Shown: piece after piece, positions 1 to 64,000 of the stretch
How positions within the stretch are numbered: position 1 is the first letter of the stretch
How the letters are laid out: each line of letters opens with the position of its first letter
NCBI GenBank assembly: GCA_951812955.1
Contig: OX638340.1
Coordinates: 1,824,001 to 1,888,000, forward strand
Source: an uncultured Gemmatimonadota bacterium
Lineage (GTDB): Bacteria; JAAXHH01
Direction: 5' to 3'
DNA: 64,000 bases
Program-made: the position numbers and the translations under genes
The notes under the pieces: generated by a model
Database searches by the model: none
The model's input: the letters and a program-made list of their open reading frames with translations, nothing else
What the model was told of the DNA's origin: nothing

Positions 1-2
1 CC

Positions 3-785
3 GTGTATGCGAATCTAAGGAAATTCAGTTCGTACGCGGGTTTGGAAGACGCGTCGGCGGTCAAAGCCGATCGCATGGACGGGGGCATTGATTTCATCAT
101 AGTGCGCGAACTTTCCAGTGGCGCGTACTATGGTCGACCGAAATTCATGGAAAAAACGCCCAGGGGTAGAAGGGCCGTCGACACCATCGAGTACTTCGAT
201 TTTCAGGTTGAACGACTGGCGCGTTACGGATTCGAACTGGCGCGACACAGGCGATGCAAATTGACCTCGATGTCCAAATGGAACGTTTTGGAAACCTCCA
301 GGCTCTGGCGCGATGTGGTCGAGGAAGTGGCCAAGGATTATCCCGATGTGGATACACGGCACGAAATAATCGACGCTGGTGCGATGAACCTGATCCTGAG
401 ACCCAGCGAGTACGACGTCATCATTATGCCCAACATGTTCGGCGATATCCTTGGAGATGAGGCAGCTGTCCTGGCCGGCTCGATCGGTATGGTCCCGTCC
501 GCGGAGATATCCCTGGATAGCACGTCTTTGTACGAGCCCATACACGGGAGCGCCAATGATATCGAGGGGCGGGACATCGCCAATCCCCTGGGGATGATTC
601 TAAGTGCCTCAATGCTTCTCAGGTATAGCCTCAATTGCCCGGAAGGTGCCGACAACATCGACCAGGCGGTCGAGACTGTGATCTCGAATGGATACAGGAC
701 GGCCGATATCTGGTCTTCAGAAGATCAGAAGAAAGTATCAACAACGGAAATGGGGGACCTGGTGGCTGAAATTTTGGCCGCGTAG
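3..785 (+). CDS. Isopropylmalate/isocitrate dehydrogenase family protein, C-terminal part (5' end cut by window edge)
   Basis: Translation contains NLILRPSEYDVIIMPNMFGDILGDEAAVLAGSIGMVPSAEIS, the beta-decarboxylating dehydrogenase (LeuB/Icd/tartrate DH) signature region. The ORF runs from the window edge to a stop at 785. Confidence 0.8.
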   Translation: MYANLRKFSSYAGLEDASAVKADRMDGGIDFIIVRELSSGAYYGRPKFMEKTPRGRRAVDTIEYFDFQVERLARYGFELARHRRCKLTSMSKWNVLETSRLWRDVVEEVAKDYPDVDTRHEIIDAGAMNLILRPSEYDVIIMPNMFGDILGDEAAVLAGSIGMVPSAEISLDSTSLYEPIHGSANDIEGRDIANPLGMILSASMLLRYSLNCPEGADNIDQAVETVISNGYRTADIWSSEDQKKVSTTEMGDLVAEILAA

Positions 786-817
786 CCGTATCAGCTTGAT
801 TACGACAGGAGCCTATC

Positions 818-1933
818 ATGTCTTATTCACCCGGACTCAAGGACATCGTCGCGGCGGAAACTCGGCTGAGTCATGTAGATGGAGAAGCCGGCAAACTGGT
901 CATCGGTGGATATCCGCTCGAAGGGATCGCGGAACGAGCGACGTACGAGGAGATGGCGCACCTACTCTGGCACGGGTCACTGCCTGACGCGGCCGCCCTG
1001 GATCGATTCGCTGGCGAACTGGCCGCCGGCCTCGCGCTATCCGGTACTTCGATCGACATCCTGCGGAACGCCGCGAAGGAACGCCGCCCCGTCATCGACG
1101 CCGTTCGCATGACCGTTGCCTCCCTTCCCTCCACCGACGATGCCGCGGACGCCCGGTCCCTGGTGACCGGATTGCCGATCGTCGTGGCAGCCTACTGGCG
1201 TCTTCTTCACGGGAAAGAACCTGTAGAACCCGACCCCGTCCTCGGTCACGTGGCCAACCTGCTGTACATGCTGCACGGCGAGATTCCCGGAGACGAACGT
1301 GTACGCGCACTCACGACATACCTCAACACCGTGATCGACCACGGCATGAACGCATCTACGTTCGCGGCACGCGTCATTGTGTCCACACGTTCCGACTTCA
1401 TCTCGGCTGTTACGGGCGCCATCGGCGCGCTTAAGGGTCCGTTGCACGGCGGGGCGCCGGGTCCGGTCATTTCCATGCTCGAAGCGATTGGCGACGCTGA
1501 CAACGCTGACGATGCAGAACGATACCTCCGCAAAAAACTTGAATCAGGTGAACGCCTCATGGGTTTCGGACATGCCGTGTATCGCGTTCGAGACCCGCGG
1601 GCCGATGTACTCTCGCGCGCCGCCAGATCCTTTTTCGCCGATGAAGACGAGCTATACGCCCTGGCCCTGCACGTCGAGAAGACCGCTATCGAACTGCTCG
1701 AAGAATACAAGCCAGGTCGGCGTCTGCAGACCAACGTGGAGTTCTATACCGCCCTGCTCCTCCGAGGGCTGGGCCTCCACCCGGACCTGTTCACCCCCAT
1801 GTTCGCCACGGGACGTGTCGCAGGTTGGGTTGCCCATTGCATGGAACAACGGTCCGTTGACCGCATCTTCCGGCCCGAGTCCCGGTATACGGGCATTGAA
1901 TCAAATCGCTGGACGCCGGTCGAAGATCGATGA
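818..1933 (+). CDS. Citrate synthase family protein (citrate or 2-methylcitrate synthase)
   Basis: 371 aa with the GFGHAVYRVRDPRA motif typical of citrate synthases (GFGHRVYK..DPR). ATG preceded by AGGAG-like SD. Confidence 0.85.
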   Translation: MSYSPGLKDIVAAETRLSHVDGEAGKLVIGGYPLEGIAERATYEEMAHLLWHGSLPDAAALDRFAGELAAGLALSGTSIDILRNAAKERRPVIDAVRMTVASLPSTDDAADARSLVTGLPIVVAAYWRLLHGKEPVEPDPVLGHVANLLYMLHGEIPGDERVRALTTYLNTVIDHGMNASTFAARVIVSTRSDFISAVTGAIGALKGPLHGGAPGPVISMLEAIGDADNADDAERYLRKKLESGERLMGFGHAVYRVRDPRADVLSRAARSFFADEDELYALALHVEKTAIELLEEYKPGRRLQTNVEFYTALLLRGLGLHPDLFTPMFATGRVAGWVAHCMEQRSVDRIFRPESRYTGIESNRWTPVEDR

Positions 1934-2031
1934 GCGACGGCAGTTTCTCAGTAGGGAATCGACTTTATCCTAATGGGGCCTTGTCAGTACTTCGGGGTTT
2001 TCTATAGTGCTAGCTATACGGTGCAATCCTA

Positions 2032-2047
2032 TTGTACAATTGTACAA
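2032..2047. promoter_or_regulatory. Perfect palindrome TTGTACAATTGTACAA in an intergenic region (putative operator)
   Basis: Read directly. The same TGTACAATTGTACA core recurs at 24745-24764 and a half-site at 18791-18798. Confidence 0.4.
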
Positions 2048-2147
2048 TACAAATCCGAATTGTCAGGTTTGATTCAAGTCCTTGATCGGTCCGAACGGAA
2101 TATACTGGCATTTAGCATTTCATGTTTTCATTTTAGTTGACGTCTGA

Positions 2148-2252
2148 GCGACTGGCGCATCGGTCGACGGCTGACAAATTGGTCGGCGACTGGCGCAATG
2201 GTCGGCGGCATGCGCAATGGTCGGCGGCATGCGCAATGGTCGGCGGCTGGCA
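2148..2252. repeat. Tandem array of GC-rich ~19-20 bp units (gcgcaatggtcggcggcat x3 plus two degenerate gactggcgca-ggtcg-cgg copies)
   Basis: Read directly. The repeats create duplicated ORF starts (MVGGMRNGRR twice) just upstream of the PhyH gene's RBS. Confidence 0.8.
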
Positions 2253-2294
2253 CTTTCGAAAATCCCAGTATCGATTCCAGGAAAGGAATCCCCC

Positions 2295-3185
2295 ATGGCG
2301 ATGGTCGACATGAAACAGATCCACGGTCTGGAAGATGTCACGGGGCTGCTGACGCGTCCCGACGAACTACGACAACGTGCCGTGGAGCAAGGTTGTCTGT
2401 TCTTTCGCGGACTTCTCGATCCGGGGAGCGTCCTTGAGGTCCGGCGGCAGGTGCTCGGCGTGTGCCGGGACCACGGGTGGCTCGCGGATGAATCGGACCT
2501 GATGGATGGCGTCGCGAATCCCGGAATCCGCGTAGGTGAAAGCGGCATCCCTAGCTGGCAGGCCTTTTACGATGACGTGCAGCGGATCCGCGATTTTCAC
2601 GCGCTCGCACTGGACCCGTCGATGATCGGGATGCTGGAAGCGCTGTTCGGAGAAACGGTACTGGCCCACAGCCGGAATATCTGCAGGCTGGTGTTCCCGG
2701 ATATGAACGCCCACTCGACACCGCCCCACCAGGACAACTACTTCATCGGCGGATCGGACGAGACGTGGACGGCCTGGATTCCCCTGGGCGACTGTCCCGA
2801 GGAACTCGGCGGACTCGCCGTCAACCGGGGATCCCATCGCAGGGGCATGCTGGAGACGACCGAAGGCGTCGGACCCGGCGGGCGGCAGGTGTACGTCGAA
2901 GACGATTCCACCTGGGTCGGCGGCGACTATGAATGTGGCGACGTGATCATTCTCCACAGCCTGACGATCCACCAGGGCCGGGACAACGTGACATCTGACC
3001 GCCTCAGGATTTCGACCGACTACCGTTACCAGCCAAGAAGCCACCCGGTCCGGGAGGATTCACTCCAACCACACATGAACTGGTTGACCTGGGACGAGAT
3101 ATACGAACAGTGGGATGAGGAAGATCCGGTGAAGTACTACTGGAAGGGCTGGGACTTGGACGTGGTCACGCGGGAGCCTCGATAG
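2295..3185 (+). CDS. Phytanoyl-CoA dioxygenase (PhyH) family Fe(II)/2-oxoglutarate-dependent oxygenase (paralog 1)
   Basis: HQDNYFIGG...TAWIPLGD and a downstream His (HS..IHQG) fit the PhyH-family HxD...H facial triad context. Start chosen at the first ATG after the repeat array, with GGAAAGGAA SD. Confidence 0.7.
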   Translation: MAMVDMKQIHGLEDVTGLLTRPDELRQRAVEQGCLFFRGLLDPGSVLEVRRQVLGVCRDHGWLADESDLMDGVANPGIRVGESGIPSWQAFYDDVQRIRDFHALALDPSMIGMLEALFGETVLAHSRNICRLVFPDMNAHSTPPHQDNYFIGGSDETWTAWIPLGDCPEELGGLAVNRGSHRRGMLETTEGVGPGGRQVYVEDDSTWVGGDYECGDVIILHSLTIHQGRDNVTSDRLRISTDYRYQPRSHPVREDSLQPHMNWLTWDEIYEQWDEEDPVKYYWKGWDLDVVTREPR

Positions 3186-3318
3186 GCGTCGCAGGGAGAG
3201 CAACCGGAGAAACGCCGCTGTGCGCATCGTGGGAGCCGCGCTGATCCGCTACTTGAACATGCCCAATTCCTTCTCCAAAACCGTCAAGCACCTGATTCGT
3301 CTCTTCCTCAGTAAACCG

Positions 3319-4350
3319 ATGGCGGCACCGGTTGATATGACGGGACGCCACGTAATCGTAACCGGCGCGTCCCCTGGTTCGCTCGGGTACGAAACCGCGC
3401 GGGTCCTTGCGGGTTGGGGCGCGACGGTCGCAGCAACCTGCGTGCGCAATGTCCCTCTCATGGAAGCGACATTAAAAGACGACTTGCTTAAGCTAGGCGC
3501 CAGTGAGGACAACATCACGGCCCACAGGTTGGACCTCAGCGATCCGGACAGCGTAAACGACTTCGCCGCATGGTACCGCGACAGACACCAGGGTAAGCTC
3601 CACGTACTGGTCAACAACGCGGGCATCCACCGGAAGACCTTCGCACCACGCAAGCAGCCGCCGCTGGCCGAAGATGGCTTCGAAATACACTGGCGGACCA
3701 ACTACCTCGGCGCTTTTCACCTGACCTGGGTCCTGCTGCCCTTCCTGCAACGGACAGGACTCGAAAGCGGCGACGCACGCGTTGTCAACGTGTCCTCCGG
3801 CCTGCACGAACGGGTCGGGAACGAGGACCTTTTCGATGAGGGGACGCGCCACGGAGTGCCGCACCGCGAGGAGCCACGACAAGGAAGACCGCGCGACGGG
3901 GAGCCGCTCCAAGGGGAGCCGCGCTCCGATATGCCGCGCTACCACTCCTGGGACGCCTACGGAAAGTCGAAACTGGCGATGATCCACATGGCATTTGAGA
4001 TCGAAAGACGATTCGCCGAATCCCACAATCTGCACGCGGTGGCTGTGCATCCGGGTGTCGTGATGACCAACCTGACCCTTCCACAGGCGTTTCGTGGACT
4101 GTTGGGCAAGGCATTGCATCGAGTCAGTACCGCGCTGACCTCACTGGTCCTGCTGTCTCCGAATGCCGGGGCGCAGACCATTGTGATGTGTGCGAGCCAG
4201 CGGCAACTGCAAGGTGGGAAATACTACGAGCGCTGCGCCGTCGGCGAGCCGTCCGCGGACAGCCAGGACGAGACCGTGGCAAAACGCCTTTGGGACCTGT
4301 CGGAACTGTGGGCCGGGACGCTCGCACAGTCAGGTGGAGATGCCCGTTGA
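3319..4350 (+). CDS. Short-chain dehydrogenase/reductase (SDR) with a charged low-complexity insert
   Basis: VIVTGASPGSLGYETARVLAGWGATV Rossmann motif, NNAG motif and a Y...K catalytic region. The EPRQGRPRDGEPLQGEPRSD insert is unusual. Start uncertain: an alternative GTG at 3220 is possible. Confidence 0.75.
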   Translation: MAAPVDMTGRHVIVTGASPGSLGYETARVLAGWGATVAATCVRNVPLMEATLKDDLLKLGASEDNITAHRLDLSDPDSVNDFAAWYRDRHQGKLHVLVNNAGIHRKTFAPRKQPPLAEDGFEIHWRTNYLGAFHLTWVLLPFLQRTGLESGDARVVNVSSGLHERVGNEDLFDEGTRHGVPHREEPRQGRPRDGEPLQGEPRSDMPRYHSWDAYGKSKLAMIHMAFEIERRFAESHNLHAVAVHPGVVMTNLTLPQAFRGLLGKALHRVSTALTSLVLLSPNAGAQTIVMCASQRQLQGGKYYERCAVGEPSADSQDETVAKRLWDLSELWAGTLAQSGGDAR

Positions 4351-4495
4351 CGATTCATGAAGTCCGTACCGGTCCCATCATGTTCAGCTTGACTGCCAGG
4401 ATTCACAAACTGCACGGCATTCGCGGCTCACACGACTCTCACGGCACCCACGGCACGCAGAGTAAAACCGGAATCAATCCACAAGGACATGCAAT

Positions 4496-5257
4496 TTGGA
4501 CAGCGAACTACTGAAACGGGGATTCGCACCTCGGCCGCTGACGGACGCGCAACGCAGCGCGCTGGACACCGATGGCTTCATCGTGCTGGAGGAGGTCATC
4601 TCGCCAGACTGGCTCTCCGAACTGCGCCATGCATTCGATGAGATATTTGACAGCGAGGGCGATAGAGCCGGTGAGGAGGTCTCCCAGATGGAAGGGGTGC
4701 GCCGGCTTGCCGATCTGGTCAACAAGGGATCGGTATTCGATGCGGTTTACCTGCAGCCCGAGCTTTTGACGGCCGTCTACCATGTCCTGCAGAGGCCGTT
4801 CAAACTGCACTCGCTCAACGGGCACGACCCGCTTCCCAGCAACGGGTTACAGGTGCTGCACGCCGATTGGGGCCAACCTGCCGAGCCCGGCGGGCCGTAT
4901 CATGTCGTTAACTCTTTGTGGATGCTCGACGATTTCACCCTCGCCAACGGTGCGTCACGCTGCGTGCCGGGCAGCCACCTGAAACCCGGCAGGATCGGCG
5001 ACCTCGTAACGGACCGCCTGGCGGACCACCCCGACCAGGTACACCTGACGGGCCGTGCGGGATCGGTTGCCGTATTCAACGGCAGCCTCTGGCACAGCTC
5101 GTATGTCAACCTCAGCGGTGCCCCTCGCCGGACCCTGCACTGCGCCTTCATAGCCCGCGAACACCCGCAACAGACTAATCAGCGGGAGTATCTGCGGCCC
5201 GAGACCGCCCAACGGCTATCCCCACTGGCGCGCTACATCCTCGACGTCCCTCCGTAA
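4496..5257 (+). CDS. PhyH family dioxygenase (paralog 2), TTG start
   Basis: 253 aa with LQVLHADWGQP (His-x-Asp) and GSLWHSS downstream His, typical of the PhyH fold. The ORF ends exactly at the islet boundary. Confidence 0.7.
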   Translation: MDSELLKRGFAPRPLTDAQRSALDTDGFIVLEEVISPDWLSELRHAFDEIFDSEGDRAGEEVSQMEGVRRLADLVNKGSVFDAVYLQPELLTAVYHVLQRPFKLHSLNGHDPLPSNGLQVLHADWGQPAEPGGPYHVVNSLWMLDDFTLANGASRCVPGSHLKPGRIGDLVTDRLADHPDQVHLTGRAGSVAVFNGSLWHSSYVNLSGAPRRTLHCAFIAREHPQQTNQREYLRPETAQRLSPLARYILDVPP

Positions 5258-5496
5258 CACGATTACACGGTAGTTTGTTAATTTTTGTAGGGGAATTAGT
5301 ATGTAAAAACAACAATACGGCAGGCAATAGAAGTTGGGTCTAGTTGTTCCCACCCGTATTGTCCCCAAGTGCTGTACTTTCAACGTACATTCAGTCAATT
5401 AAAAAAATCGTGACCCACCTCTTTAATTCTGATGTTCATTCTCCTTCGGGTGATGTTTGGTTTGATTTCAGTCGACATTGTATCCTTACGTGCATT

Positions 5497-7572
5497 CTAG
5501 TTCACTAACTCAAATACATGCTTAACACTACCGTCCGGTTTTAACACGAGCCCAAACCACTTTTCCAACTTATGTGGGTATACACTTTCTTTGGAATCCC
5601 GGTGAAATTTCTCCTCTAACACCTCCACGGTAGATCTACTACAGTAAATAAACAGTCCTATAGGTAAACCTGGGAACAAAGCACGAACTGTCTGGCTCTT
5701 CTTATTTAATAAATGCCGATTACAAATCCGATTGATATTTTTGTTTATAGTTTTACAAACATCGTCAGACAAGGTTATCAAGAAAAGCCCAAGGTCGATT
5801 TTCAATGGATCGGGGGAGGTTTCCAATTCCTTCAAGATGCTTCCCAAGGGCGTACCAACCAATCTTGTCAGTATGCCATCTGGAGTCGGTATTCCGTCTA
5901 TGCCGTCCCTCCTGACCGCCATTGCAGTATCGAGATGCACTGAGAAATCGTCATCAATTAACATCAAGTCAATATCGTCTCTAAGCCATAGGTTATGTCT
6001 TAGGTGATAGGACAGCAACATATGCTCATGACTCGCCATCAGACGCTCGCCAAATCGTGCCCGTAACTCAAGGTAACTTAAAAACCATAGAGGCGTAGAT
6101 AACATTTCTGATATCGCATCGAGTGAAAAAACGTCGGTGACAAGTGGAGGTAAAATCTGAGTAGTTGACTTGTATTCTAAAAACTGTCTCAACTGAAAAG
6201 CCAACGCCGGGTAATGGTCCGCGATGATTGCTACAGGAAAAATAACCTTCTGAGATTCTTCTATACGGATTACCTCGTTGTTCTTGGTATATAGACTTAC
6301 GGACTGATCTCCGAGGAGTTTAGCACACTCAAATGACTGCTCTACTGCATCTTGAATCGCCATCCTAAAGTCGGATCTTAACACTCGATCGTTCCCTCTT
6401 CGAGATTCCAGTGTTAGCCTTTTTGATTTCGATTGCACCAAAACAACCCGGTCGCCAAATATCACCAAGACATCAATCTCTCCAAGTGTGTGCCCTTTGG
6501 TCTTTCGTAACTCGACGTTTTTATACACTCGATCAGAACCAAAGACATGAACAAGTCTATCATATGTAAAGCTCTCCGTGAAATCCCCTCGATGTGTAAG
6601 TGCTGTTGGTGCATACAAACTATCAGTGCACATCCAATAGAACGGTGTTTCATAAAACGCTTCCGTTAATCCGTAATACTGCAAGAGTACGTATTTATCT
6701 ACATCTCTACGTATGAACGGGTAGATATAGGCTTTGTTAAAGTCATTGATAGTTGAGAAGCCAGCATTTCTTTCGCAAGAAGGTAAAGTAAATGCGTTTA
6801 CAAATGCTTGAACGTCTTCTGTAGGAAATCCTATATAGGAAGCAAGTTCAGTGCAGGAAAAGGTAAAGAAAGGTAAGACCGCCCGATCCTTAGCAGGCCC
6901 TTTTATTTGGTCGCTCAAGACTGTTTCTAAACTCCGGTTTAGGACGTAAGGAATCCCATCACACACCGCCTTTCCAACTACCAAATCAACTGATTTGTTC
7001 TGAGAAAGCCAGTCGGAATCGAGACTGTATTTTGTCAATGCTAGATCACGGTATTGAAAGGGATATGCAGACTCGCCTGCGTAGAAAATGGGTTCCCTAA
7101 GGGATTCCCCGGTAGAGAATGGATTTGCATTAGGGACAGACCCGCCGACTACTCTCCGCTGCATCAACTTCAACGTAGGTTGCACCATAGTTAAGTGCAA
7201 TTCATCCAACAGTTCCGCGGACTTCTTGATGTAATCATTAAGAACTGTAGGTGTTGGCATGGAAAAGTCGATAGGGCCTCGCATCATGAGACCGATTAGC
7301 GTGGTGATTTCGGTACGGATTAGCTGCGAATGGGATCGCCATTGAAGAAGTTCGTCGGAATTTAGTTCATCCTTGAAACCGACGACATTGTCCCGCAGTG
7401 AAATAAAAGCGATTGCGTGAATAAAACCTACGGAGAGGCACAATGCAGCCAGGTCATCAAACACAGACTGTTCTGAGCGCATATAAACGATCCTGGGCTG
7501 TAGCAGACAATTCCAAATTGCGTCTATTGGATTCGAAAGCCAAGAGTTGGATTCTGAATCCGAACCGTTCAT
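5497..7572 (-). CDS. Large hypothetical protein with an internal NERD / PD-(D/E)xK-like nuclease motif; candidate defence effector
   Basis: 691-aa ORF, low-GC codon usage. Central GHTLGEIDVLVIFGDRVVLVQSKSKR resembles the NERD/PD-(D/E)xK core (D...Q/E-x-K). No Walker A and no methyltransferase motifs. Possible Rx4H HEPN-like motif (RLMASH) in the C-terminal third. Confidence 0.6.
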   Translation of the reverse strand: MNGSDSESNSWLSNPIDAIWNCLLQPRIVYMRSEQSVFDDLAALCLSVGFIHAIAFISLRDNVVGFKDELNSDELLQWRSHSQLIRTEITTLIGLMMRGPIDFSMPTPTVLNDYIKKSAELLDELHLTMVQPTLKLMQRRVVGGSVPNANPFSTGESLREPIFYAGESAYPFQYRDLALTKYSLDSDWLSQNKSVDLVVGKAVCDGIPYVLNRSLETVLSDQIKGPAKDRAVLPFFTFSCTELASYIGFPTEDVQAFVNAFTLPSCERNAGFSTINDFNKAYIYPFIRRDVDKYVLLQYYGLTEAFYETPFYWMCTDSLYAPTALTHRGDFTESFTYDRLVHVFGSDRVYKNVELRKTKGHTLGEIDVLVIFGDRVVLVQSKSKRLTLESRRGNDRVLRSDFRMAIQDAVEQSFECAKLLGDQSVSLYTKNNEVIRIEESQKVIFPVAIIADHYPALAFQLRQFLEYKSTTQILPPLVTDVFSLDAISEMLSTPLWFLSYLELRARFGERLMASHEHMLLSYHLRHNLWLRDDIDLMLIDDDFSVHLDTAMAVRRDGIDGIPTPDGILTRLVGTPLGSILKELETSPDPLKIDLGLFLITLSDDVCKTINKNINRICNRHLLNKKSQTVRALFPGLPIGLFIYCSRSTVEVLEEKFHRDSKESVYPHKLEKWFGLVLKPDGSVKHVFELVN

Positions 7573-7708
7573 CCATGGCTTTTAACTTTAGATTCTCCAG
7601 ATAGCTGTTTCGGATAATTAAACAAGTCAGTTCGCCGGAAACATCTCGTGCAACCCGCGCTGATACACCGTTGGTGACTACAGCTTCACCGTCGGTGTGA
7701 ACGCACCT

Positions 7709-7960
7709 TTACCGGTTGTTGTGATTATCCACGGGTTTGTTTTCTTCTGAAGCGTGGTGGTCATCGCCTAACGGGATTAAATCCTTCGATATAGCCAGCG
7801 AACCGCCTATTAGAGCCATGAGTGGAGACTTTACGACTTCGTAAGCGTCCTCCGCTGTCATTCCTCCGCTCCAACACATCGCAACGAAGATGATTATAAG
7901 CGAAGAGTAACCTAAACCCACAAGGACCAGTACATTCTTCCGCCACGGAACCTTCATCAT
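7709..7960 (-). CDS. Small membrane protein (about 83 aa, one or two TM helices) upstream partner of the 691-aa gene
   Basis: Strong RBS AAGGAGGA immediately before an ATG ATG start. Hydrophobic stretch LVLVGLGYSSLIIIFVAMCW. Located 137 bp upstream of the large gene on the same strand. Confidence 0.55.
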   Translation of the reverse strand: MMKVPWRKNVLVLVGLGYSSLIIIFVAMCWSGGMTAEDAYEVVKSPLMALIGGSLAISKDLIPLGDDHHASEENKPVDNHNNR

Positions 7961-8029
7961 ATCCTCCTTTTGGGTATTCTCCCAATTCACATAATATGTT
8001 TGACAATCGCTTTATAATGCTCCGAGCAA

Positions 8030-9445
8030 CTAACCAAACAACTCCTGCACCATTCCCCGCGCCCGATCGATCACGGTTTCGAGACAGCCGGGTGCTAGCT
8101 TGGCCCAGTAGGTGACATCTTCGTTGGCCTCGTGTCCACCGCGGGCATATGCCTCCCTCGTCGGCAGGTAACCGACATAGTGCGTCGTGAGGTGTGCCGG
8201 AAACAGATAGGAAGCTGGCGAGTTTACTTTAAGCGACAGTTGTCCTTCCACAAAGGGCTCACCGGGGAGGCCTACAATACAAAGATTACCGATGCGCAAG
8301 GCCTGTATCTCATAGCTGAACTCGCCGTCCCTCTGCCTGCATAGTTCGACGCTGCGGGTCGATGCCGCCCGAAACCAGCGCGGCTCCACTTGACCGTTCT
8401 CTTCGCGCGGCGGTTCCGGATGCTCAGTGAGAATCGCATCGACTTCGCGCAGTCGTTCGTCCGATATCTCGCGAAAGGGCAGTCTGATCTTTTCTATCCT
8501 TGTATCTAGCGCAGCATCGCCGGCGAACGTCATGTTGCGCATGATACGTTCGCTCAGACCGGATAATCCTCGCCCCATACGCCGGTGGTCCGGCTTAAAA
8601 TCGGGGTCGAAGGGGTGCCAGGGGTTGATGTTGCCGCAACATCCGTTGACGACCAACGGCACGGAATCCGGATCGAAAATCTGCTGCATCTCCCGGGACC
8701 AGGCGCCGGGCCAATCCGCCGACGCGGCCATGAAGGTCTCCTCGTTTCCGTATGCATTGACCGGATGACACGTGTAGTGCAGGAGAAAGGCCAGCGGTTT
8801 CGAATTCATATCCTGGACGCAGCACACGCCTACCTCCGGGTCCATCGGCCCTTCCAGGTAGCACACATCCGAGATCCCGAAGGGCTGCCGCTCCCGACCA
8901 AGGGGTCTGGGCATAACTATGGTACCGTCCCTTCGAACGCCGCGGCGGTTAAAAGCCAGGTCGCCCAACACGCCGCGGCCCAGACCGATGCGTGCCGGTT
9001 GTAGCCTGCCGGCTGCCTCGACCGCGGCCTCAACGGCAGCGGCTGCGGCCCGGTCGCCATAGGCGCGTTCGGCCCCCCGCAGATACTCCGTTTCCTCGCT
9101 AGTCTCCATTGGAAAATCCGAATCCAGCATGAAGTAACCGAGGCTCGGGGCGGAATGCGTCTGCGTCGCCTGGACCATGATGGCGTCTCGTTCTATGCCC
9201 GTCTGCTCGCTGATGGCCGCACGGATCCGGTCTGTGTATTCACCGGTGACAATGGTGAGATCCAGGATCACGATGCAGACGCGCCGCCCATCCGCTTCGA
9301 AAACGATGGCCTTGGCAAAGAGCGGATCCAAAACGGCCTGGGTCGGACGGTGGTCACCGGCTCCGCTGCCCGCCAGATGCGTCCCCTCCGAAGGGGATAT
9401 GTCGATCATTGCCGCACCGGCGCTCAGCTGGTTCGACTCGTTCAT
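8030..9445 (-). CDS. Hypothetical hydrolase, neutral/alkaline ceramidase-like
   Basis: About 470 aa. N-terminal region (IDISP...AKAIVFEADGRRVCIVILDL...) resembles the neutral ceramidase N-terminal domain. Start set at the ATG preceded by GGAAAG; the ORF extends further to 9589. Confidence 0.45.
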   Translation of the reverse strand: MNESNQLSAGAAMIDISPSEGTHLAGSGAGDHRPTQAVLDPLFAKAIVFEADGRRVCIVILDLTIVTGEYTDRIRAAISEQTGIERDAIMVQATQTHSAPSLGYFMLDSDFPMETSEETEYLRGAERAYGDRAAAAAVEAAVEAAGRLQPARIGLGRGVLGDLAFNRRGVRRDGTIVMPRPLGRERQPFGISDVCYLEGPMDPEVGVCCVQDMNSKPLAFLLHYTCHPVNAYGNEETFMAASADWPGAWSREMQQIFDPDSVPLVVNGCCGNINPWHPFDPDFKPDHRRMGRGLSGLSERIMRNMTFAGDAALDTRIEKIRLPFREISDERLREVDAILTEHPEPPREENGQVEPRWFRAASTRSVELCRQRDGEFSYEIQALRIGNLCIVGLPGEPFVEGQLSLKVNSPASYLFPAHLTTHYVGYLPTREAYARGGHEANEDVTYWAKLAPGCLETVIDRARGMVQELFG

Positions 9446-9796
9446 GGCTTTCCTTTCGCAGTCTGAAGAGTAACCCGTGGGGCGTAACCCAGGGACCCGC
9501 GCGGGGATTATCCCGTGTGGGGAGGATCCCAGTCCATGTGGGGAGTAACTCGTAACGTACAGACTATGGCACCAGTACCGTTTCGTCAACGCCGTTCAGC
9601 CTTGACAGACGCGTGTATCTTACTTGTATCACAGTGTACGAAGATATGGGTTAAACGGCGCGGTCCAGTGGAGTACTCGAGCAACAGGCGAACGGAGCGC
9701 CGCGTATTAGCCGCCGGCCAGTTGATGAAGACCGACATGCATGATGAAGACTAACGCACAGAATGGTCACACCATCTGAGAAAGGACTGGTCAATC

Positions 9797-10936
9797 ATGA
9801 TTGAATTGCTCGGCATCGGCCACTTTTTTGAACTTACACGGTCGGAAGCTATTATGGGGTTTTTCACCCCGCTGATCGTCTATGCCGTGTTTTTCCTGGT
9901 GCAGCTCATCCTGCCCGGGCGGAGGGTTCCCGGTTACGTCATCAATCCGGAGACGGGTAAACCGCGCAATTACCGGCTCAACGGCATGCTCGTGTTCCTG
10001 ATCATGCTGATCGTCTGGGCGTTCGAACTCACCGGGATGCCCCACGACTGGTTCTTCCGGTCCTCGATCTACGCTGTGGCCGGCGGAACGGTTTTCGCCA
10101 TTATCTTTACCATAATCGCGACATTTACCCAGCCTGAAGGCAAGGTGAAGAGCCGGTTCCTGGCATGTTGGTTCGGCCGGGCCCAGGAGATTTCGTTCTT
10201 CAACGAGCGTATCGACGTTAAGATGTACATGTACGTTGTCGGCGGGTCGATGCTGTCGCTAAACGCCCTATCCGGGGCCGTGTACCACTACCAGGTATTT
10301 GGAGAGAACGCCAACCCAGGCGTTTTCATCTATGCGGGTTTCTTCACGTTCTACATCCTCGATTACTTCGTCTTTGAGCGCGTGCAACTCTACACCTACG
10401 ACCTGATCCACGAGAATGTGGGCTTCAAGCTGATCTGGGGCTGTCTCGTGGTCTACGGATGGCTATTCATCCTCCCGCTTTGGGGCATGGCCGCCTACCC
10501 GAACCCAGGCTTCTCACCGGCATGGACGAACTTCTGGCTGATTGGCACCTCAGCACTGTTCCTGTTGGGATGGAGCATTTCCCGCGGCGCCAACCTGCAG
10601 AAGTATACGTTTAAAAGGTGGCCCGAACGAAAGTTCCTGGGGCTCATCGAACCGAAATACATTCAGGCTGGCGACCGCAAGATACTCTACAGCGGCCTGT
10701 GGGGCGTCGCCCGCCATCTCAACTACATGGGCGAGGGCTTCCTTTCCCTGTCCATCGCCCTGATATTCGGCTATTTCACCAATTTCTGGGCCTGGACCTA
10801 CCTCCTCTTCATCGTCTCGATGTTCTCCTACCGTCAACTCGATGACGACAGGCACTGCGCCGAGAAATACGGTACCAAAAAGTGGGCGGAATACCAGGAG
10901 AAGGTGAAGTACCGGATCGTGCCGGGGATTTATTGA
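9797..10936 (+). CDS. Sterol reductase family (ERG4/ERG24/7-DHCR-like, DUF1295-related) polytopic membrane protein
   Basis: C-terminal GLWGVARHLNYMGE and RQLDDDRHCAEKYGTKKWAEYQEKVKYRIVPGIY match the sterol-reductase family signatures. Multiple TM segments. Confidence 0.7.
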   Translation: MIELLGIGHFFELTRSEAIMGFFTPLIVYAVFFLVQLILPGRRVPGYVINPETGKPRNYRLNGMLVFLIMLIVWAFELTGMPHDWFFRSSIYAVAGGTVFAIIFTIIATFTQPEGKVKSRFLACWFGRAQEISFFNERIDVKMYMYVVGGSMLSLNALSGAVYHYQVFGENANPGVFIYAGFFTFYILDYFVFERVQLYTYDLIHENVGFKLIWGCLVVYGWLFILPLWGMAAYPNPGFSPAWTNFWLIGTSALFLLGWSISRGANLQKYTFKRWPERKFLGLIEPKYIQAGDRKILYSGLWGVARHLNYMGEGFLSLSIALIFGYFTNFWAWTYLLFIVSMFSYRQLDDDRHCAEKYGTKKWAEYQEKVKYRIVPGIY

Positions 10937-11406
10937 GCGAGGTTATGAGAAACGCTAGTTCAGATTGCTTCCAAATCGTAGCGATATAGATCAGCGGACC
11001 AGGGAAGAGGGCATACCCTCTCAAGCGCTGCCGTCTAGCGCCATCCAAAGGCACCTGTCCGGCCGCCTTACAGAGAAGAAGTAAAATGACCCTGTGTCCG
11101 CCTCTGCATGGGCACCGGGGTTGTATTAAACCGGTTTGTCGACGAGCTTTTTATCCTCCTCGCCCGGTTGGTACTCCTTACATATCCTGGTGACCGGTTT
11201 TACCCGAACCTGACCAGACTCATCTTCCTCTGTTTATCACATGAAGCATACTGATCTACGGTTGCGCTGCTGTCTGCGAATGCTATATTGCCTCGTCGAC
11301 AACGTAAACGCACGCGACCCAAATGCACCCGAACCAAACGCACCTGAAGAAAATACACTCATAGCAAATGCACGCACCGAACAGGAAACGTTAGGATAGT
11401 TTGAAC

Positions 11407-13713
11407 ATGACAAAGGCTAGTTTGATTTTTACGGCAGTGGCGCGCTGTTGTATGGCAGCGGGCGCAATTTACTTCGCGAGCGCGATTCATTCCACTCCGA
11501 CCGCCGACGCCCAGGTTACCGAGCATCGGCTCACCATTCTCCACACCAACGATCTACAGGGCGGTATCTACTCCGAGGACGGTTTCGACGATGGGGACCA
11601 GGCTGGGAACCAGGATCCGGAAGATGCGGCGGACCGGGGCGGCCTGGCCACGCTCGCGTCGATGATCCAAGCCCATGGCCGCGCCGGTGCAGACTCGATC
11701 TTGGTACTGGACGGCGGAAATGCCATGGGCGCGACGCCTGCCTGCGACGTGGACGGCTGCCGCACGCTGTTTCAACTCATGAGTATGGCGGGGTACGATG
11801 CCATGGCCGTAGGCAGCCACGAGTTCACATATGGTATCGACACCCTCACCACCCGTGCGGGGCAGGCGGATTTCCCCATACTGGGCGCTAATCTGGGACT
11901 TGGCGACACGGTCCATGGGGCCACCACGCCATTCCTCCTGACCGAAAGGAGCGGATTGCGGATCGCCGTCATGGGGCTCGTTTCCTCCCGAACGGCCGAC
12001 GACCTTTCATCGGTGAACCCCGCGGACTTGGAATTCCACGATCCGCGGGCGACGCTCGAGTCACTTCTGGCTGGGCCCGCGGGCCTCGCAGACTTGCGAA
12101 TCGCACTCGTCAACATGAGCATGGACGAGGCAAGGGACCTCGCGCTGGCCTTTCCCCAGGTACAGCTGTTCATCGCGGGAGGCACGGCTGCCGGTCCCGA
12201 ACCGCGCCCTGCGGAACATGTGGTCCGCTTCGTCGGTGGTCGATACCTGGTTACCACGCCGGGACGGGGTACCCACCTGGGTAGACTCGAAATCACTTTC
12301 CGCCGGGACGGTGCCAAGACGGTTGTTTCCAATCTGATTCCCGTCCTGGTACCTGCCGGTTCGTCCCTGCTTCCATACCTCGCGACCGCAACAGGTTCGT
12401 CCGATACATCCGGTGCCGCGACACCAAATCCTGCGCCCGTGCCTATGGATCCCGCGGTATCGGCTCTCGTCGCCGGGCACAGAGAAACCGTGCGCAGAAT
12501 CTATGACGTCCGCATTGGCAGGACCCGGGAACCCATCGAGGATACCGGATCCTGGATCGCCGACCTGGCGCGCACGAAACTGGCGGCCGACGTCGCGGTG
12601 ATCGATCGGCACGCGCTTCGGCCGTTACGATTGGACGGGGAGGTTCGACTGCGTTCGGTTACACGGCTGGTGCGCGACAACGATGTGCTGGTCCGCGTTT
12701 CCATGTCTGGACGGCAGTTGCGGACATGGGCCGGCGGGCTGCCGCGGGAACACGAAGTGGTCTTTGCGGGGTACGATGGGGATTCCGGCGAGGTCGACGG
12801 GCGGCCGCTGAATCGGGACAGGACGTACGTGGTGGCAGTCCCGTTGGTCCTGGCGGATCAGAATCTGACCCGGCAGGTCAGGAATTCTCGCTTATCGAAC
12901 GTTCCCGGTGCACGCATTGGACTGAGGGAAATGGTGGCAGCCCACGTGCGGATTCACGGTACCGTGGACCGCTGGCAGGGAATTCGGCGGGGGCCGCGCA
13001 GTGCAACGGAGGGCAGCACACGGTTAAACGGCTCCTTGTCGCAGACTACGCTGGAAGGGCCCGTCGACCAGTACAGCCGCGATCCGTTCCTGAGTGGAGA
13101 GGAAGCCCTGGCCTGGATCGTCAACGTAGAGCACAATTCAACCCGGTACACCCCGGCGGGAACGTTTTCGGCTCTGTTGAGGACAGGCTACGGCAGGTTG
13201 AACAACAACGGGAGCCAACGGGAGGCCTTGGACCGGATCGACGGCGAACTGCTCTATTCACTGCCGCATTCGCAACTGTCCCAGTTCCTCGGGTTCGACG
13301 TCAACACGGTGTGGACGGGTGACGAAGGTCGGAAACACCCTGTTGTGCTTCGGTTCAAGGGAGGTCTCCAGTCGGAGCTCGGTTCCCAGGCGATCGTTCG
13401 TGTCGGTCTGGCCCTGGAGAGAGACCGGATCACCGCGATGAATGTCGTGGGCATCGAGGTGGCGCCCGAGTACCGGACGACACTTCTTCCAGGCAATACG
13501 CTATCGTCTCAGGCCCGCGTTTTCTGGGGAACCGGTCAGCACCAGACCATGTCTGTACAGCACTTCAACCACCTGCGTTTCCGCCTGCTGGACGATCTTG
13601 CCGCCACGCTCGACGCGAACATCTTCCTCCACCGGGACAGCGACATCGACCGGTCGGCCGTCAAGTTCGAACTGCAGGTCGGCCTCGGATACGACTGGCG
13701 TTACTACAGGTGA
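11407..13713 (+). CDS. Secreted bifunctional metallophosphatase / 5'-nucleotidase fused to a C-terminal domain of unknown function
   Basis: Signal-peptide-like N-terminus. LTILHTNDLQGG metallophosphoesterase motif (5'-nucleotidase N-domain). About 760 aa with a long C-terminal extension. Confidence 0.7.
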   Translation: MTKASLIFTAVARCCMAAGAIYFASAIHSTPTADAQVTEHRLTILHTNDLQGGIYSEDGFDDGDQAGNQDPEDAADRGGLATLASMIQAHGRAGADSILVLDGGNAMGATPACDVDGCRTLFQLMSMAGYDAMAVGSHEFTYGIDTLTTRAGQADFPILGANLGLGDTVHGATTPFLLTERSGLRIAVMGLVSSRTADDLSSVNPADLEFHDPRATLESLLAGPAGLADLRIALVNMSMDEARDLALAFPQVQLFIAGGTAAGPEPRPAEHVVRFVGGRYLVTTPGRGTHLGRLEITFRRDGAKTVVSNLIPVLVPAGSSLLPYLATATGSSDTSGAATPNPAPVPMDPAVSALVAGHRETVRRIYDVRIGRTREPIEDTGSWIADLARTKLAADVAVIDRHALRPLRLDGEVRLRSVTRLVRDNDVLVRVSMSGRQLRTWAGGLPREHEVVFAGYDGDSGEVDGRPLNRDRTYVVAVPLVLADQNLTRQVRNSRLSNVPGARIGLREMVAAHVRIHGTVDRWQGIRRGPRSATEGSTRLNGSLSQTTLEGPVDQYSRDPFLSGEEALAWIVNVEHNSTRYTPAGTFSALLRTGYGRLNNNGSQREALDRIDGELLYSLPHSQLSQFLGFDVNTVWTGDEGRKHPVVLRFKGGLQSELGSQAIVRVGLALERDRITAMNVVGIEVAPEYRTTLLPGNTLSSQARVFWGTGQHQTMSVQHFNHLRFRLLDDLAATLDANIFLHRDSDIDRSAVKFELQVGLGYDWRYYR

Positions 13714-13771
13714 CCGCGGAAGCGCCTGAGCTTGCTGGTCCATTTACCGAAACAGGGCCACTTCGGCGCAC

Positions 13772-14509
13772 TCAGTTCTTCCTCGCCACATGCCGATCTT
13801 CATACACACCCTTCAGAAACTTCTTCGGATTGAATTCTTCGGGCATGTAATGCCATGCTGTACTGTAGCGCGTGCGATGGCTGTGATTATCATAGGCGCC
13901 GTGCAGCAGATTTGCGGAAAACAGCACGACCGTCCCCGCGGGGATGACCAGGTCCACCGCCTGCGCTTCATCGACCTTCGTCCAGCTGCCATGGCGGCTT
14001 AATTCGCTGCAGTGCTCGACAATCTCGCCTATCCGGTGGCTGCCGGGCACTACCCGCAGACAACCATTCTCCACGTCTGCATCTTCCAGGTAAATTCCGC
14101 AGCTGACAATACGATCCGTGTCGGTCCCAAAATAGAAATTGTCCTGGTGCCAGCCCGTCGACGTGCCGCCATTGGGCAGCTTCGGGAAGAACTTGGTACC
14201 GAACACGTCGATATCTCCACCAATCAGATCGGCCACACGGTCCACAATCGCCGGCTCGCGCGCCAGTTCCAGCACACGGTCGTCGACCACGCAAACCCCC
14301 TGGACTTTGTGCAACAAACCCGCCCGAGGTTCGCCTCGCTCGTCCAACTCGAGCGCCCAGTGGGGTGTCTGCTCTTTCAATTTGCTTCCCTCGGCGACCA
14401 TTTCATCGAACACCTGCTTGTACCAGTCCAGTCGCTCACCTTGAATGAGGGCTTCAAAAACGAGATAGCCATCTTCTCGAAACTGCAGTATCTGTTCGCT
14501 AGTCAACAT
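13772..14509 (-). CDS. PhyH family dioxygenase (paralog 3)
   Basis: MLTSEQILQFREDGYLVF N-terminus, WHQDNFYFG (HxD), PGSHR and LLHGAYDN motifs. ATG chosen at 14509; the ORF extends to a TTG at 14542. Confidence 0.75.
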   Translation of the reverse strand: MLTSEQILQFREDGYLVFEALIQGERLDWYKQVFDEMVAEGSKLKEQTPHWALELDERGEPRAGLLHKVQGVCVVDDRVLELAREPAIVDRVADLIGGDIDVFGTKFFPKLPNGGTSTGWHQDNFYFGTDTDRIVSCGIYLEDADVENGCLRVVPGSHRIGEIVEHCSELSRHGSWTKVDEAQAVDLVIPAGTVVLFSANLLHGAYDNHSHRTRYSTAWHYMPEEFNPKKFLKGVYEDRHVARKN

Positions 14510-14636
14510 GAGAACCTCATTAGAATCCGCGTCCTTCGCCAACTAGCGCTCCAGCAGTCGGCGACCGGCGGCGGCCATCTTCCCCGCAATCCGCTTATCT
14601 TCCTCGCGCTCCGACAAGTAGCAACAGGCCGCGGGA

Positions 14637-15479
14637 TCATTCGCCTGGCATTTCTTCAAGCGTCTCCAGCCAGCGATAGCCATATTCCGGAACAGTTGGC
14701 GAGCCGGTCATACCATCGGGAAACATGCTGAATTTTTCGACGCGCAGGCGATAGTTGTATTCGTGCCTGGGATTGAAACCCACGATCTCGCCGCGGTAGG
14801 GGTCGCCGTTATAGACCTTGCAGAAACCGGGATGGCCGTCGCCGCACTCGACCCTGCCCCAATCGACGGTGATCTCCTCTTCCGTGCCTTCCGCCCTGGT
14901 TTTCGAGACGATTTCATCCAACAAGTACCGGCCGTCTGCATACCTGTTGACTTCGAGGACATAGTGATAGCCGGCCTCATAATCGAAGCCCGTGATCAAG
15001 TCTTCGTACGGCACGCCGTCCAACACCAGGCAGAAGTCGTCGCTTTGAGCGCACACCACACGCGCCGAACCCACCGCCAGGGTTGTGTGGGTGGAAGGCG
15101 CCGGGGTCTTCTCCAGCTGCTCCAGCAAGCGATAGGCATACTGGCCTGCGTCCTGCGGCGGCTCTCTCCCGCCCCAGGGATCGTACTTGCCGATTCGCAG
15201 GCGATAGTTATAACCTGCTTCGTATTCGAATCCTTCGATCGCATCGTAGAACAAACCGCCGTCGACGATCATGCACGACTGCTCGCCCACGCCGTAGCAC
15301 CTGACCAGGGTGGGGCCGACGGTAACGACCCGTGTCTCGATATACTCCGGTCCGGCCGGCCCGGGCCCTACCGGATCCGTGGAATCGTCACAGCCGGTGA
15401 ATACCAGGGCCGTCAGGGTAATCAACAACGAGAGAACGGAGCTTTGGCGGCGATAGGTCGAAGTAAGCTCAGGTTGCAT
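14637..15479 (-). CDS. Lipoprotein with three tandem ~60-aa repeats (DUF4377-like)
   Basis: Lipobox LVFTGCDD. Three repeats each containing GF(E/D/N)YE(A)GY(N/H)Y.L(R/E)(I/V).KY. Confidence 0.55.
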   Translation of the reverse strand: MQPELTSTYRRQSSVLSLLITLTALVFTGCDDSTDPVGPGPAGPEYIETRVVTVGPTLVRCYGVGEQSCMIVDGGLFYDAIEGFEYEAGYNYRLRIGKYDPWGGREPPQDAGQYAYRLLEQLEKTPAPSTHTTLAVGSARVVCAQSDDFCLVLDGVPYEDLITGFDYEAGYHYVLEVNRYADGRYLLDEIVSKTRAEGTEEEITVDWGRVECGDGHPGFCKVYNGDPYRGEIVGFNPRHEYNYRLRVEKFSMFPDGMTGSPTVPEYGYRWLETLEEMPGE

Positions 15480-15660
15480 GCTGGCGTATCTCGGATGGGA
15501 CAGCAGGAACAGTATTCTAACTTACTTCTAAACTTACCAAAACTTCCTATGAAGCATCAAGACCAATTTGAGGGAGCTGTGGTTCTCGCACGCGTGCAAT
15601 TCGCCCCATATTCCTCTTGCCTGGACAAGGGTAAGATCGGTATTTTTCCTAACCGAATGA

Positions 15661-17862
<2,202 letters not shown>

Positions 17863-17969
17863 TCGCGGCATATGCCGGGCGCGACTTCGTGAGCGCGCGG
17901 ACCAAGCATCAGGAGGAGGGCGAATCGTTCGCGTGATTCGCGATTTCGAGCGCCAGTTGAAGGTGGCGA

Positions 17970-18641
17970 TCAGTGCCCCAGAACACGGTAGCTGTCGTCC
18001 AGGATCAGACGAACCGACACGTAGCATCCTAATAGCGCGAAGAGCACCCAGGGCGCATTCATAGCGCCGATATAGATGTACAATTCGCTCCTGGTGATGA
18101 GACGATGCCGGCCGGCCAAGAAGAAGCTGATCCAATAGACCGACGTGACGTAGGCCCACTGCCAGGAGAGCACGAGCCCGAGTATGCCAGCCAGGACAGC
18201 CGGCATGAAATCGATGGTAAAAGCCGCGTAGAGAAACACGGTCGGTAGCGGCGTAAAGAATCCGTTTGCCACGTCTACGTTGAAGCCCAATGTACGGCGG
18301 TCCGAGAAGGATTCGTCGATTTGGGAGTACGTAGCCCAGACATCCGCCCATACGACCGGGTTCAATATCCGCCTCAGCGGTACCCTGGTTAAAAGAAACT
18401 CAACAGCCGGCGTCCGGCCGGTTTCGCGTTTCCGAGTGCGCCAATACTCGGTGCGCGTCTCGACATAATCCCGTTTGAGGAAAAGACACACTTCCCAATA
18501 GCACACCACCAGGTTGGTCGAGAAAAAAAGACTCAGCAGCCCGTGGATGGCGTTGAAATCCCCTGAGATATAGATTCGGGTACCGATTCCGAGCAGTGCC
18601 AGCAGCATGACCGCCAGCGCTGCGAACAGTCCGGGTGCCAT
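17970..18641 (-). CDS. EXPERA / emopamil-binding-protein (EBP)-like four-TM membrane protein
   Basis: 223 aa, four hydrophobic segments. WATYSQIDESFSDRR resembles the EBP WKEYxKGDSRY motif. Good GGAG SD. Confidence 0.45.
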   Translation of the reverse strand: MAPGLFAALAVMLLALLGIGTRIYISGDFNAIHGLLSLFFSTNLVVCYWEVCLFLKRDYVETRTEYWRTRKRETGRTPAVEFLLTRVPLRRILNPVVWADVWATYSQIDESFSDRRTLGFNVDVANGFFTPLPTVFLYAAFTIDFMPAVLAGILGLVLSWQWAYVTSVYWISFFLAGRHRLITRSELYIYIGAMNAPWVLFALLGCYVSVRLILDDSYRVLGH

Positions 18642-18900
18642 CTCAACACTCCTTCTGCTTCTGCTGTGCGCGCCTGATCATTGCCTCTACCGGGCCAACC
18701 TGACTTTGCGAACTTCGTTCATGGTTGATCTTTATGGACAGACATTCCCCTAAGCGTGCCGATAATTCAAGTTAAAGCGCCGGCTTAACGTTGTACAAGT
18801 TCCTTTCATCGACTTATTTTACCTTTTCATTCCTCAGGTCCGGACAATGCTTCGACGCCGGTAAGACCCGCACTGATCGTCTGATTACAGGAGGACTTCG

Positions 18901-19893
18901 ATGCTGATCGTCGATTCTCACCTCGATATCGCCTTCAACGCCCTAGAATGGGACCGGGACCTGTTCCAGCCCATCGCCAGGATCCGCGAAGCCGAGGCCG
19001 GCATGGGTCAGAAAGGACGCGGTCTGGGCGTAGTGAATTTCGAGGAACTGCGGCGCGGCGGGATCGGACTCATATTCGTCACGGTGAACTGCCGGATCGC
19101 TTCGATGGGGAAGCGTTTTGTCGGGGTGCGCACCCAGGACATCGCCTACGCCAAGTGCATGGGAGAACTGGCGTATTATCGCCTGATGGAATCTAAGGGT
19201 GCCTTTCGGCAGGTGCGTAACCGAACCGAACTCGACGCCCACTTGGCCGAGTGGGAAGCCGATCCCGAGACGACTCCGCTCGGGTTTGTCCTCAGCATGG
19301 AAGGGGCGGACGGCATCGTGGCGCCGGAGCAGGTGTCTGAGTGGTGGGATGAAGGGCTGAGAGTAGTCAGCCTGTGCCACTACGGGGTCAGCTCCTACGC
19401 CCATGGGACCCAGGCCCCCGGAGGCCTGACTGACAGGGGCCGCCCCATGCTCGAAGCCCTGGAAGCAGCCGGGGTGATCCTCGACGTGAGCCACCTGGCC
19501 GAGCAGGCGTTCTGGGAATCGATGGACGTCTTCAACGGCCCCGTGCTGGCCACCCACAACTGTTGCCGGGCGCTGTGCGACCACGATCGGCAGCTCGACG
19601 ATCGACAGATCAAGGCCCTGGCCGAGCGCGGAGGCGTCATCGGCACGGCGATGGATATCTGGATGATCTCCCCCCTGTGGGACCCGGTCGCGATGGACAA
19701 CAAGGCCATCACCTTTGAAACCGTGGTGGACCACATCGACCATGTCTGCCAGTTGACTGGGAGTGCGCGCCACGCCGCCATCGGGACCGACCTGGACGGC
19801 GGCTACGGCAAGGAACAAAGTCCCGCCGATATGGAGACCATCGCCGATCTTCGGAAAATACCCGCCATCCTCGAACGTCGCGGCTATTCATAG
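18901..19893 (+). CDS. Membrane dipeptidase (peptidase family M19, renal dipeptidase-like)
   Basis: MLIVDSHLDIAFN N-terminus (IVD.H.D motif) and DVSH metal-binding region. AGGAGGA SD. Confidence 0.8.
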   Translation: MLIVDSHLDIAFNALEWDRDLFQPIARIREAEAGMGQKGRGLGVVNFEELRRGGIGLIFVTVNCRIASMGKRFVGVRTQDIAYAKCMGELAYYRLMESKGAFRQVRNRTELDAHLAEWEADPETTPLGFVLSMEGADGIVAPEQVSEWWDEGLRVVSLCHYGVSSYAHGTQAPGGLTDRGRPMLEALEAAGVILDVSHLAEQAFWESMDVFNGPVLATHNCCRALCDHDRQLDDRQIKALAERGGVIGTAMDIWMISPLWDPVAMDNKAITFETVVDHIDHVCQLTGSARHAAIGTDLDGGYGKEQSPADMETIADLRKIPAILERRGYS

Positions 19894-19981
19894 ACCGACA
19901 TTGCGGACATAATGCATGGCAATTGGGTACGGACGTTGCGCGCGGCGTGGAGTTGATTTAAACGGAATCGTACATTGATCT

Positions 19982-21196
19982 ATGGCGGTTCCTGCTTCGC
20001 GCATCGGGGACGAAGTTGCCGAGTGGTCCCACATATGCCACGCAGCCAATACATGCAGTCGAATGAATCCGGAGGCCCGACTGATGCCTGAAACACCCGT
20101 GTTCCAACGACACACGATCTACGAAGGAACGCCCGCCGAACGCATGTCGTGCATCGTGGGCGACCTCGACAACGATGGCGTTCCCGAGTTCATCATCCCC
20201 ACCCGCAATCCGGATGAACTCGTCTGGTTCGGGAGAACGGGCCAGGGCGAATGGGAACCGCACCTGATGGACGATACTTTTCCAAGCATCAGCGTTGGCG
20301 CCGCCATGGTGGACCTGACCGGTAGCGGCAAGCTCGATTTGATTTCCGGCACCAGTGACCGCGGTAATTTCATCTACTGGTGGGAATGCCCCGACGATCC
20401 CACCCAGCGGTGGACGCGGCGCGTGGTCTTCGAGCTTCCCCACAACCGGATCCACGACATGATCCTGGCGGACATCGACGGGGACGGAAGACAGGAATTA
20501 TACGTCTGGAACCCGGACGAGGAATTGATTCTTACGGTCCCGGTGCCCGACGATCCATACGTGACCCCCTGGCCCGGCGTCCGCAAGATAGACACCGGTG
20601 TAAACGAACAGGCGCTCGACGTTGCCGACGTCGACGGGGACGGACGGCTCGAGCTCATCGCCGGGACTTCCTGGTACCGCCTGCTGGAGAACGGCGAATG
20701 GGAAAGACATGTTTTCGCCGAGGGCTATGGCGGCGTACGGGTTGGAGCCGCAGACTTCGACGGGGACGGCCGTATCGAGATCGCCCTCTGCGAGGTGGCC
20801 CTCGACATCGGCCAGACCTATGGCCGACTCGCGATATTCAGACCGGGGGCGGACGTGGAGAAACCATGGGAAGCCAAAATCCTGCACGACCGGTTGCTCG
20901 ATGCGCACACGCTCCAGGTGGCGGACTTCGACGGCGACGGACGGCCCGACATCTACGTGGGAGAGATGGGCCGTGGGGACTGGACTCTTCCGCATCCACC
21001 CCAGCAGATACTCTTCCTGAGCCGTGGGGACCGGATGGAGCAGCACGTCATCGATACGGGGATCGGAACGCACGAGGCCCAGGTCATCGAACTGGACGGG
21101 AAGGTCGGCATCATCAGCAAGCCCTACCGCTGGCTCCAGGACACCGCGCCGAGACCGCAGTTGGTGGACAACCTCTACCTGTACCTGCCGGAATAA
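19982..21196 (+). CDS. FG-GAP repeat (integrin-alpha-like beta-propeller) protein
   Basis: Repeated DxDGDGxxE(L/I) motifs (DLDNDGVPEF, DIDGDGRQELYVW, DVDGDGRLELIAG, DFDGDGRIEIAL, DFDGDGRPDIYVG). Alternative start at 20084. Confidence 0.7.
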   Translation: MAVPASRIGDEVAEWSHICHAANTCSRMNPEARLMPETPVFQRHTIYEGTPAERMSCIVGDLDNDGVPEFIIPTRNPDELVWFGRTGQGEWEPHLMDDTFPSISVGAAMVDLTGSGKLDLISGTSDRGNFIYWWECPDDPTQRWTRRVVFELPHNRIHDMILADIDGDGRQELYVWNPDEELILTVPVPDDPYVTPWPGVRKIDTGVNEQALDVADVDGDGRLELIAGTSWYRLLENGEWERHVFAEGYGGVRVGAADFDGDGRIEIALCEVALDIGQTYGRLAIFRPGADVEKPWEAKILHDRLLDAHTLQVADFDGDGRPDIYVGEMGRGDWTLPHPPQQILFLSRGDRMEQHVIDTGIGTHEAQVIELDGKVGIISKPYRWLQDTAPRPQLVDNLYLYLPE

Positions 21197-21266
21197 CGTC
21201 GCGGTAATCTCCAATCATTCGACTCCTGACGAACATAACACGCATTTTACATCCTGTGGCAATGAC

Positions 21267-22007
21267 ATGACCAGCATCCGACACGACAGGCCATCCTGGG
21301 CGGGCAGGGTTCCGCGCCACAAGATTGCCGAGTTGTACAGGAAGGACGCGCTCGGAATTTGTGACGAAGAGTTGATCGACGAAGTGGGAATAGGCCTGCT
21401 TGTGAGAATCAGGGAGATATTCCGGGCGAGGGAAGCGAACAGTGGTCTCGCAAGATGTCCGCTTTGCAGGCGTGGGATCGCGCACGACTTCGACCCGGCA
21501 TTCCTGCTGCGATGTGAAACCTGCAACTGGGAACTGGCGTGGTCGGAATTCCAGAAGTCGTTTCAGGGCAAACACCTCATCGCATCCGGCATGACCGCTT
21601 TCCTGAAGGAATACCTGGAGAAATACCAGGTCGCGAAGTCACCCCAGAATAAGATGATCCTGATCGACACGCTGATTCATAGATACCACTGGGAACTCGA
21701 AGGCGGGTTGACCGGGCCGGGCGCCCGTGATCTAATCGGCGGGAAACCGCAGGATGTTATCGATTTCCTGAACGAACTGAGCTATGGGACCAAAAGCAAT
21801 CCGGATATCCTGGCTACCCGCCAGGAGTGGCTGGATAAAGTGCGGGCAAGCCGAGCACAGCATGCGGAAGCGGCCCAGGAGCGACAGCGAAAGGCTGAGG
21901 ACAAGAGACAAAAGGCGGAAGAGAAAACGAGGCGGGGAATATTGAAGAAGCAAGCGCGCGAGACTGGGCTTGCAGGTCAGGATCAGGAAGGAGCGATCCA
22001 TGACTGA
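21267..22007 (+). CDS. Hypothetical protein with CxxC...CxxC zinc-ribbon-like motif and Lys/Glu-rich C-terminal tail
   Basis: CPLCRRG...CETCNW; C-terminal RQRKAEDKRQKAEEKTRRGILKKQARE. Overlaps the downstream HIT gene by 8 nt. Confidence 0.5.
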   Translation: MTSIRHDRPSWAGRVPRHKIAELYRKDALGICDEELIDEVGIGLLVRIREIFRAREANSGLARCPLCRRGIAHDFDPAFLLRCETCNWELAWSEFQKSFQGKHLIASGMTAFLKEYLEKYQVAKSPQNKMILIDTLIHRYHWELEGGLTGPGARDLIGGKPQDVIDFLNELSYGTKSNPDILATRQEWLDKVRASRAQHAEAAQERQRKAEDKRQKAEEKTRRGILKKQARETGLAGQDQEGAIHD

Positions 22008-22458
22008 GAGCGCCCGCGACTGCGTCTTCTGTCGCATAATCCAGGGCGAACTGGACTCTGCGATCATTTACGAGGATGACTCTACCCTGGCATTCCTCAA
22101 TCTGCGCCAGAGCAACGAAGGACATGTCCTGGTGGTCCCCAAACGCCATTTCGAACAGATCTACGACCTTGACGAGGACACGGCCTGCGCGCTCGCCGGC
22201 ACGGTCTGTAAAGTGTCCCGAGCAGTGCGTAGAGTATACGCACCGGAAGGGTTATCGATCTGGCAATCCAATGGTCCGGCGGCGTTTCAGGAAGTGCCGC
22301 ATGTCCACTGGCATGTCTTCCCACGGTACACTGACGATGGGCTCTTGGTCGTATATCCCAGGGATATCGCTGACCGTGCACGTCTGATAAAGTCGGTGGA
22401 CTCCCTAAAGACGATTGCAGGACCCTTGATAGAGGCGCTTGAGGAAGACATCGAATAG
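22000..22458 (+). CDS. HIT (histidine triad) family hydrolase
   Basis: HVHWHVFPR histidine-triad motif; about 150 aa. Confidence 0.8.
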   Translation: MTESARDCVFCRIIQGELDSAIIYEDDSTLAFLNLRQSNEGHVLVVPKRHFEQIYDLDEDTACALAGTVCKVSRAVRRVYAPEGLSIWQSNGPAAFQEVPHVHWHVFPRYTDDGLLVVYPRDIADRARLIKSVDSLKTIAGPLIEALEEDIE

Positions 22459-22521
22459 GAGTATCCGCATCAGAACGGTGCCAGTTCGAACGGCATCTGA
22501 GGGACCACCTGGTAAATACCT

Positions 22522-23400
22522 ATGCCGTACGCATCCATTAACGGATTCAAGATGTTCTACGAAGTTCAAGGGGAAGGCGAGACCGTCGTATTCATACACG
22601 GCGGATTCCCTTCCTTAGATATGCACCTCCGCGCACAATCGATTGGCAAGTGGACCTGGGAGATGGATTTCACTTCGAGTCACCGTTTCATGACGTACGA
22701 TCGCCGAGGCTGCTGGCGGTCCTCTTGTCCTGAAGGTGGGTATGACCTTGAGAATCAAGTACGGGACCTGAATGAGTTGCTGGAACTTCTTGAAGTGGAA
22801 GAAGCGCATGTGATCGGTTCGTCTGCGGGTGGTCCCATCGCAATGCTGTTCGCGTCCATCTACCCGAATAGAGTCAATACGCTTGTACTGGCTGGTACCG
22901 CTGCAGATCTCTGGCCGAAGTACGACCCGGTTACCCGTATCGTAGAAGAACAGTTTGAATGCCTGAAAAAACAAGGCGCGAACGTAATCTGGAAGAACCG
23001 GCCGTCTGGAGTTGAGCTTTCATTTGACGTACTGTGGGAACGGGAGGAGATGAAGGAGCGGGGAGTTCTGGCAGAATACGAAGATCGCATAGCGCAGTCT
23101 CTGAAGAAGTGCAGTGTGCAAGACCGTGTGCAATGGTACGAAATCCAGCTTCGGGCCATCGGTGCTTACCTTGACAGGGATCTGACGAAGGAATGTGCTC
23201 GGATATCGGTTCCCACCCTTGTGGTTCACGGAGCGAATGACAGAGAAGTGCCCGTAGATTGGGGCCGAGATCTCTCCACGAAGATTCCAGGCGCCACATT
23301 CAGGATGTATAAGAGTGAATCACACGGCCTCGTCCACCGGTATGGCGTCGTTCGGCAGGATCTCATCGCGTTTTACGACCAGAATGGAACCACCTCATGA
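22522..23400 (+). CDS. Alpha/beta hydrolase fold protein
   Basis: GSSAGG nucleophile elbow (GxSxG), HG oxyanion motif near the N-terminus, 292 aa. Confidence 0.7.
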   Translation: MPYASINGFKMFYEVQGEGETVVFIHGGFPSLDMHLRAQSIGKWTWEMDFTSSHRFMTYDRRGCWRSSCPEGGYDLENQVRDLNELLELLEVEEAHVIGSSAGGPIAMLFASIYPNRVNTLVLAGTAADLWPKYDPVTRIVEEQFECLKKQGANVIWKNRPSGVELSFDVLWEREEMKERGVLAEYEDRIAQSLKKCSVQDRVQWYEIQLRAIGAYLDRDLTKECARISVPTLVVHGANDREVPVDWGRDLSTKIPGATFRMYKSESHGLVHRYGVVRQDLIAFYDQNGTTS

Positions 23401-24635
23401 AAATCACCGAGATCGAGGTACACGAAATCACCCTCGAATACGAGGACTGGATCGCGTACCAGCTGAACCATTTCTACGGACCGGCAAAGCGGACCGTCTA
23501 CGTCGCCCACACCGACGACGGGCTCATCGGCCTGGGCGAAGGGCACGATACGGAGCCGGAAGAAGTGATCGACCAGTACGTGGGCACGAACCCCTTCGAA
23601 TGGATTGGAGACGAAACCTCCCTCGCGCTGGGCACGGCGATGTACGACCTGATGGGCAAGGCAGCAGGCGTACCGGTGTACAAGCTTTTCGGACAGAAGG
23701 TCCGTTCCTGGGTGCCGGTGGGAAGCTGGACAGTATCTACGCATCCGGACCGCATGGCCGAAGCGGTGCGTAAATACGCAGCCCAGGGCTACACCTGGAT
23801 GAAATACCACCTTTCGCCCTTCGAGAATGTCATCGACCAGACCGAGGCGATGCAGGAGGTGGCGCCTGAAGGTTTCCGGATCCACTACGACTTCACAATG
23901 CACGGCACCGACGACCACATGCCCGAACTCCTGGACAAACTGGAGCAATTCCCGGTAGCGGGATGCTTCGAGGATCCGCTACCTCCGGGCGATATCCAGG
24001 GTTACATCGAATTGCGGAAGCGGTCCCGGTTGCCCGTCGTGCTGCACCATTTTCCAACGAATGCGACGTACGAAGTGTTCATGAAGCCCGCCGATGCGTA
24101 CATGCTGGGACATCAACTGATCGGGGAATCGGTACGGCGAGCCGGCCTGTTCGCCGCGGACAACAGCCCCTTCATGCTCCAGAACGTGGGCGGGAACATC
24201 ACCCGGGCCATGACCTCCCACATGATGGCGGCCTTCCCCTCGGCGAACTTCCACTTCGTCAGCACGACGGAGACCTGGAAATCCGACGTGGTCGAGGAAC
24301 GGTTGGAACCGGTCAACGGTTTCGTGCGGGTACCGGAAGCGCCGGGGTTGGGCGTCACGCTGGATCGGGATGAACTGGAACAGCTGAAACAAATCGAAGT
24401 GCCTCGCCAGGAGAAATGGATCATCAGGTCGCGATTCGAGAACGGCGCACGCATGTACAACATCGCCGATCCGGAGGATTCCATTTTCATGGTGCGGCCG
24501 GACCGGCGGCGCGGGATGGTGCCCATGCGATACGACGCACCGATCACCACCGACTACTGGGACGACAACGGCACGGAGGCATACCGGGAGATGTTCGCCC
24601 GGATCGAACGGGAAGGCGTCGTGCTCGAGAGATGA
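23397..24635 (+). CDS. Enolase superfamily enzyme (mandelate racemase / muconate-lactonising / acid-sugar dehydratase-like)
   Basis: MKITEIEVHEITLEY...VYVAHTDDGLIGLGEG capping-domain pattern and ~410 aa length. ATGA start/stop overlap with the upstream gene. Confidence 0.65.
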   Translation: MKITEIEVHEITLEYEDWIAYQLNHFYGPAKRTVYVAHTDDGLIGLGEGHDTEPEEVIDQYVGTNPFEWIGDETSLALGTAMYDLMGKAAGVPVYKLFGQKVRSWVPVGSWTVSTHPDRMAEAVRKYAAQGYTWMKYHLSPFENVIDQTEAMQEVAPEGFRIHYDFTMHGTDDHMPELLDKLEQFPVAGCFEDPLPPGDIQGYIELRKRSRLPVVLHHFPTNATYEVFMKPADAYMLGHQLIGESVRRAGLFAADNSPFMLQNVGGNITRAMTSHMMAAFPSANFHFVSTTETWKSDVVEERLEPVNGFVRVPEAPGLGVTLDRDELEQLKQIEVPRQEKWIIRSRFENGARMYNIADPEDSIFMVRPDRRRGMVPMRYDAPITTDYWDDNGTEAYREMFARIEREGVVLER

Positions 24636-24666
24636 TATAAGACCTCACGCGGTGATGGGAAGGCCG

Positions 24667-24732
24667 CACGCCGGAAACGCCAGTCGGGTCGACTTTACGA
24701 CATAAAGCACGCCGGAAACGCCAGTCGGGTCG
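24667..24732. repeat. Two perfect 25-bp direct repeats (cacgccggaaacgccagtcgggtcg) separated by 16 bp
   Basis: Read directly in the intergenic region downstream of the enolase-family gene. Confidence 0.85.
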
Positions 24733-24744
24733 GCCTGACATTCT

Positions 24745-24764
24745 AATGTACAATTGTACATTAG
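24745..24764. promoter_or_regulatory. 20-bp perfect palindrome TAATGTACAATTGTACATTA (putative operator)
   Basis: Read directly. It lies about 70 bp upstream of the 24835 gene and shares the TGTACAATTGTACA core with the 2032-2047 site. Confidence 0.45.
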
Positions 24765-24834
24765 CCAGTTGGCCGCGACGTTGATTGACTGATACAACCC
24801 AAAGTGAGATGGCCACTCGGCCACCGAGGTAGCC

Positions 24835-26382
24835 ATGCAGAAACCGAAACTGATCCACTACAACGACGCCCGGCACTACAGTATTTACCGGTACGAACCG
24901 CCCATGAGCTTGCATCAGTGGCGTCAGCCCGTGGACGAGATCCTGGGGACCGACGTGGATACCCTGGTCTATGGCCTGGGATCGGGCGAGACCTTTCTGC
25001 ACGGTACGCAGGCGGGGCTGAAGTGGGGCGAGGACGTCGAAAAGCACAACATGAGCATGATGTGGTGGACTGCGACGGAGAATTTGAACCTGGCACTCGA
25101 AGCGGGGATCGATCCGCTCGCTGTGGCGGTGGAGAGAGCGCACGAAAAAGGACGGCGCATCCTGGGAAGCCTGCGGATGACAGAACCCACCTCTCCGGAC
25201 GACGACAATCCCTACATGCTGGGCCGCCTCAAGCGCGAACATCCGGAAGTCATGATCGGCGGGAACCATCCCGACTACCCCCGAGCTGCTGGATGCGCGG
25301 ATTACACCCACGAGAGCGTGCGCTCGGAGCGGCTAAGCGTCATCGAGGAGGTGTGCGGCCGGTACGGAATGGATGGGTTGGAATTTGATCCCTATGTGGG
25401 CGTGTTCTTTAATCCCACCGAAGCCCGGGAGAAAACGCCCGTACTCACGGAGTTCGTCAGGGAAGTGCGCAGGCTGCTCGATCGTGTCGGCGCTGCCCGC
25501 GGTCAATCGCTGTGTCTGGCCGTGAGAGTGCGTAGTACCGAGGAGGCGAATCTCGCGTTGGGCATGGACGTGCGCGGGTGGCTGAACGAGGGTCTGTTGG
25601 ATATCGTCGCCCTGTGGACCGAAAGTTTCCTCTTCGACCAAGAGATGCCGATTGGTTGGCTGGTCGAAGCGGCGTCCGGCTCGCAGACGCCGGTCTACCC
25701 CATGCTGGGACGAACACCGTACGACGACCGCCACCACCTGCCAACGATCGAGATGTACCGGGCCGCGGCGGCAAACTACAGCGCCATGGGGACGGACGGG
25801 CTGTACCTGCTGGACCTGCCCTGGCCGCACACGGAACGCGAATACCAGATCTTCCGCGAGATGAGCGACCCGGACATCCATCTCAGGAAGAAGAAGCATT
25901 ACTTTCCTGCGCAAAGGGAACCGAACGCCGAGCCTCACTCTCCGGAGCGGAATCTCCCTATGGATCTGGAGGAAGGAGCGCCCGTCCAGGTGCCGTTCCT
26001 GGTTGGCGACGATTTGGACGCTGCCCGGGACGACGGCGAACTCAAGGCGGCAAGGCTTGGGGTACGCATCCTGAGGACCTGCCCCGAAGACCTGTACATG
26101 TTCCGGTTCAACGATGCGGTGATCGGACCAGCGGAGATCACCCACATCTATGGCGGTGTGGTGTCATATACAGCCCACAGATCCGGTCTCCCGGAACGCA
26201 TCGACACCCACTACTGGTTCGACTTCGATCTTCCCATCGAACTGGTCCGGGAGGGCCAGAACGAGTTGGAAGTCGTCCTCGAACAACGCCATGCGCCTTT
26301 AGGCAAGGACCGCGAACTACAACAGGTCGAGTTGATCGTGGAATACAGGGAGCCCCATGTACCGGTGGGCGGGCAGATGTGA
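24835..26382 (+). CDS. Hypothetical protein (515 aa), possibly a glycoside-hydrolase-like TIM-barrel
   Basis: Long ORF with good coding periodicity and no confident motif. The assignment is weak. Confidence 0.4.
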   Translation: MQKPKLIHYNDARHYSIYRYEPPMSLHQWRQPVDEILGTDVDTLVYGLGSGETFLHGTQAGLKWGEDVEKHNMSMMWWTATENLNLALEAGIDPLAVAVERAHEKGRRILGSLRMTEPTSPDDDNPYMLGRLKREHPEVMIGGNHPDYPRAAGCADYTHESVRSERLSVIEEVCGRYGMDGLEFDPYVGVFFNPTEAREKTPVLTEFVREVRRLLDRVGAARGQSLCLAVRVRSTEEANLALGMDVRGWLNEGLLDIVALWTESFLFDQEMPIGWLVEAASGSQTPVYPMLGRTPYDDRHHLPTIEMYRAAAANYSAMGTDGLYLLDLPWPHTEREYQIFREMSDPDIHLRKKKHYFPAQREPNAEPHSPERNLPMDLEEGAPVQVPFLVGDDLDAARDDGELKAARLGVRILRTCPEDLYMFRFNDAVIGPAEITHIYGGVVSYTAHRSGLPERIDTHYWFDFDLPIELVREGQNELEVVLEQRHAPLGKDRELQQVELIVEYREPHVPVGGQM

Positions 26383-26496
26383 TCGAAGGACCGGGGTGCT
26401 TGATTTGCATGGCCGGACGCCATAAACACATTAATTAAATCGAAACTGCGATTTGGTTTCAAATCTATCAAGTAGTTATCAGCAGGGATCGACGCC

Positions 26497-27345
26497 ATGA
26501 AGCTTTGCACAGTACAACCTCACATGTCGGACTCGATTTCCGAGAACGTGATTGAAATCACCAGGTGGGTTCAAAGGGCCGCCGGTGAAGGCGCAGATGT
26601 GGTGCTGTTTCCTGAAATGATGCTGACTGGTTACGACCATCAACTACATGATCTGTTTAAGGATACCCGTTGGCATAGGCAGGTTGATGAAGCGCTGTCT
26701 GAACTAAGTGACGTGGTCGACGCATCTGGAACTAGCGCATTCGTAGGAATGCCATATCCTTATGGCGGTGGTCATCTCAACGCGCTTGTACTGCTTCAAC
26801 CGGAAAGCGACGCTGTTCTCGCTGGTGCCAGGTCCCATTTGCCGGTGGGGGATAGAAACCGATGGGGATTCGTAGAACCTGAAAACCGCGTTCCCACGGA
26901 CTTCCATGGCATTTCATTCGGATCGATATTCTGCGCCGAAGCGCATCATCTCGACTACACACAGGGAAAGGGTCTGGAGAAAAGCGATGTAATACTCTGG
27001 CCCGGCGTTGTCGGGAGCGATCATAACGAAAAGAGTGAGGTCACCACGGATTGGAACGTTGAGCTGGCAAGGAAAATCGCCATTTTCTACAATGTCCCAG
27101 TGCTCCAGTCAAACTATCTTACCTATGCCACTGACATTTCCACCCAGTCAATGCTGGAAAGTAACCGAATGCTGGGTGGCTCCATTGCCTGTGATGCATC
27201 TGGACAGGTTCTCGATCAAGCCTCTCGGAAAGACGAAGAAATACGGTGGTTCGAGTTGAGTCGTGTAAACGGAACTGTCAAAGTAACCGCATTGGATACG
27301 ACGCATCAGGCCGAATGTTCTGGTGAGGCCCGTTCAATTGAATAG
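26497..27345 (+). CDS. Carbon-nitrogen hydrolase (nitrilase superfamily)
   Basis: VVLFPEMMLTGY catalytic-Glu region, Lys region and GSIFCAE Cys region consistent with the E-K-C triad. Confidence 0.65.
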   Translation: MKLCTVQPHMSDSISENVIEITRWVQRAAGEGADVVLFPEMMLTGYDHQLHDLFKDTRWHRQVDEALSELSDVVDASGTSAFVGMPYPYGGGHLNALVLLQPESDAVLAGARSHLPVGDRNRWGFVEPENRVPTDFHGISFGSIFCAEAHHLDYTQGKGLEKSDVILWPGVVGSDHNEKSEVTTDWNVELARKIAIFYNVPVLQSNYLTYATDISTQSMLESNRMLGGSIACDASGQVLDQASRKDEEIRWFELSRVNGTVKVTALDTTHQAECSGEARSIE

Positions 27346-28207
27346 TGTTTCCGACTTCGACGAATTGTGGGACTACAACGATCTGGTGAAGACCGAAAAG
27401 GACTTCCGTGAACTGCTGCCCGAATCACGGGCCTCCGGAGACCCCGAATACCACACCCAACTTCTCACCCAAATTGCGCGCACCCACAGCCTTCGACGGC
27501 AATTCGACGAAGCTCACAGCATCCTAGATGATGCCGAGGCGCTGCTCAGCGACAAGATCCCGGTCGCGCGTGTCCGATACCTCCTCGAGCGCGGCCGCAC
27601 CTTCAATTCAGCGGGCGAAATTGATGCTGCCCGTCCGCTCTTCGAGGAAGCCTGTGATCTGGCGCGCGGGATCGGTGCGGACTACCACGCCGTGGACGCG
27701 GCGCACATGATTGGGATCTGCGAGACAGGCGATAAAGCACTGCGGTGGAACGAAACTGCGATGGATATGGCGGAAGCTTCCCCCGATGCCCGCGCGAAGG
27801 AATGGCTCGGTGCGCTCTACAACAACACGGGGTGGACGTACCACGACGCGGGGGAGTACCATTGTGCGCTGGAACGCTTCGAAAAAGGCCTGGCGTGGCG
27901 CGTCGAACGGAACGATCCTGTTACCATACGGATCGCAAAATGGTCCGTTGCCAGGGCATTGCGCTCACTGGGTCGTGCAGTCGAGGCCCTGGATATGCAA
28001 CGGTCTCTGCTCGCGGAGCACGAATCGGAGGGCACGAAGGACGGCTACGTTTACGAAGAACTCGCCGAGTGCCTTCTAATCCTTGGAAAGGCAGACGATG
28101 CGCGGCCTTTCTTCAACCTCGCGTACCATGAATTGTCGAAGGACGCCTGGCTGAAGGAAAATGAAAGGGGTCGTCTCGACCGGCTTCAGCGGTTTGGTAA
28201 ACTGTAG
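27323..28207 (+). CDS. Hypothetical helical (TPR-like) protein, GTG start
   Basis: 294 aa, predicted alpha-helical repeats (ALYNNTGWTYHDAGEYHCALERFEKGL...). No catalytic motif recognised. Confidence 0.4.
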   Translation: MRPVQLNSVSDFDELWDYNDLVKTEKDFRELLPESRASGDPEYHTQLLTQIARTHSLRRQFDEAHSILDDAEALLSDKIPVARVRYLLERGRTFNSAGEIDAARPLFEEACDLARGIGADYHAVDAAHMIGICETGDKALRWNETAMDMAEASPDARAKEWLGALYNNTGWTYHDAGEYHCALERFEKGLAWRVERNDPVTIRIAKWSVARALRSLGRAVEALDMQRSLLAEHESEGTKDGYVYEELAECLLILGKADDARPFFNLAYHELSKDAWLKENERGRLDRLQRFGKL

Positions 28208-28265
28208 TCAGCGTTAGTCAGCTTGAGTCAGCGTTAGTCGGCGTGAGACAGCTCGAGTCAACGTG
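28206..28265. repeat. Six tandem degenerate 10-bp units (AGTCAGCGTT-like) starting inside the stop codon of the upstream gene
   Basis: agtcagcgtt agtcagcttg agtcagcgtt agtcggcgtg agacagctcg agtcaacgtg, read directly. Confidence 0.8.
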
Positions 28266-28386
28266 GCACATTTCTCGGGGTTTCAGCAGCAAAGATGGTG
28301 TTTTTTGTGAATCCGTTTGTGCATCCTATATTGTATAAAACGTAACTAAAAACCAACCATTTACCATCACCCCACCTAAGGCGCGT

Positions 28387-30783
28387 ATGTTCCAGAATTA
28401 CTTCGTCGTGGCCATACGCAATCTCCTCCGGCATCCCGCCTACTCGTTAATCAACATCGCCGGCCTCGCCATCGGTTTGACCGCGTGCATCCTGATCCTG
28501 TTGTACGTCCAGGACGAGCTCAGCTACGATCGTCATCACGAGAAAGCCAATCGCATTTACCGGATCGTCGATGATATTGAAAGCGGTGGGCAGACCATAG
28601 AGACTGCGGGTACGCCCCCTGGATGGGCTGCCGCGCTGAAGCGGGACTACCCGGAAGTCGAGCAGTTCGTCCGCATGAGGGGCACGATGTCCGCATGGCT
28701 GATTACCCATGGTGAATCCCGGTTTTACGAAAAGAAAGTCATCTGGGCGGAGCCAACCCTGTTCGAGTTGTTTTCTATCCCTCTGGTTTCCGGCAATCCC
28801 CGGACCGCACTGAGAGATCCAAAATCGATGGTGGTTTCGGAGGAAATGGCGTTCAAGTACTTCGGCGAGGAAGAAGCATTGGGAAAGATCATCAACGTGG
28901 ATCAAAGCTGGGACTTCGTCGTGACCGGCGTCATGCGGAACATGCCCGCCAATTCCCACATGCGTGCGGACATGTTCGCTTCCTTCAGAGAATTCAGAGC
29001 CATGGGTCTGGATCAGGACTGGGAAAACCATGACAACAACTACACCTATCTTCTGTTGCGTGAAGGCGCCTCTCCCGAAGCACTCGAAGCGCGGTTGCCG
29101 TCCTTCCTGGAACGCTACGCTGGGGACATGTACAGCGAAGCGGGCGTCACCTTGAACCCGTCGCTGCAATCTCTGGTAGATATCCATCTGCATTCGCACC
29201 GGGAGAGCGAACTCGAGCCCAATGGAGATATCCGTTACGTGGCGCTCTTCATGATCATCTCGTTCCTGATTCCGCTGATCGCGTGCATCAACTTCGTCAA
29301 CATGGCTACGGCACGGGCGGCCATGCGCGCAAGGGAAGTAGGCGTACGCAAGGTGATGGGCGCAGATCGACCCCAGTTGATCAGGCAATTCCTGGGAGAA
29401 GCAGTCTTGATCGCGGCATTCGCCATGATCCTTGCGGTGGTCCTGGTACATCTCGCCCTGCCTTCTGTCAATGCGCTCGCGGGCAAGCAACTGGCGTTCC
29501 CCCTGTCGAATGGCTTTGTATTGGCCGTATTGGCCGGTGGCACATTGGCCACAGGATTAGCCGCTGGCTGCTATCCGGCATTCTATCTGTCGCGTTTCCT
29601 GCCTACCGAAGTTTTGAAGGGCAACCCAATATCGGGAACACAAGGATTGGGGTTGCGCAAAGTGCTGGTCGTTACTCAGTTCGCCATGTCCATATTCCTG
29701 CTCGTCAGCACGGCCATCATCTTCGACCAACTCGAGTACATCCAGACCAAACGCCTCGGATTCGATAAGGAACAGGTAATGGTCGTGCCCATAACGGGAT
29801 TCCTGCAGCGGCAGAATACGCCCGTACTGAAAGATCGATTGTCCCAGTTACCGGGCGTTATGAGCATGGCGACGTCAACCGCCGTACCGGGCATGCGGGT
29901 GTTACCGATTATGCCGGTCCGTCCGGAGGGGATGCGGCCCGAGGATCACCTGATGATGGCCACACTGCAGGTGGACGATCATTTCCTGGACGTCATGGAG
30001 ATCGGACTGGTGACCGGGCGGAACTTTTCAACAGACTGGGGAACGGATTCGACCACGGGGTTCCTGCTGAACGAGACTGCAGTGCGGTACCTGGGGTGGG
30101 GAGCGCCTGCCGACGCGATTGGCAAGCGATTCGAGTGGATCCCATTCGGCGGGAAGAAAGGGGACGTAATCGGTGTGGTAGAGGATTTTCACCTGCGAAC
30201 GATTCACGAGGAGATCGAACCGGTCGTTATACTAACGAGTTCGTACCAGGAATATGTCCTTATCCGTATCGCACCGGACGGGATCCCCGAGACCGTCTCG
30301 CGCATTGAGAAAGTATGGCGGGACGTCGATCCCAGGTACCCGCTTGAATACACGTTCCTGGAAGAGGATTTTGACCGGCTGTACCGTGCCGACCGCCAGC
30401 TTGGCGAGGTCTTCGCGTCCTTTGCGTTTCTCGCGGTCTTCGTGGCCTGCCTGGGCCTCCTGGGGCTGTCTTCGTTCTCGATACAGCAGCGTACGAAAGA
30501 GATCGGCATTCGCAAGGTACTCGGCTCTACGGTTTCAGGAATCGTGGTATTGCTGTCCAGGGATTTCATGAAGTACGTCCTGCTGGCCAATGTCATCGCC
30601 TGGCCGCTGGCGTACTACGCCATGACGATTTGGCTACAAAATTACGCCTATTCATCGGAGATCAGGTTGGCGTGGTTTGTCTCGGGCGGCGTCACCGCGC
30701 TGGTCATCGCCTGGCTGACGATCGGCGCCCACGCGATGGCCGCTTCGCGGCGAAATCCGGTTAACGCCTTGAGGCAGGGGTGA
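28387..30783 (+). CDS. ABC transporter permease, FtsX/MacB-like, ~800 aa with two FtsX domains (paralog 1)
   Basis: MFQNYFVVAIRNLLRHPAYSLINIAGLAIGLTACILILLYVQDELSYDRHH N-terminus and the C-terminal ...RRNPVNALRQG are characteristic of the 800-aa FtsX-family permeases. Confidence 0.9.
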   Translation: MFQNYFVVAIRNLLRHPAYSLINIAGLAIGLTACILILLYVQDELSYDRHHEKANRIYRIVDDIESGGQTIETAGTPPGWAAALKRDYPEVEQFVRMRGTMSAWLITHGESRFYEKKVIWAEPTLFELFSIPLVSGNPRTALRDPKSMVVSEEMAFKYFGEEEALGKIINVDQSWDFVVTGVMRNMPANSHMRADMFASFREFRAMGLDQDWENHDNNYTYLLLREGASPEALEARLPSFLERYAGDMYSEAGVTLNPSLQSLVDIHLHSHRESELEPNGDIRYVALFMIISFLIPLIACINFVNMATARAAMRAREVGVRKVMGADRPQLIRQFLGEAVLIAAFAMILAVVLVHLALPSVNALAGKQLAFPLSNGFVLAVLAGGTLATGLAAGCYPAFYLSRFLPTEVLKGNPISGTQGLGLRKVLVVTQFAMSIFLLVSTAIIFDQLEYIQTKRLGFDKEQVMVVPITGFLQRQNTPVLKDRLSQLPGVMSMATSTAVPGMRVLPIMPVRPEGMRPEDHLMMATLQVDDHFLDVMEIGLVTGRNFSTDWGTDSTTGFLLNETAVRYLGWGAPADAIGKRFEWIPFGGKKGDVIGVVEDFHLRTIHEEIEPVVILTSSYQEYVLIRIAPDGIPETVSRIEKVWRDVDPRYPLEYTFLEEDFDRLYRADRQLGEVFASFAFLAVFVACLGLLGLSSFSIQQRTKEIGIRKVLGSTVSGIVVLLSRDFMKYVLLANVIAWPLAYYAMTIWLQNYAYSSEIRLAWFVSGGVTALVIAWLTIGAHAMAASRRNPVNALRQG

Positions 30784-30941
30784 CAGAGTGGTTGCGGCAC
30801 TGGTTCGCATGGTAGACTATGGATGCTCGATTGCCGTGCAAATCGACATAGTCTAAGTGCAACGGAGTGGGGCATGAATTGCCAATTGCCAAGTCCCGAA
30901 TGGCTCTGTCAGAAGTACGGGATTGAGTTTATGGAACAGCC

Positions 30942-31736
30942 ATGTTGACCGCCCATCAGAGATCCGAATTCGATGAGCATGGCTGGGTTCGCGTGCCCGG
31001 CATGATTCCGATCGAGGACGTCCGGCAGGTGCTGGATCGCATCTGGGACGATCTGGAGCAAAGGTGCGGGATCCCGCGCGATGATCCTGAGACCTGGCCT
31101 GTGACCAGGCCCAAGGGGTTCAATACGTTAATGCGGTCCGGAGCCTTCGAACCCACGTGCAGCCAAGCCGTGCAGGATGCGATTGACGATCTCCTGGGAC
31201 CTGGCCAATGGGAGAAACCATCCCCCTGGGGAGCACTCCTCCTTACCTTTCCTTCTAGCGAGCCGTGGGTTCTGCCCAATCATTCATGGCACATGGACCT
31301 GCTCAAAGCCGTGCATGACGGGGCCGAAACAACCCCGGGCGTACAGGTCTTCGCGATGCTGGAACCGCTGACCGCACAGGGCGGTGCAACGATTGGCCTT
31401 GCCGGGTCCCATCGGCTCGTTCGCCACCTTGCTCGGCAACCGGAGCTAATCGGTGAGGGCCGGTCTAAAGATATCAGTAAAGCAGTCAGGAGAGCGGCGC
31501 CAAATCTACGAGATCTGTGGTCCCGCGACCCTGGCGGTGACCGCGAGGAGCGTTACCTTATGAAACCAGTCGATGTTTTCGGCATCCCGGTGCAGGCCGT
31601 CGAATTCACCGGCGATCCAGGCGATGTGATCTTTATGCATCCGTGGATTTTGCATACAGCTTCTGCCAACTGCGGAAAGCGGCCTCGCATCGTGATTACA
31701 GAACGCAATTACAGAATCGAAAGAGAAGAGGCATAG
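30942..31736 (+). CDS. PhyH family dioxygenase (paralog 4)
   Basis: MLTAHQRSEFDEHGWVRVPGMI N-terminus, HSWHMD (HxD) and ILHTAS distal His. Its stop codon abuts the GTG start of the next FtsX gene. Confidence 0.75.
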   Translation: MLTAHQRSEFDEHGWVRVPGMIPIEDVRQVLDRIWDDLEQRCGIPRDDPETWPVTRPKGFNTLMRSGAFEPTCSQAVQDAIDDLLGPGQWEKPSPWGALLLTFPSSEPWVLPNHSWHMDLLKAVHDGAETTPGVQVFAMLEPLTAQGGATIGLAGSHRLVRHLARQPELIGEGRSKDISKAVRRAAPNLRDLWSRDPGGDREERYLMKPVDVFGIPVQAVEFTGDPGDVIFMHPWILHTASANCGKRPRIVITERNYRIEREEA

Positions 31737-34142
31737 GTGTTCCAGAACTACCTCAGTGTAGCCTTACGCAACCTCCGCAGGCATCCCGCCTACTCGCTCA
31801 TCAACATCGCAGGGCTTGCAATCGGCATGGCCACCTGCGTCCTGATCCTCCTGTATATCCAGGATGAGCTCAGCTACGACCGATATCATCCTCATGCCGA
31901 CCGCGTATACCGGATCGTCGACGACATCGAAAGCGGGGGACAGACCGTCCAGACCGCCGGGACTCCCACTGCCTGGGGACCTGCCCTGAAGCGCGACTTC
32001 CCCGAGATCGAGCTCGTTGTCCGGTTGAGAGGTACAGAATCCGCGTGGCTGGTCGATCTCGGCAACACAATCTACTATGAACGCAAAGTCATCTGGGCGG
32101 GATCGGACCTGTTCAGGATGTTCAGTTTTCCACTGGTCGCGGGCGACCCGGGCACCGCGCTGGCAGAACCGTATTCGATGGTGATCACCGAGGAATTGGC
32201 AGACAAGTATTTCGGCGCCGAAGAAGCCATTGGCAAAGCAGTCAATCTCGACAATCGCTGGGACTTCACGGTGACGGGCGTCATGAAGAACATTCCTACC
32301 AATTCTCACATGCGTCCAGACATGTTCGTATCCTATAGCACAATGATTGCGATACAGGCCTCCTGGGACCTGGAAGACTGGGAGTACCACCGAAACCTGT
32401 ACACCTACATCCGGCTCCGCGAGCATGTGTCACCGGATGATCTGGAAGCGAAATTGCCGGCATTTCTGGAACGTCACGCGGGTGACCAGTACCGGGAGGC
32501 GGGCATCAGCCTGCGGCCGTCGCTCCAGCCCCTGGTGGACATCCACCTCTATTCTAACCGGGAGAGTGAGCACGAACCCAACGGCGATATCCGGTACGTG
32601 GCCCTCTTCATGGCCATCGCGTTCCTGATCCTTATTATCGCATGCATCAATTTCATCAACCTGGCCACGGCCCGTTCCGAGATGCGCGCCAGGGAAGTCG
32701 GTGTGAGAAAGGTACTGGGCGCGAATCGGATCCAGTTGATCCGCCAGTTCCTGGGAGAATCGGTCCTCATGGCAGGTCTCGCCGCGATCGTTGCGGTAAT
32801 ACTGGTCCATCTCGCCTTGCCTGCCGTGAACGATATCGCGGGGAAACAACTCGCGCTGCCGCTTGCTGACTGGACCGTGCTGGCCGCGCTGGCCCTCGGT
32901 ACGACCTTGATCGGATTAACCGCCGGCAGTTATCCCGCGGCATACCTGTCGGGATTTCTTCCCGCCGTAGTAATGAAAGGCAACCCGGAGACGGGAAAGA
33001 AAGGCCTGGGGATGCGGCAGGCACTGGTGGTGATACAGTTCTCCATGTCCATCTTCCTGCTGGTCAGTACGGCCATCATCCATGATCAGCTCGATTACAT
33101 CCAGACCAAGCGGCTGGGTTTCAACAAAGAGCACGTTATGGTCGTCCCCATAACAGGTTCCCCGCAACTGCCAAATACGCCTGTCCTGAAGCAGCGCCTG
33201 TCGGAATTGCCCGGTGTCGTGGGTATCGCAACGACCACCGGCGTGCCAGGCATGCGGGTTATGCCTATCCTGGAGGTACGTCCCGAAGGAATGCGGCCTG
33301 AGGATCACCTGATGATGGCCACGCTGCACGTGGACGAGCACTTCCTGGACGTCATGAACATCGATCTCGTCGCTGGCCGGAACTTTTCATCGGACTGGGG
33401 TACGGATACGACCAGGGGGATCCTGATGAACGAGACGGCCGTCCGGTACCTGGACTGGGGAGCGCCCGACGACGCCATCGGCAGGCAAATCGAGCGGCTC
33501 AACTACAACAGGACGAAAGGCCGTGTGATCGGCGTGGTTCGGGATTTCCACCTGCGGACCATACACGAAGAGATCGAACCCGCATTGATCATGACCAGCA
33601 CCTATCACATTTTCGTCCTGATTCGAATCCAGCCCGAGGGAATCTCTGACACCATTGCACACATCGAGGAAATATGGAGGGATGTGGATCCCAGGTTTCC
33701 GCTGGATTATACCTTCCTGGACGAGGATTTCGACGCGCTGTACCGGACCGACCAGCAGCTTGGCGAGATCTTCGCGGTCTTCGCGTTTCTCGCGATCTTC
33801 GTGGCCTGCCTTGGACTCCTGGGTCTGGCTTCCTTTTCCATCCAGCAACGCACCCGCGAGATCGGAATCCGCAAAGTAGTCGGTTCATCGGTTTCCAGTA
33901 TCGTGTTGCTCCTGTCGAAGGATTTTATGAAGTACGTGCTCCTGGCGAACCTGATCGCCTGGCCGCTGACCTACTTCGTCATGAACAACTGGCTGCAGAA
34001 CTACGCCTACGCCGCGGAACTTCGATTCGAGTGGTTTATGGCCGGCGGTGTTTTTGCCCTGGTCATTGCCTGGTTGACGATCGGTGCGCATGCCCTCGCT
34101 GCGTCGCGTAGGAATCCGGTGAACGCGTTGCGGCAGGGGTGA
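31737..34142 (+). CDS. ABC transporter permease, FtsX/MacB-like (paralog 2), GTG start
   Basis: Same architecture and N-/C-terminal signatures as 28387-30783. Confidence 0.9.
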   Translation: MFQNYLSVALRNLRRHPAYSLINIAGLAIGMATCVLILLYIQDELSYDRYHPHADRVYRIVDDIESGGQTVQTAGTPTAWGPALKRDFPEIELVVRLRGTESAWLVDLGNTIYYERKVIWAGSDLFRMFSFPLVAGDPGTALAEPYSMVITEELADKYFGAEEAIGKAVNLDNRWDFTVTGVMKNIPTNSHMRPDMFVSYSTMIAIQASWDLEDWEYHRNLYTYIRLREHVSPDDLEAKLPAFLERHAGDQYREAGISLRPSLQPLVDIHLYSNRESEHEPNGDIRYVALFMAIAFLILIIACINFINLATARSEMRAREVGVRKVLGANRIQLIRQFLGESVLMAGLAAIVAVILVHLALPAVNDIAGKQLALPLADWTVLAALALGTTLIGLTAGSYPAAYLSGFLPAVVMKGNPETGKKGLGMRQALVVIQFSMSIFLLVSTAIIHDQLDYIQTKRLGFNKEHVMVVPITGSPQLPNTPVLKQRLSELPGVVGIATTTGVPGMRVMPILEVRPEGMRPEDHLMMATLHVDEHFLDVMNIDLVAGRNFSSDWGTDTTRGILMNETAVRYLDWGAPDDAIGRQIERLNYNRTKGRVIGVVRDFHLRTIHEEIEPALIMTSTYHIFVLIRIQPEGISDTIAHIEEIWRDVDPRFPLDYTFLDEDFDALYRTDQQLGEIFAVFAFLAIFVACLGLLGLASFSIQQRTREIGIRKVVGSSVSSIVLLLSKDFMKYVLLANLIAWPLTYFVMNNWLQNYAYAAELRFEWFMAGGVFALVIAWLTIGAHALAASRRNPVNALRQG

Positions 34143-34184
34143 TTTCGAGGTTGGAGGATTAAACGGCTGGAGATCGATTGGGAA

Positions 34185-34535
34185 ATGTCCGATTACCAGA
34201 ACGCGAAACTGATCGTCTTATCCATCCTGGAGATTTCAAAGGACGCGATCCACATTCATATAGGATTGATCGTGTTTTTTGCAGCGGTGGTCCTATGGAA
34301 AAAAGGCTCGGTTGAAGGTCGTTGTCTGATCCCGGTCGTAATTGTTGCATCCTTGATGGAAATGCTCGATCTACGAGATCTCTATATCCAATCTGGCTCT
34401 TTACACATCGCTGCCCTTACAGCAAGTGTACACGATTTACTCAATACATTATTCTGGCCGGTGGTCATCGTAGCACTTGCCTGGATGAGTAATCTGAATG
34501 ATCACCGTACAGGCAGGAAACGCTTTGGAGCATAG
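34185..34535 (+). CDS. Small hypothetical membrane protein (116 aa) in a lower-GC spacer between two FtsX genes
   Basis: Three hydrophobic segments. ATG with GGAG upstream. Region is about 48% GC. Confidence 0.4.
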   Translation: MSDYQNAKLIVLSILEISKDAIHIHIGLIVFFAAVVLWKKGSVEGRCLIPVVIVASLMEMLDLRDLYIQSGSLHIAALTASVHDLLNTLFWPVVIVALAWMSNLNDHRTGRKRFGA

Positions 34536-34700
34536 TTGTGGATTGGGTACGTGATTTCTATTCCAGGCAACACATCGCGCTTGCTCATGCGTAGTTCGTC
34601 TCAAAAAGGGCACGCAATCCAGTCATTGAGCATGTAGTGCATCCGCTCAGTATCCAAAGTAAGTCCTTCCCACCACGATTACCCCCAATCAAAGGCGCAA

Positions 34701-37106
34701 ATGGTTTTCCATTACCTCAGAATCGCCCTACGTAACATGATCCGGCAGCCTGGCTACGCCGGCATCAACATCCTCGGACTGGCGATCGGCATCACCTGCT
34801 GTATGCTGATTTTGCTGTATATCCGGAACGAACTGAGCTACGACCGTTTCCATGATCATGCCGATCGGATCTACCGTGTAGTAAACGGCAATTCCGCCCG
34901 CACGCCACCCGCAGTGGGACCGGCGTTCAAAGAACTGTTCCTGGAGGTAGAGGAATATGCCCGGATGCGGGGCACAGCCAATATCTGGATGATGGCCTAT
35001 GGGGACAATGCCTTCTTTGAAAGCGATGTCTTCAGGGCAAGCAGAGGCGTTTTCAAGGTCTTTTCTTTTCCGCTTGTACGGGGAAATCCACAAACCGCAC
35101 TGGACGACTATGCGCATCCGGAACAAACTGTCGTCATCAGCGAAACTATGGCGACTAAACTCTTCGGTGACGAAAATCCCATGGGCAAGCTGATCCGCGC
35201 GGACGATGAGGAAGACCTTCGTGTGACCGGTGTGATGAAAGCTGTGCCGTCCAATTCCCACTTCGCCGTCGAATATCTGGTTTGTGAGCGTCTCGATGTT
35301 GGAAATCTCAGCGAGCGTTACGCAACGAACTGGTTTGCTGCGGTGCATTTCACCTACGTTCTGCTGTCAGAGGGAACAGACCCCAGTGAATTGGAGAATA
35401 AAATCGCCAGATGGGCAGATACCTTTGAACCGCTGATGCGGCTCAAGGCGCGAGGCCTGCCCTTCACTCCCCGGCTACAGCCAATGACCGACATCCATCT
35501 GCGGTCGCACCTGGAAGAGGATATGGCAAGCAACAGCGATATCAGCTACATCTACATCTTTTCGGTCGTAGCGTTTTTTGTCGTTCTGATCGCCTGTATC
35601 AACTTCATGAATCTGGCCACGGCGCGGGCTACCATCCGGGCTAGAGAAGTGGCCATTCGGAAAACAACAGGCGCTTCGCGGACCGAGTTGATCATACAAT
35701 ACATGGGCGAGTCCATGATGTCGGCCGGGTTGGCCTTTGTAGTTGCCATGGCCCTCTTTATCGCCATCCTGCCCTGGTTCAATACGCTGGTGGGAAAGGC
35801 GTTTCAGATCAGTTACCTTGACAGTCCGGAGATGTTGCTCTGGATGATGGGCATAACGTTGTTTGTGGGACTGTTGTCCGGCAGTTATCCTGCGCTGTTT
35901 ATATCCAGGATTCATCCGGCAGGGATTTTCAGGGGTGAATTGACAAGCGGAACCACGGGTTCCACACTGCGCAAGAGCCTTGTGGTGGCGCAGTTCACGC
36001 TATCGATTCTGCTGATTATCAGTACGGCTATTGTGTATCAACAGCTGGATCACATGCAAAGTAAACAACTGGGATTCGATAAGGACCAGGTCGTGGTAAT
36101 CCCACTTATCGGAGGTGTGGAGCGGGATTTCAATGCCTTCAAGGCCCGGCTTTCCCAGAGTCCACATATTCAGCGTGTTACTCGATCTGTATTGATGCCG
36201 GGACGTATGGCCAGTTCCGTTCAAATGCCCGCCTTTGCAACACGTCTGGCAGATCAGCCTGAAGAGAAAATGGTCAGGATTCCCGCCCTGTTTGTTTCTG
36301 CCGATTTCGAAGAAACCCTTGGTCTCAGATTGCTTTCCGGACGTCCATTTTCCAGCGAACTGAACGATGATTCGAACAACGCGGTGATCCTTAACCGGGC
36401 CGCGGTTGAACGATTGGGGCTGACCACACCGGAGGAAGTCGCAGGACTTCATATACGTTACATAGGGAGCTCTCCAATCAGGATCATAGGCGTCGTAGAG
36501 GATTTCCATATGCAGAGCGTTCATAGTGCGGCAGGGCCGGTACAGCTGAGGTTCATGAACCGCGGTGGCGGCGGCCAGGCGGCGATACGATTACAGGCGC
36601 AGAATATACCGGATGGGATTGATGCGATTGAAGACACATGGGCTTCGATATTCCCCGACTACCCGTTAGCGTATTCGTTTCTGGATGAAGATTTCGAGCG
36701 ATTGTACGTGTCGGAACGACAGACCGGCAATCTGCTCGGGGCATTCAGCTTTCTAGCCATCTTCATTGCGTGTCTGGGCCTGTTCGGCCTTGCTGCGTTC
36801 ACCACCCGTCAGCAAACCAAAGAGGTCGGTATTCACAAAGTAATGGGGGCTTCGGTGACTCGTATCGTCTTTATGCTTTCAAAGGATTTTCTCAAGCTGG
36901 TAGCGATTGCCGTACCGGTCGCCTGGGTCCTGGCTTACTGGGCCATGAGCAACTGGCTGCAGAACTTCGCGTATCGGGTCGATATCGGCCCCGCGTGGTT
37001 CCTGATCGCCGCTTTCCTGGCACTGGCCATCGCACTGGCTACAGTCAGTTTCAAGGCGGTAACGACTGCGTTGACGAACCCGGTGGAGAGCCTGCGGTCA
37101 GAATAG
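34701..37106 (+). CDS. ABC transporter permease, FtsX/MacB-like (paralog 3, the most divergent)
   Basis: MVFHYLRIALRNMIRQPGYAGINILGLAIGITCCMLILLYIRNELSYDRFH; 801 aa. Confidence 0.9.
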   Translation: MVFHYLRIALRNMIRQPGYAGINILGLAIGITCCMLILLYIRNELSYDRFHDHADRIYRVVNGNSARTPPAVGPAFKELFLEVEEYARMRGTANIWMMAYGDNAFFESDVFRASRGVFKVFSFPLVRGNPQTALDDYAHPEQTVVISETMATKLFGDENPMGKLIRADDEEDLRVTGVMKAVPSNSHFAVEYLVCERLDVGNLSERYATNWFAAVHFTYVLLSEGTDPSELENKIARWADTFEPLMRLKARGLPFTPRLQPMTDIHLRSHLEEDMASNSDISYIYIFSVVAFFVVLIACINFMNLATARATIRAREVAIRKTTGASRTELIIQYMGESMMSAGLAFVVAMALFIAILPWFNTLVGKAFQISYLDSPEMLLWMMGITLFVGLLSGSYPALFISRIHPAGIFRGELTSGTTGSTLRKSLVVAQFTLSILLIISTAIVYQQLDHMQSKQLGFDKDQVVVIPLIGGVERDFNAFKARLSQSPHIQRVTRSVLMPGRMASSVQMPAFATRLADQPEEKMVRIPALFVSADFEETLGLRLLSGRPFSSELNDDSNNAVILNRAAVERLGLTTPEEVAGLHIRYIGSSPIRIIGVVEDFHMQSVHSAAGPVQLRFMNRGGGGQAAIRLQAQNIPDGIDAIEDTWASIFPDYPLAYSFLDEDFERLYVSERQTGNLLGAFSFLAIFIACLGLFGLAAFTTRQQTKEVGIHKVMGASVTRIVFMLSKDFLKLVAIAVPVAWVLAYWAMSNWLQNFAYRVDIGPAWFLIAAFLALAIALATVSFKAVTTALTNPVESLRSE

Positions 37107-37136
37107 GGAAGGTAGTCTGACAAGGCGGCCTGATAG

Positions 37137-38003
37137 ATGAACATTACTTTTCTCGGAACAGCGGCCGCGCCATCGATGCCGATCCCTTTCTGCGTCTGCG
37201 AGGTCTGTTCGGAAGCCAGAAGGGTTGGCGGCAAGAACCTCCGCCGGAGATCGTCGTTGGTAATCAACGATGATCTGCTGGTGGACATCGGTCCGGACAT
37301 CGCGGCCGCGTCATTCCAACAACAAATCTCGCTCGCCGGCATCGGCATATGCCTTCAAACGCACCCGCACGCGGACCATCTGGATATAGGATTTCTCCTC
37401 TCTAGACATACCGAATACGGGACGGAAGTCTCCGGCGACCTGTTGCTTGCTGGCTCAGATGAAACACTGCGCGTGATCGATGATTTTGTGAGTAAACAAA
37501 GTGCGTACGGGAGCATTTTCGATTCGGAAACACAGTCTGCGTTGAAGTTGAAACTTCTATCCCTTACGCCTTTTGAAGCATACAGTATAGATGGATACCA
37601 CATTACCGGATTTCCCGCCAGTCACGGCAACGATCAGGGGTTTCTACTATATTCAATTGTGCAGGGAGACCACGCCGTGTTCTATGGCACCGACACGTCG
37701 GTGCTGTCCGAAGAGGTCTGGGAACACCTTCAGCAGGAACGCACCATGTTTGACGTGGTCATACTCGATCACACCTACGGAATCGGTTTTGAATCCAGGC
37801 CGGCGGACCATCTGGCGTCGAAGGATGTTGCCGCCCACACGGATCGATTCCGCGAATGCGGATTGCTTAAGGACAACGGCTTGGTGTACGCGACTCACCT
37901 GTCTCATGAAGGGAACCTGGTGCACGATGAGTTGGATGAATACGCCAGGAATTTCGGCTATCGAGTGGCCTATGACGGGTTAAGTTTGAAGCTGGATGAC
38001 TGA
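37137..38003 (+). CDS. MBL-fold metallo-hydrolase (PhnP/RNase-Z-like)
   Basis: HPHADHLD (HxHxDH) metal-binding motif; 288 aa. Confidence 0.7.
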   Translation: MNITFLGTAAAPSMPIPFCVCEVCSEARRVGGKNLRRRSSLVINDDLLVDIGPDIAAASFQQQISLAGIGICLQTHPHADHLDIGFLLSRHTEYGTEVSGDLLLAGSDETLRVIDDFVSKQSAYGSIFDSETQSALKLKLLSLTPFEAYSIDGYHITGFPASHGNDQGFLLYSIVQGDHAVFYGTDTSVLSEEVWEHLQQERTMFDVVILDHTYGIGFESRPADHLASKDVAAHTDRFRECGLLKDNGLVYATHLSHEGNLVHDELDEYARNFGYRVAYDGLSLKLDD

Positions 38004-38078
38004 GTATCGCGCATCTGCGTTGTTCGCGTAACAACCCGGATAACAAATCGTTACTACCTATGGAAAAGACGATTTGAC

Positions 38079-39086
38079 GTGGAATTGGATATGGTATTCG
38101 AGTTGCCGAACCCCGAGTGGCTAAACCGCCAGTATGGTATCTGCTGGGACGGGCAGTACTGCGACATGAGCGGCAACTTTGCCCGTGTAGCCCGGATCGA
38201 GTCGAAGGATGACGGCAAATCGCTCGTCCTACGGATCTCCGACCCCGGTCGCATATCAAAAGAACGGCTGAAACGGGTACACTTGTACCAGACCCACGTG
38301 AATACGCAGGGTGTACGGACGGTCCTTCCGCTGAAGACCCTGGAAGGTGACACCGTTTCCACGACGGTACAGGGAATGACTATGGAGGTCTTTCCATTCA
38401 TCAAGGGGAGATCGCCCCAAAGAGGCAATTCCACGGACATTCGTCGGGTCGGTTGCGAATTAGGCAGACTGCACAGTGCCGGAACCGATTTCTCGCAACT
38501 GTACGACGAGGAAAGTCTGTTTCAAAACCATCTCGCAGTCAACCAGTTGATGGAAGAAGTCCGGGAGAAACGAGAGTCAACCAAGGATAAGATTTTTCAT
38601 GAACAGTTCATCGAGTACGTTGAGGAGACGGAACGCTGGATTGAAGCGATCGAAAGCCGGCGCAGCGGACTGGTTGAAACGGGTCTTCATATGGACACCG
38701 GCCCACAGAACATGATCATCGACAGTGAAGATGAACTCTGGTTTATTGACTGTGCCCATATGGTTAGAGGAAGGCGTGTGTTCGAGATATGCGTTACCCT
38801 GTACTACCTCGACCCCAGTTCTGGTAAACAGTTAGGTGAACCGGCCAGGTATCAACTCGCTGTTGAAAGCGTGGAAGCCGCCTTTCTGGATGGATACACG
38901 GATAACTGCGAACCTCCGTGGAGCGACCAGGAATCGGTGGCACTTGGGATCGAACGCATGCTTATGTTCATCCACGGAGTTACCTACTGGACGGAACGGT
39001 GGGATGAAGATACGGTCCTGAAAGAGTATGGCCGATGGAAAGAGTACCATACCGCCATGAGAGCAGAACTCAATCACATCGTGTAA
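38079..39086 (+). CDS. Aminoglycoside/choline-kinase-like phosphotransferase (APH fold)
   Basis: DTGPQNMIIDSEDELWFIDCAHM matches the catalytic-loop and DFG-like region of APH/ChoK-family kinases. Confidence 0.6.
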   Translation: MELDMVFELPNPEWLNRQYGICWDGQYCDMSGNFARVARIESKDDGKSLVLRISDPGRISKERLKRVHLYQTHVNTQGVRTVLPLKTLEGDTVSTTVQGMTMEVFPFIKGRSPQRGNSTDIRRVGCELGRLHSAGTDFSQLYDEESLFQNHLAVNQLMEEVREKRESTKDKIFHEQFIEYVEETERWIEAIESRRSGLVETGLHMDTGPQNMIIDSEDELWFIDCAHMVRGRRVFEICVTLYYLDPSSGKQLGEPARYQLAVESVEAAFLDGYTDNCEPPWSDQESVALGIERMLMFIHGVTYWTERWDEDTVLKEYGRWKEYHTAMRAELNHIV

Positions 39087-39148
39087 TACGATTGGAAGAT
39101 CGATACGATGCAGGCAGGATTCACGCCGTGCGATAGAGAAACAACATT

Positions 39149-40054
39149 ATGACACCCATCAATCCAGACTACGTCCGACTGGTGACATCCGATATCGGCA
39201 ACTTCTGGCGGGCATACGACCTGTCGGAAGGCAAAACTACAGAAGAAAAGATCGAAATCTACAATACGGAATACCTGGCTAGAGGTAGCATTGGTCTCCG
39301 GGATTTTGTAGATGCCAGAATCAAGAGCGCCGAAGAGTTGGTCAAGGCTGTTGAGACTATGCCGAAGTTCTATGCTTCTATCAGAGAAAGTTCGAATCGG
39401 GTTCTGGAGATGACAGATCGAATTCGAAGCTATATGCACAACTTCAAGGCCCTTTATGACGATGCGATATTCCCGGACGTGTACTTTCTGATTGGTAGAA
39501 TGAACAGTGGCGGAACAACCTCGCAGAACGGTCTGCTCATAGGGACTGAGATACTATGTCGAACAGACGATACACCCGAAGACGAACTTCCACAGGTGTA
39601 TCGGAAACTTATCAAACCAATAAACTACCTGCCCTATGTGGTTATTCACGAACTCATACATCCCCAGCAGAAGTACAATTTCGAAGGCAACAAGCTCCTG
39701 GGGGGTTCCATAATGGAAGGAGCGGCCGATTTTCTCGGAGAACTTGCCAGCGGAGGACTATTGAACGAGCATCAGCACGAATATGGACGAGTTCACGAAA
39801 CCGAGCTATGGGAAGCGTTTTCTGAAGATATGCTTCAGGATGATTGGAGAAAATGGTTCTATAACTACTCTGATAATACAGGCGATAGGCCTCCCGATAT
39901 GGGATATTACATAGGCTACAAAATATGTGAATCATACTACGAGAAGATGGACGACAAACGGCAGGCCATACGAGACATCCTGGCTGTCAAGGATGCAACA
40001 GACGCACTTCGATTCCTGACAGAAAGTGGATACGGTAAATCGGGCCATCCATGA
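39149..40054 (+). CDS. Putative Zn-dependent protease, DUF2268-like (HExxH)
   Basis: VVIHELIHPQQ...GGSIMEGAADF contains an HExxH motif followed by an EG region. Confidence 0.5.
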   Translation: MTPINPDYVRLVTSDIGNFWRAYDLSEGKTTEEKIEIYNTEYLARGSIGLRDFVDARIKSAEELVKAVETMPKFYASIRESSNRVLEMTDRIRSYMHNFKALYDDAIFPDVYFLIGRMNSGGTTSQNGLLIGTEILCRTDDTPEDELPQVYRKLIKPINYLPYVVIHELIHPQQKYNFEGNKLLGGSIMEGAADFLGELASGGLLNEHQHEYGRVHETELWEAFSEDMLQDDWRKWFYNYSDNTGDRPPDMGYYIGYKICESYYEKMDDKRQAIRDILAVKDATDALRFLTESGYGKSGHP

Positions 40055-40078
40055 CTTCGACTTGCTCCTTGTTTGGCA

Positions 40079-41215
40079 ATGAACGTGCTGCGGAATTGGA
40101 AAGGCAACATGAAATTAAAGTCCAATGAGTCTCTCGATCACCTGGTTCTGCAGCTGGAAGAACAGATCCCTCAGATTATGAGGGAAGCCAACGTTCCTGG
40201 TCTCTCGATCGCGTTGATACAGAATGTGGAAGCGGTTTGGACACATGGCTTCGGCGTAATGAACACGGAAACGCGTCAACCCGTGAAACCGGAAACCATA
40301 TTCGAAGGCTGTTCATTGAGCAAACCGATTTTCGCATATGCCGTGCTTAACCTCTGCGAGACGGGGATTCTGGACTTGGACAAGCCATTGTCCCATTACA
40401 GTCCTGATCCTTATGCGGCCGATGACCCCAGAGTTCAGATGATTACCATGCGACAAGCTCTTGCCCATACTTCCGGTTTACCAAACTGGCGCCCTGACTG
40501 CTGGGATTCAGAAGGATGGAATCCTGAAGGCAAACCTTTGCAAACCTATTTTGAACCCGGCGAACGTTTCAGCTATTCCGGTGAAGGATACATGTACGTG
40601 CAGCATGTGGTTGAGCATATTGCGGGTCAATCCGGCGAGTCTTATATGCAAAACGAGTTGTTCAATCCGGCGGGAATGGAGTTCAGCACGTATCTATGTA
40701 CATCGGATCAAGCCCCTGGTATGGCAACCGGGCATGATGAACACGGGCAACCGGTTAAAAAACAGATGTACAGGTCCATGTGTTCGGCCGCTAGCCTCCA
40801 TTCGACACCTTCGGACGTAGCTAAGATCTTGTGCGCCTGTATGCGACCCCGAACTGGTGCTTCCTGGCACATCAATGCCGAATTGGCGAAGGAAATGGCC
40901 ACCGCCCAGGTCCCGGTAAACGATTCTGCTTCGTGGCATGACAATTGGCCGGATGTCCCGGTAAAGGATGATCCCTTTGTTTCGTGGGGACTCGGTTGGG
41001 CTACTCAATACCATAATGGGCTAAAAGCTATCTGGCATTGGGGAGACAACGGTCCCTTCAAGGCATTTGCATTAGGGTATCCTGAAGAGGGAACAGGTTT
41101 AGTGGCCATGGCCAACGGATCAAATGGTTACAAGCTCTGGTCCGCGTTGTGCAGCATGGCATTGGGCGGAGAGTATCCCTGTATCGACTGGTTGGACCGG
41201 GTGGTGTATAGCTGA
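40079..41215 (+). CDS. Serine hydrolase, class C beta-lactamase / penicillin-binding-protein-like
   Basis: CSLSKPIFAYAV (SxxK active-site motif) about 75 aa from the N-terminus; YSGEGY region downstream. Confidence 0.7.
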   Translation: MNVLRNWKGNMKLKSNESLDHLVLQLEEQIPQIMREANVPGLSIALIQNVEAVWTHGFGVMNTETRQPVKPETIFEGCSLSKPIFAYAVLNLCETGILDLDKPLSHYSPDPYAADDPRVQMITMRQALAHTSGLPNWRPDCWDSEGWNPEGKPLQTYFEPGERFSYSGEGYMYVQHVVEHIAGQSGESYMQNELFNPAGMEFSTYLCTSDQAPGMATGHDEHGQPVKKQMYRSMCSAASLHSTPSDVAKILCACMRPRTGASWHINAELAKEMATAQVPVNDSASWHDNWPDVPVKDDPFVSWGLGWATQYHNGLKAIWHWGDNGPFKAFALGYPEEGTGLVAMANGSNGYKLWSALCSMALGGEYPCIDWLDRVVYS

Positions 41216-41322
41216 TTGCGGGATACTAGTTCGAGACATTGAAGCCTCCGTTTTTGAGCGTAGTGAATTATGCCGTGCTGTAAAGTGGTCTCCAAATACT
41301 GCCTAAATTCAAAGTTGAAACA

Positions 41323-42087
41323 ATGGAAGAATCCCCTGATCGTCCAGTCGCGCTGGTTACAGGCGTGAGCCGAAAAATAGGCATCGGTGCAGCAATCTCT
41401 CTGGCCTTAGCCAAAACAGGTTGGGACGTGGCCACTTCTTACTGGCAACCGTACGATGCTTCCATGCCATGGGGTAGCGACGATACCGAAGCCGGAAAAA
41501 TCACTGATCAGATCCGTGGCTTCTCCGCAAGGACGGTTTCCATTGAAGCCGACCTTTCAGACACCGCGTCACCGAAGCGTATTTTTGATCGTATCGAAAG
41601 TTCACTTGGATCAGTAACCGCTCTAGTTATGGCTCATTGTCATTCGGTAGACAGCAGCATTAAGTCCACCACAATCGAGAGTTTCGATTTGCATTTTACT
41701 GTAAACGCTCGAGCTACATGGCTGCTGATCCGGGAGTTCGGGAGACGTTACCGAAATGAATATGGGCGGGGCCGTGTTATCTCGATAACCAGCGATCATA
41801 CTACGCACAACTTGCCTTACGGGGCCAGCAAAGGAGCCATGGATCGGATCGTCCTCGCGGCAGCGCAGGAATTCAGGGAACTGGGAGTCACGGCAAATGT
41901 TATCAATCCGGGTGGAACAGACACGGGTTGGATGTCGGATGATCTGAAGGAACGCGTACAAAGTGAGACACCGTTGGGCCGAATCGGCTTGCCTGCAGAC
42001 TGTGCCTGTCTTGTCAGTTTCCTCTGTTCCGAAGAGGGTGAATGGATCAACGGCCAGTTAATTTACAGCAATGGCGGTGTTCGGTAA
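41323..42087 (+). CDS. SDR family oxidoreductase
   Basis: ALVTGVSRKIGIGAAISLALAKTGWDV Rossmann motif, YGASK catalytic Y/K, INPGGTDTGW. Confidence 0.75.
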   Translation: MEESPDRPVALVTGVSRKIGIGAAISLALAKTGWDVATSYWQPYDASMPWGSDDTEAGKITDQIRGFSARTVSIEADLSDTASPKRIFDRIESSLGSVTALVMAHCHSVDSSIKSTTIESFDLHFTVNARATWLLIREFGRRYRNEYGRGRVISITSDHTTHNLPYGASKGAMDRIVLAAAQEFRELGVTANVINPGGTDTGWMSDDLKERVQSETPLGRIGLPADCACLVSFLCSEEGEWINGQLIYSNGGVR

Positions 42088-42216
42088 GGATATGGTCGTT
42101 GAAACAAGCGGCACATGCATTCCGCTTAACAGAAGGGTTTGCGTGGCGGAGATTCACTCTGGGCTCGCAATGCACGAGTTTCCGTAAGAATAAGATCAGT
42201 CCGAGAGGCCCAATGT

Positions 42217-42744
42217 ATGAAATGGGACTATTACCGTCCTCATATAGACCGAAGAGTCCCGGGAAACAAAGTTGACCTGACTCCCTTGTGTAACGAATCC
42301 GAAGTTCGCAGGAACCTGATCCTGGATCTCGCCCGTCCCTTCCGCAACGTCGATCTGGACAAGGTAGCGAGTCCGGAATCGTTGGGATTCATCCTGGGCA
42401 GTGCGGTAGCCCAAAAGCTGAACAGGGGCTTCATTCCATTTCGTAAAGGGGGAGAACTACCCATCCATCGTCAGCACAGGTCGAGGGTCTCTTTTGTAGA
42501 CTATACCAGTGAGCGGAAATCCCTGGAGGTAAACAAAGACCTTATTCAACCTGAGGAACGCATTCTGATCGTGGATGATGTGATAGATACAGGTGCCCAG
42601 GTAACGGCCATGATTAAGTTGATCGAACGTCTACGTGGCGAAGTCGTTGGTGCTTCGGTACTTGTCGCCGACAGGAGCCCGAGAACAGCTCGTCTCATAG
42701 ACAAGTACAACGTACATGCTATCTATATGCCCATCATCGATTAA
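42217..42744 (+). CDS. Adenine phosphoribosyltransferase-like (type I PRTase)
   Basis: ILIVDDVIDTGAQ PRPP-binding motif and overall collinearity with APRT (DLTPL...GFIPFRK). Start uncertain: the ORF opens at 42139. Confidence 0.7.
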   Translation: MKWDYYRPHIDRRVPGNKVDLTPLCNESEVRRNLILDLARPFRNVDLDKVASPESLGFILGSAVAQKLNRGFIPFRKGGELPIHRQHRSRVSFVDYTSERKSLEVNKDLIQPEERILIVDDVIDTGAQVTAMIKLIERLRGEVVGASVLVADRSPRTARLIDKYNVHAIYMPIID

Positions 42745-42917
42745 ATGGGCACTGCGGAGACGGAGACAAGCCCTTCCGGAAAACCATCTGGTCAAAGGCT
42801 CGGATGAGATTCAGATTGTTAACGTCGTTTCACTTGCATCAACGCAGAGCAGCATCGAAGGCGTAAAACGGATGTCGCAGGCATCTTTAAACAAAAACAT
42901 TCCGCAGGTATCTGAAA

Positions 42918-43367
42918 ATGTCCACCGAATCTGATAAACAGCGCGTATACAACGGTGCGTATGGTTTGTGTCGTGACCCATCAGACCGCTTGCTCCTGGT
43001 TCGTGTAACAAGCGGATTGGCGGATGCCGGACTATGGACATTGCCTGGCGGTGGTATCGAATGGGGAGAGCACCCGGAAGACGCTTTACTTCGGGAATTG
43101 GAAGAAGAGACAGGCATTGTGGATATTGAAAGGTATCGGTTGGCTGCGGTTTATTCCCAGGTGTATGATAATCCGGCATATCGGGCGGACGACTCGGTAC
43201 ATCACATTGGATTGGTCTACGATGTTACGCTCGTAGCGTTCAGCCTCAGGGACGAAAAAGACGGTTCGACTGATCACTGCGAGTGGTTTACCGAAAGTCA
43301 GGCTCGACTATTGCCGCTTGGGCAACTGGGTGAATTTGGCGTCGAACTGGCTTGGCCAAAATCATGA
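42918..43367 (+). CDS. NUDIX hydrolase
   Basis: GGGIEWGEHPEDALLRELEEETG is a canonical Nudix box (GX5EX7REUXEEXGU). Confidence 0.85.
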   Translation: MSTESDKQRVYNGAYGLCRDPSDRLLLVRVTSGLADAGLWTLPGGGIEWGEHPEDALLRELEEETGIVDIERYRLAAVYSQVYDNPAYRADDSVHHIGLVYDVTLVAFSLRDEKDGSTDHCEWFTESQARLLPLGQLGEFGVELAWPKS

Positions 43368-43411
43368 TACGCTCACAAAACTAGAATGGCGTGAAACAAA
43401 CAGGTGCGCTA

Positions 43412-43765
43412 ATGACACGAGCTCCGATTAAAGAACCCATCGCATTCGAAGACTTCGAAAAACTCGACATTCGGGCCGGTACGATCACTTCGGTCCGGGA
43501 AGTGGCCAATTCGAACAAGCTCATGAAGCTGGTTGTCGACTTCGGTGATCACACCCGTTCAATTCTGGCCGGAATAAAGAAGGAACGTGCAAACCCTCAG
43601 GAAATCGAAGGTAAGCAAGCACTCTTTTTGCTGAACCTGGCCGACAGGAAAATGGCAGGCGAGATTTCGCAGGGAATGCTCTTCGATATCGGCTATGCGG
43701 ACGGACTTACCCCGTGCCTCCTGGTACCCGAAATGCCTGTGCCAGATGGCGCGCGGGCTGGATGA
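43412..43765 (+). CDS. tRNA-binding domain protein (CsaA / MetRS C-terminal / EMAP-II-like)
   Basis: EDFEKLDIRAGTITSVREV...KLMKLVVDFGD matches the Myf-domain pattern (DLRVGKI..AE). Confidence 0.65.
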   Translation: MTRAPIKEPIAFEDFEKLDIRAGTITSVREVANSNKLMKLVVDFGDHTRSILAGIKKERANPQEIEGKQALFLLNLADRKMAGEISQGMLFDIGYADGLTPCLLVPEMPVPDGARAG

Positions 43766-43846
43766 AAAGTGCCTTCTTGGGATGGTAGGTAGTAAAGATT
43801 GAGATTAGGGTTGTGCCAGTCTGGTCTGGCACCAAGGACGGGCATC

Positions 43847-44650
43847 ATGAATCAACCATTCGATGAAGCGGTAGAGGCCATTATAACCGGGGACGCAGCC
43901 ACCCTGACGAAGCTGTTGGTGGCACATCCCGATCTCATCAAGGCCCGGTCCCGGTCCGATCACAAGGCGACCCTGCTGCACTATGTGGCTGCCAATGGCG
44001 TCAAGGACGAGCTGCAAAAATCGCCGGAGAATGCCGCGGAAATCGCCCGGATACTGCTCGAGGCCGGGGCGGAGGTCGACACCCTCGCCGAAACATACGG
44101 TGGGGGCACGAACCAGACGACGCTATGCCTGCTGGTTTCCAGTATACATCCGGCGGCAGCGGGTGTGCAGCCGGCGCTGGTGCAGGTTTTATGTGATGCG
44201 GGCGCGGCTGTTAACGGAGTCGCTGATGACGGGGCGCCACTGGGAACCGCGTTGCTGTTCAGCTATAGGAAGTCGGTCGATATGCTGGCGAGGTGCGGCG
44301 CGCGCATCGATAATCTGCTTTTCGCCGCCGGCGTGGGCGACCTCGCGAGGGTGAAGTCCTTTCTCCACACAGACGGCCGGCTAAGACCCGAGGGGATGTA
44401 CCATGGGTCCCATCTCCCATCCCCTGCCGATGAGAAGTCACAGGTCGACCTGGCATTCGGCCTGGCCTGCTATCACTTGAGGATCGAAGTGATCCGGTTC
44501 CTCCTTGAAATGGGCGTGGATGTCAATGTTCGTTCGAACATTTTCGGTAGCATGCAAACCGGTCTATACTGGGCAACCCACGGTTTCCATACGGAGGAAG
44601 AGGAGCGCCCTGTCGTTGCGTTTCTGCAGTCACAGGGTGCTACCTCGTAA
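43847..44650 (+). CDS. Ankyrin-repeat protein
   Basis: TLLHYVAANG...LLEAGAEVD and further ..LH.A.......LL..GA..N repeat patterns. The ORF may start upstream at a TTG (43799). Confidence 0.55.
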   Translation: MNQPFDEAVEAIITGDAATLTKLLVAHPDLIKARSRSDHKATLLHYVAANGVKDELQKSPENAAEIARILLEAGAEVDTLAETYGGGTNQTTLCLLVSSIHPAAAGVQPALVQVLCDAGAAVNGVADDGAPLGTALLFSYRKSVDMLARCGARIDNLLFAAGVGDLARVKSFLHTDGRLRPEGMYHGSHLPSPADEKSQVDLAFGLACYHLRIEVIRFLLEMGVDVNVRSNIFGSMQTGLYWATHGFHTEEEERPVVAFLQSQGATS

Positions 44651-44748
44651 CTCGGTGGAGTGCTATATCGCAGCACGGCGAAGCAATGTTTTTAGCATGG
44701 CGAGGCTGGTCGATATAAAAACAGCGATTCAGCTTGAATGGAGGCTGT

Positions 44749-46017
44749 ATGACATCCGATACCGTTACCGGCCGCCGCCAGCGTGAGCATGCGCGCTTCG
44801 GGGCCGCAACCCGGCTGGAATCCGATGGCCCGCTGCCACAGCCCTTTCCCCGGGAGATCGGTCCGCGGGCCATGGAGTACCTGGCCGAAGTCGTCGATTC
44901 CGGACTTACCTGCGACATGGTGGGCCGGTTCGAGCGCGCATTTGCCGATGCCAACGGCGTAGCGCACTGCATCGCAACGCCAGGCTGCACGCCGGCCCTG
45001 GCCGTGCTGGCCGCCGCTTTCGACTTTGAGCCGGGTGACGAGATCATTGTCAGCTCGGTCAGCGACTTCGGTACCGTGCAGGGCCTGATCAGCGCCGGTT
45101 TCATTCCCGTGTTCGCCGATACCGCTCCGGGCACGATCAACGTCAGCGCCGAAACGATCGAGTCATGCATTTCCGACCGCACACGCGCGATCCTTGTCGT
45201 ACACCTGAGTGGACTGATCTGCGACATGGACGCCATCAATGAAGTCGCCGCACGCCACGGCCTGGTCGTCTACGAGGACGCCTGCCAGGCAGTATTCGGT
45301 CGGTACAAGGGCCGCTTGGCCGGTACCCTGGCGACGGCTGGAGGCTTTTCTTTTGACGCCGAGAAGACCATGGGTTCCGACGTGGGCGGTTGCATCCTCA
45401 CCGACGACGACGCGTTGGCCGAGCGGGCGCGCTTCATCGGCCATGCCCGCGCCGGTGAGATGGTAGAGCACTTCGGGCGCGTTCACACGGCCAACGGCTT
45501 CGCTCATCGCATGACCCAGTCGACCGCGGCGATCAGCCTGGCCCAGCTTGAAATCATCCAGCCGCAGGTGAAGAAGCGCGATCGCATGATCCGCCTGCTG
45601 AGCTCCCTACTCGACGAGATCCCAGGCGTGTCGGCGTTGCCTATTCCGCAGGAGACCGAGGTGTACTCTTGCTGGATGGCGGGATTCACCATCGACCCGG
45701 AACAGTTCCGATGCGACGTGGAAGAGTTCGGCGCCCAGGTAGCAGCCGGAGGCATCCCCGGAGCCAGCCCGATGCGCTACTATTTGCTGCCCGTAGCCCT
45801 TCCCTTCCTAAACGAAGCAGCCGAGCAGCAGCGCTTCCCCTACTCGCAACCTCCGGCGTCACGCACCTACCGCTACGACGCGGAAAGCTGTCCGAACGCC
45901 CACGGGATACTTGAGCGTTTCATCCGCTGGAGTTCGTTCTGCGACAAGTACGAGCCCCACCACTGCGAGCAGGCAGCCGCCATAGTGCGCCGCGTAGCCG
46001 ACGAGAACCGCAGATGA
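44749..46017 (+). CDS. DegT/DnrJ/EryC1/StrS family PLP-dependent aminotransferase
   Basis: GDEIIVSSVSDFGTVQGLISAGFIPVFADT and FSFDAEKTMG (PLP-Lys region) are typical of sugar aminotransferases. Confidence 0.75.
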   Translation: MTSDTVTGRRQREHARFGAATRLESDGPLPQPFPREIGPRAMEYLAEVVDSGLTCDMVGRFERAFADANGVAHCIATPGCTPALAVLAAAFDFEPGDEIIVSSVSDFGTVQGLISAGFIPVFADTAPGTINVSAETIESCISDRTRAILVVHLSGLICDMDAINEVAARHGLVVYEDACQAVFGRYKGRLAGTLATAGGFSFDAEKTMGSDVGGCILTDDDALAERARFIGHARAGEMVEHFGRVHTANGFAHRMTQSTAAISLAQLEIIQPQVKKRDRMIRLLSSLLDEIPGVSALPIPQETEVYSCWMAGFTIDPEQFRCDVEEFGAQVAAGGIPGASPMRYYLLPVALPFLNEAAEQQRFPYSQPPASRTYRYDAESCPNAHGILERFIRWSSFCDKYEPHHCEQAAAIVRRVADENRR

Positions 46018-46808
46018 CCAAGAACAGTGGAGAACATTCGGTGGAGAAAGCGCTACAACTGCCCGCCCGCTACTACAGGGCCCTGCCGACTGATCGACCA
46101 GGATTCGAAGAGGTCATTCTTTCGCTCCCATTGAAGAAAACGGCCCTGGTAGGCATGCACTGCTGGAACATCGGCTGCCCGGACGGCCCGTCCGTGGACA
46201 CCGATTTCTGCGTCGGCATGGGCTGGCCCCAGGCATCCCAGGAGGCCGCCCGAATCATGGCCGAGGTCATCCGCCCTGCCATGGACCTTGCCCGTTCGAT
46301 AGGTATGCCCGTCTGCCACGTAGAGACGGATTGGATGGACCGACAGTATCCCCACGTCGAGTCCCGGCGCTCTCGCGACTCGGCACCGATACACCCCAGG
46401 CAGCGCGAGATGCTCGAACGGGCTCACGGCAAAGACTACATGGAGCGTTCCCCACTGGCACAGATGCGGCGGGCCGAAATCGTTTCACCGGTCGGAGACG
46501 AGCCCCTCATGTTCTACTCCGATGTGCTGGACGAGTATCTGAGCGAACGCGGCGTGGATACGCTCATCTATATGGGGTTCGCGGCCGATATGTGCCTGCT
46601 CGGCGCCGAGGGAGGCGCCCGTCCCATGTTGGCTCGCGGATATCGCTGCATCGTGATACGCGACGCGACCGTTGGCGTGGAGTCGCCGGACACCTTCCCG
46701 CAGCGGTTGGCAACCAACTATGGTCTCCACATCTTCGAGTGGACGCTGGGATACGGCTGTACTTTCGCCCAGTTTCAGCACGCTGTCGACGTAATGAGAG
46801 GTGCATAG
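46014..46808 (+). CDS. Hypothetical hydrolase, possibly isochorismatase-like (cysteine hydrolase fold)
   Basis: KKTALVGMHCWN and LIYMGFAADMCLLGAEGGAR loosely resemble isochorismatase-family motifs. ATGA overlap with the upstream gene. Confidence 0.4.
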   Translation: MTKNSGEHSVEKALQLPARYYRALPTDRPGFEEVILSLPLKKTALVGMHCWNIGCPDGPSVDTDFCVGMGWPQASQEAARIMAEVIRPAMDLARSIGMPVCHVETDWMDRQYPHVESRRSRDSAPIHPRQREMLERAHGKDYMERSPLAQMRRAEIVSPVGDEPLMFYSDVLDEYLSERGVDTLIYMGFAADMCLLGAEGGARPMLARGYRCIVIRDATVGVESPDTFPQRLATNYGLHIFEWTLGYGCTFAQFQHAVDVMRGA

Positions 46809-46905
46809 CGTCGAGCAGTAAGGCCGAAACATCGAGGTGAAATGTAATCGGTGATGAGATGAACAGCAACGAACCGACGGGCGAAATGGCAAGAGGCGAT
46901 CACCC

Positions 46906-47970
46906 ATGAGTCTGAGCATATGCCCCTGGAAGTACGGCAAGCGCTGGGTTTACTCGATCACCTACGACGAGGCCCTCGCTGACCTGCACCGATTCGCCAT
47001 CCCGATGCACAAGGAATACAGGATTCCTGGCCACGTCGAAGTCGTCGTCGGCCAGTTGGGCGAGATCCGCAAGATCGGAAACTCCAGCTTCAACGGCTTC
47101 CGCCACATGAACGCGGACGAGTTGCGCGACCTGCTCGCTAGAGGCTGGGGCGTGGGCAACCACTCATGGAGCCACGAGATCATCACGCCGGAGACGGTGG
47201 ACCGGGAGATCGGCCAAGCCAAGATGGTGCTGGAAGAAGCACTCGGAGAAGCAATCATCCTGTACTGCTCGCCTGGCGACAACACGAACATGGCGGACCA
47301 TGTCCTCGAGGCCTGCCGCCGCTACGGTTACCTGGGCGCCATGAGCCTGACGGATGCGCTGAATCTGCCTGTGGACGAGCTATTTTGGATCAACCGCACG
47401 GCCCTGCACGACCACTACTACCCACCCTTCTACAGCGCCTTTGACCCGTACCGGAACATCCGCCAGGCCCAGGAGCTGCAGGGCTGGCTCATCGATTACT
47501 GTCACTGCCCTTTGGAGAGGGCCATCCATCCCAACAAGGACTGCTCCGAAGCCCAGCTACGGCAGCGACTGGAGACTGTACTTACCGAGGGGGGTGACGC
47601 GGTCTGGTGCGCGATGCCCGAAGAAGCGCTCAGTTATCACCTGATGCGGCGACATGCCAGGATCGAGATAGTGGCTCTGGGTAATGGAAAAGTGGGTGAT
47701 GATAATGACGAAATGGAAAGTGGCGCGTCTGGAGATGACGACGATGATGCGCGGCGCTATCGCATCGCCCTACCTGAATTGCCCGTGCAGGTACCCTACC
47801 GAAGCCTGACGCTGGAAGTCGGCGTGCCTGCCGCCTGGTGTCGCGACCCCCGTGTGACGGTGGATGGACAGGAACAATCGGCGGAAGCCCTGCGGCCGGG
47901 TGTGCTTCGGGTGACTACGCTCGTGAAGGACGGGACCGAAGTCGAGGTTCGGGAATCTCCACGTCCTTGA
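46906..47970 (+). CDS. Polysaccharide deacetylase (NodB homology domain) with an acidic C-terminal tail
   Basis: GWGVGNHSWSHE (NodB motif 2-like) and DYCHCP. A DD-rich stretch (SGDDDDDARR) lies near the C-terminus. Confidence 0.65.
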   Translation: MSLSICPWKYGKRWVYSITYDEALADLHRFAIPMHKEYRIPGHVEVVVGQLGEIRKIGNSSFNGFRHMNADELRDLLARGWGVGNHSWSHEIITPETVDREIGQAKMVLEEALGEAIILYCSPGDNTNMADHVLEACRRYGYLGAMSLTDALNLPVDELFWINRTALHDHYYPPFYSAFDPYRNIRQAQELQGWLIDYCHCPLERAIHPNKDCSEAQLRQRLETVLTEGGDAVWCAMPEEALSYHLMRRHARIEIVALGNGKVGDDNDEMESGASGDDDDDARRYRIALPELPVQVPYRSLTLEVGVPAAWCRDPRVTVDGQEQSAEALRPGVLRVTTLVKDGTEVEVRESPRP

Positions 47971-48080
47971 CCCTTTAATCCCCAATCCGCAGTTTGGCTC
48001 CTGGCGACGGAACCCGACCCGAGTGGGTCGCATGAATATCTGGCGTTCACACATGAAATCGACCGATATGGGAGGGAAAG

Positions 48081-48470
48081 TTGTCGCGTACGTCATTGGG
48101 TAAAATCTCACCGTTTTGGGTCGTGGACAAATTAGCCCCTTCGGTCGCTTTTTACATAAAATTGGGATTCGAAGTCCGCCACCAGTCACCAGAAGAAGAC
48201 CCGTTCTTTGCAATTGTTGGTCGAGACGACACGCAGATTCTCCTGAAGGAAATCACCGAAGACATCAATCCGCAGCCGAACAGGACACGTCACCCCTGGG
48301 CACGATGGGATGCATTTATCAGCGTCGAGAATCCCGATGCACTGGCGGCGGAGTTTGCCGAGGCCAATGTAAGGTTTGCCAGGGAGCTCGAGGATACCGA
48401 GGAAGGGTTAAGAGGTTTTGAGTTGCGCGACAACGATGGATACATCCTTTTCTTTGGTCGGCCGCGGTAA
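48081..48470 (+). CDS. VOC (glyoxalase/bleomycin-resistance) family protein
   Basis: FWVVDKLAPSVAFYIKLGFEV...FELRDNDGYILFFG beta-alpha-beta-beta-beta pattern. Start is a TTG and is uncertain. Confidence 0.55.
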   Translation: MSRTSLGKISPFWVVDKLAPSVAFYIKLGFEVRHQSPEEDPFFAIVGRDDTQILLKEITEDINPQPNRTRHPWARWDAFISVENPDALAAEFAEANVRFARELEDTEEGLRGFELRDNDGYILFFGRPR

Positions 48471-48554
48471 TTTGCCATGACCAACACTGATACTGGTTTT
48501 TCAATAAGGCTATTAGTACTTTCACAAATTCCACTTCCATAGACGAGGATACCA

Positions 48555-49292
48555 ATGGCAATTATGAGGAGTCTCTGCCTGTCGGTCGTGATGTGCTGCC
48601 TACTGTGGAACGTCCAACCATGCGATGCCCAGTCCGCTGAGCGACAGGTCGCACAACGTCTGTTGCTTGAGAACGGAGAGCTAACCGAGATGAAATACCT
48701 GAAATACCTCCCGCCTTCATATGACAGTAACGAAGAGGAATGGCCGCTGCTTTTGTTCCTCCACGGCGCAGGTGAACGTGGAGACGACCTGGAGATGGTT
48801 AAGGTCCACGGTCCGCCGAAAATGATCGCCCAGGGGAGGGATTTCCCTTACGTCGTCATTTCGCCGCAATGCCCGGAGGATGTCTGGTGGTCCATAGAAA
48901 CGCTGCATGCGCTGGTAAACGAAGTCCTCGAGACCCATCGCATCGATAAGTCCAGGATCTATGTGACCGGTCTGAGCATGGGTGGATACGGTTCGTGGGA
49001 GCTGGCGTATACCTATCCTGAAATGTTTACCGCGGTCGCGCCCATTTGCGGGATGGGGGATCCGGAAAAAGCGCATTTGATGAAGGGCATACCGACCTGG
49101 GTCTTCCACGGCGCGAAAGATGAGATCGTGCCACTGGTGCGATCCCAGGAGATGGTTGATGCGCTCGAGGAGGTCGGAGGCAATGTTCGCTTTACAGTTT
49201 ATCCGGAAGCAGGCCATGTTGGGGCCTGGGAAAATGCGTACGACGATCCTGAGTTTTGGGAGTGGCTTTCGGCGCAGAGGCGTGCGGAGTAA
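48555..49292 (+). CDS. Secreted esterase / alpha-beta hydrolase (PHB-depolymerase/carboxylesterase-like)
   Basis: Signal peptide. LFLHGAGERGDD, GLSMGGYGSW (GxSxG) and HGAKDEIVP motifs. Confidence 0.75.
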   Translation: MAIMRSLCLSVVMCCLLWNVQPCDAQSAERQVAQRLLLENGELTEMKYLKYLPPSYDSNEEEWPLLLFLHGAGERGDDLEMVKVHGPPKMIAQGRDFPYVVISPQCPEDVWWSIETLHALVNEVLETHRIDKSRIYVTGLSMGGYGSWELAYTYPEMFTAVAPICGMGDPEKAHLMKGIPTWVFHGAKDEIVPLVRSQEMVDALEEVGGNVRFTVYPEAGHVGAWENAYDDPEFWEWLSAQRRAE

Positions 49293-49325
49293 CAATAACC
49301 AGGTGTTGAATAGTTCGATTAGCTC

Positions 49326-51845
49326 TCAGCACGACCTCAGAATCGCACCACCCCTCCGCAAAACATCAAATGAATGTTCCCGGCCGCCCACTCTCAACCT
49401 GAACCCACCGTCCTCCCGGCCAACCCGACCCTTCGCAGAACCGCTGCAAAATGCAAGGACCATGACGTCGTCGTCCGTACCCGCCACCAGCCTTGTCGAG
49501 GCCTCGGTTGCATCCGGTAGGAAGCTGACGAGGCTGCCGGCGGCGAGCCCGGAGGGTGCGTAGGGCACCTCCTCTGTCCGCCACTGAAGCCCTTTTCCAA
49601 GCACCGAAATAACCTCCACCAGACTTGATCCCGAGCCTAACCGGGCGCGGTCTCCCTCCAAGCCGCGCAGGTCCACGGGGTTCAGCTTGTAGGACAACTC
49701 GCCACTGCCCGTTTCCGGTCCCAATCCATCTGCCGGATCCACGATGAGCCGGCGTCGGCCCGGGCAGCGGAGGTTGATCAGCGCGATATCGCAGTCCGCG
49801 GAGACTCCGGGCGTCTGGATTGAACCGCCGAAGGCCAATGCGGTATTGGGCTTGACGTAGAACGTGCGCGGTTCTTCCCGAGAAGCGAGTCCCTGCGTGT
49901 CCCGGCCCATCTCGCCGAAGATAACCGGGTCGTCCAGACGACTCGACCTGTCATCAAGAACAATCTCCATCCATGGCTTGCCGCCGCGCCGGTTGAAGCC
50001 GCCCCAAGCGATTTGCACGTCGTGCCACGTGCCTACTTCCACAGTACCCGGCGCTTGTACGGAAACCAGGTTGTTGTTCTGGCTCTGCACATTGAATTGC
50101 AGTTTGCCGTCCGTATCAGCAACCAGGGCGAATGTGTTGACCCCAGTCCCAAGATGCCCGCCGACCCCGTTCCCGGCGTTGAACAGCACCCTGAGGCCGC
50201 TCGCGTGTCCCCGCAACCGGAAACGAAGACGCAGGCGTCCGTCGTTGGCGTTAAACCATGGTTTGGCGTCGTATTGCAGGGCGTCGCCGCCACTTACCCG
50301 AATAAGCGGACTAACGTCCTTTACTACCCTAACGCCGCGTGGGCGACGCCGCAGGGCCACGAGCAGGATAGGATCGTCCCCGCGTGACAGCCAGTATTCG
50401 TGCTCGGTTCGCCGGGAGGAGACGCACAGCCGCTGCCAGTGCTTCATGCGTTTCAGGCCGCCCGGCAAGGCGACGGTCTCGTTCTGGCCGCCCACGCAGG
50501 GCAGGCTGCCGCAAGTCACCGGCTGGGCCTCGAAGGCACTTATGGTACGCAGCAGCGGACTGCCCGCCCACTGAACGTGCAGGCTCATGAAGTTGGCGGC
50601 CAGGCCGCCGGCGTATCCGCTGACGCTTAAAATCGCCGCGTTGGGTTCGTGACCGCTGCGCATCACGACGAATCGGCCCGTGTACATGTCGTAACTACCC
50701 GCCAGCGAAGTCACTTGCCGCGACCTGGTCGAGCGGAAAGCGGGATCGTAATAGCAGTAGGCGTACGGTCCGTAGGAAATCATGCACTCCGCGGTCGAAC
50801 CCTTGACGCCCATTCCGAATCGATACAGCCGACCCAGGCGCGGATCGGAAAGGGCGACATCGCGCAGCCTACCGTCTCCGGCCTCCTGGGCCAGCCTCAG
50901 GAGCACCGGCGAACAATTATCCAGCTGACCGCCTAGTACGACGTTGGAATTGATGGGATAGTACAGCTCGTCGGGGATTTCCCGAGGCGCCGTCCAGTGA
51001 GCGCGGAACCACGCAAGCGGACGACGAAACCGGTCAGGAACCTCGCTCATCAGATCGATACCGGTAACATTGCGCAGCGCATCGGCGAAATGCAGGAGCC
51101 ACAGGTTTTCAAAACCCCAGAAGGTGGGTCCGTCTACGGGCTCGCCACCGGGACCGCAGCCGTGGGGCAGGACGCCGATCCGAAAGCGATCGATAACCGC
51201 CTGCACCCATGCTTCCGCGCGGGGATGCTCACCCAGCAGATGAACCGCGGCTACCCCGAAGTGCCCATAGTCGACGACGGTGTGGTGCCCGCCTGCCTTG
51301 AAGTGCCGTCGTTCGTCCACATACAACCACCAGCGATCCATCAACTCCACGAGACTGTCACGGACCTGACGCTTTTCGGCCTCGAGCAATACTTCGTCCA
51401 TCAGGTCGAGGGCAAGCGCGAAAGCGTGCATGTAGCGGTTGGCAGTGTAGAAGTGCTCCTCCACGTGATCGCCGTGGTCCCAGCCCGCCGCGGCCCGCAG
51501 CCAGGCGCGGGCCCGTCCAAGCCAGCGCGGGTCGTCCGTGAGTCGCCAGGCGAAGGCGTAATTTTCGATCAGGGCCGTGGCCTGCATGGCGGTGTAAAAG
51601 GTAAGGTAGAGTTGGTGATTTGGGTGGGGGCTGTGCATTCGGCGCGGGACCCGTCGCCAAGGCCGCTGACCTGCATACAGCTCGCAGTCGTCCAGAAGTC
51701 TGGAGAGGATGCGGCGGCGAACCGGATCGGCCGGTGGCTTGAACTCGAAACCGGGATCGTCGACTGGCCTGAACAACCGGGGTCTTTCGTGGCGGATAAC
51801 CGAGACACGAGAATGATCCGGCGAGTTGGATTGTATGGCGGTCAT
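49326..51845 (-). CDS. Heparinase II/III-like (alginate-lyase-like alpha/alpha toroid) protein with C-terminal LamG / concanavalin-like domain
   Basis: 839 aa. N-terminal helical-repeat region with conserved His/Tyr/Trp. C-terminal jelly-roll-like segment (RVLFNAGNGVGGHLGTG...WHDVQIAWGG). Confidence 0.5.
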   Translation of the reverse strand: MTAIQSNSPDHSRVSVIRHERPRLFRPVDDPGFEFKPPADPVRRRILSRLLDDCELYAGQRPWRRVPRRMHSPHPNHQLYLTFYTAMQATALIENYAFAWRLTDDPRWLGRARAWLRAAAGWDHGDHVEEHFYTANRYMHAFALALDLMDEVLLEAEKRQVRDSLVELMDRWWLYVDERRHFKAGGHHTVVDYGHFGVAAVHLLGEHPRAEAWVQAVIDRFRIGVLPHGCGPGGEPVDGPTFWGFENLWLLHFADALRNVTGIDLMSEVPDRFRRPLAWFRAHWTAPREIPDELYYPINSNVVLGGQLDNCSPVLLRLAQEAGDGRLRDVALSDPRLGRLYRFGMGVKGSTAECMISYGPYAYCYYDPAFRSTRSRQVTSLAGSYDMYTGRFVVMRSGHEPNAAILSVSGYAGGLAANFMSLHVQWAGSPLLRTISAFEAQPVTCGSLPCVGGQNETVALPGGLKRMKHWQRLCVSSRRTEHEYWLSRGDDPILLVALRRRPRGVRVVKDVSPLIRVSGGDALQYDAKPWFNANDGRLRLRFRLRGHASGLRVLFNAGNGVGGHLGTGVNTFALVADTDGKLQFNVQSQNNNLVSVQAPGTVEVGTWHDVQIAWGGFNRRGGKPWMEIVLDDRSSRLDDPVIFGEMGRDTQGLASREEPRTFYVKPNTALAFGGSIQTPGVSADCDIALINLRCPGRRRLIVDPADGLGPETGSGELSYKLNPVDLRGLEGDRARLGSGSSLVEVISVLGKGLQWRTEEVPYAPSGLAAGSLVSFLPDATEASTRLVAGTDDDVMVLAFCSGSAKGRVGREDGGFRLRVGGREHSFDVLRRGGAILRSC

Positions 51846-52016
51846 CAGTAGAGATCACGCTCCCGGGGATAGACTTCGTGTACCTGCATTCGAGTTTGTA
51901 ACATGCATTGTGTAACCGTCGACGGCGTGTATCTTGCTTATTATGTACTGCATTCTCCACGACTGAGCAACACCAGCGTGAGATATACGGACGGAACCCT
52001 GTCTGCTTGATGTATC

Positions 52017-54422
52017 ATGCTCCAAAACTACCTCACCATAGCCATTCGCAACCTGCTCAGGTATCCCGCCTACACGCTCATCAACATCGTGGGGCTCGCG
52101 ATCGGCCTGGCGGCCTGCATGCTGATCCTGCGCTACGTCTGGGACGAGATGAGCTACGATCGGTATCATCCACACGCAGATCGGGTTTACCGGGTAGTCG
52201 ATGACATAGAAAGCGCGGGGCAGACAGTCCAGACGGCGGGATCTCCTTTGGGGTGGGGGCCCGCTCTGAAGCGTGATTTTCCCGAAATCGAGCTTTTCGC
52301 CCGGGTGCGGGGCACGACATCCGTCTGGTTTATCATGCATGAAGAGAAACGTTACTATGAGAAAAAGGTCATCTGGGCGGATGCGGCTCTGCTCGACATG
52401 TTTTCCATCCCCTTTGTCGCCGGCAATCCCCGTACCGCGCTGACCGAACCGTATTCGATCGTGATCTCGGAGGATATGGCCTTCAAGTATTTCGGTGGCG
52501 AGGACCCCATGGGGAAAGTCCTCAGGGGGGACAATGTCTGGGATTTCACGGTGACCGGCGTCATGCGCAACATACCGGCCAATTCCCATCTGCGTCCTGA
52601 TATGATCATGTCCCTTGTGACACGGAATGCCATTTTTGCAAATGACCTCGATGAATGGGAGATGCACGAGAATCGTTATACTTACATCAGGCTGCATGAA
52701 AACGCCTCTCCGGATGCCCTGGAAGCTCAGCTGCCCGCCTTCGTGGAACGAAATAAAACCGGGCGGTTCCGTGATTCGAGCAAAGTGTTGAGACCGTCTC
52801 TGCAGCCCCTGGTGGACATTCACCTCCATTCGCACAGGGACAGCGAGCTCGAGCCCAACGGAGACATCCGCTACGTAACGCTCTTCATGATTATCGCCTT
52901 CCTGATTCCTATCATCGCCTGCATCAACTTCGTGAACCTGGCCACGGCACGATCGGCCATGCGCGCCAGGGAGGTGGGCGTACGCAAGGTTATGGGGGCC
53001 AATCGCCCGCAGCTACTGGGGCAGTTCCTGGGCGAAGCCGTCGTCATGGCGGGACTTGCCATGATCGTCGCGGTCGCGCTTGTACATCTAGCCCTGCCCG
53101 GCGTAAACGTGCTGGCCGGCAAGCAACTGGATTTTGCTCTTTCGGACGGCTGGGTGTTGGGAGCGCTGATCGCTGGAACCATCGTTATCGCAATGGCTGC
53201 CGGTAGCTATCCCGCAACCTACCTATCTGGTTTCCTGCCCACCGATGTACTGAAAGGGAATCTGAAGTCAGGAACGCAAGGCATGGGATTGCGGCGGACC
53301 CTGGTGGTGATCCAGTTCGTCATGTCCATCTTTCTGCTGGTCAGCACCGCCGTCATCTACGACCAGCTCGAGTACATCCAGGACATGAGGCTCGGTTTCA
53401 ATAAAGAGCATGTAATGGTGATCCCGATTACCGGCCAGGCTCAGCGCGAAAACACCCCGGTGCTGAGACAACGCGTCGCGCAGTTGCCCGGCGTGGTAGG
53501 GATAGCGACGACCGATGGCGTCCCGGGCGAACTCTCACCGCGGATTATGGCCGTCCGTTCCGATGAGATGAGCCCCGAGGACAACCTGATTGTGTCTGTG
53601 TTCTCCTCAGATGATCAGTTCCTGGAGGTCATGGAAATCGGCCTGGTGGCAGGCCGGAACTTTCAGGCCGAGTGGGGCAGGGATACAACCATGGTAGTCC
53701 TGCTGAACGAGACCGCTGCCCGTAAGCTGGGTTGGGATGCGCCGCCCGACGCAATAGGTATGCTTGTGGAATGGATCGAGTACCGCGGTACGAAGGGACG
53801 CGTCCGGGGTGTTGTGGAGGATTTTCATCTGCAATCGATTCATGAGGAAATCGAACCGATCGTATACATACACTATCCCATCGACTTCAGCGACATACTC
53901 ATCCGAATCAGGCCGGAAAACGTACCGGATACCATCACACGGATCCAGGAAGTGTGGCGGGAAGTCGAACCCCTGTATCCTCTGGCATATACGTTTCTCG
54001 ACGAAGATTTCGACAGCCTCTACCGTGCCGAACGCCAACTGGGTACGGTATTCGCGGTCTTCGCCTTTCTCGCGATCTTCGTGGCGTGCCTGGGCCTGCT
54101 TGGACTGGCTTCCTTCTCCATCCAGCAGCGGACCAGGGAGATTGGAATCCGCAAGGTACTCGGCGCTACCGTTTCGGACATCGTCCTGCTGCTCTCAAAG
54201 GATTTCATGAAGTATGTACTACTGGCCAATGTGATCGCCTGGCCCCTGGCATACCTTGCCATGGCACAATGGCTGCAGAACTATGCCTATGCGGCGGAAA
54301 TCAACTTTGCGTGGTTTATCGCGGGAGGCCTCGTTGCGGTCGCCATCGCCTGGCTTACGATCGGGGCGCACGCGCTGGCCGCCGCGGGCAGAAACCCGGT
54401 TAACGCACTAAGGCAGGGGTGA
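52017..54422 (+). CDS. ABC transporter permease, FtsX/MacB-like (paralog 4)
   Basis: MLQNYLTIAIRNLLRYPAYTLINIVGLAIGLAACMLILRYVWDEMSYDRYH; 801 aa, C-terminal ...GRNPVNALRQG. Confidence 0.9.
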   Translation: MLQNYLTIAIRNLLRYPAYTLINIVGLAIGLAACMLILRYVWDEMSYDRYHPHADRVYRVVDDIESAGQTVQTAGSPLGWGPALKRDFPEIELFARVRGTTSVWFIMHEEKRYYEKKVIWADAALLDMFSIPFVAGNPRTALTEPYSIVISEDMAFKYFGGEDPMGKVLRGDNVWDFTVTGVMRNIPANSHLRPDMIMSLVTRNAIFANDLDEWEMHENRYTYIRLHENASPDALEAQLPAFVERNKTGRFRDSSKVLRPSLQPLVDIHLHSHRDSELEPNGDIRYVTLFMIIAFLIPIIACINFVNLATARSAMRAREVGVRKVMGANRPQLLGQFLGEAVVMAGLAMIVAVALVHLALPGVNVLAGKQLDFALSDGWVLGALIAGTIVIAMAAGSYPATYLSGFLPTDVLKGNLKSGTQGMGLRRTLVVIQFVMSIFLLVSTAVIYDQLEYIQDMRLGFNKEHVMVIPITGQAQRENTPVLRQRVAQLPGVVGIATTDGVPGELSPRIMAVRSDEMSPEDNLIVSVFSSDDQFLEVMEIGLVAGRNFQAEWGRDTTMVVLLNETAARKLGWDAPPDAIGMLVEWIEYRGTKGRVRGVVEDFHLQSIHEEIEPIVYIHYPIDFSDILIRIRPENVPDTITRIQEVWREVEPLYPLAYTFLDEDFDSLYRAERQLGTVFAVFAFLAIFVACLGLLGLASFSIQQRTREIGIRKVLGATVSDIVLLLSKDFMKYVLLANVIAWPLAYLAMAQWLQNYAYAAEINFAWFIAGGLVAVAIAWLTIGAHALAAAGRNPVNALRQG

Positions 54423-54433
54423 TTTCGCGGAAA

Positions 54434-55024
54434 TTACACGACGTTCCGAGACTGGGTATCCGAGGCGTTCCAGCAAGTCTCGATCACATTAAAATCAGGT
54501 CGGGACAGGACAACGTAGGAAGGGAGTCCCAACTGTTTCCACATCGCGAATGGGTCCTGGCGAGTAATGCGGCTCACATACAGGCTCAGAACGGTCCCAT
54601 GGGTAATGAGCGCCAGGTCTTCTTGCGGAAATCGTTCTAACAGTCCGTCGACGGACTTTGAGAATCTTCTGTACGCTGTATCCGCGGTCTCCTCGCCAAA
54701 AACCAGCTCCGCAGGTTGAGCGTAGAAACGGCTGATCGACTGCTCAAAGCACTCCTTCTCCAGGAAACCGACACTCCTACGCTCATGTTCCTGCAATCCC
54801 TCGATGACTTCTACCGGAACATTCAGTCTGTGCGCTGAAATATTGGCTGTTTCTATGGCTTTAGGTTCGTTGCTACTGAATATCATATCCAGATTATACG
54901 GTCCCAGTTTCTCAGCCAAGATCCGGGAGCGGACTTGACCTTCTTCAGACAAACGCCATTCCCTGGAAGGAACCGCAGGATCGATCTCAGGCAACGAATG
55001 CTTCACCAGAACCAGTACCGGCAT
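54434..55024 (-). CDS. Histidine phosphatase (phosphoglycerate-mutase/SixA-like) family protein
   Basis: N-terminal VLVKHSLPE (RHG-like motif) and ~200 aa size. Last gene of the minus-strand cluster. Confidence 0.55.
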   Translation of the reverse strand: MPVLVLVKHSLPEIDPAVPSREWRLSEEGQVRSRILAEKLGPYNLDMIFSSNEPKAIETANISAHRLNVPVEVIEGLQEHERRSVGFLEKECFEQSISRFYAQPAELVFGEETADTAYRRFSKSVDGLLERFPQEDLALITHGTVLSLYVSRITRQDPFAMWKQLGLPSYVVLSRPDFNVIETCWNASDTQSRNVV

Positions 55025-55046
55025 CCTTTCGGTACCTCCTTCTATA

Positions 55047-56165
55047 CTACGGCGTATTCACCGGAAAGTGCTTGATCATTCTGATGATCTTCAACTCTGT
55101 TCCCGACGGCATCTCCGAACTACCATGGTGCAGTTGTCGAAAGCCGTTTTTCTCGTAGAACTCCACGGCTGCAAGCGAAGAATTGAGTACGATACGCTCC
55201 GCGCCTGCGCGCATGGCCTGGCATTCCGCTGTTCTGTAAAGTGCCGAACCGACTCCTTTTTTACTCGCCCTGCCGGAAACGAAAACCGCGGCATTGTACT
55301 CAGTACCCTTTGCCCGATGCACCTCGGAGAATCCCAGTAATCCCGTGGCATCTTCGGCCACATAGATTGTCGCTCCCTGCGCAACGGCACCAAGGTACTT
55401 CTCTCGAGATATCGGAGCGATCCACTCCTCGAGAACCTCCATGGCGTAGTAAGGTCCGCAATGGGATCTTATCGATTCTTCGTGTATGATTGCTAGTTCG
55501 TCAAAGTCGGCCTCAGTCGCGCGGCGGACACAGTAGGAGCGTTTAGCCATTTCGACCATCTGCGTGAGTGCGCGGGGATGCTGGTGGTTTTCGAGCGCTT
55601 TTAAAACCCGTGCGGAAGCGTCCTCCGGTGCTTCGGCGGAAGTATCCACCTCGACGTCATAGACCGCGTACCTGTGCACCTGTTCGTACTGGTTTCTCGC
55701 CAGGCCTATAGTCCGATCTCCCCTCGCGACTTCCCTTCGTTCCAATTCATCGAGCGGACAGAAAACCTTCACAAACAGCACATCGAAAGGGCTGAGAATT
55801 TTCACACGATGACGTAACAGATCCAGGACATCGAACTCTTGCCCTGCCGGCAGATGCTGAGGTGGAGCGATAACATCGTCGACGATCACATTGTTACCGC
55901 TGCGGGCCAAGGCCGCGATGCACTCCGCAAACCCCATCTCGAAGTAACGGATGTCGGGGACCAACCCGCGCTTGATCTGTTTGCGCGAAGGAATCTCGTC
56001 GAACAGGTTGATGGAAAAATAGAGGAACGGTTCCTGCAGCACGTCGAGCAACGCCTCAGCCAGCGTCGTCTTCCCAGCGCTCGACGATCCATTGAGATAA
56101 ATCACACTGCCGCTGCGACTAGGGGTTTTCAAGTGCTCAACGTGGGATTTCATTCTGAAGTCCAT
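55047..56165 (-). CDS. Chloramphenicol-phosphotransferase-like P-loop kinase fused to a C-terminal GNAT acetyltransferase
   Basis: N-terminal half is collinear with the CPT family (IYLNGSSSAGKTTLAEAL, IVDDV, DVLFVKVFCP...ARGDRTIG...YDVEVDTS). C-terminal half has a GNAT core (KGVGSALYR...AVEFYEKNGF). Confidence 0.75.
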   Translation of the reverse strand: MDFRMKSHVEHLKTPSRSGSVIYLNGSSSAGKTTLAEALLDVLQEPFLYFSINLFDEIPSRKQIKRGLVPDIRYFEMGFAECIAALARSGNNVIVDDVIAPPQHLPAGQEFDVLDLLRHRVKILSPFDVLFVKVFCPLDELERREVARGDRTIGLARNQYEQVHRYAVYDVEVDTSAEAPEDASARVLKALENHQHPRALTQMVEMAKRSYCVRRATEADFDELAIIHEESIRSHCGPYYAMEVLEEWIAPISREKYLGAVAQGATIYVAEDATGLLGFSEVHRAKGTEYNAAVFVSGRASKKGVGSALYRTAECQAMRAGAERIVLNSSLAAVEFYEKNGFRQLHHGSSEMPSGTELKIIRMIKHFPVNTP

Positions 56166-56761
56166 TCGCTGGGCCAACTTCCGAGTCGTCGTTCAAAGTA
56201 CAGTTCTAAACCGTCCTCTTCATCAATATGTGAGCCGATTTCCCGAAATCCCATCGACCGAGCCATGCCCAGGGATGGGATGTTACCTGGGTTGATAGAC
56301 AGGACGAAACAACGTTGACCATGTTCTTCATACGCCCATTTCATCAACGCAAGCGCCGCTTCGTTGGCGATGCCCCGTCTGCGGAAGGGTTCTCCAATTT
56401 CGTAGCCGAGTTCTACCCCATCTGCCGCTACATTTCGCAGATCCTCGGGACCGGGCTCGGAGTGGAAGCCGATCCGACCACACATAGTCTGTGACTGTTG
56501 AATGACTATGGCCCGCAACAACCAGGGCTGTACCTCTGGACTGGCATTGAGTTGTCTTAGCCGATTTCGTAAAGTACGGGTGTTGAGAACAAGGTCTATC
56601 GGAATCTTAAAGCCGGCGATCTTCTCTGCCAGCAGTTGATTCCGGGCTATCAACGCTTCCAGCAGTCGCGGGGCCATCGGAACCAATTCCAGCCGACGTG
56701 AGGTAATGATGTGGATTATTGGCTGTTCTCCGTTCGTCACCAGTGTTACAGAGAGGAACAA
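56150..56761 (-). CDS. GNAT family N-acetyltransferase (RimJ/RimL-like)
   Basis: RRRGIANEAALALMKWAYEEHG...FREIG acetyl-CoA-binding pattern; 203 aa. Overlaps the downstream kinase-GNAT gene. Confidence 0.65.
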   Translation of the reverse strand: MFLSVTLVTNGEQPIIHIITSRRLELVPMAPRLLEALIARNQLLAEKIAGFKIPIDLVLNTRTLRNRLRQLNASPEVQPWLLRAIVIQQSQTMCGRIGFHSEPGPEDLRNVAADGVELGYEIGEPFRRRGIANEAALALMKWAYEEHGQRCFVLSINPGNIPSLGMARSMGFREIGSHIDEEDGLELYFERRLGSWPSEWTSE

Positions 56762-56826
56762 TTAGACCGATGCCGTAAGTATAATGGCAGCACGCGTCCG
56801 TTACCAACCATTCCCTGCCGATCCGC

Positions 56827-58245
56827 CTACTCCCTGATTCCACACGCCTCGTCCGTCAGCACGTCGTAGTGATGTATGTACTTGACGCCGTCGATCACGA
56901 GCCGATCGGTTTGTGGTAGATCCTCCTCCCACGTCATTTCGACTCCCTGCAAATGGGGTGGCTTCTCCCGCTTGCCCCAGTGATTGCCGTTGTAGCGCCG
57001 GAACAGCAGCGTGCGGCCAGCGCGGGTGACGTACGCCATGACCAACACCGCTCGTTCGGACGTATCTTCGTCGATATCGAAAACCCGCATGCATTCGAAT
57101 GTCCGATCGCCGATGCACACCGTGTAGAGGCCCTGTGAAAACACCAGCGGCGCATCCGATTTCTTAATGAACGTTCCATCCGGTTGTTCCGTCAGGTAAT
57201 CCCGGTCTTCGACCAGACGGGGCGTCATCCCGAAATCCCATCCAAAGTCCTCGTCCAGGCAGGTCAGAAGTTCCCTGGTTCCATCGGATTTCATGCTCTC
57301 GACGGCCAGCCAATGCACCTCCGTCTCTTCCAGGCGGCCCCAGACCCGGGTATGGCGATCCCTCGTTTCCGGATCATGGTTGAGCGTTAGGAGACCCTCC
57401 CGGTCTGGACGGCGTTGTTCATCCATCTCGATCTCTACGCATGGTCTTCCGTGTATGATGGCGCGCCGCGTTGCAACCATGTCCTTGACCTCGGTTAACT
57501 TCCAGGCCGAACCATCCCGCGTAGGCTCGTAATCCGCCCATCGGACCTGATCACCGATTTCGGGTACGATGAACCACCAGGACAGCTCCCGAAGATCTAT
57601 GGAAAATGGAGTTGCCGTACTTATCTCGATGGATATATCGGGCCGGTAATTGGGAAAGGGTACAGTCGTAGCTTTTGTGTCGTCGCTCATGGCCATGCTC
57701 CTTCTATTGGTGGTTACACCCAGTTCGATTCGAACCATGTCCCGTCCGTGAGACAGCCGCCGCTCGATGGTTCCCGGTGGGCAGCGATGACGGGCCGCAA
57801 TTTCCGCTATGCTCAATCCATCCAGGTAGAACGACCTCAGGGCCGCTTGTTCCTTATCGGGCACGTGATCGAAGGCTTCGACCACATCCTTCGCTGCCCG
57901 CCGTTGACGGGCCGTCGGCACACCGAATCGATTAATCATCGTTGCCAGTTCCTCGGAATCGACGAAGCGCTCTCGCCGTTGTGTAGAGCGCATGAAGTCG
58001 ACGCAGCGGTTGCGCGCAACCTGGTACAGCCAGGCGCGCACGTTTCTCGGTGATCGAACACGCAACCCCAACCAGGCATGAACGAGCGTCTCCTGTAGCA
58101 CGTCCTCTACCGCCTCCACCGACCCGATACGATCCCGGATCAATGCGGCCAGAGATCGCTCGTAGCGCCGGATCAGGGCCACGAAGGCCCGTTCGTCGCC
58201 GGTCCGGATCTGTTGAACAAGTACCTGGTCACTGAGGAACCCCAT
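56827..58245 (-). CDS. ECF (sigma-70 family) sigma factor fused to a ~280-aa C-terminal domain of unknown function
   Basis: N-terminal sigma region 2 (FVALIRRYERSLAALIRDRIGSVEAVEDVLQETLVHAW) and region 4 (LSIAEIAARHRCPPGTIERRLSHGRDMV), then a long soluble extension with no TM helix. Confidence 0.75.
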   Translation of the reverse strand: MGFLSDQVLVQQIRTGDERAFVALIRRYERSLAALIRDRIGSVEAVEDVLQETLVHAWLGLRVRSPRNVRAWLYQVARNRCVDFMRSTQRRERFVDSEELATMINRFGVPTARQRRAAKDVVEAFDHVPDKEQAALRSFYLDGLSIAEIAARHRCPPGTIERRLSHGRDMVRIELGVTTNRRSMAMSDDTKATTVPFPNYRPDISIEISTATPFSIDLRELSWWFIVPEIGDQVRWADYEPTRDGSAWKLTEVKDMVATRRAIIHGRPCVEIEMDEQRRPDREGLLTLNHDPETRDRHTRVWGRLEETEVHWLAVESMKSDGTRELLTCLDEDFGWDFGMTPRLVEDRDYLTEQPDGTFIKKSDAPLVFSQGLYTVCIGDRTFECMRVFDIDEDTSERAVLVMAYVTRAGRTLLFRRYNGNHWGKREKPPHLQGVEMTWEEDLPQTDRLVIDGVKYIHHYDVLTDEACGIRE

Positions 58246-58425
58246 TAGATCGTTCTCCCTTCATCTAACAGGGCGATGTTGGCGGGGGAAAGGTTCACGG
58301 AGTTTGGAAAAGGTGACTACGTGGAGTATTGGAATGAAGCCATGAGGTACGGTCAGTTTGGCTTCTTCTGACTGAGGTGGAATAGGCTTCGTATCAGCTT
58401 ACCCCAGGATGAAAGACCAGCGAAC

Positions 58426-58785
58426 TCACCCAGATCCTGCTACAGGCCAATCAGCACCAGCCCCTGGTCCGATAACATGCCAATGCATGTGTGGCGTAAC
58501 TCCTGGCGCCGCCGCATTGGCACGCACATAGAATCCCCTGCCATCCAGCAGACCGGTGGACTTTGCAGTCTGCTGGACAGCACGCACCATGGAAGAGAGC
58601 AGATCCCCATCCAGGGCGGCCTCATCCATAAGCCCAGCAACGTGGGTTTTAGGTACCACTACCACATGGACCTGGGCTACGGGTCGCGGGTGGCGGAACG
58701 CCAATACCAGATTGTCCTCATAAATCCGTTTCACGTCGAGCTTTCCTGAGAATACATCCTCGCAATACCAATCTCGTCGCGCCAT
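58426..58785 (-). CDS. HIT family protein (second copy)
   Basis: GVTPHMHWHVIGP histidine-triad motif; 119 aa. Confidence 0.75.
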   Translation of the reverse strand: MARRDWYCEDVFSGKLDVKRIYEDNLVLAFRHPRPVAQVHVVVVPKTHVAGLMDEAALDGDLLSSMVRAVQQTAKSTGLLDGRGFYVRANAAAPGVTPHMHWHVIGPGAGADWPVAGSG

Positions 58786-58947
58786 ATACTTCCCACTTTC
58801 CCGAACCTAAGGTGCAGACACTTGGATCGCCTTAATCATAATCATTAGATGTAACACTGATTAGATGTTAATTTACATTAAAACCAGGAATCCCGTTTAA
58901 GGTTTTATATAGCAATATTCCAGACTAGCCATATTGGATTCAACACC

Positions 58948-59427
58948 ATGCGGAACAAACAGGAATTGATTCGAATCGAACCCCTTGAGACGAAACATCA
59001 TTGCGGGATCCTCGAAATCGTAGAGCGTCTCCCCGAGTGGTTTGACGAAACCGCACGAACAAAGTCTGTCCCCACCGACTTGCGGCATCAGCTCGGTTAT
59101 GTAGCCGTCTCAAATCATAGGGTGGTCGGATTTGTCACCCTATACGTTACAGAGGGTCGGTTGCATATCGGCTGGCTTGGGGTCGAAAAGGAGTTACAGC
59201 GGCAGGGACTGGGCAGTCGGCTTTTGGGAGCGGCGGAATCGAAAGCTCTACAGATGGATATAGACCAACTCGCAACATATACGCTGGGTGACAGCGTCAC
59301 GTACCAACCCTACGAGGTGACGCGGAATTTCTACTGGAAGCACGGATTCAAGGTCTACAAGCGATCCAGGACAGACAACCCCGGATGCCCTGAAGAAATC
59401 TGGATCTCGAAGCAGGTCAAACCATGA
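58948..59427 (+). CDS. GNAT family N-acetyltransferase
   Basis: LGVEKELQRQGLGSRLLGAAE (motif A Q/RxxGxG/A); 159 aa. Confidence 0.7.
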   Translation: MRNKQELIRIEPLETKHHCGILEIVERLPEWFDETARTKSVPTDLRHQLGYVAVSNHRVVGFVTLYVTEGRLHIGWLGVEKELQRQGLGSRLLGAAESKALQMDIDQLATYTLGDSVTYQPYEVTRNFYWKHGFKVYKRSRTDNPGCPEEIWISKQVKP

Positions 59428-59539
59428 AATGCATCCACCAAAGCGTTCATTGGTAGAAACGAAAAGACGAAACTCGGCATTTCGGAAGCCTGCGTCTCGC
59501 GAAGAATGTAATTGAACAGGTGTTTTCCCGGAGTTCAGC

Positions 59540-60346
59540 GTGGACCGTGACGTAATCCAATACTACGAAGAGCTTGAGAACGAATCCGATCGCCTGGATA
59601 GGGGTACCGCCCGGTTGGAAAGCGAAAAGACCAGGGAGATCCTTCGGGAATACCTCCCCGCACCGCCGGGTCGCATCCTCGACGTGGGCGGCGGTCCGGG
59701 CGCTTACGCCTTCTGGCTGGCAGAGCAGTCCTATGAAGTCCATTTGGTGGACATTGTCCCGCTCCACATCGAGCAGGCAAAGGAACGCGATAAAGACGGA
59801 ATCTTGAAAAGCGCGGAAATCGGCGATGCCAGAAACCTGGACTTCGAGACTGATTCCATGGACGCGGTCCTTCTATTGGGACCGCTGTACCACCTTCCCG
59901 AGCGGCCGGACAGGCTCGCGGCGCTTGAGGAATCCCTTCGCGTGCTGAAACCGGAGGGAGTCCTTTTCTGTGTAGCCATTTCCAGGTTCGCTTCGCTCCT
60001 GGACGGTATGAGAAAGGGATACCTGTTCGATCCGGTGTTTTCCAGGATAGTCCTGAAAGACCTGGTCGAAGGGCGCCACGAAAACCCGGACATGGATCCA
60101 CGCTACTTCACCACGGCCTGCTTCCATCGGCCTGAAGAACTCGAAGAAGAGATCACGGACGCGGGGTTCGAACTGTTAAAGACGTCAGGCCTGGAAGGGC
60201 CGGCGTGGCTTCTCGGCGATTTCGACGACCTGTGGGCAGACGAGACCAAGCGCAAGGAATTGCTCACTTTCCTGAAGCTGGTCGAGACGGAAACCTCGCT
60301 CATCGGCGTGAGCGCGCACATCCTTTCAGTAGCGAAAGCGCCTTGA
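59540..60346 (+). CDS. Class I SAM-dependent methyltransferase, GTG start
   Basis: ILDVGGGPGAYAFWLAE (motif I), acidic residue after beta-2 (HLVDI) and LKPEGVLF (motif III-like). Confidence 0.75.
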   Translation: MDRDVIQYYEELENESDRLDRGTARLESEKTREILREYLPAPPGRILDVGGGPGAYAFWLAEQSYEVHLVDIVPLHIEQAKERDKDGILKSAEIGDARNLDFETDSMDAVLLLGPLYHLPERPDRLAALEESLRVLKPEGVLFCVAISRFASLLDGMRKGYLFDPVFSRIVLKDLVEGRHENPDMDPRYFTTACFHRPEELEEEITDAGFELLKTSGLEGPAWLLGDFDDLWADETKRKELLTFLKLVETETSLIGVSAHILSVAKAP

Positions 60347-60415
60347 ATGTGCTGGCATCCCGTGAAGTGTTCTAAACTACCTTAACGTGCCGTCCGTTTC
60401 TTAGAGACCAAAACC

Positions 60416-61108
60416 TTGTCCATCTCAGCAATCTCATTCGATGGCGACATGACACTTTGGGACTTTCAGAAGGTCATGCGCCATTCATTAAAAAAAGCTC
60501 TGGCAGCACTTCGCGGGCTGGTTCCGACCCAACGCGCTGTGGACCTTTCCGTGGAGGAAATGATTGCGATTCGCGGTGAGGTCGAAGAAGAAGTGAAGGG
60601 CAGGATCTGGAACCACGAGGAAATCAGGCGGCTCTCCTTCGAGCGGACACTCGAAATCATCGGCCGCCCGGATCGTGAAATCGCTGCCTATCTCAATAAG
60701 GTATACCTGAAACACCGTTTCGAAGACATCGAATTGTATCCCGACGTCATCCCTACTTTCGATGAACTGGCACCTCATTACAAGCTGGGTCTGCTGTCAA
60801 ACGGAAACAGTTATCCGGAACGCTGTGGGTTGGAGGCACGTTTTGCCTTTGTCATCTTCTCGCAGGATGTACAAATTAGGAAACCAGACCGGAGAATCTT
60901 CGAGATAACCGCGCAGAAAGCGGGCTGCCCATTGGAGGAGCTGTTGCACGTAGGGGATTCTCTGAAAAACGACGTCGCTGGGGCGAATGCAGCAGGCGCA
61001 CGATCGGTCTGGTTGAATCGCGACAGTCAGGCAAGTCACTCTGGGTTCGCGGCGGAATTTGAAATCGCTACATTGGCCGACCTTCCAGCAGTTCTGGAAA
61101 ATGACTGA
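60416..61108 (+). CDS. HAD superfamily hydrolase
   Basis: FDGDMTLWD (DxDxT motif I) near the N-terminus, LLSNG (motif II-like) and GDSLKNDVAGANAAG (motif IV). TTG start. Confidence 0.7.
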   Translation: MSISAISFDGDMTLWDFQKVMRHSLKKALAALRGLVPTQRAVDLSVEEMIAIRGEVEEEVKGRIWNHEEIRRLSFERTLEIIGRPDREIAAYLNKVYLKHRFEDIELYPDVIPTFDELAPHYKLGLLSNGNSYPERCGLEARFAFVIFSQDVQIRKPDRRIFEITAQKAGCPLEELLHVGDSLKNDVAGANAAGARSVWLNRDSQASHSGFAAEFEIATLADLPAVLEND

Positions 61109-61180
61109 TTTGGGGCAGATTGTTCAAATCACGCTTGGAAGTACAGATATGCACAATTGGGTATCGGAAAGGAGCTTCAT

Positions 61181-61972
61181 ATGATCATCCACAAACTGGT
61201 CGCAGCCACTTGCATGATCGGTCTGGGAATGTACGGCTGTTCCTCTTCAGAGATTCCTGAGGACCCGCCGGTCCAGACCGAGCAGGTCGCATGGGGATAC
61301 GGTGACGAGAACGGACCGGACGTCTGGGGCCAGTTAAGCCCGGATTTCGCCTTATGTGCCGAGGGATCGCTGCAATCTCCGATCGACCTTGCGAATGCCA
61401 CGTCGTCGGAACTTCCCGAAATCGTCTTCAACTATAGTCCGTCGGCGGTGAATATCCACCATAACGGCCACACGATTGAAGTGGCGCCCACCGGGGAAAA
61501 CTCGATTGAGATCGATGGTGTACGTTACGCGCTTCTGCAGTTCCATTTCCACGCTCCGAGCGAGCACTCGGTGGACGGCCGGTTATTCGACATGGAAATG
61601 CACCTCGTGCACCGGAACGAAGAAGGCACCCTGGCAGTTATCGGAGTTCTGATCGAGCAGGGCGCCGACAATGCGACGTTCGGTCCCCTGTGGACGAATA
61701 TGCCGGACACGCCCGGCGTAACGAACAGCGTAGAGAACGCCACCGTTGATGCCGGCGACTTGCTGCCGGGCGACAGGCAGACCTATCGCTATGACGGCTC
61801 GTTGACTACACCGCCGTGTTCAGAAGGTGTCAAATGGAACGTGCTGACAACGCCCATTGAACTGTCCGAACCGCAGATCGCCGCTTTCAAAGCAGTTGTC
61901 CATGACAACAATCGGCCGGTACAGCCGCTGAATGAGCGTGAACTGCTTTCGGATGGTGCTGGAGAAGGCTAG
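61181..61972 (+). CDS. Alpha-class carbonic anhydrase, probable lipoprotein
   Basis: QSPIDL, HFHAPSEH...HLVH zinc ligands and SLTTPPCSEGVKW are diagnostic alpha-CA motifs. N-terminal LGMYGCSSS lipobox. AAGGAG SD. Confidence 0.9.
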   Translation: MIIHKLVAATCMIGLGMYGCSSSEIPEDPPVQTEQVAWGYGDENGPDVWGQLSPDFALCAEGSLQSPIDLANATSSELPEIVFNYSPSAVNIHHNGHTIEVAPTGENSIEIDGVRYALLQFHFHAPSEHSVDGRLFDMEMHLVHRNEEGTLAVIGVLIEQGADNATFGPLWTNMPDTPGVTNSVENATVDAGDLLPGDRQTYRYDGSLTTPPCSEGVKWNVLTTPIELSEPQIAAFKAVVHDNNRPVQPLNERELLSDGAGEG

Positions 61973-62110
61973 GCCAGCAAGAATATCAGTCGAGGGGGAG
62001 AAACACTTTCTTTGGTTTGGAACGGGCCGAGGAAAACGGCTGTTGTCGTCGGCCCGCTTCTCCTTCAGCGTACCTTCTCAGCCCCGCCCCGTTGCAGCGC
62101 GGTCTCGAAA

Positions 62111-63415
62111 TCAGCCCCGCCCCGCCAGCGGAATCCCGTACCGCTGCAGCGTGGTAATGAGCGTCGGGCGACCGAGGCGGATCCGGCCGTCGTTCAGCAG
62201 GTAGGAAAACAGATAGCCCGCACCGAGCATGATAATCCCTATGAGGAAACAGTACATGACTGCGCGATCGGGATAGACGTCTTTCAGGTACCCCACGTAC
62301 AGCGGACCGAAGATCCCCGCGGCGGCCCACGCGGTCAGCACCGCGCCGTAGATGGTGGACATCTTCTTCGTGCCGAACACGTCGAGGACGAAGGAAGGCA
62401 TGGTGGCGAAACCGCCGCCGAAGCAGAGCAGCACGTAGCAGACCAGCGCGGAGAAGACCCAGGGGTTCGTCTCGGTCATGAGTATGCCGAAGACTACCAT
62501 CTGGCTGCCGAGCAACACCCTGAAAACCGTAACCCTTCCGAACCGGTCGGACAGCAGTCCCCAGAACAGCCGCCCCAGTCCGTTGCAGATCGAGCTGACC
62601 GCGATGAGGGTAGCCCCGTACTCGGCCAGCATGGTGGGTTCGATTGAATCATCCGCCAGGCCCCAGATCTCCTGCAGAATTTCCGACTGGAAGCTGACGA
62701 CAGATATCCCGGCCGCAATGTTGAAGAAAAATACGATCCACATGAAGACGAACTGCGTCGTACCCAGGTAGGCGCGGGCGTACTTCGGTTCGTCGGCCTC
62801 ATCGGGATCGGTCGCGGTAGTCGACGGACCCGTGGGATCCGGCGGCGGGTCGGTCAGCGCCAGGCTGCAGGGGATGAGAATCAGGGCAAAGATGATACCG
62901 AGCCAGAAGAAGACTTCTGGCAATGCGCCCGCGGTCCGGACGATGAGGAAGGGCGCAAGGCCCTTGCTAAGCAGGAACGCCCCCACGCCGAATCCCATGA
63001 CGACGATCCCGGTAGCCAGGCCCTTGCGATCCGGAAACCACTTGGCCACGGTGGCGACCGGCGTGACGTACCCCAGCCCGATGCCCGCGCCGCCAATCAC
63101 TCCGTAGCCGAGATAGAACAACGGGATACTGTTCATCTCAAGTGCCAGGCCCGAGACCAGGTAACCGCACGCGAACAGGAAGCTGCCTATAAGGGCGAGT
63201 TTGCGCGGTCCCATCTTCGGCAGCATATTCCCGGCCCAGGCTGCCGATACGCCGAGGGTAAAGATGGCGATGCTGAAGGCCCAGGCCGTCTCGGTGTGGG
63301 TCCAACCGATCTGGCGCACCAGTATCGTCTGGAAGAAACTCCAGGCGTATACCGTGCCGAAGCAGACCTGCAGCGCCGTGCAGAAGAGCGCGATGGCGCT
63401 TCGGGGAATGCGCAT
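62111..63415 (-). CDS. MFS transporter (oxalate/formate-antiporter-like subfamily likely)
   Basis: 12 predicted TM segments, GxLxDRxGRR-like loop (LSDRFGRVTVF), 434 aa from an ATG with AGGAGGA SD. Confidence 0.75.
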   Translation of the reverse strand: MRIPRSAIALFCTALQVCFGTVYAWSFFQTILVRQIGWTHTETAWAFSIAIFTLGVSAAWAGNMLPKMGPRKLALIGSFLFACGYLVSGLALEMNSIPLFYLGYGVIGGAGIGLGYVTPVATVAKWFPDRKGLATGIVVMGFGVGAFLLSKGLAPFLIVRTAGALPEVFFWLGIIFALILIPCSLALTDPPPDPTGPSTTATDPDEADEPKYARAYLGTTQFVFMWIVFFFNIAAGISVVSFQSEILQEIWGLADDSIEPTMLAEYGATLIAVSSICNGLGRLFWGLLSDRFGRVTVFRVLLGSQMVVFGILMTETNPWVFSALVCYVLLCFGGGFATMPSFVLDVFGTKKMSTIYGAVLTAWAAAGIFGPLYVGYLKDVYPDRAVMYCFLIGIIMLGAGYLFSYLLNDGRIRLGRPTLITTLQRYGIPLAGRG

Positions 63416-63428
63416 CGCTTTTATCCTC

Positions 63429-64000
63429 CTACCGTGCCTTCTCCGGCGGCGCGCCGGGCGCACTGGAGTCGGGCGACTGATCGGAGATGTGGCGGAAGAG
63501 ACGGGCCAGATCGCCTACTTCGTCGTCCCGTCCAAGGAGATCGTCCGCCGAGGCTTCCGTTTCCTTGTTGCCCGCGATATTGACGGCGTAGGCGAGTAGC
63601 TCCGCGAGGGGTTTTGCTGCGAGATTGACGAGCCAGATCGAAGCAAGAACGCCCACGACGAGGAATATGCAAATGAGGATTACCTGCTGGCCGATGGCGC
63701 GCTGGATCTTGAGGGCGACCTCATCCTGGTCCATGCCTACGTGCACCGTGCCCGCCACGCCCGCCAGGATGGGACTGCCGACCTCCAGGAAATCACCCAG
63801 GCCGGGGATGCTTCGCTCCACGGGCTCGAGATTCGAATGATCGCTCGCGAGAATCTGCTCGGGTATGCCGGGCACGAAGGTATGGGCGAGATACTCGCCG
63901 TCCTCACTGGTGATGTAGATGTACCGGATACCCTGAATTTCTACGAACTGATCGATCATCGATTGCAGCGTCGCCAGGTTTCGGTTGAGCAGGATGTCGA
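63429..64000 (-). CDS. Hypothetical membrane protein with periplasmic-sensor-like region, TM helix and HAMP-like segment (N-terminus may lie beyond the window edge)
   Basis: ILICIFLVVGVLASIWLV TM helix followed by a HAMP-like region (LAELLAYAVNIAGNKETE...VGDLARLF). The ORF is open to the window end. Confidence 0.35.
   Translation of the reverse strand, partial: DILLNRNLATLQSMIDQFVEIQGIRYIYITSEDGEYLAHTFVPGIPEQILASDHSNLEPVERSIPGLGDFLEVGSPILAGVAGTVHVGMDQDEVALKIQRAIGQQVILICIFLVVGVLASIWLVNLAAKPLAELLAYAVNIAGNKETEASADDLLGRDDEVGDLARLFRHISDQSPDSSAPGAPPEKAR

Follow-up and report, generated by a model that had tools for sequence, protein, structure and literature searches.

Upx is a single-protein anti-phage system of the PD-(D/E)xK type (PDB 9wuf; PMC13099982, PMC13601566). 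It comprises about 1,270 residues in three domains, two of which are nuclease-like, and its canonical core lies at the extreme C-terminus (D1161/E1176/K1178; PMC13099982). Activation is brought about by the phage large terminase (PMC13601566). GAPS1 (GapS1), likewise a one-protein system, carries a PD-(D/E)xK domain and has a phage capsid protein as its trigger (bioRxiv 10.1101/2023.03.28.534373). ZwsA (Zowangsin) is a stand-alone NERD-domain RNA endonuclease that acts against RNA phages; its architecture is VHS-DUF647-NERD-S4, with residues E535, D567, E580 and K582 at a spacing of 32/13/2 (bioRxiv 10.64898/2026.04.06.716636). Here we analysed a 64-kb stretch of a Gemmatimonadota chromosome (the window) containing a foreign islet that, in our judgement, probably holds two unrelated accessory genes: a nuclease that is a self-contained single-gene candidate for defence against invaders, and a small gene that is not its partner.

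The islet, its two genes and the flanking genes are as follows (positions in the window).

5271-8017, no strand: horizontally acquired insertion of ~2.75 kb with 43.5% GC, recognised from synteny breaks, empty sister sites and GC z-score
4496-5257, plus strand: PhyH-family dioxygenase, flanking core gene outside the islet (Pfam PhyH E=7e-22; syntenic at 84-89% nucleotide identity in sister genomes)
8030-9445, minus strand: ceramidase-like protein, flanking core gene outside the islet (homologs with 86-89% amino acid identity; weak Pfam Ceramidase_alk match)
5497-7482, minus strand: gene for a predicted 661-aa stand-alone NERD-type PD-(D/E)xK nuclease, stop codon at 5497-5499 (homolog alignment, Pfam NERD, AlphaFold2)
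7709-7957, minus strand: gene for a predicted 82-aa single-pass membrane protein of an unnamed family, independent of the nuclease (homolog search, hydropathy, genomic contexts)

Sliding-window analysis revealed a fall in GC content from 0.60-0.65 to 0.385-0.477 between approximately 5200 and 8000. For 5271-8017, compared with 57.2% GC in the remainder of the window, the deviation amounts to z = -4.35 when all other windows of the same length serve as reference (mean 0.569, s.d. 0.031, minimum 0.492). The GC3 values of the large (0.44) and the small gene (0.54) were also below those of the PhyH (0.76) and ceramidase-like (0.70) genes. In three sister Gemmatimonadota loci (L115, L116 and L117), the convergent ceramidase-like and PhyH genes are separated by a gap of only 13-100 nt, and the synteny of the window with these loci (85-89% at the nucleotide level) is interrupted at 5256/5270 and 8018/8035. 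Because the flanking genes stand so close together in all three sister genomes, the 2.75 kb represent a clean insertion, whose ends lie within 13-18 nt of both flanking stop codons. The islet consists of foreign DNA that has entered between two convergent genes, both of them conserved. Ceramidase-like homologs in Gemmatimonadota MAGs are 471 aa long and share 86-89% amino acid identity.

The initial annotation had described an AT-rich, foreign islet between convergent stop codons, with only two co-oriented genes and no tRNA, integrase or transposase, and our data agree with this description. The content of the islet is two co-oriented minus-strand ORFs; no tRNA was found in the 64-kb window, and Pfam identified no integrase or transposase domain in either islet protein. 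At the islet flanks no direct or inverted repeats stood out, and neither a target-site duplication nor terminal repeats were detected. No non-coding DNA was conserved between the islet and other loci, and no other defence genes were found near the islet within the window. The source names of relatives point to sponge-associated metagenomes.

The large ORF is open to position 7572, which would give the 691 aa stated initially; position 7482 (Met31) is the conserved and annotated start. Residue 31 is where the alignment of every full-length homolog begins, and the database copy (P0001) comprises 661 aa. Since annotation and conservation both begin at Met31, the protein has 661 rather than 691 residues. 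Its predicted regions, numbered from this start, are listed below.

6688-7482, minus strand: N-terminal region (residues 1-265) made up of an all-helical domain and, after it, a winged-helix module (about residues 200-265)
6133-6678, minus strand: nuclease core (residues 269-450) with an alpha-beta-beta-beta-alpha-beta restriction-endonuclease fold
6427-6576, minus strand: catalytic signature within 'GEIDVLVIFGDRVVLVQSKSK' (E303 at 6574-6576, D337 at 6472-6474, Q350 at 6433-6435, K352 at 6427-6429)
5500-6132, minus strand: conserved C-terminal region (residues 451-661), a helical part and a small alpha/beta domain, with no SEC-C zinc tail

Pfam NERD (PF08378) matched residues 329-421 of the 691-aa ORF with 25.0 bits, above the gathering score of 22.1 (E 2.8e-5). 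This match spans only ~95 of the 661 residues, and the conserved N- and C-terminal domains correspond to no family model in Pfam or NCBIfam. The AlphaFold2 model of the large protein reached a pLDDT of 93.3 and a pTM of 0.93. E303, D337, Q350 and K352 were invariant among 75 and 66 diverse homologs, and all four are present in the window protein, where the predicted catalytic residues are spaced 34/13/2 (E-34-D-13-Q-x-K). The modelled fold is restriction-endonuclease-like and bears the acidic residues and the lysine of the pattern E...D...(E/Q)xK, and by sequence and model the large protein is a predicted PD-(D/E)xK (NERD) nuclease, in line with the nuclease-like core noted earlier. A Walker A motif is absent, as had also been noted. 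Every family member carries Gln in place of the catalytic 'E' of ExK; in some PD-(D/E)xK enzymes such a Gln does not preclude activity.

The CxC...CC zinc motif of SEC-C (PF02810) is absent from the window nuclease, while about two thirds of its relatives (~45 of 66) carry a SEC-C zinc tail. This difference, together with the lack of a recognisable promoter, might suggest that the gene in the window is decaying, having lost its tail and its function, and that the islet is inert. We regard this as improbable: the 661-aa frame is intact, all invariant family residues are kept, the model is confident throughout, and an entire tail-less subclade of 658-683 aa exists, which includes the nearest relatives of the window copy (53-57% identity). 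If the SEC-C tail is essential, the tail-less window copy may behave differently.

We then determined the extent of the nuclease family. With clusters at 50% identity as representatives, the search returned 1,546 of them at E<=1e-3 and 559 at E<=1e-30, the latter all full-length. Members share a predicted architecture of helical N-domain, winged helix, NERD core (E-D-QxK) and conserved C-domain, completed by the SEC-C tail in most of them. NCBI labels the relatives 'nuclease-related domain-containing protein', 'SEC-C metal-binding domain-containing protein' or sometimes, wrongly, 'prepilin peptidase'. The family occurs sporadically, in 319 of 185,579 species-level genomes, and its hosts belong to the Acidobacteriota, Alpha-, Beta- and Gammaproteobacteria, Nitrospirota, Planctomycetota, Bacteroidota, Cyanobacteria, Firmicutes and Desulfobacterota. 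It was found in 34 plasmid records, Agrobacterium pAt included, 22 of which are predicted to be conjugative, and on 19 predicted prophage contigs of IMG/VR. On viral contigs, genes for terminases, portals, a head protein and integrases lay within 10 kb of the family gene; cultured phage genomes gave no match to the family. In 66 of 71 loci the GC content of the family gene was below that of the host (median -6.5 points).

These data bear on the possibility that the protein is a housekeeping nuclease of DNA repair or recombination and that the composition of the islet is incidental. Such a role is scarcely tenable given the absence of the gene at the same site in three sister genomes, its sporadic distribution, its low GC content relative to the hosts, its carriage on plasmids and prophages and a genomic context that is never conserved. 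Homologs that are uniformly housekeeping genes, which the initial annotation had named as evidence against its proposal, were not seen: the relatives reside on plasmids, in prophages and in defence islands, though some neighbours are plain housekeeping genes (TonB receptor, AcrB, TamB, RNase PH).

The family gene is always solitary and its neighbours are variable. All-against-all clustering revealed no conserved neighbour, the commonest cluster being present in 8 of 83 distinct loci, and no methyltransferase or signalling genes are conserved near the family. One context combines CBASS, BrxR and a Lit-like peptidase, another a methylase with AAA/S8, UvrD and AAA_13; others contain DUF499, resolvases and IS, or AAA_21, HigB and integrases, and on Agrobacterium pAt the gene is accompanied by PLD, AAA and an integrase. 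When PADLOC was applied to the 132 nearest neighbours, 112 models were matched at 1e-10, versus 2 models for 82 control genes (the counts refer to models, not proteins). The models matched by the neighbours include Hhe, AbiEi, SoFic, MkoA/C, BrxL and PDC-S05/S24/S37. The association with defence is drawn from a few annotated contexts and a crude count of models, and as a qualitative signal it is strong: family relatives lie on plasmids, in prophages, in defence islands and in regions rich in IS, not in housekeeping operons. The earlier suggestion of defence cargo draws some support from these surroundings as far as the nuclease relatives are concerned; as a two-gene system it fails.

The same surroundings could mean that it is the carrier elements, and not the host, that profit from the nuclease, which might be a toxin for addiction or stabilisation, a weapon between elements or a processing enzyme for plasmid or prophage DNA. 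The conjugative plasmid records, the prophage-like contigs and the proximity of integrases, resolvases and IS fit such a role, as does the first description of NERD, which Grynberg and Godzik reportedly introduced in 2004 as a DNA-processing domain in connection with a virulence plasmid. However, no conserved antitoxin-like or immunity gene adjoins the family gene, no recombination or replication partner is conserved, and the islet in the window is minimal and devoid of mobility genes. We consider service to the carrier element unlikely, bearing in mind that its distinction from defence is blurred because defence genes borne by prophages or plasmids look alike.

For the small gene, the most likely start, judged from the sequence, is the ATG at 7957, which yields 82 aa, and not that of a 93-aa GTG ORF. 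Its upstream signal and the spacer that separates it from the nuclease gene are located as follows.

7963-7969, minus strand: Shine-Dalgarno-like AAGGAGG, 5 nt upstream of the ATG at 7957 (read from the sequence)
7483-7708, no strand: spacer of 226 nt between the two genes, with no similarity to other loci

In the small protein a single segment, at about residues 9-31, is strongly hydrophobic (Kyte-Doolittle mean 2.5). The protein belongs to no family in Pfam, PADLOC, NCBIfam or PHROG. We found 131 homologs at 45-77% identity, with 10 invariant residues in alignment A3 and the family motif AYEVVKxPLMALIGGSLAISKDLIP. Small-gene loci are variable regions that adjoin restriction, toxin-antitoxin and IS genes; searched for in metagenomes, the small gene turned up in only 4 short loci.

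The initial annotation had regarded the islet as an orphan two-gene module in which a membrane protein accompanies the nuclease. Such a defence system, with the small protein as a membrane sensor or effector acting with the nuclease, is suggested by the adjacency and co-orientation of the genes within the same insertion, and relatives of the small protein are likewise found in variable regions beside restriction, toxin-antitoxin and IS genes. However, a six-frame phmmer search over 86 loci (E<=10) detected a small-protein homolog in none of the 83 distinct nuclease-family loci, and the nuclease family was present in 0 of 11 distinct small-gene loci. Moreover, the nuclease has no conserved neighbour, a gap of 226 nt separates the genes, and similarity to other loci at the DNA level does not extend beyond either coding sequence. 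A promoter and terminator scan of the spacer gave nothing above chance, with fewer matches than in shuffled sequence. The two-gene reading is thus already largely refuted by non-conservation and highly improbable; the two mobile accessory genes in the window appear to have come together by chance. With more than 1,500 representative relatives of the large and 131 homologs of the small protein, neither gene is an orphan, and the initial interpretation was therefore only partly right.

It had been unable to place the large protein in a named defence family, and we found none that covers it. For the window proteins and 66 relatives, PADLOC, NCBIfam and PHROGs gave only sub-threshold matches to the core or matches to the SEC-C tail. 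SEC-C models in NCBIfam matched 43-46 of the 66 members. The models E1-E2, E2 and PDC-S12 matched 43-45 of the 66 members and were rejected; we attribute these matches to the zinc tail because their frequency is about that of the SEC-C models and because the window protein, which has no tail, does not show them. Sequence searches of the PDB returned only SEC-C tails and a marginal Can2 match. The lactococcal SEC-C-motif defence protein Rugutis was rejected as a relative, as it comprises 359 aa, bears the motif N-terminally and contains no nuclease. In the literature on NERD, SEC-C and defence we found no paper on the nuclease family.

Under our favoured reading of a self-contained nuclease, the protein would be used against invading nucleic acid, that is, phage or other mobile DNA or RNA. 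Upx, GAPS1 and ZwsA provide precedents for defence by a lone protein of the PD-(D/E)xK type. To judge from the fold, the helical and winged-helix part would hold or recognise nucleic acid, and cleavage by the NERD core would rely on K352 and on a metal ion coordinated by E303 and D337. We infer that the C-terminal domain, together with the zinc tail in members that have one, may restrain or gate the activity and thereby spare host nucleic acid. The protein could itself recognise foreign nucleic acid, in the manner of restriction enzymes or ZwsA, or a phage protein could switch it on, as in Upx or GAPS1; we slightly favour direct recognition because of the winged helix. The 82-aa membrane protein would be a separate mobile gene that came to lie upstream of the nuclease by chance. 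The nuclease is a plausible, if ordinary, new defence candidate.

Beyond the window, we put forward, with slightly more doubt than conviction, that the family with helical domain, winged helix, NERD core and C-domain (with or without SEC-C) may be a widespread, unnamed single-gene system against phages or mobile elements, present in hundreds of species and at least 10 phyla, with a sensing architecture of its own, and distant structural kin of Upx at half its size. Separately, and as part of the same tentative proposal, the 82-aa membrane protein may represent a novel class of small genes that move among the defence and variable regions of sponge symbionts belonging to different phyla. If the nuclease family protects against phages or plasmids, the defence catalogue would gain one more widespread single-protein nuclease system, which PADLOC v2 and NCBIfam 2026 miss. 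The nuclease, being compact and simply laid out, with a winged helix, the NERD core, a presumed regulatory domain and an optional zinc tail in succession, would then be a convenient model for self/non-self discrimination by a lone nuclease, and for the role of SEC-C tails, which defence proteins carry repeatedly. For the window itself the outcome chiefly amends the initial annotation: the islet stands, the 'orphan two-gene system' does not.

How does the window protein compare with described nucleases? Relative to Can2, Card1, NucC, Shedu SduA, Hachiman HamA and Mrr-like enzymes, it is devoid of a CARF or SAVED sensor, of a helicase partner and of a Pfam match to DUF4263 or Mrr_cat. Type IV Mrr-like restriction enzymes combine a winged-helix DNA reader with a PD-(D/E)xK domain and depend on DNA modification; the window protein has a predicted winged helix ahead of its core but matches neither Mrr_cat nor Mrr_N in Pfam. 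Compared with the two-nuclease-domain architecture of Upx, it is a protein of 661 aa with a single core in mid-protein (D337/Q350/K352), the TM-score between the two is only 0.36, and the Upx models in PADLOC matched neither the window protein (E<=1) nor the 66 members (E<=0.01). GapS1 (NF047931) was the sole named anti-phage NCBIfam model with any signal, at 11.9 bits versus a cut-off of 320 (E 0.071); this match spans only ~65 residues of the catalytic core, and 3 of the 66 relatives matched the model at E ~1e-3. Since the nuclease of GAPS1 is C-terminal, its architecture differs from that of the window protein. ZwsA, compared by its description, lies close in being a stand-alone NERD effector with near-identical spacing (E-32-D-13-E-x-K versus E-34-D-13-Q-x-K here) and an association with defence islands, whereas the window protein contains NERD only, with no VHS, DUF647 or S4 domain (Pfam E<=1). 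On our best reading, the candidate anti-phage nuclease would act like Upx, GAPS1 or ZwsA while standing outside those families.

Sliding-window analysis (400-nt windows) revealed that GC content dropped from 0.60-0.65 to 0.385-0.477 at about 5200-8000 and recovered afterwards, reproducing the anomaly described in the initial annotation. The region comprises the following features:

4496..5257, plus strand, PhyH gene
about 5271-8017, AT-rich islet
5497..7482, minus strand, NERD-type PD-(D/E)xK protein (the nuclease)
7709..7957, minus strand, small membrane protein
8030..9445, minus strand, ceramidase-like gene, convergent with PhyH

GC content was 43.5% within 5271-8017 versus 57.2% in the remaining window (z = -4.35; other same-length windows: mean 0.569, sd 0.031, minimum 0.492). 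Third-position GC was 0.44 in the nuclease gene and 0.54 in the small gene, versus 0.76 and 0.70 in the PhyH and ceramidase-like flanks. Relatives of the ceramidase-like protein shared 86-89% amino-acid identity, and several were named by their source as Gemmatimonadota MAGs. In three sister Gemmatimonadota loci (L115, L116 and L117), the convergent PhyH gene came next after the ceramidase-like gene, only 13-100 nt away. Synteny with these loci (85-89% nucleotide identity) ended at 5256/5270 and 8018/8035. Because synteny breaks there, the foreign segment spans approximately 5271-8017 and lies 13-18 nt from both stop codons, in agreement with the GC drop originally placed between them. Given the empty site in all three sister loci and the low overall and third-position GC, the islet is an insertion of foreign DNA. 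As described before, it holds two co-oriented ORFs, both on the minus strand. Pfam detected no integrase or transposase domain in either protein, and no tRNA was found across the whole window. We found no significant repeats flanking the islet, and the junction alignment displayed neither a target-site duplication nor terminal inverted repeats.

The islet splits a lipid-modification-like neighbourhood (window 2217-10936; L115 1-19416) of two PhyH dioxygenases, a short-chain dehydrogenase, the ceramidase-like protein and an ERG4/ERG24-family sterol-reductase-like membrane protein, a homologue that is, to our knowledge, unusual in a bacterium. The L115 neighbourhood additionally encodes a P450, a glycosyltransferase, a radical SAM protein and a large PKS. 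Its empty site (10429-10502) is filled with short tandem repeats of CGCGTTACCG-like units, which are missing from L116, L117 and the window. Elsewhere in the window, GC falls again, though less deeply, at 34000-44000 (0.47-0.53, minimum about 38951-41700), where it reaches its lowest values apart from the islet. Ten genes checked there encode a MacB/FtsX duplicated permease, a metallo-beta-lactamase-fold protein, an APH, a GldB-like protein, a beta-lactamase, an SDR, a PRTase, a NUDIX protein, a tRNA-binding protein and an ankyrin-repeat protein (43799-44647). Ankyrin-repeat proteins are often reported from sponge symbionts. Four ORFs of 798-801 aa occur at 28387-30783, 31737-34142, 34701-37106 and 52017-54422; a check of one (34701-37103) identified a MacB_PCD/FtsX duplicated permease, and the remaining three are likely its paralogues.

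The large islet protein had been called an orphan of 691 aa. Neither description held. A word-indexed search returned 1,473 relatives, and the best 120 of these, apart from the window's own product (P0001, 100% identity, 661 aa), showed 47-57% identity at 84-97% query coverage. An exhaustive HMMER search of 1.84 billion cluster representatives yielded 1,546 matches at E<=1e-3, of which 949 passed E<=1e-10 and 559 passed E<=1e-30. Among the HMMER matches listed, nearly all began at query residue ~31; since homologues align from there, the true start is the ATG at 7482 (661 aa) and not that at 7572.

NERD was the only Pfam match, located mid-protein (25 bits, threshold 22.1). E303, D337, Q350 and K352 (numbered from Met31 of the longer ORF) were invariant within the motif GEIDVLVxFGDRxxVxQxKSK in two alignments of diverse members (75 and 66 sequences), and the window copy retains all four. 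An AlphaFold2 model built on the family alignment was of very high confidence (pLDDT 93.3, pTM 0.93), and its predicted layout comprises a helical domain, a winged helix, the NERD core, a strongly conserved C-terminal region, in which near-invariant residues are abundant (aa 424-540), and a small alpha/beta domain. Thus, domain match, residues and model all bear out the nuclease-like core suggested initially; a Walker A motif is absent, also as suggested. About 45 of 66 relatives carry a SEC-C zinc tail, which the window copy and a ~660-aa subclade lack. A 914-aa relative (P0076) combines an extra HNH_5 nuclease domain with a SEC-C tail.

One peptide pattern detected the family in 319 of 185,579 species-representative genomes, from Acidobacteriota, Alpha-, Beta- and Gammaproteobacteria, Nitrospirota, Planctomycetota, Bacteroidota, Cyanobacteria, Firmicutes and Desulfobacterota. 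Plasmids also carried it (34 records, of which 22 are predicted to be conjugative), Agrobacterium pAt and two Halobaculum plasmids among them, as did 19 IMG/VR contigs; cultured phage genomes contained no member. Plasmid copies are named 'SEC-C metal-binding domain-containing protein', 'nuclease-related domain-containing protein' or 'prepilin peptidase' by NCBI. The last name, shared by the relatives P0060 and P0062, is supported by no domain in our searches and has probably propagated as a misannotation. A Nitrospira copy (L012 10001-11986) is split into two ORFs (271 and 380 aa) and is therefore probably a pseudogene.

When neighbours within 10 kb were clustered across 83 distinct loci, no recurrent partner emerged; the commonest cluster, of unknown type, occurred in 8 of them. 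The nuclease gene is solitary. Its contexts are variable and often rich in defence or mobility genes: CBASS (SMODS, HORMA, AAA) with BrxR and a Lit-like peptidase; methylase, AAA and S8 protease, UvrD helicase, DUF4145 and AAA_13; DUF499, resolvases, a group II intron and IS elements; AAA_21, HigB and integrases; and, on pAt, PLD-like and AAA proteins with an integrase. At E<=1e-10, PADLOC gave hits to 112 models for the 132 nearest neighbours (among them Hhe, AbiEi, SoFic, MkoA/C, BrxL and PDC-S05/S24/S37), versus 2 models for 82 control genes of the window and sister loci, a comparison that is crude, as one protein can match many models, and nonetheless of large contrast. Some loci have housekeeping neighbours (TonB receptor, AcrB, TamB) and are probably small solitary insertions, as in the window. 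On viral contigs, the genes in the vicinity include those for large terminases, for portal and head proteins, for integrases and for Zot-like proteins, which indicates that some copies ride on prophages. Family genes were lower in GC than their host flanks in 66 of 71 loci (median -6.5 points).

The small protein likely starts at the ATG at 7957, preceded by AAGGAGG at 5 nt; the resulting 82 aa agree with its database copy. It comprises one strong transmembrane segment and an almost invariant motif, AYEVVKxPLMALIGGSLAISKDLIP, and matched no Pfam, PADLOC, NCBIfam or PHROG family. We found 131 homologues (45-77% identity), so this protein is no orphan either; they derive from MAGs of several phyla, named Acidobacteria, Deltaproteobacteria, Rhodobacter and others. 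The gene itself was the sole element common to 11 distinct loci and the window. The homologues always lay in variable regions: with HNH, a methylase fragment and SNF2; with IS1595, a pP_pnuc_1 nuclease, a Type ISP enzyme and AAA_21; with a Type ISP enzyme and a PIN toxin-antitoxin pair; and with IS21 or IS3 elements, or with genes of unknown function. In four loci, an HNH-endonuclease-like ORF or remnant lies ~400-470 nt upstream (L106, 5606-5935; L119, L120 and L122, about 470 nt), a hint of a homing-type cassette in some of the loci. The protein could be a mobile membrane toxin or exclusion gene product.

A two-gene module had been proposed, yet none of the nuclease-family loci fetched contained a small-protein homologue. 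Islet DNA similarity to all fetched loci was confined to the two coding sequences, and the 226-nt gap between them held no promoter or terminator signal above chance. Judged by sequence, the small protein is not a partner of the nuclease, and the best reading of the islet is that two mobile accessory genes, independent of each other, lie side by side.

The nuclease would be self-contained and would target invading nucleic acid. Its winged helix and helical domain would position the substrate, E303 and D337 would bind metal, K352 would complete the active site, and the C-terminal domain, plus the zinc tail where present, would regulate access. Such a lone nuclease would have to spare its host, either by recognizing a foreign feature directly or by auto-inhibition until a phage protein binds. 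Type IV enzymes recognize a foreign feature directly. The NERD RNase ZwsA does likewise (bioRxiv 10.64898/2026.04.06.716636), whereas Upx is auto-inhibited until terminase binds (PMC13099982, PMC13601566) and GAPS1 until capsid protein binds (bioRxiv 10.1101/2023.03.28.534373). Because of the modelled winged helix, we lean slightly towards direct recognition; the partial structural likeness to Upx, the top Foldseek match in the PDB (E 4.5e-5, TM 0.36) ahead of Can2, keeps a phage-protein trigger possible.

Of the original interpretation, the foreign origin of the islet, the nuclease, the defence-like surroundings and the missing family name stand; orphan status and pairing do not. No PADLOC model, whether of Upx, Shedu or another system, matched beyond sub-threshold signals to the core or SEC-C tail. 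The models E1-E2, E2 and PDC-S12 appear to incorporate SEC-C-type zinc tails and match unrelated tail-ending proteins at E about 1e-8, which may produce false positives when defence genes are annotated. We found no paper on the family, and databases give generic names only. Candidate single-gene nuclease families are common in defence islands, and nothing here is mechanistically surprising. This family is, however, large, cleanly defined and missed by current detectors, and therefore a reasonable target for phage challenge. The window protein scored 11.9 bits against the GapS1 cut-off of 320, lacks the accessory domains of ZwsA, and differs from Upx, a protein of double the length that has two nuclease-like domains and carries its core at the C-terminus (PMC13099982). 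By sequence comparison it is a distinct architecture within a known kind, with a candidate function: by analogy, it would act as single-protein PD-(D/E)xK defence nucleases do, while belonging to no named one.

Follow-up and report, generated by a model that had tools for sequence, protein, structure and literature searches.

The NERD domain is a recognised effector with a restriction-enzyme fold in PglW of type 2 BREX, in DndF and in HEC-02, and NERD nucleases have only recently been shown by experiment to act in phage defence (HEC-02, ZwsA). ZwsA (Zowangsin) is a stand-alone NERD effector directed against RNA phages, with RNA as its substrate; it combines VHS, DUF647, NERD and S4 domains, and the domains flanking the nuclease are needed for function (10.64898/2026.04.06.716636). 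Upx is a single-protein PD-(D/E)xK sensor-effector that senses phage terminase (PDB 9wuf). Its 1,272 residues are divided into domains at 1-515, 516-714 and 715-1272, the nuclease being C-terminal (PMC13099982, PMC13601566).

The gene described here lies in the window, that is, the whole stretch of 64,000 nt of DNA that was analysed, and its product is a predicted stand-alone multidomain nuclease of the NERD branch of the PD-(D/E)xK superfamily. The earlier note had placed a 691-aa protein at 5497-7572. An uninterrupted open reading frame of 691 codons is indeed found there, but it is on the minus strand and the start codon had to be corrected. Translation of the plus strand gives only stops, and the strings GEIDVLVIFGDRVVLVQSKSKR and RLMASH are both present in the minus-strand translation. 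The true start is most likely M31, since the identical protein in the public record is 661 aa long, all 38 aligned family homologs have MRSEQ as their N-terminus, and an AGGA Shine-Dalgarno sequence lies 8 nt upstream of M31, while none was found before M1 of the maximal reading frame. The coding region thus runs from 7482 down to 5500 in the window, followed by the stop codon at 5497-5499, and the 30 codons upstream of it are probably untranslated. Residue numbers below refer to the 661-aa protein; those of the earlier note are higher by 30. The features of the gene are as follows.

5497-7482, minus strand: NERD-family gene, 661 aa plus stop, placed by the reading frame, homolog N-termini, the public record and the Shine-Dalgarno sequence
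7483-7572, minus strand: 30-codon upstream extension of the maximal reading frame, present in no homolog, its M1 lacking a Shine-Dalgarno sequence
6898-7482, minus strand: N-terminal all-alpha domain (aa 1-195), family-specific
7126-7194, minus strand: hypervariable segment (aa 97-119), a low-confidence loop, located by sliding-window entropy
7039-7101, minus strand: LREPIFYxGESAYxFQYRDLA (aa 128-148), the most invariant motif of the N-domain (entropy <0.7 bits; translation verified)
6679-6897, minus strand: linker or winged-helix-like segment (aa 196-268) before the nuclease core
6103-6678, minus strand: NERD / PD-(D/E)xK nuclease core (aa 269-460)
6574-6576, minus strand: E303, acidic active-site residue of helix alpha1, conserved in 196/196 homologs (codon verified)
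6421-6483, minus strand: catalytic motif GEIDVLV...VQSKSK (aa 334-354) with E335, D337, Q350, K352 and K354 (translation verified)
5500-6102, minus strand: C-terminal region (aa 461-661), described from the secondary structure of the model and column conservation
6028-6045, minus strand: RLMASH (aa 480-485), proposed as a HEPN-like Rx4H, not a real motif (translation verified)

The central region had been read from the sequence as a NERD / PD-(D/E)xK core, and this reading is borne out by an above-cutoff Pfam match, the core fold and a motif that is invariant in 196 homologs. The match to PF08378 (NERD) scores 25.0-25.2 bits against a gathering cutoff of 22.1, and the NERD HMM is matched by 37 of 39 aligned family members at E <= 0.01, the best at 1.6e-07. 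Structure prediction and conservation of the motif among homologs were the two points on which, according to the earlier note, its reading could fail, and both came out in its favour. An alpha-beta-beta-beta-alpha-beta core was found around the motif, carrying the acid of helix alpha1, the D of beta2 and the (D/E/Q)xK of beta3, and the motif residues are kept far beyond chance in the 196 homologs. D337, Q350, K352 and K354 are each conserved in 196/196, Q350 never being replaced by E or D, and position 335 is E in 187 and D in the remaining 9. The best structural matches are restriction enzymes (BspD6I, HindIII, FokI, McrC), and winged-helix-like modules were detected in the structural comparison of the NERD-family protein.

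The E...ExD...xK layout, its spacing and the fold are shared with the NERD family (PF08378). The protein differs from that family in having an invariant Q at the third acidic position and in the placement of the core, which lies mid-protein between ~270 N-terminal and 200 C-terminal residues matched by no model. Unlike the NERD defence systems, the gene is not accompanied by a kinase, helicase or ABC ATPase partner. ZwsA, which was compared by description, resembles the present protein as a single gene with the NERD core between other domains, and its catalytic residues E535/D567/E580/K582 are spaced almost exactly as E303/D337/Q350/K352 are here, but ZwsA has ExK where the present family has QxK. 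Membership of ZwsA was rejected, since only NERD was detected here at E <= 1, and no VHS, DUF647 or S4 domain.

With a fixed Q where E/D is canonical, catalysis could be altered or reduced. It is improbable, in our estimate, that Q350 abolishes cleavage and leaves a catalytically impaired nuclease fold that serves as a nucleic-acid-binding regulator or scaffold. Such a role would fit the complete fixation of Q350, and the lack of an antitoxin or immunity gene is compatible with a non-toxic protein. However, the joint invariance of E303, D337, K352 and K354 would be difficult to account for in a protein that does not cleave, the phosphodiesterase signature has been published with '(D/E/Q)xK' as one of its variants, and one member of the family adds an HNH nuclease. 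Tn7 TnsA, an active enzyme with E63, D114 and Q130-x-K132, also counts against an inactive fold.

The regions on either side of the core had been described as unassigned, and they stay so, with no match in Pfam, NCBIfam or PADLOC, or by sequence against the PDB, in which searches with the protein sequence and with the family profile returned noise only. No structural relative of the all-alpha N-terminal domain was found in the PDB. All five segments of the protein are nevertheless conserved over their full length in the family. The N-domain contains the invariant residue set E58/E94/H96/E130/Y140/Q143/D155, and entropy in a sliding window exceeds 2.9 bits only at aa 97-119. This sole hypervariable stretch directly precedes the most invariant N-domain motif at aa 128-148. 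Low AlphaFold confidence covers much of aa 97-148, the invariant motif included, with pLDDT <50 at aa 110-137 in the full-length model and at aa 128-145 in the model of the isolated domain. In the C-terminal region a conserved helical part (aa 461-595), in which 23% of the columns are >=95% conserved (E486, H493, N497, R524 and R525 among them), is followed by a divergent beta-beta-alpha-beta-beta end (aa 596-661). A SEC-C tail is present in 107-118 of the 196 homologs and absent from the present copy; this C-terminal zinc knuckle of most homologs is a putative accessory binding module. A literature search for NERD together with SEC-C found nothing.

The earlier note had also proposed that RLMASH is a HEPN-like Rx4H, and here its interpretation, sound for the NERD part, fails. 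The R-x4-H string does exist at aa 480-485 in a helical region, but position 480 is R in only 37 of the 196 homologs (K in 103, Q in 24, N in 16). H485 is H in 166/196, and only E486 next to it is invariant. Three Rx4H strings were counted in the protein where ~0.96 would be expected, and at least one occurs in 63% of shuffled sequences. In the predicted model R480 and H485 border a low-confidence loop between two helices, and no domain or structure search returned a HEPN family or structure. A HEPN RNase is ruled out by the poor conservation, the chance expectation and the absence of a family or fold match, and a C-terminal third that forms such a domain with RLMASH as its Rx4-6H motif is hardly credible.

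The other single-chain nucleases considered differ from the present protein in overall plan. Its structural overlap with Upx is weak, neither the protein nor the family profile matches 9wuf or any other PDB chain, and membership was rejected on architecture, the 661 aa here with the nuclease at aa 269-460 contrasting with ~1,200-1,300 aa and a C-terminal core. Can2 and Card1 join a CARF domain to a PD-(D/E)xK nuclease, whereas the present protein has no CRISPR context, and the modelled segment N-terminal to its nuclease, being all-alpha, is not a CARF (Rossmann-like) sensor. The TM-scores against the two are 0.18-0.27, and with no N-terminal CARF this assignment was likewise rejected. The best PADLOC match, CARF_PDDEXK at E = 0.06, covers only profile positions 238-304, which belong to the nuclease part. 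GapS1 (NCBIfam NF047931) was dismissed at 11.9 bits against a cutoff of 320. Neither of the defence libraries, PADLOC (which presumably includes a Upx model) and NCBIfam, recognises the protein. None of the compared systems has its architecture.

Mrr and type IV enzymes are, like the present protein, stand-alone nucleases without a methyltransferase and with winged-helix-like modules, but the protein has no Mrr_cat or Mrr_N Pfam match and carries extra conserved N- and C-terminal domains. It may be asked whether the gene encodes a solitary type IV-like endonuclease, modification-dependent or directly specific for foreign DNA, in which winged-helix and flanking domains would recognise some feature of incoming DNA, which is then cut with neither a protein trigger nor autoinhibition. 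The restriction enzymes at the top of the structural matches and the winged-helix-like modules would suit such an enzyme. So would the lack of a methyltransferase or other partner in 80 loci, as modification-dependent enzymes predict, and a gene carried by hosts or plasmids and not by phages. Against it, no Mrr, McrB, GmrSD or other type IV match was obtained in Pfam, the candidate recognition helices, as read from the sequence, are not notably basic, and known type IV enzymes do not typically have a large N-domain of this kind, invariant and specific to the family, with just one hypervariable loop. This possibility is rather unlikely, though the least so of the rival explanations. A classical restriction-modification system was rejected, there being no linked cognate methyltransferase in the 80 loci.

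The NERD gene arrived at its present position by horizontal transfer as a 2.77-kb insert of low GC content. The insert and the only other gene in it are as follows.

5258-8029, no strand assigned: low-GC insert, 2,772 bp, between the convergent stops of a PhyH-like gene (ends at 5257) and a ceramidase-like gene (ends at 8030)
7709-7960, minus strand: small gene for an 83-aa predicted two-TM membrane protein, with a strong Shine-Dalgarno sequence, AAAGGAGGAT

The insert has a GC content of 0.436, compared with 0.58-0.61 on either side of it, and GC3 is 0.44 in the NERD gene but 0.69-0.76 in neighbouring genes. In three metagenomic close relatives (L092, L093, L094) the flanking genes are 87-91% identical, the gene order ERG, ceramidase-like, PhyH, SDR is the same, and the convergent stops are only ~14-22 bp apart. 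These three loci thus represent the empty site. No integrase, tRNA, convincing terminal repeat (direct or inverted) or Rfam match was found within 5258-8029, nor any convincing excess of promoters or terminators, and the non-coding ends of the insert match nothing else. A 14-nt inverted match between 5449-5462 and 8032-8045 was set aside as being at chance level by our own estimate. The remainder of the window is devoted to ordinary metabolism and transport, so the insert is an isolated islet outside any defence island here.

At the position equivalent to 5258-8029, locus L096 (7410-10090), from a more distant relative with flanking genes ~78% identical, has ~2.7 kb of other, GC-normal genes, which on reading of the translations appear to encode a beta-propeller-like protein of 515 aa, another protein of 146 aa and one resembling RidA. 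The intergenic site seems to tolerate insertions. A shared defence hotspot was rejected, as the occupants in L096 are GC-normal metabolic genes. The flanking ceramidase-like gene (8030-9589, minus strand, 519 aa) is matched to the N-terminal portion of neutral/alkaline ceramidase alone, with a score short of the Pfam cutoff (27 bits vs 32.1), and is kept at 66-91% identity in 11 metagenome contigs; its product appears to be a divergent ceramidase-like protein. Elsewhere in the window are two 801-aa MacB/FtsX-type permease paralogs ~560 bp apart (31737-34142 and 34701-37106) and an ankyrin-repeat protein (43799-44650). The names of several homolog-bearing MAGs suggest host-associated, possibly sponge-symbiont communities.

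The 83-aa protein has 131 homologs and belongs to a real family without a Pfam domain. Its relatives are absent from the vicinity of 80 NERD homologs, and elsewhere the family adjoins IS21 and IS1595 transposases and a methylase-HNH gene. A partner or immunity function was rejected on both counts, the gene being absent beside the homologs and occurring with unrelated genes. It is an independent passenger and no conserved partner of the NERD gene.

Full-length homologs of the present protein form over 1,473 clusters, the family has ~950 representative sequences, and among 185,579 species-representative genomes at least 444 carry a member. The distribution of the family across phyla and plasmids is patchy. 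Members were found in at least Acidobacteriota, Alpha-, Beta-, Gamma- and Deltaproteobacteria, Nitrospirota, Planctomycetota, Bacteroidota, Cyanobacteria and Firmicutes, and on 34 plasmids, of which 22 are conjugative and two archaeal (Halobaculum). The presence of a member on the two Halobaculum plasmids indicates that the family crosses the boundary between bacteria and archaea. No family match was obtained in 50,697 phage genomes, or in a DNA-level search of E. coli complete genomes. One homolog of 914 aa (P0076) has an extra N-terminal HNH_5 endonuclease domain (E = 8.7e-13) and would be a two-nuclease protein. The naming of members in GenBank is inconsistent and includes 'SEC-C domain protein', 'SEC-C metal-binding domain-containing protein', 'nuclease-related domain-containing protein' and 'prepilin peptidase' (P0060, P0062; plasmid hits H4, H5, H7). 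The last looks like a propagated mis-annotation, as no domain search supports the peptidase name.

No conserved neighbour was found in 80 loci, the best cluster occurring in 6 of them, which indicates that the gene travels alone; methyltransferases are absent from the 25 most frequent nearest-neighbour families. The family does repeatedly adjoin restriction, toxin-antitoxin and mobile-element genes. This association is qualitative, being drawn from about a dozen annotated contexts and a nearest-neighbour census without a background control. The closest homolog (P0002) follows a block of ResIII/RE_endonuc, methylase, AAA/S8-peptidase and UvrD genes, with AAA_13 and DUF4145 downstream, the methylase belonging to the separate ResIII system. 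Other homologs are found with HsdR, RelE/HTH and an integrase (P0061), with resolvases, IS elements, a group II intron and DUF499 (P0012), within an island containing an integrase, HigB, IS66, an ImmA-like gene and AAA_21 (P0051), directly after an MNT-HEPN pair and MazE/SymE (P0115), and, on a Sphingomonas plasmid, with AbiEii and a recombinase as neighbours. In the census, integrases, AbiE, Fic, HipA, RhuM, Rep_trans, TrwC and AAA_13 are mixed with many housekeeping genes. At the Agrobacterium pAt locus (L090) the homolog is flanked on one side by a PLD-like protein and an AAA protein of 1,142 aa, and on the other by an HxsABC radical-SAM cluster with an AAA protein of 1,176 aa; these surroundings look like an accessory or defence region.

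The plasmid copies, and neighbours such as the TrwC relaxase, Rep_trans, resolvases, IS elements and integrases, together with the foreign insert here, would also be expected of a factor that serves mobile elements in maintenance or competition (for example an exclusion, addiction or recombination nuclease of a plasmid or ICE), to the benefit of the element and not of the phage resistance of the host. Most copies, however, are chromosomal and at very varied sites, no conserved linkage to a transfer, replication or recombinase gene is seen, each genome has one copy in the loci seen, and the insert has neither terminal repeats nor a recombinase. We regard such a role as unlikely. PD-(D/E)xK nucleases include many repair enzymes, and some of the neighbours are housekeeping genes, as would be the case for a housekeeping DNA repair or recombination nuclease. 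A family found in only ~444 of the 185,579 species genomes, missing at this locus in close relatives, foreign in composition and without conserved synteny makes this explanation very improbable.

The reading we prefer, to which we would give a probability of roughly 0.55, is that the protein is a putative one-protein defence nuclease whose family-specific N- and C-terminal domains hold it inactive until an infection cue frees it. As judged from the sequence and predicted fold, it would act as a one-protein anti-phage or anti-mobile-element defence. The N-terminal domain and the conserved C-terminal helical region would keep the nuclease inactive until an infection cue, detected by the N- and C-terminal regions, released it. 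The hypervariable loop at aa 97-119 with the adjacent invariant motif at aa 128-148, a candidate pocket, would be the best candidate for the recognition site. The metal-dependent NERD site would then cut nucleic acid, DNA being a likelier substrate than RNA. The lack of an immunity or methylase partner points to autoinhibition or to an intrinsic specificity for foreign nucleic acid.

A sensor role for the N- and C-terminal domains is inferred from conservation patterns, and the loop at aa 97-119 could be a plain linker. More tentatively, and with the odds against it, the all-alpha N-domain may be a new infection sensor or may contain a second catalytic or ligand-binding site formed by its invariant residue set from E58 to D155, the loop at aa 97-119 reading a phage protein or nucleic acid and unlocking the QxK nuclease; the family would then be a new type of single-protein sensor-effector.

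Upx and other single-protein sensor-nucleases are under active study, and the present family is a clean, testable addition. It is always stand-alone, lies outside the defence databases tested here, and combines two conserved domains without a known fold with an unusual, fixed QxK active site. Such systems are already known in kind, so no conceptual surprise is involved. On the features seen in its sequence, the gene is a plausible new single-gene defence system from a widespread family. Without a defence role the family would still be a widespread mobile nuclease family; if the defence role is validated, both the defence family and its sensor domain would be new, and a propagated mis-annotation would be corrected.

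Follow-up and report, generated by a model that had tools for sequence, protein, structure and literature searches.

The window, a 64-kb stretch of DNA with a GC content of 56.6%, encodes a membrane reductase of the ERG4/ERG24 family and a small membrane protein that resembles human EBP in its predicted fold (Table 1). We consider it probable that the EBP-like protein is a sterol isomerase and the reductase a sterol C=C reductase, both drawn from a horizontally shared symbiont toolkit. The source would be a sponge-associated member of Gemmatimonadota, and the two genes would belong to a sterol toolkit passed horizontally among sponge symbionts. The initial annotation had suggested modification of a sterol, hopanoid or other polycyclic isoprenoid. 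The present analysis supports this reading and favors a sterol over a hopanoid, because orthologs of the EBP-like protein with 62–69% identity adjoin a fused squalene epoxidase-oxidosqualene cyclase (SE+OSC) gene in 13 loci.

Both reading frames lie exactly where the initial annotation placed them. Searches at E ≤ 1e-3 returned 1004 homologs of the reductase and 522 homologs of the EBP-like protein, the closest at 88–98% identity, and the two are therefore conserved genes rather than chance reading frames. The closest named relatives of the window genes are Gemmatimonadota MAGs. The GC3 of the reductase gene (0.77) and of the EBP-like gene (0.71) matches that of the flanking genes (0.66–0.79), indicating that both genes are resident here. 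Recent horizontal acquisition by the window genome is ruled out, both values being within the flanking range.

Table 1. Features of the window discussed in the text
Feature	Position	Strand	Length	Remark
ERG4/ERG24-family membrane reductase, "class A"	9797..10936	+	379 aa	PF01222, 125 bits
EBP-like five-TM protein, EXPERA fold, candidate sterol delta-8/delta-7 isomerase	17970..18641	-	223 aa	Bacterial family without annotation
Short-chain dehydrogenase (SDR), possible third member of the tailoring set	3220..4350	+	376 aa	Pfam adh_short; association only

Predicted fold of the EBP-like protein

The structure model of the EBP-like protein contains five TM helices (residues 3–26, 31–55, 118–143, 148–175, and 184–215) and a charged non-membrane helix at residues 57–74. 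The protein was initially described as having four TM helices. The model instead shows five, namely the four-helix core of the EXPERA fold and one N-terminal helix, as in EBP. A Foldseek search with a second model matched EBP with a probability of 1.00 and TM of 0.57–0.62, while all other targets were below 0.33.

The window protein has no match in Pfam, PF05241 (EXPERA) included. The consensus of its family scores 15.3 bits against PF05241, under the cut-off of 25.7, which weighs against the assignment; weak matches to PF05241 are found in 10 of 60 family members (best E 0.0029). A profile of the family (alignment A2) searched against the whole PDB has EBP as its sole match, at E 0.06, and hhalign against human EBP, for which we used a sequence identical to 6OHT, gives E 1.5e-4. 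The EXPERA homology proposed initially is thus below the Pfam threshold, but the modeled fold is that of EXPERA, and the active-site pattern of EBP appears to be kept for the most part. We place the EBP-like protein in a distant bacterial branch of the EXPERA superfamily, where it most likely acts as an isomerase.

It is unlikely, in our estimate, that the protein instead binds, senses, or handles sterols without catalysis, as a partner of sterol-sensing RND transporters and in the manner of the sigma-2 receptor/TMEM97. To our knowledge, TMEM97 is a sterol-binding protein for which isomerase activity is not established. Its structure (7M93) has four TM helices without the extra N-terminal helix, and it matches the EBP-like protein less well than EBP does.

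Comparison with the EBP active-site pattern

Mutagenesis has defined 11 determinants of EBP (H76, E80, W101, Y104, D108, R110, Y111, E122, T125, N193, and W196), with conserved acidic residues at positions 108 and 80 (PMC4263179). Eight of the 11 can be aligned with the EBP-like protein and are kept or conservatively replaced (W102, Y105, D109, Y112(F), D123, N126, N195, and W198). Specifically, hmmsearch with the family profile and hhalign both pair W102, Y105, D109, and Y112 with EBP W101, Y104, D108, and Y111, and N195 and W198 with N193 and W196. The hmmsearch alignment further pairs D123 and N126 with E122 and T125, and hhalign further pairs Y164 and Y169 with Y160 and Y165. At position 112 the family has Tyr and the window protein has Phe.

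The family keeps D109, N126, Y169, and W198 without exception, and E50, N43, W98, W102, Y105, D123, and N195 in 90% or more of its members. EBP H76 and E80 have no secure alignment, the N-terminal half of the global hhalign alignment being unreliable, and a counterpart of H76 was not identified; E50, by its TM2 position alone, is likely the counterpart of E80. EBP R110 corresponds to an invariant Ser (S111), and this, like the lack of an identified match for H76, counts against an EBP-type isomerase. The motif W..Y...D.R that had been read in the protein is accordingly incomplete, with W102, Y105, and D109 present and S111 in place of its Arg.

The EBP-like protein would be an EBP-type isomerase of a double bond in the sterol nucleus, with delta-8 to delta-7 as the most likely reaction. 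Catalysis would proceed by protonation and deprotonation in a membrane-embedded cavity, predicted to be lined by E50, D109, D123, N126, N195, and W198.

A divergent branch of the ERG4/ERG24 family

The reductase scores 125.1 bits against PF01222 (ERG4_ERG24; cut-off 27), covering profile positions 76–432, and only 30 bits against DUF1295, so the HMM comparison bears out membership in ERG4/ERG24 rather than a match to DUF1295 only. Its top PDB match is MaSR1 (4QUV, E 5e-34), with which it can be aligned from MaSR1 residue 76 to the C-terminus. Among the matches listed, the homologs are nearly all 379 aa long and share 75% identity or more with the window protein; judged from source names, they come from Gemmatimonadota, Dadabacteria, Chloroflexi, Acidimicrobiia/Actinomycetia, and Acidobacteria.

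The reductase was initially credited with both C-terminal signatures of the family. The first is intact: GVARHLNYMGE fits RHxNYxG(D/E), and the cofactor-site motif G(W)WGxxRHxNYxG(D/E) is present, with SGLWGVARHLNYMGE of the reductase aligned with SGWWGIARHMNYFGD of MaSR1. The second is degenerate and reads FSYRQLDDDRHCAEKYG; the corresponding motif of MaSR1 and of reductases of the cluster type is HRxxRD(D/E)xxCxxKYG, of which the His is replaced by Tyr and the second Arg by Asp. Upstream, the LNP(R) motif is changed to FNER with an insertion (FFNERIDV in the window reductase).

Alignment of the window reductase with ERG4/24 genes located near EBP-like genes in other genomes distinguishes three classes. 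Class A is the window type, with 379 aa; class B, from Acidobacteria, has about 365 aa and is 45% identical to class A; class C has about 366 aa and is 28–33% identical to A and B and 38–40% identical to MaSR1. Class A itself is 33% identical to MaSR1 and 28–30% identical to class C. In classes A and B the cofactor motif is retained as RHxNYxGE and the tail as CxxKYG, with FNER and an insertion in place of LNP and YRQLDD in place of HRxxRD, while class C, like MaSR1, retains LNP and HRxxRD(E/D)xxC. Canonical LNPR and LLHRxxRDxxxCxxKYG, which we take to be the PROSITE-type signatures of the family, are absent from the window reductase, whereas in the same comparison MaSR1 and class C keep (E)LNP and HR(S/E)(R/K)RD(E/D). 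Because FNER and FSYRQLDDDRHCAEKYG stand in place of the canonical motifs, classes A and B form a divergent subclade. The window reductase is predicted to be an NADPH-dependent sterol C=C reductase from this divergent ERG4/ERG24 clade.

EBP-like genes in bacterial sterol clusters

When genomes were scanned, one for each GTDB species, 339 proved to encode a relative of the EBP-like protein. The best 80 of these (80 species, 60–82% identity, all MAGs) were analyzed for markers in the 10-kb flanks. They belong to Gemmatimonadota, Latescibacterota, Acidobacteriota, Rhodothermales, Nitrospirales, Nitrospinota, Dadabacteria/Thermodesulfobacteriota, Alpha- and Gammaproteobacteria, Chloroflexota, and Binatia, and many carry sponge-microbiome bin names.

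In 35 of the 80 loci, the 10-kb flanks of the EBP-like gene contain one or more sterol markers. Specifically, an ERG4/24-family gene is present in 25 loci in several arrangements (7 class A, 4 class B, and 14 class C), a sterol methyltransferase (SMT) gene in 14, the SE+OSC fusion in 13 (from Nitrospirales, Alpha-/Gammaproteobacteria, and Vicinamibacteraceae), and a gene for an amine-oxidase-like flavoprotein, often directly adjoining, in 11. The markers are supported by Pfam matches to SE and SQHop_cyclase_N/C, p450, Rieske, Sterol_MT_C, 3Beta_HSD/Epimerase, and MMPL with Sterol-sensing, and in NCBIfam the top match is SdmA (406 bits) for the Rieske genes of the clusters and SdmB (295 bits) for their epimerase genes. 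The association has limits that speak against the preferred reading: the other 45 loci have no sterol marker within 10 kb, and an EBP-like gene, in a partial copy, lies close to only one of four clusters that were selected by OSC. Hopanoid genes were seen in none of the loci.

Two arrangements illustrate the association. In an Arenicellales locus (L044), the order is SdmB-like, SdmA-like, ERG24 (class C), CYP51-like, SQMO-OSC, SMT, EBP-like, amine-oxidase-like, RND-SSD, and GPP34-P450. In Acidobacteria, it is class B reductase, SdmA-like Rieske, DUF1295, EBP-like, DUF1214, sulfotransferase, SDR, and SDR.

Genomic positions of the reductase classes

Class C always lies between the Rieske (SdmA-like) and P450 (CYP51-like) genes, beside the cyclase; class A was never found beside CYP51 or OSC among the loci read. 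One Nitrospirales chromosome (2,618,325 bp) carries class A at 0.56 Mb and an OSC cluster with its own class C at 0.81 Mb, and the two reductases therefore coexist. Judged from sequence and gene order, class A is not the delta-14 reductase of the sterol cassette; class C holds that position. The step of class A would be one other than delta-14 reduction, which the cluster-encoded class C would perform, with delta-7 and side-chain delta-24(28) double bonds as candidates.

In Dadabacteria, a class A ortholog with 77% identity is flanked by two GPP34-P450 fusions and an SMT gene; a gene for a sterol-sensing RND transporter is next to it, and an amine-oxidase-like gene belongs to the same block. 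Class A is solitary in Chloroflexi, Actinomycetia, and Nitrospirales and has neither canonical HRxxRD nor LNP, which counts against the preferred reading and leaves its sterol substrate a putative one. A 244-aa reading frame without a Pfam match near the class A gene of an Actinomycetia contig (L089) was considered and is not an EBP-like gene.

A further alternative, which we also hold to be improbable, is that the EBP-like protein catalyzes another carbocation-type step on a sterol or triterpenoid and that class A is a redundant delta-14 reductase. Such steps would include delta-8 to delta-8(14), delta-7 to delta-8(14), and cyclopropyl-ring opening of cycloartenol-type products. The replacements at EBP positions E122, T125, and R110, together with an insertion of about 40 residues between TM2 and the motif helix, are unlike EBP and would fit a different reaction, as would the occurrence of unusual 8(14)-sterols in sponges; methanotrophs, however, form their 8(14) bond with an NTF2-type enzyme that is unrelated (both PMC13277303). 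Class A orthologs are automatically named "delta14-sterol reductase" by JGI, but it is class C that adjoins CYP51, and the presence of both classes in one chromosome argues against simple redundancy.

The two genes in the window

A distance of 7 kb separates the reductase gene from the EBP-like gene, which lies on the other strand. Each seems to be monocistronic, and four apparently unrelated genes (5'-nucleotidase-like, PhyH, DUF4377, and KatG) lie between them, which speaks against the preferred reading. The surrounding order, comprising genes for a ceramidase-like protein, PhyH, DUF4377, KatG, an M19 dipeptidase, and an FG-GAP protein, is repeated in 8–12 related loci. The proximity pointed out in the initial annotation is thus real and part of a conserved synteny, but the genes do not form an operon. 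Promoter and terminator scans around the reductase gene gave background levels only. Within the 64-kb window there is no gene for a cyclase, CYP51, SdmA/B, or SMT, and this counts against the preferred reading.

Related loci connect the neighborhood with sterol genes. Latescibacterota loci that share the synteny of the window have an SMT gene directly adjoining the EBP-like gene; the window lacks this SMT. The window SDR is 55% identical to an SDR encoded 3–4 kb downstream of the EBP-like gene in Acidobacteria. SDRs of this type accompany the EBP-like gene at a distance of up to 10 kb in 13 of the 80 loci, at 54–88% identity, and weakly, at 27%, in a fourteenth (L066); these loci are from Gemmatimonadota, Latescibacterota, and Acidobacteria.

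That the two window genes are related neither to each other nor to sterols, serve hopanoids or other lipids, and are neighbors by inherited synteny would fit their separate transcription, their spacing and orientation, and the lack of sterol genes between or around them, but is quite improbable given that both proteins are 62–88% identical to orthologs in or beside sterol clusters of other phyla, that the Latescibacterota SMT and the Acidobacteria SDR lie near the EBP-like gene, and that no locus shows hopanoid genes.

Implications

Steranes serve as biomarkers of eukaryotes and sponges in the rock record, and it therefore matters which sterols bacteria can make. The published symbiont cassettes provide for cyclization, C-14 and C-4 demethylation, and side-chain methylation, and leave ring double-bond tailoring largely without an assigned enzyme. 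A widespread and strongly conserved EBP-fold protein encoded in such cassettes is a concrete candidate for this step, and the divergent reductase clade is a second candidate enzyme for the same pathway.

A broader proposal, which we put forward as tentative and rather doubtful, is that the EBP-like family is the functional C-8 isomerase of many bacterial pathways and part of a "late" tailoring module. Other proposed members of the module are the class A/B reductases, the adjacent flavin amine-oxidase-like enzyme, SDRs, and a DUF1214-sulfotransferase pair found in Acidobacteria and Nitrospirales. If the proposal is true, the module would shape the ring unsaturation, and perhaps the sulfation, of sponge-type sterols, and symbionts would make or finish part of the unusual sterol inventory of sponges.

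The EBP-like family is also relevant to the question of whether isomerases of the EBP type have a solely eukaryotic origin. EBP, ERG4, and DHCR7 have been inferred to have arisen inside the eukaryotes (Hoshino and Gaucher 2021, PMC8237579), and the EXPERA superfamily has been treated in eukaryotic terms (PMC4263179). If the EBP-like family is indeed the bacterial isomerase, EBP-type isomerases would not be a purely eukaryotic invention, contrary to the former inference.

The window bacterium may make sterols itself, or may only tailor sterols from its host or from neighboring symbionts. Sterol gene clusters have been reported in sponge Gemmatimonadota (PMC9531527).

Comparison with known systems

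Sterol genes in sponge symbionts, ERG24 homologs included, are already known. Among 537 Ircinia MAGs, 115 carry clusters of ERG24, CYP51, and LSS genes, in 10 phyla including Gemmatimonadota; the clusters show horizontal transfer and purifying selection, and genes for "DFR" and hypothetical proteins adjoin them (Kelly et al. 2022, PMC9531527). The SMTs of symbionts are active in vitro (Brown et al. 2023, PMC10070321). Enzymes of this kind were initially called rare and patchily distributed in bacteria, which is correct in general but not for sponge microbiomes, where they are common and already reported (PMC9531527). ERG2 is the annotated C-8 isomerase in some symbiont cassettes, and the "hypothetical proteins" were left without an assignment (PMC9531527, PMC10070321).

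Text searches of these two papers found neither an EBP/EXPERA-type gene nor a separate class A/B clade, and a limited full-text literature search turned up no report that places a gene of the EBP/EXPERA type in clusters of bacterial sponge symbionts. The Pfam-invisible bacterial EXPERA clade that recurs in sterol clusters and the divergent class A/B reductase clade appear to be new.

The clusters of steroid genes (CSGs) of sponge symbionts share their gene pool, habitat, and phyla with the loci described here, and their conservation across phyla suggests horizontal transfer. Their cassette, SdmB-like ("DFR")-Rieske-ERG24-CYP51-LSS-SMT, is also found around the EBP-like gene.

MaSR1, the delta-14 sterol reductase of Methylotuvimicrobium alcaliphilum, and class C belong to the same Pfam family as class A and have in common with it the cofactor motif RHxNYxG(D/E) and the tail motif CxxKYG. 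Class A differs from both in its low identity (28–33%), in the replacement of LNP by FNER with an insertion, and in the replacement of HRxxRD by YRQLDD.

Human EBP (6OHT/8W0R; PF05241), a 3-beta-hydroxysteroid delta-8,delta-7 isomerase, is about 15% identical to the EBP-like protein, whose family is bacterial and occurs in more than 10 phyla. Compared with human EBP, the EBP-like protein has a charged insertion of about 40 residues (56–94) after TM2 and before the motif helix, and E122, T125, and R110 of the active site are replaced by D, N, and S, respectively.

Fused enzymes of the sterol clusters

Squalene epoxidase and oxidosqualene cyclase are joined in a single polypeptide of about 1130–1150 aa (SE-OSC). 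The cyclase part of this fusion shares 72–91% identity between Alphaproteobacteria, Gammaproteobacteria, Nitrospirales, and Vicinamibacteraceae, which is consistent with horizontal transfer among sponge symbionts. Sterol clusters also repeatedly hold fusions of ~670 aa, in which an N-terminal GPP34 (GOLPH3-like) domain precedes a cytochrome P450. GPP34 is a eukaryote-typical domain, and its pairing with a P450 is unusual.

Coordinates of features in the window and in loci (L) from other genomes
Feature	Locus	Position	Strand	Remark
GPP34-P450 fusion	L073	6383-8416
GPP34-P450 fusion	L004	5239-9647
GPP34-P450 fusion	L092	1896-3872
SE-OSC fusion	L062	5219-8674		plus 12 other loci; P0391-P0510
Amine-oxidase-like gene	L073	8527-9906
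Amine-oxidase-like gene	L058	8200-9579
Amine-oxidase-like gene	L044	10685-12076
Amine-oxidase-like gene	L072	7350-8708
Amine-oxidase-like gene	L004	3567-4949
DUF1214-sulfotransferase-SDR module	L035, L047, L069	about 10.8-15.4 kb		Acidobacteria
DUF1214-sulfotransferase-SDR module	L088	1564-5599
ERG4/ERG24 paralog, fourth type, with truncated EBP-like ORF	L091	14844-16793		paralog 443 aa (longer)
NERD-domain protein	window	5497-7572	-	691 aa; overlaps low-GC stretch about 6000-8000
PhyH-type Fe(II)/2-oxoglutarate dioxygenases (4)	window	2217-3185, 4496-5257, 13772-14542, 30942-31736
MacB_PCD/FtsX permeases (4)	window	28387-30783, 31737-34142, 34701-37106, 52017-54422		~800 aa
Ankyrin-repeat protein	window	43799-44650
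5'-nucleotidase/UshA-like protein	window	11401-13713		770 aa

Other genes of the window

The NERD-domain gene has a GC content of 0.43 and a GC3 of 0.445, compared with a GC3 of 0.66–0.79 in neighbouring genes. It is flanked by PhyH/SDR genes on one side and a ceramidase-like gene on the other; in related loci, these flanking genes directly adjoin each other. The NERD-domain gene looks like a recent foreign insertion.

Three of the four PhyH-type genes share a block with the reductase and EBP-like genes. The four permeases are paralogs of a duplicated type. The 5'-nucleotidase/UshA-like protein has a long C-terminal extension without any family match, and related loci (e.g. L012) have a small SAM methyltransferase gene at this place. 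Ankyrin-repeat proteins, a eukaryote-like class, are reported to be enriched in sponge symbionts (PMC9531527), and the ankyrin-repeat gene fits a host-associated origin of the window.

Genes accompanying the EBP-like and reductase genes

In 11 of the 80 best EBP-like loci (10-kb flanks), the EBP-like gene is accompanied, often in the adjacent position, by a flavin amine-oxidase-like gene, the 459-aa product of which has LkcE as its best PDB relative. In Dadabacteria, the amine-oxidase-like gene and the class A reductase (divergent ERG4/ERG24 clade) lie within one block. The amine-oxidase-like protein may be a further sterol-tailoring enzyme.

L091 contains, in order, a sterol methyltransferase gene, the fourth-type ERG4/ERG24 paralog, and a truncated EBP-like ORF (62% identity over 138 aligned aa), one more case of a reductase paired with an EBP-like gene. 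This pairing is possibly decaying.

The DUF1214-sulfotransferase-SDR module immediately follows the EBP-like gene in Acidobacteria, and on a Nitrospirales chromosome it is situated a short way upstream of the class A reductase gene. The module hints at sterol sulfation by the symbionts that carry it; sulfated sterols are present in sponges.

Follow-up and report, generated by a model that had tools for sequence, protein, structure and literature searches.

The open reading frame of 472 aa located at 56827..58245 on the (-) strand is a real and widely conserved gene in which an ECF sigma factor is joined to a domain of 287 residues that is uncharacterised. It probably yields two products, the fused sigma factor and a free form of the regulatory domain, as suggested by a putative translation start placed at the boundary between the two parts. 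An extension-type ECF sigma factor with an undescribed domain and a conserved candidate internal start is new to the known extension types. The overall picture that we favour, with a probability of roughly 0.55, is that of an autoregulated ECF sigma factor carrying a cytoplasmic regulatory or sensor C-terminal domain (CTD) and giving two products from one mRNA. The gene lies in a stretch of 64,000 nucleotides (64 kb), referred to below as the window, and was compared with its relatives in genomes and metagenomes.

The sigma part of the protein was identified by Pfam, which returned region 2 (PF04542, Sigma70_r2, E=2e-12) at residues 24-91 (57973..58176, (-) strand) and region 4 (PF08281, Sigma70_r4_2, E=1.2e-9) at residues 121-168 (57742..57885, (-) strand), while residues 9-174 also matched PF07638. 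The NCBIfam model for ECF sigma-70 factors, TIGR02937, scored 74.9 bits against a cut-off of 42.9, and none of the NCBIfam equivalog models came near its own cut-off for this protein. A sigma region 3 was not matched by Pfam or NCBIfam in the 472-aa protein, and the presence of regions 2 and 4 together with the absence of regions 1.1 and 3 is the layout of ECF (group 4) sigma-70 factors. The nearest PDB sequences were RpoE, SigW and SigH, with the match confined to residues 4-185. These data confirmed the preliminary description, which had read the frame as an ECF sigma factor with its sigma regions in about the first 190 aa. The frame opens with an ATG, ends with a stop codon at 56827-56829 and is preceded by a GGGAG (58255..58259, (-) strand), read from the sequence as the Shine-Dalgarno (SD) element that would serve the full-length start and kept in close relatives. 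The two parts of the protein differ in charge, the sigma part being basic (net charge +8) and the CTD acidic (-20).

The CTD, residues 186-472 (56830..57690, (-) strand), is predicted to be soluble and all-beta. Searches with these residues gave no Pfam match even at E<=10 and no NCBIfam match at E<=1, and the family profile run against PDB sequences found nothing better than E=0.45 for the CTD. The preliminary description had spoken of an extension of about 280 aa, soluble, without transmembrane helices and unlike SnoaL or TPR domains; its actual length is 287 aa, the highest Kyte-Doolittle mean over 19 residues is 0.75, with no transmembrane segment in the extension, and the rest of the claim agrees with the Pfam result and with the modelled fold. 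An AlphaFold model of the extension had also been proposed there, and the AlphaFold2 model of residues 186-472, built from a 79-sequence alignment, gave a confident all-beta fold with a mean pLDDT of 90.1 and a pTM of 0.88, consisting of 17 beta-strands and two short helices. The CTD was just as confident in a model of the full-length protein, where sigma region 4 and the linkers scored low (pTM 0.60), and for this reason no conclusion was drawn on contacts between the domains. The best structural matches to the modelled CTD were the unclosed beta-barrels of LolA, LolB, the N-domain of RseB/MucB and LppX, and the resemblance is weak. The LolA-like fold has 11 strands in an unclosed beta-barrel, covered by a helical lid that encloses a hydrophobic cavity; such half-barrels bind hydrophobic ligands, and RseB regulates the sigma-E pathway. 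The extension contains 5 dispersed Cys residues. A metal or redox site made of C269, C385, H458 and D461 was considered and discarded as a family-wide feature, the two Cys not being conserved in the gut branch described below.

The fused architecture is widespread. A query with the extension only returned 166 protein clusters, and among the matches listed nearly all of 120 homologues carried the CTD fused to sigma domains in proteins of 455-486 aa; 74 homologues could be aligned end to end, at 53-94% identity. A scan of one genome per species yielded 79 loci from metagenome-assembled genomes (MAGs) labelled Latescibacterota, Gemmatimonadota, 'Spirochaetia', Gammaproteobacteria/Pseudomonadales, Binatia, Brocadiaceae and Limnochordia, many of them in bins named APA_, IRC, COS, RHO, SB06xx or 277c, which we take to be sets of MAGs from symbionts of marine sponges. 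The family grew to 499 representative clusters at 50% identity in an exhaustive profile search, and these divide into proteins of about 255-285 aa that stand alone and proteins of about 415-480 aa that are fused to sigma. The fusion reaches the low-GC Clostridia: with a clostridial CTD as query, 2,416 clusters were returned, Clostridia, Lachnospiraceae and Roseburia being among the source names, and a metagenome scan returned 498 matching stretches, with human-gut contigs making up many of the 80 loci kept. The 472-aa protein and a clostridial member are collinear across both the sigma part and the CTD, with 27% identity (E=2e-50).

This distribution bears on the concern, raised in the preliminary description, that the long frame might be an assembly or frameshift artefact joining two genes. 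Nothing speaks for an artefact except the internal start signals, and independent assemblies contain the same uninterrupted fused frame at 63 distinct genomic loci and at a further 63 distinct ones in metagenomes. The artefact reading is thus already refuted by the comparative data, and we regard its probability as practically nil. Candidates for a natural separation of the two parts were also inspected. Of two entries consisting of the extension only, P0026 ends at a contig end and P0119 has an insertion of about 100 nt within sigma region 4, and neither was retained as a natural stand-alone CTD. The 256-aa gut entries that were checked lie mostly near contig ends, with the sigma part cut off; one gene of this type, L177, sits internal to its contig. 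Two loci resembling split pairs of a sigma gene and a CTD gene were judged ambiguous, L080 having an in-frame stop in sigma region 2.1 as well and L081 coming from a long-read MAG and showing a +1 shift with GTG in place of the ATG.

The sequence around the boundary between the sigma part and the CTD has the features expected of a ribosome entry site. An SD-like AGAAGGAGC (57697..57705, (-) strand) spans codons R181-R182-S183 and lies 7-8 nt upstream of an in-frame ATG, Met186 (57688..57690, (-) strand), the proposed start of a free CTD of 287 aa. Met186 is invariant in the 74-sequence alignment, within an otherwise variable linker, and an AGGAG, GGAGG or GAGGA occurs 7-9 nt before the internal ATG in almost all loci; the ATG of the nearby Met184 is too close to the internal SD to be served by it. 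Among the high-GC fused genes an SD-like 5-mer was found at positions -17..-4 in 60 of the 63 distinct genes, compared with a background, in the same genes, of 9% over all positions and 11% at the other ATG triplets (7-11% across both branches), and in the clostridial/gut branch the pattern GAAAGGAGA-N5-7-ATG was present in 41 of 44 distinct genes. The preliminary description mentioned neither this internal ribosome-binding site and start codon nor the stand-alone CTD family described below.

Codon usage suggests that the motif is kept at the level of the RNA. Within the five codons upstream of Met186, 98 of 100 Arg codons are AGG or AGA, compared with 12% elsewhere in the genes. Moreover, the internal SD is encoded by Arg-Arg-Ser/Gly/Lys in the high-GC lineages and by Lys-Gly-Glu in Clostridia, and conservation of the nucleotide motif while the encoded residues differ indicates selection on the RNA. 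Synonymous alternatives to the motif exist (AGG AGG vs CGC CGC; AAAGGAGAA vs AAGGGCGAG). Openness of the mRNA was evaluated by predicting a folding energy for the segment -30..+20 at the internal ATG and comparing it with that of all other segments of the same gene. For 61 high-GC genes the mean z was +1.94 and the site ranked, in the median, within the most open 1.5%; for 63 gut genes the corresponding values were a mean z of +1.61 and a median rank of 5%. An SD at 5-10 nt, a conserved start codon and a locally unstructured mRNA thus occur together, and they appear to define a translation initiation region exactly at the sigma/CTD boundary. We consider it rather probable that initiation at Met186 does occur.

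A different explanation would be that only the full-length fusion is made, the internal SD and ATG being either the relic of a two-gene operon that became fused or a translational pause site that favours folding of the sigma part ahead of the emergence of the CTD. A ribosome that has translated the sigma part continues into the CTD in any case, so a second start is not strictly needed, and the distant loci L080 and L081 may represent the unfused state. A relic, however, would not be expected to outlast the saturation of synonymous sites across phyla, and preservation of the motif through different codons and amino acids in the different branches, together with an invariant ATG, the right spacing and an open mRNA, argues against both versions. 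For the pause site in particular, the three features combined describe an initiation region instead. We therefore regard synthesis of the fusion only as unlikely.

To approach transcription of the gene, the 110 nt before the start codon were aligned for the genome loci. In the window this revealed an ECF-type promoter, TGAACCTTT-N13-CGCCCTGT (58270..58297, (-) strand), with a -35 element TGAACC(TTT) at 58297-58292 and a -10 element CGCCCT(GT) at 58275-58270, both on the (-) strand, the latter 24 nt upstream of the ATG. It follows the classical ECF layout, in which the -35 element contains AAC and the -10 element CG, and it is placed before the gene of the sigma factor itself as in autoregulated ECFs. 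The motif TGAACCTTT-N13-CGCC(C/T)TGT precedes the gene in essentially every clade, and the clostridial relatives show TGAACCTTT-N13/14-CGTCTAT at this position. A regular-expression count returned 76 matches in 957 kb of flanking DNA on both strands, 57 of which are at most 60 nt upstream from a mapped start of the sigma gene; these correspond to 57 of the 64 loci with a mapped start, and the gap from GAACCYT to CGCC is exactly 14 nt in all 57. Most of the other 19 matches are also found just upstream of a sigma gene, at loci where the start was unmapped, and elsewhere in the flanking DNA the motif is nearly missing. In the window the promoter is the only match, and no second copy was detected there even with 2 mismatches allowed. 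The ECF-type -35/-10 pair that the preliminary description had advised looking for upstream of the sigma gene is therefore present, conserved and of fixed spacer length. The occurrence of the promoter just before nearly all relatives, together with its single copy in the window, makes autoregulation of the sigma gene likely.

The preliminary description had also suggested that the sigma factor controls the kinase-GNAT and phosphatase genes that follow it, and had advised searching for the same kind of promoter before them. The Pfam-assigned genes concerned encode a GNAT protein (56150-56761), a CPT-like kinase-GNAT protein (55047-56177) and a histidine phosphatase (54434-55024). They lie on the same strand as the sigma gene, separated by short gaps or overlaps, and no terminator-like site was found between the sigma gene and them, so read-through into the downstream cassette, and hence co-transcription, is possible. 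Comparison with other loci, however, argues against these genes being the main targets of the sigma factor. In relatives of 75-95% identity they occur in differing combinations or are absent, and in L012, L013 and L020 the sigma gene abuts a MacB-like permease gene directly; at every locus below 70% identity all three are missing. No ECF promoter motif precedes the genes, and the 65-nt gap after the sigma gene contains a weak sigma-70-like site. The downstream genes are not conserved partners of the sigma gene, and switching them on is an improbable main job for it. Neither did the 79 genome loci and about 80 gut metagenome loci show any neighbour shared across clades that might hint at a regulon or an anti-sigma factor, the gut members being solitary genes in variable contexts. 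In no clade does a conserved anti-sigma gene lie near the fused sigma-CTD genes.

Relatives of the CTD also occur as proteins of their own. At three loci, L053, L058 and L065, a CTD-family protein of 273-278 aa is encoded directly upstream of the fused gene, and here the ECF promoter precedes the paralogue and then the sigma-CTD gene, an arrangement by which the promoter would drive both and a free CTD-type protein would be made together with the fusion. A search with this type of paralogue returned 144 clusters of 'hypothetical proteins' of about 260-300 aa (one of 338 aa), in which no Pfam domain was found except DUF433 in one, and whose source names include Candidatus Poribacteria, Gemmatimonadota and Caldilineaceae. 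The stand-alone family shares 34% identity with the CTD of the 472-aa protein (E=6e-38), and invariant residues common to both comprise an FPxxRP motif, E220, W223/W224, Y239, C269, R343, C385, G410-R411, R416 and D461. Away from the three loci above, the stand-alone genes are not adjacent to sigma factors and the ECF promoter motif is absent upstream of them. Most of them are found within or next to Opp-type ABC transporter operons. In L086-L088 an operon of the Opp/Dpp type contains the gene between those for its permease and its ATPase, and at further loci the neighbours are transporters of this kind, PhyH dioxygenases, MR_MLE (enolase-superfamily) proteins, aminotransferases or a HIT protein. 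These transporter and catabolic contexts suggest a domain that binds or converts an imported small molecule.

The same contexts could be taken to mean that the CTD functions independently of the sigma factor, as an enzyme or a binding protein that is fused to it only for co-expression, works in its free form and does not regulate sigma. The stand-alone operons have no sigma factor nearby, and His265, Arg416 and Asp461 are among the residues common to both families, as this explanation would have it. Against it, thousands of sequences from different phyla retain the fusion and have no anti-sigma gene of its own in the vicinity, and one would expect a purely metabolic partner to stand unfused beside the sigma gene far more often; furthermore, the known ECF extensions regulate their sigma factors (PMC8999054, PMC7826278). 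A CTD with no part in sigma regulation therefore appears quite unlikely. Self-regulation of the sigma factor by its extension is plausible.

As to how the autoregulated two-product module would work, we infer a scheme in which transcription would start from the gene's own promoter, TGAACCTTT-N13-CGCCYTGT, 24 nt upstream of the ATG, and the mRNA would actually be translated from two starts, the 5' ATG giving the 472-aa sigma-CTD fusion and the internal SD with the Met186 ATG giving the free 287-aa CTD. The CTD would act as a cytoplasmic regulatory and sensor module in place of a separate anti-sigma factor, the acidic domain keeping the basic sigma domains inactive in cis, while the free CTD might restrain sigma in trans or through CTD-CTD contacts. 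The action of the free CTD as a trans inhibitor is a tentative element of the scheme, with the odds somewhat against it. Binding of a small cytoplasmic ligand by the CTD would then lift the restraint. The internal start would restore an excess of regulator over sigma, as found in two-gene sigma/anti-sigma operons, and this excess would damp the positive autoregulation; loci of the L053 type, with their extra co-transcribed free paralogue, fit the same logic. The regulon would be placed outside the window. In its most complete form, the proposal is that of a two-in-one sigma/regulator module, in which one gene supplies the fusion as well as the sensor or anti-sigma-like domain in free form, the switch is set by how much of each product is made relative to the other, and the domain is a previously undescribed ligand-binding fold shared with the Opp-operon family; we put this full version slightly below an even chance.

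To our knowledge, only a few types of ECF extension are understood, namely the SnoaL, TPR and Cys-rich types. The established cases of ECFs regulated by an extension are ECF41/SigJ, ECF42 and CorE (PMC8999054, PMC7826278, PMC3426412). The present family resembles ECF41 (SigJ, Ecf41Bli) and the other groups with a SnoaL extension, ECF56, ECF205, ECF294 and ECF295, in having a fused soluble C-terminal domain and no anti-sigma gene nearby; the SnoaL domain is considered to touch both sigma regions, 2 and 4, and to act as the sensor of a small molecule (PMC8999054, PMC3426412). In these groups, however, the SnoaL extension is an alpha+beta cone of 120-150 aa, whereas the CTD has 287 aa, is modelled as all-beta and showed no Pfam match to a SnoaL-like domain at E<=10. 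ECF42 (TPR, about 200 aa), ECF57 (WD40) and ECF238/CorE (Cys-rich, about 20 aa) are likewise ECFs regulated by a C-terminal extension, but length and fold of their extensions differ from those of the CTD: neither a TPR nor a WD40 match was found in it, the model being made of strands with two short helices only, and a Cys-rich tail of the CxC type is absent, as is a CxC in the linker between sigma2 and sigma4. A gene-fusion precedent for sigma and regulator in one polypeptide is provided by IutY of Pseudomonas putida (ECF243), a sigma/anti-sigma hybrid (PMC8999054). IutY has a transmembrane FecR-like part and becomes active through regulated proteolysis, whereas the CTD is predicted to be cytoplasmic and its lack of a transmembrane helix separates it from IutY and from the sigma/anti-sigma hybrids of ECF48, ECF52 and ECF53, for which activation is by intramembrane proteolysis. 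Several uncharacterised extension groups exist among the non-canonical ECFs, one of them being ECF262, listed under 'extension, others' with the Ruminococcus albus protein SFB89493.1 as model (PMC8999054, Table 2). As this is a Firmicutes/Clostridia group with an extension of unknown mechanism, like the large clostridial branch found here, the clostridial branch of the sigma-CTD family may correspond to ECF262.

We found no precedent in the literature for an internal translation start in an ECF sigma factor with a regulatory extension, and we know of none described for the SnoaL-extension groups. In other systems, in-frame internal starts giving a second functional product are exemplified by the Tn5 transposase and its inhibitor and by CheA-L and CheA-S. 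A C-terminal product, Cas11, likewise arises from an internal start within Cas10d or Cas8 (bioRxiv 10.1101/2020.04.18.045682). In these three cases an internal ribosome-binding site and start codon give rise to a C-terminal product, which either assists or opposes the full-length protein; the arrangement proposed here is similar and was deduced from sequence.

The appeal of ECF sigma factors with a C-terminal extension is that they are orthogonal switches complete in themselves, and the family described here adds to them a large, confidently folded domain for which Pfam and NCBIfam hold no model. The cognate promoter, TGAACCTTT-N13/14-CGYC, and the wide spread of the family, which includes abundant human-gut Clostridia, make it experimentally tractable, and the ligand of the CTD may be approached through the transporter and catabolic operons of the stand-alone homologues, peptides or amino-acid derivatives imported by the Opp-type transporter being candidates. 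If the internal start is used, a fused sigma-regulator can tune a stoichiometry that fusion would otherwise fix at 1:1, and the sigma factor would join the short list of bacterial genes that encode two functional proteins in one frame. If true, this would be a way of regulating ECF sigma factors that is new, and one shared by thousands of gut Clostridia and by marine MAGs that bear the labels of several phyla.

The region between the sigma-CTD gene, which encodes an ECF sigma factor fused to an all-beta C-terminal domain (CTD), and a MacB-like gene was occupied in the window by a variable cassette (54434-56761, minus strand). Its members, all on the minus strand, were an Acetyltransf_3 GNAT, a 376-aa protein in which a chloramphenicol-phosphotransferase-like kinase is fused to a GNAT domain, and a histidine phosphatase. 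The same site carried other gene combinations or a sulfotransferase-like gene, or was empty, in close relatives, and has the appearance of an insertion hotspot for genes whose products modify small molecules. The window also contained four paralogous plus-strand ORFs of about 800 aa each (28387-30783, 31737-34142, 34701-37106 and 52017-54422), with pairwise identities of 41-71%. MacB_PCD and FtsX domains were found in a relative 87% identical to the product of ORF 52017-54422. The local expansion of MacB-type ABC permeases to four paralogues is notable.

Stand-alone genes of the CTD family were observed in other genomes (L086-L088, 5001-5798; L083, L084, L085 and L089), either inside Opp/Dpp-type ABC transporter operons, between permease and ATPase genes, or adjoining PhyH, MR_MLE and HIT genes, in MAGs labelled Poribacteria, Caldilineaceae and Gemmatimonadota. 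This sizeable stand-alone family has no Pfam model; its members may be metabolic enzymes or binding proteins. In the clade of the window, the sigma-CTD gene was immediately preceded by a HIT-family gene (58426-58785 in the window, minus strand). Another HIT gene, at L083 5833-6330, lay directly downstream of a stand-alone CTD-family gene in a MAG whose protein carries the Poribacteria label. This proximity could be a coincidence or could reflect a functional link.

Two nearby sigma-CTD paralogues, or a second ECF-like gene, were detected in several genomes: in L025 (5428-6816 and 8164-9561), in L070 and L076, and in L099, L103 and L128. The second ECF-like gene, where present, immediately follows the sigma-CTD gene and bears a different long C-terminal extension. 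In one sub-lineage of gut metagenome loci (L096, L120, L122, L125 and L126) the sigma-CTD gene was adjoined by ParA- and ParB-like genes, which suggests that an integrative or conjugative element carries it.

Some homologues were disrupted or appear split. In a gammaproteobacterial homologue (L002, about 3760-3860), sigma region 4 is broken by an insertion of about 100 nt, which recurs identically in L003, from an independent metagenome assembly; the CTD frame 3' of it is still intact, and a small mobile element or a repeat may account for the insertion. In the two most distant genome homologues, L080 (1062-1690, Brocadiaceae MAG) and L081 (5448-6010, Limnochordia MAG), the CTD is read in another frame than the sigma part, with an overlap of a few nucleotides between the two. 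Sigma region 2.1 of L080 contains an in-frame stop, with the promoter motif kept and the CTD intact. Possible explanations for these loci are a naturally split gene, a sigma gene in decay with its CTD retained, or assembly indels.

Finally, in the gammaproteobacterial clade (L057, L060, L062, L068 and L082) only about 8 nt separate the end of the -10 element CGCCTTGT from the sigma ATG, so that the sigma-CTD mRNA may have little or no leader. In that case the internal Shine-Dalgarno-like motif at the sigma/CTD boundary would be the sole Shine-Dalgarno on the transcript.
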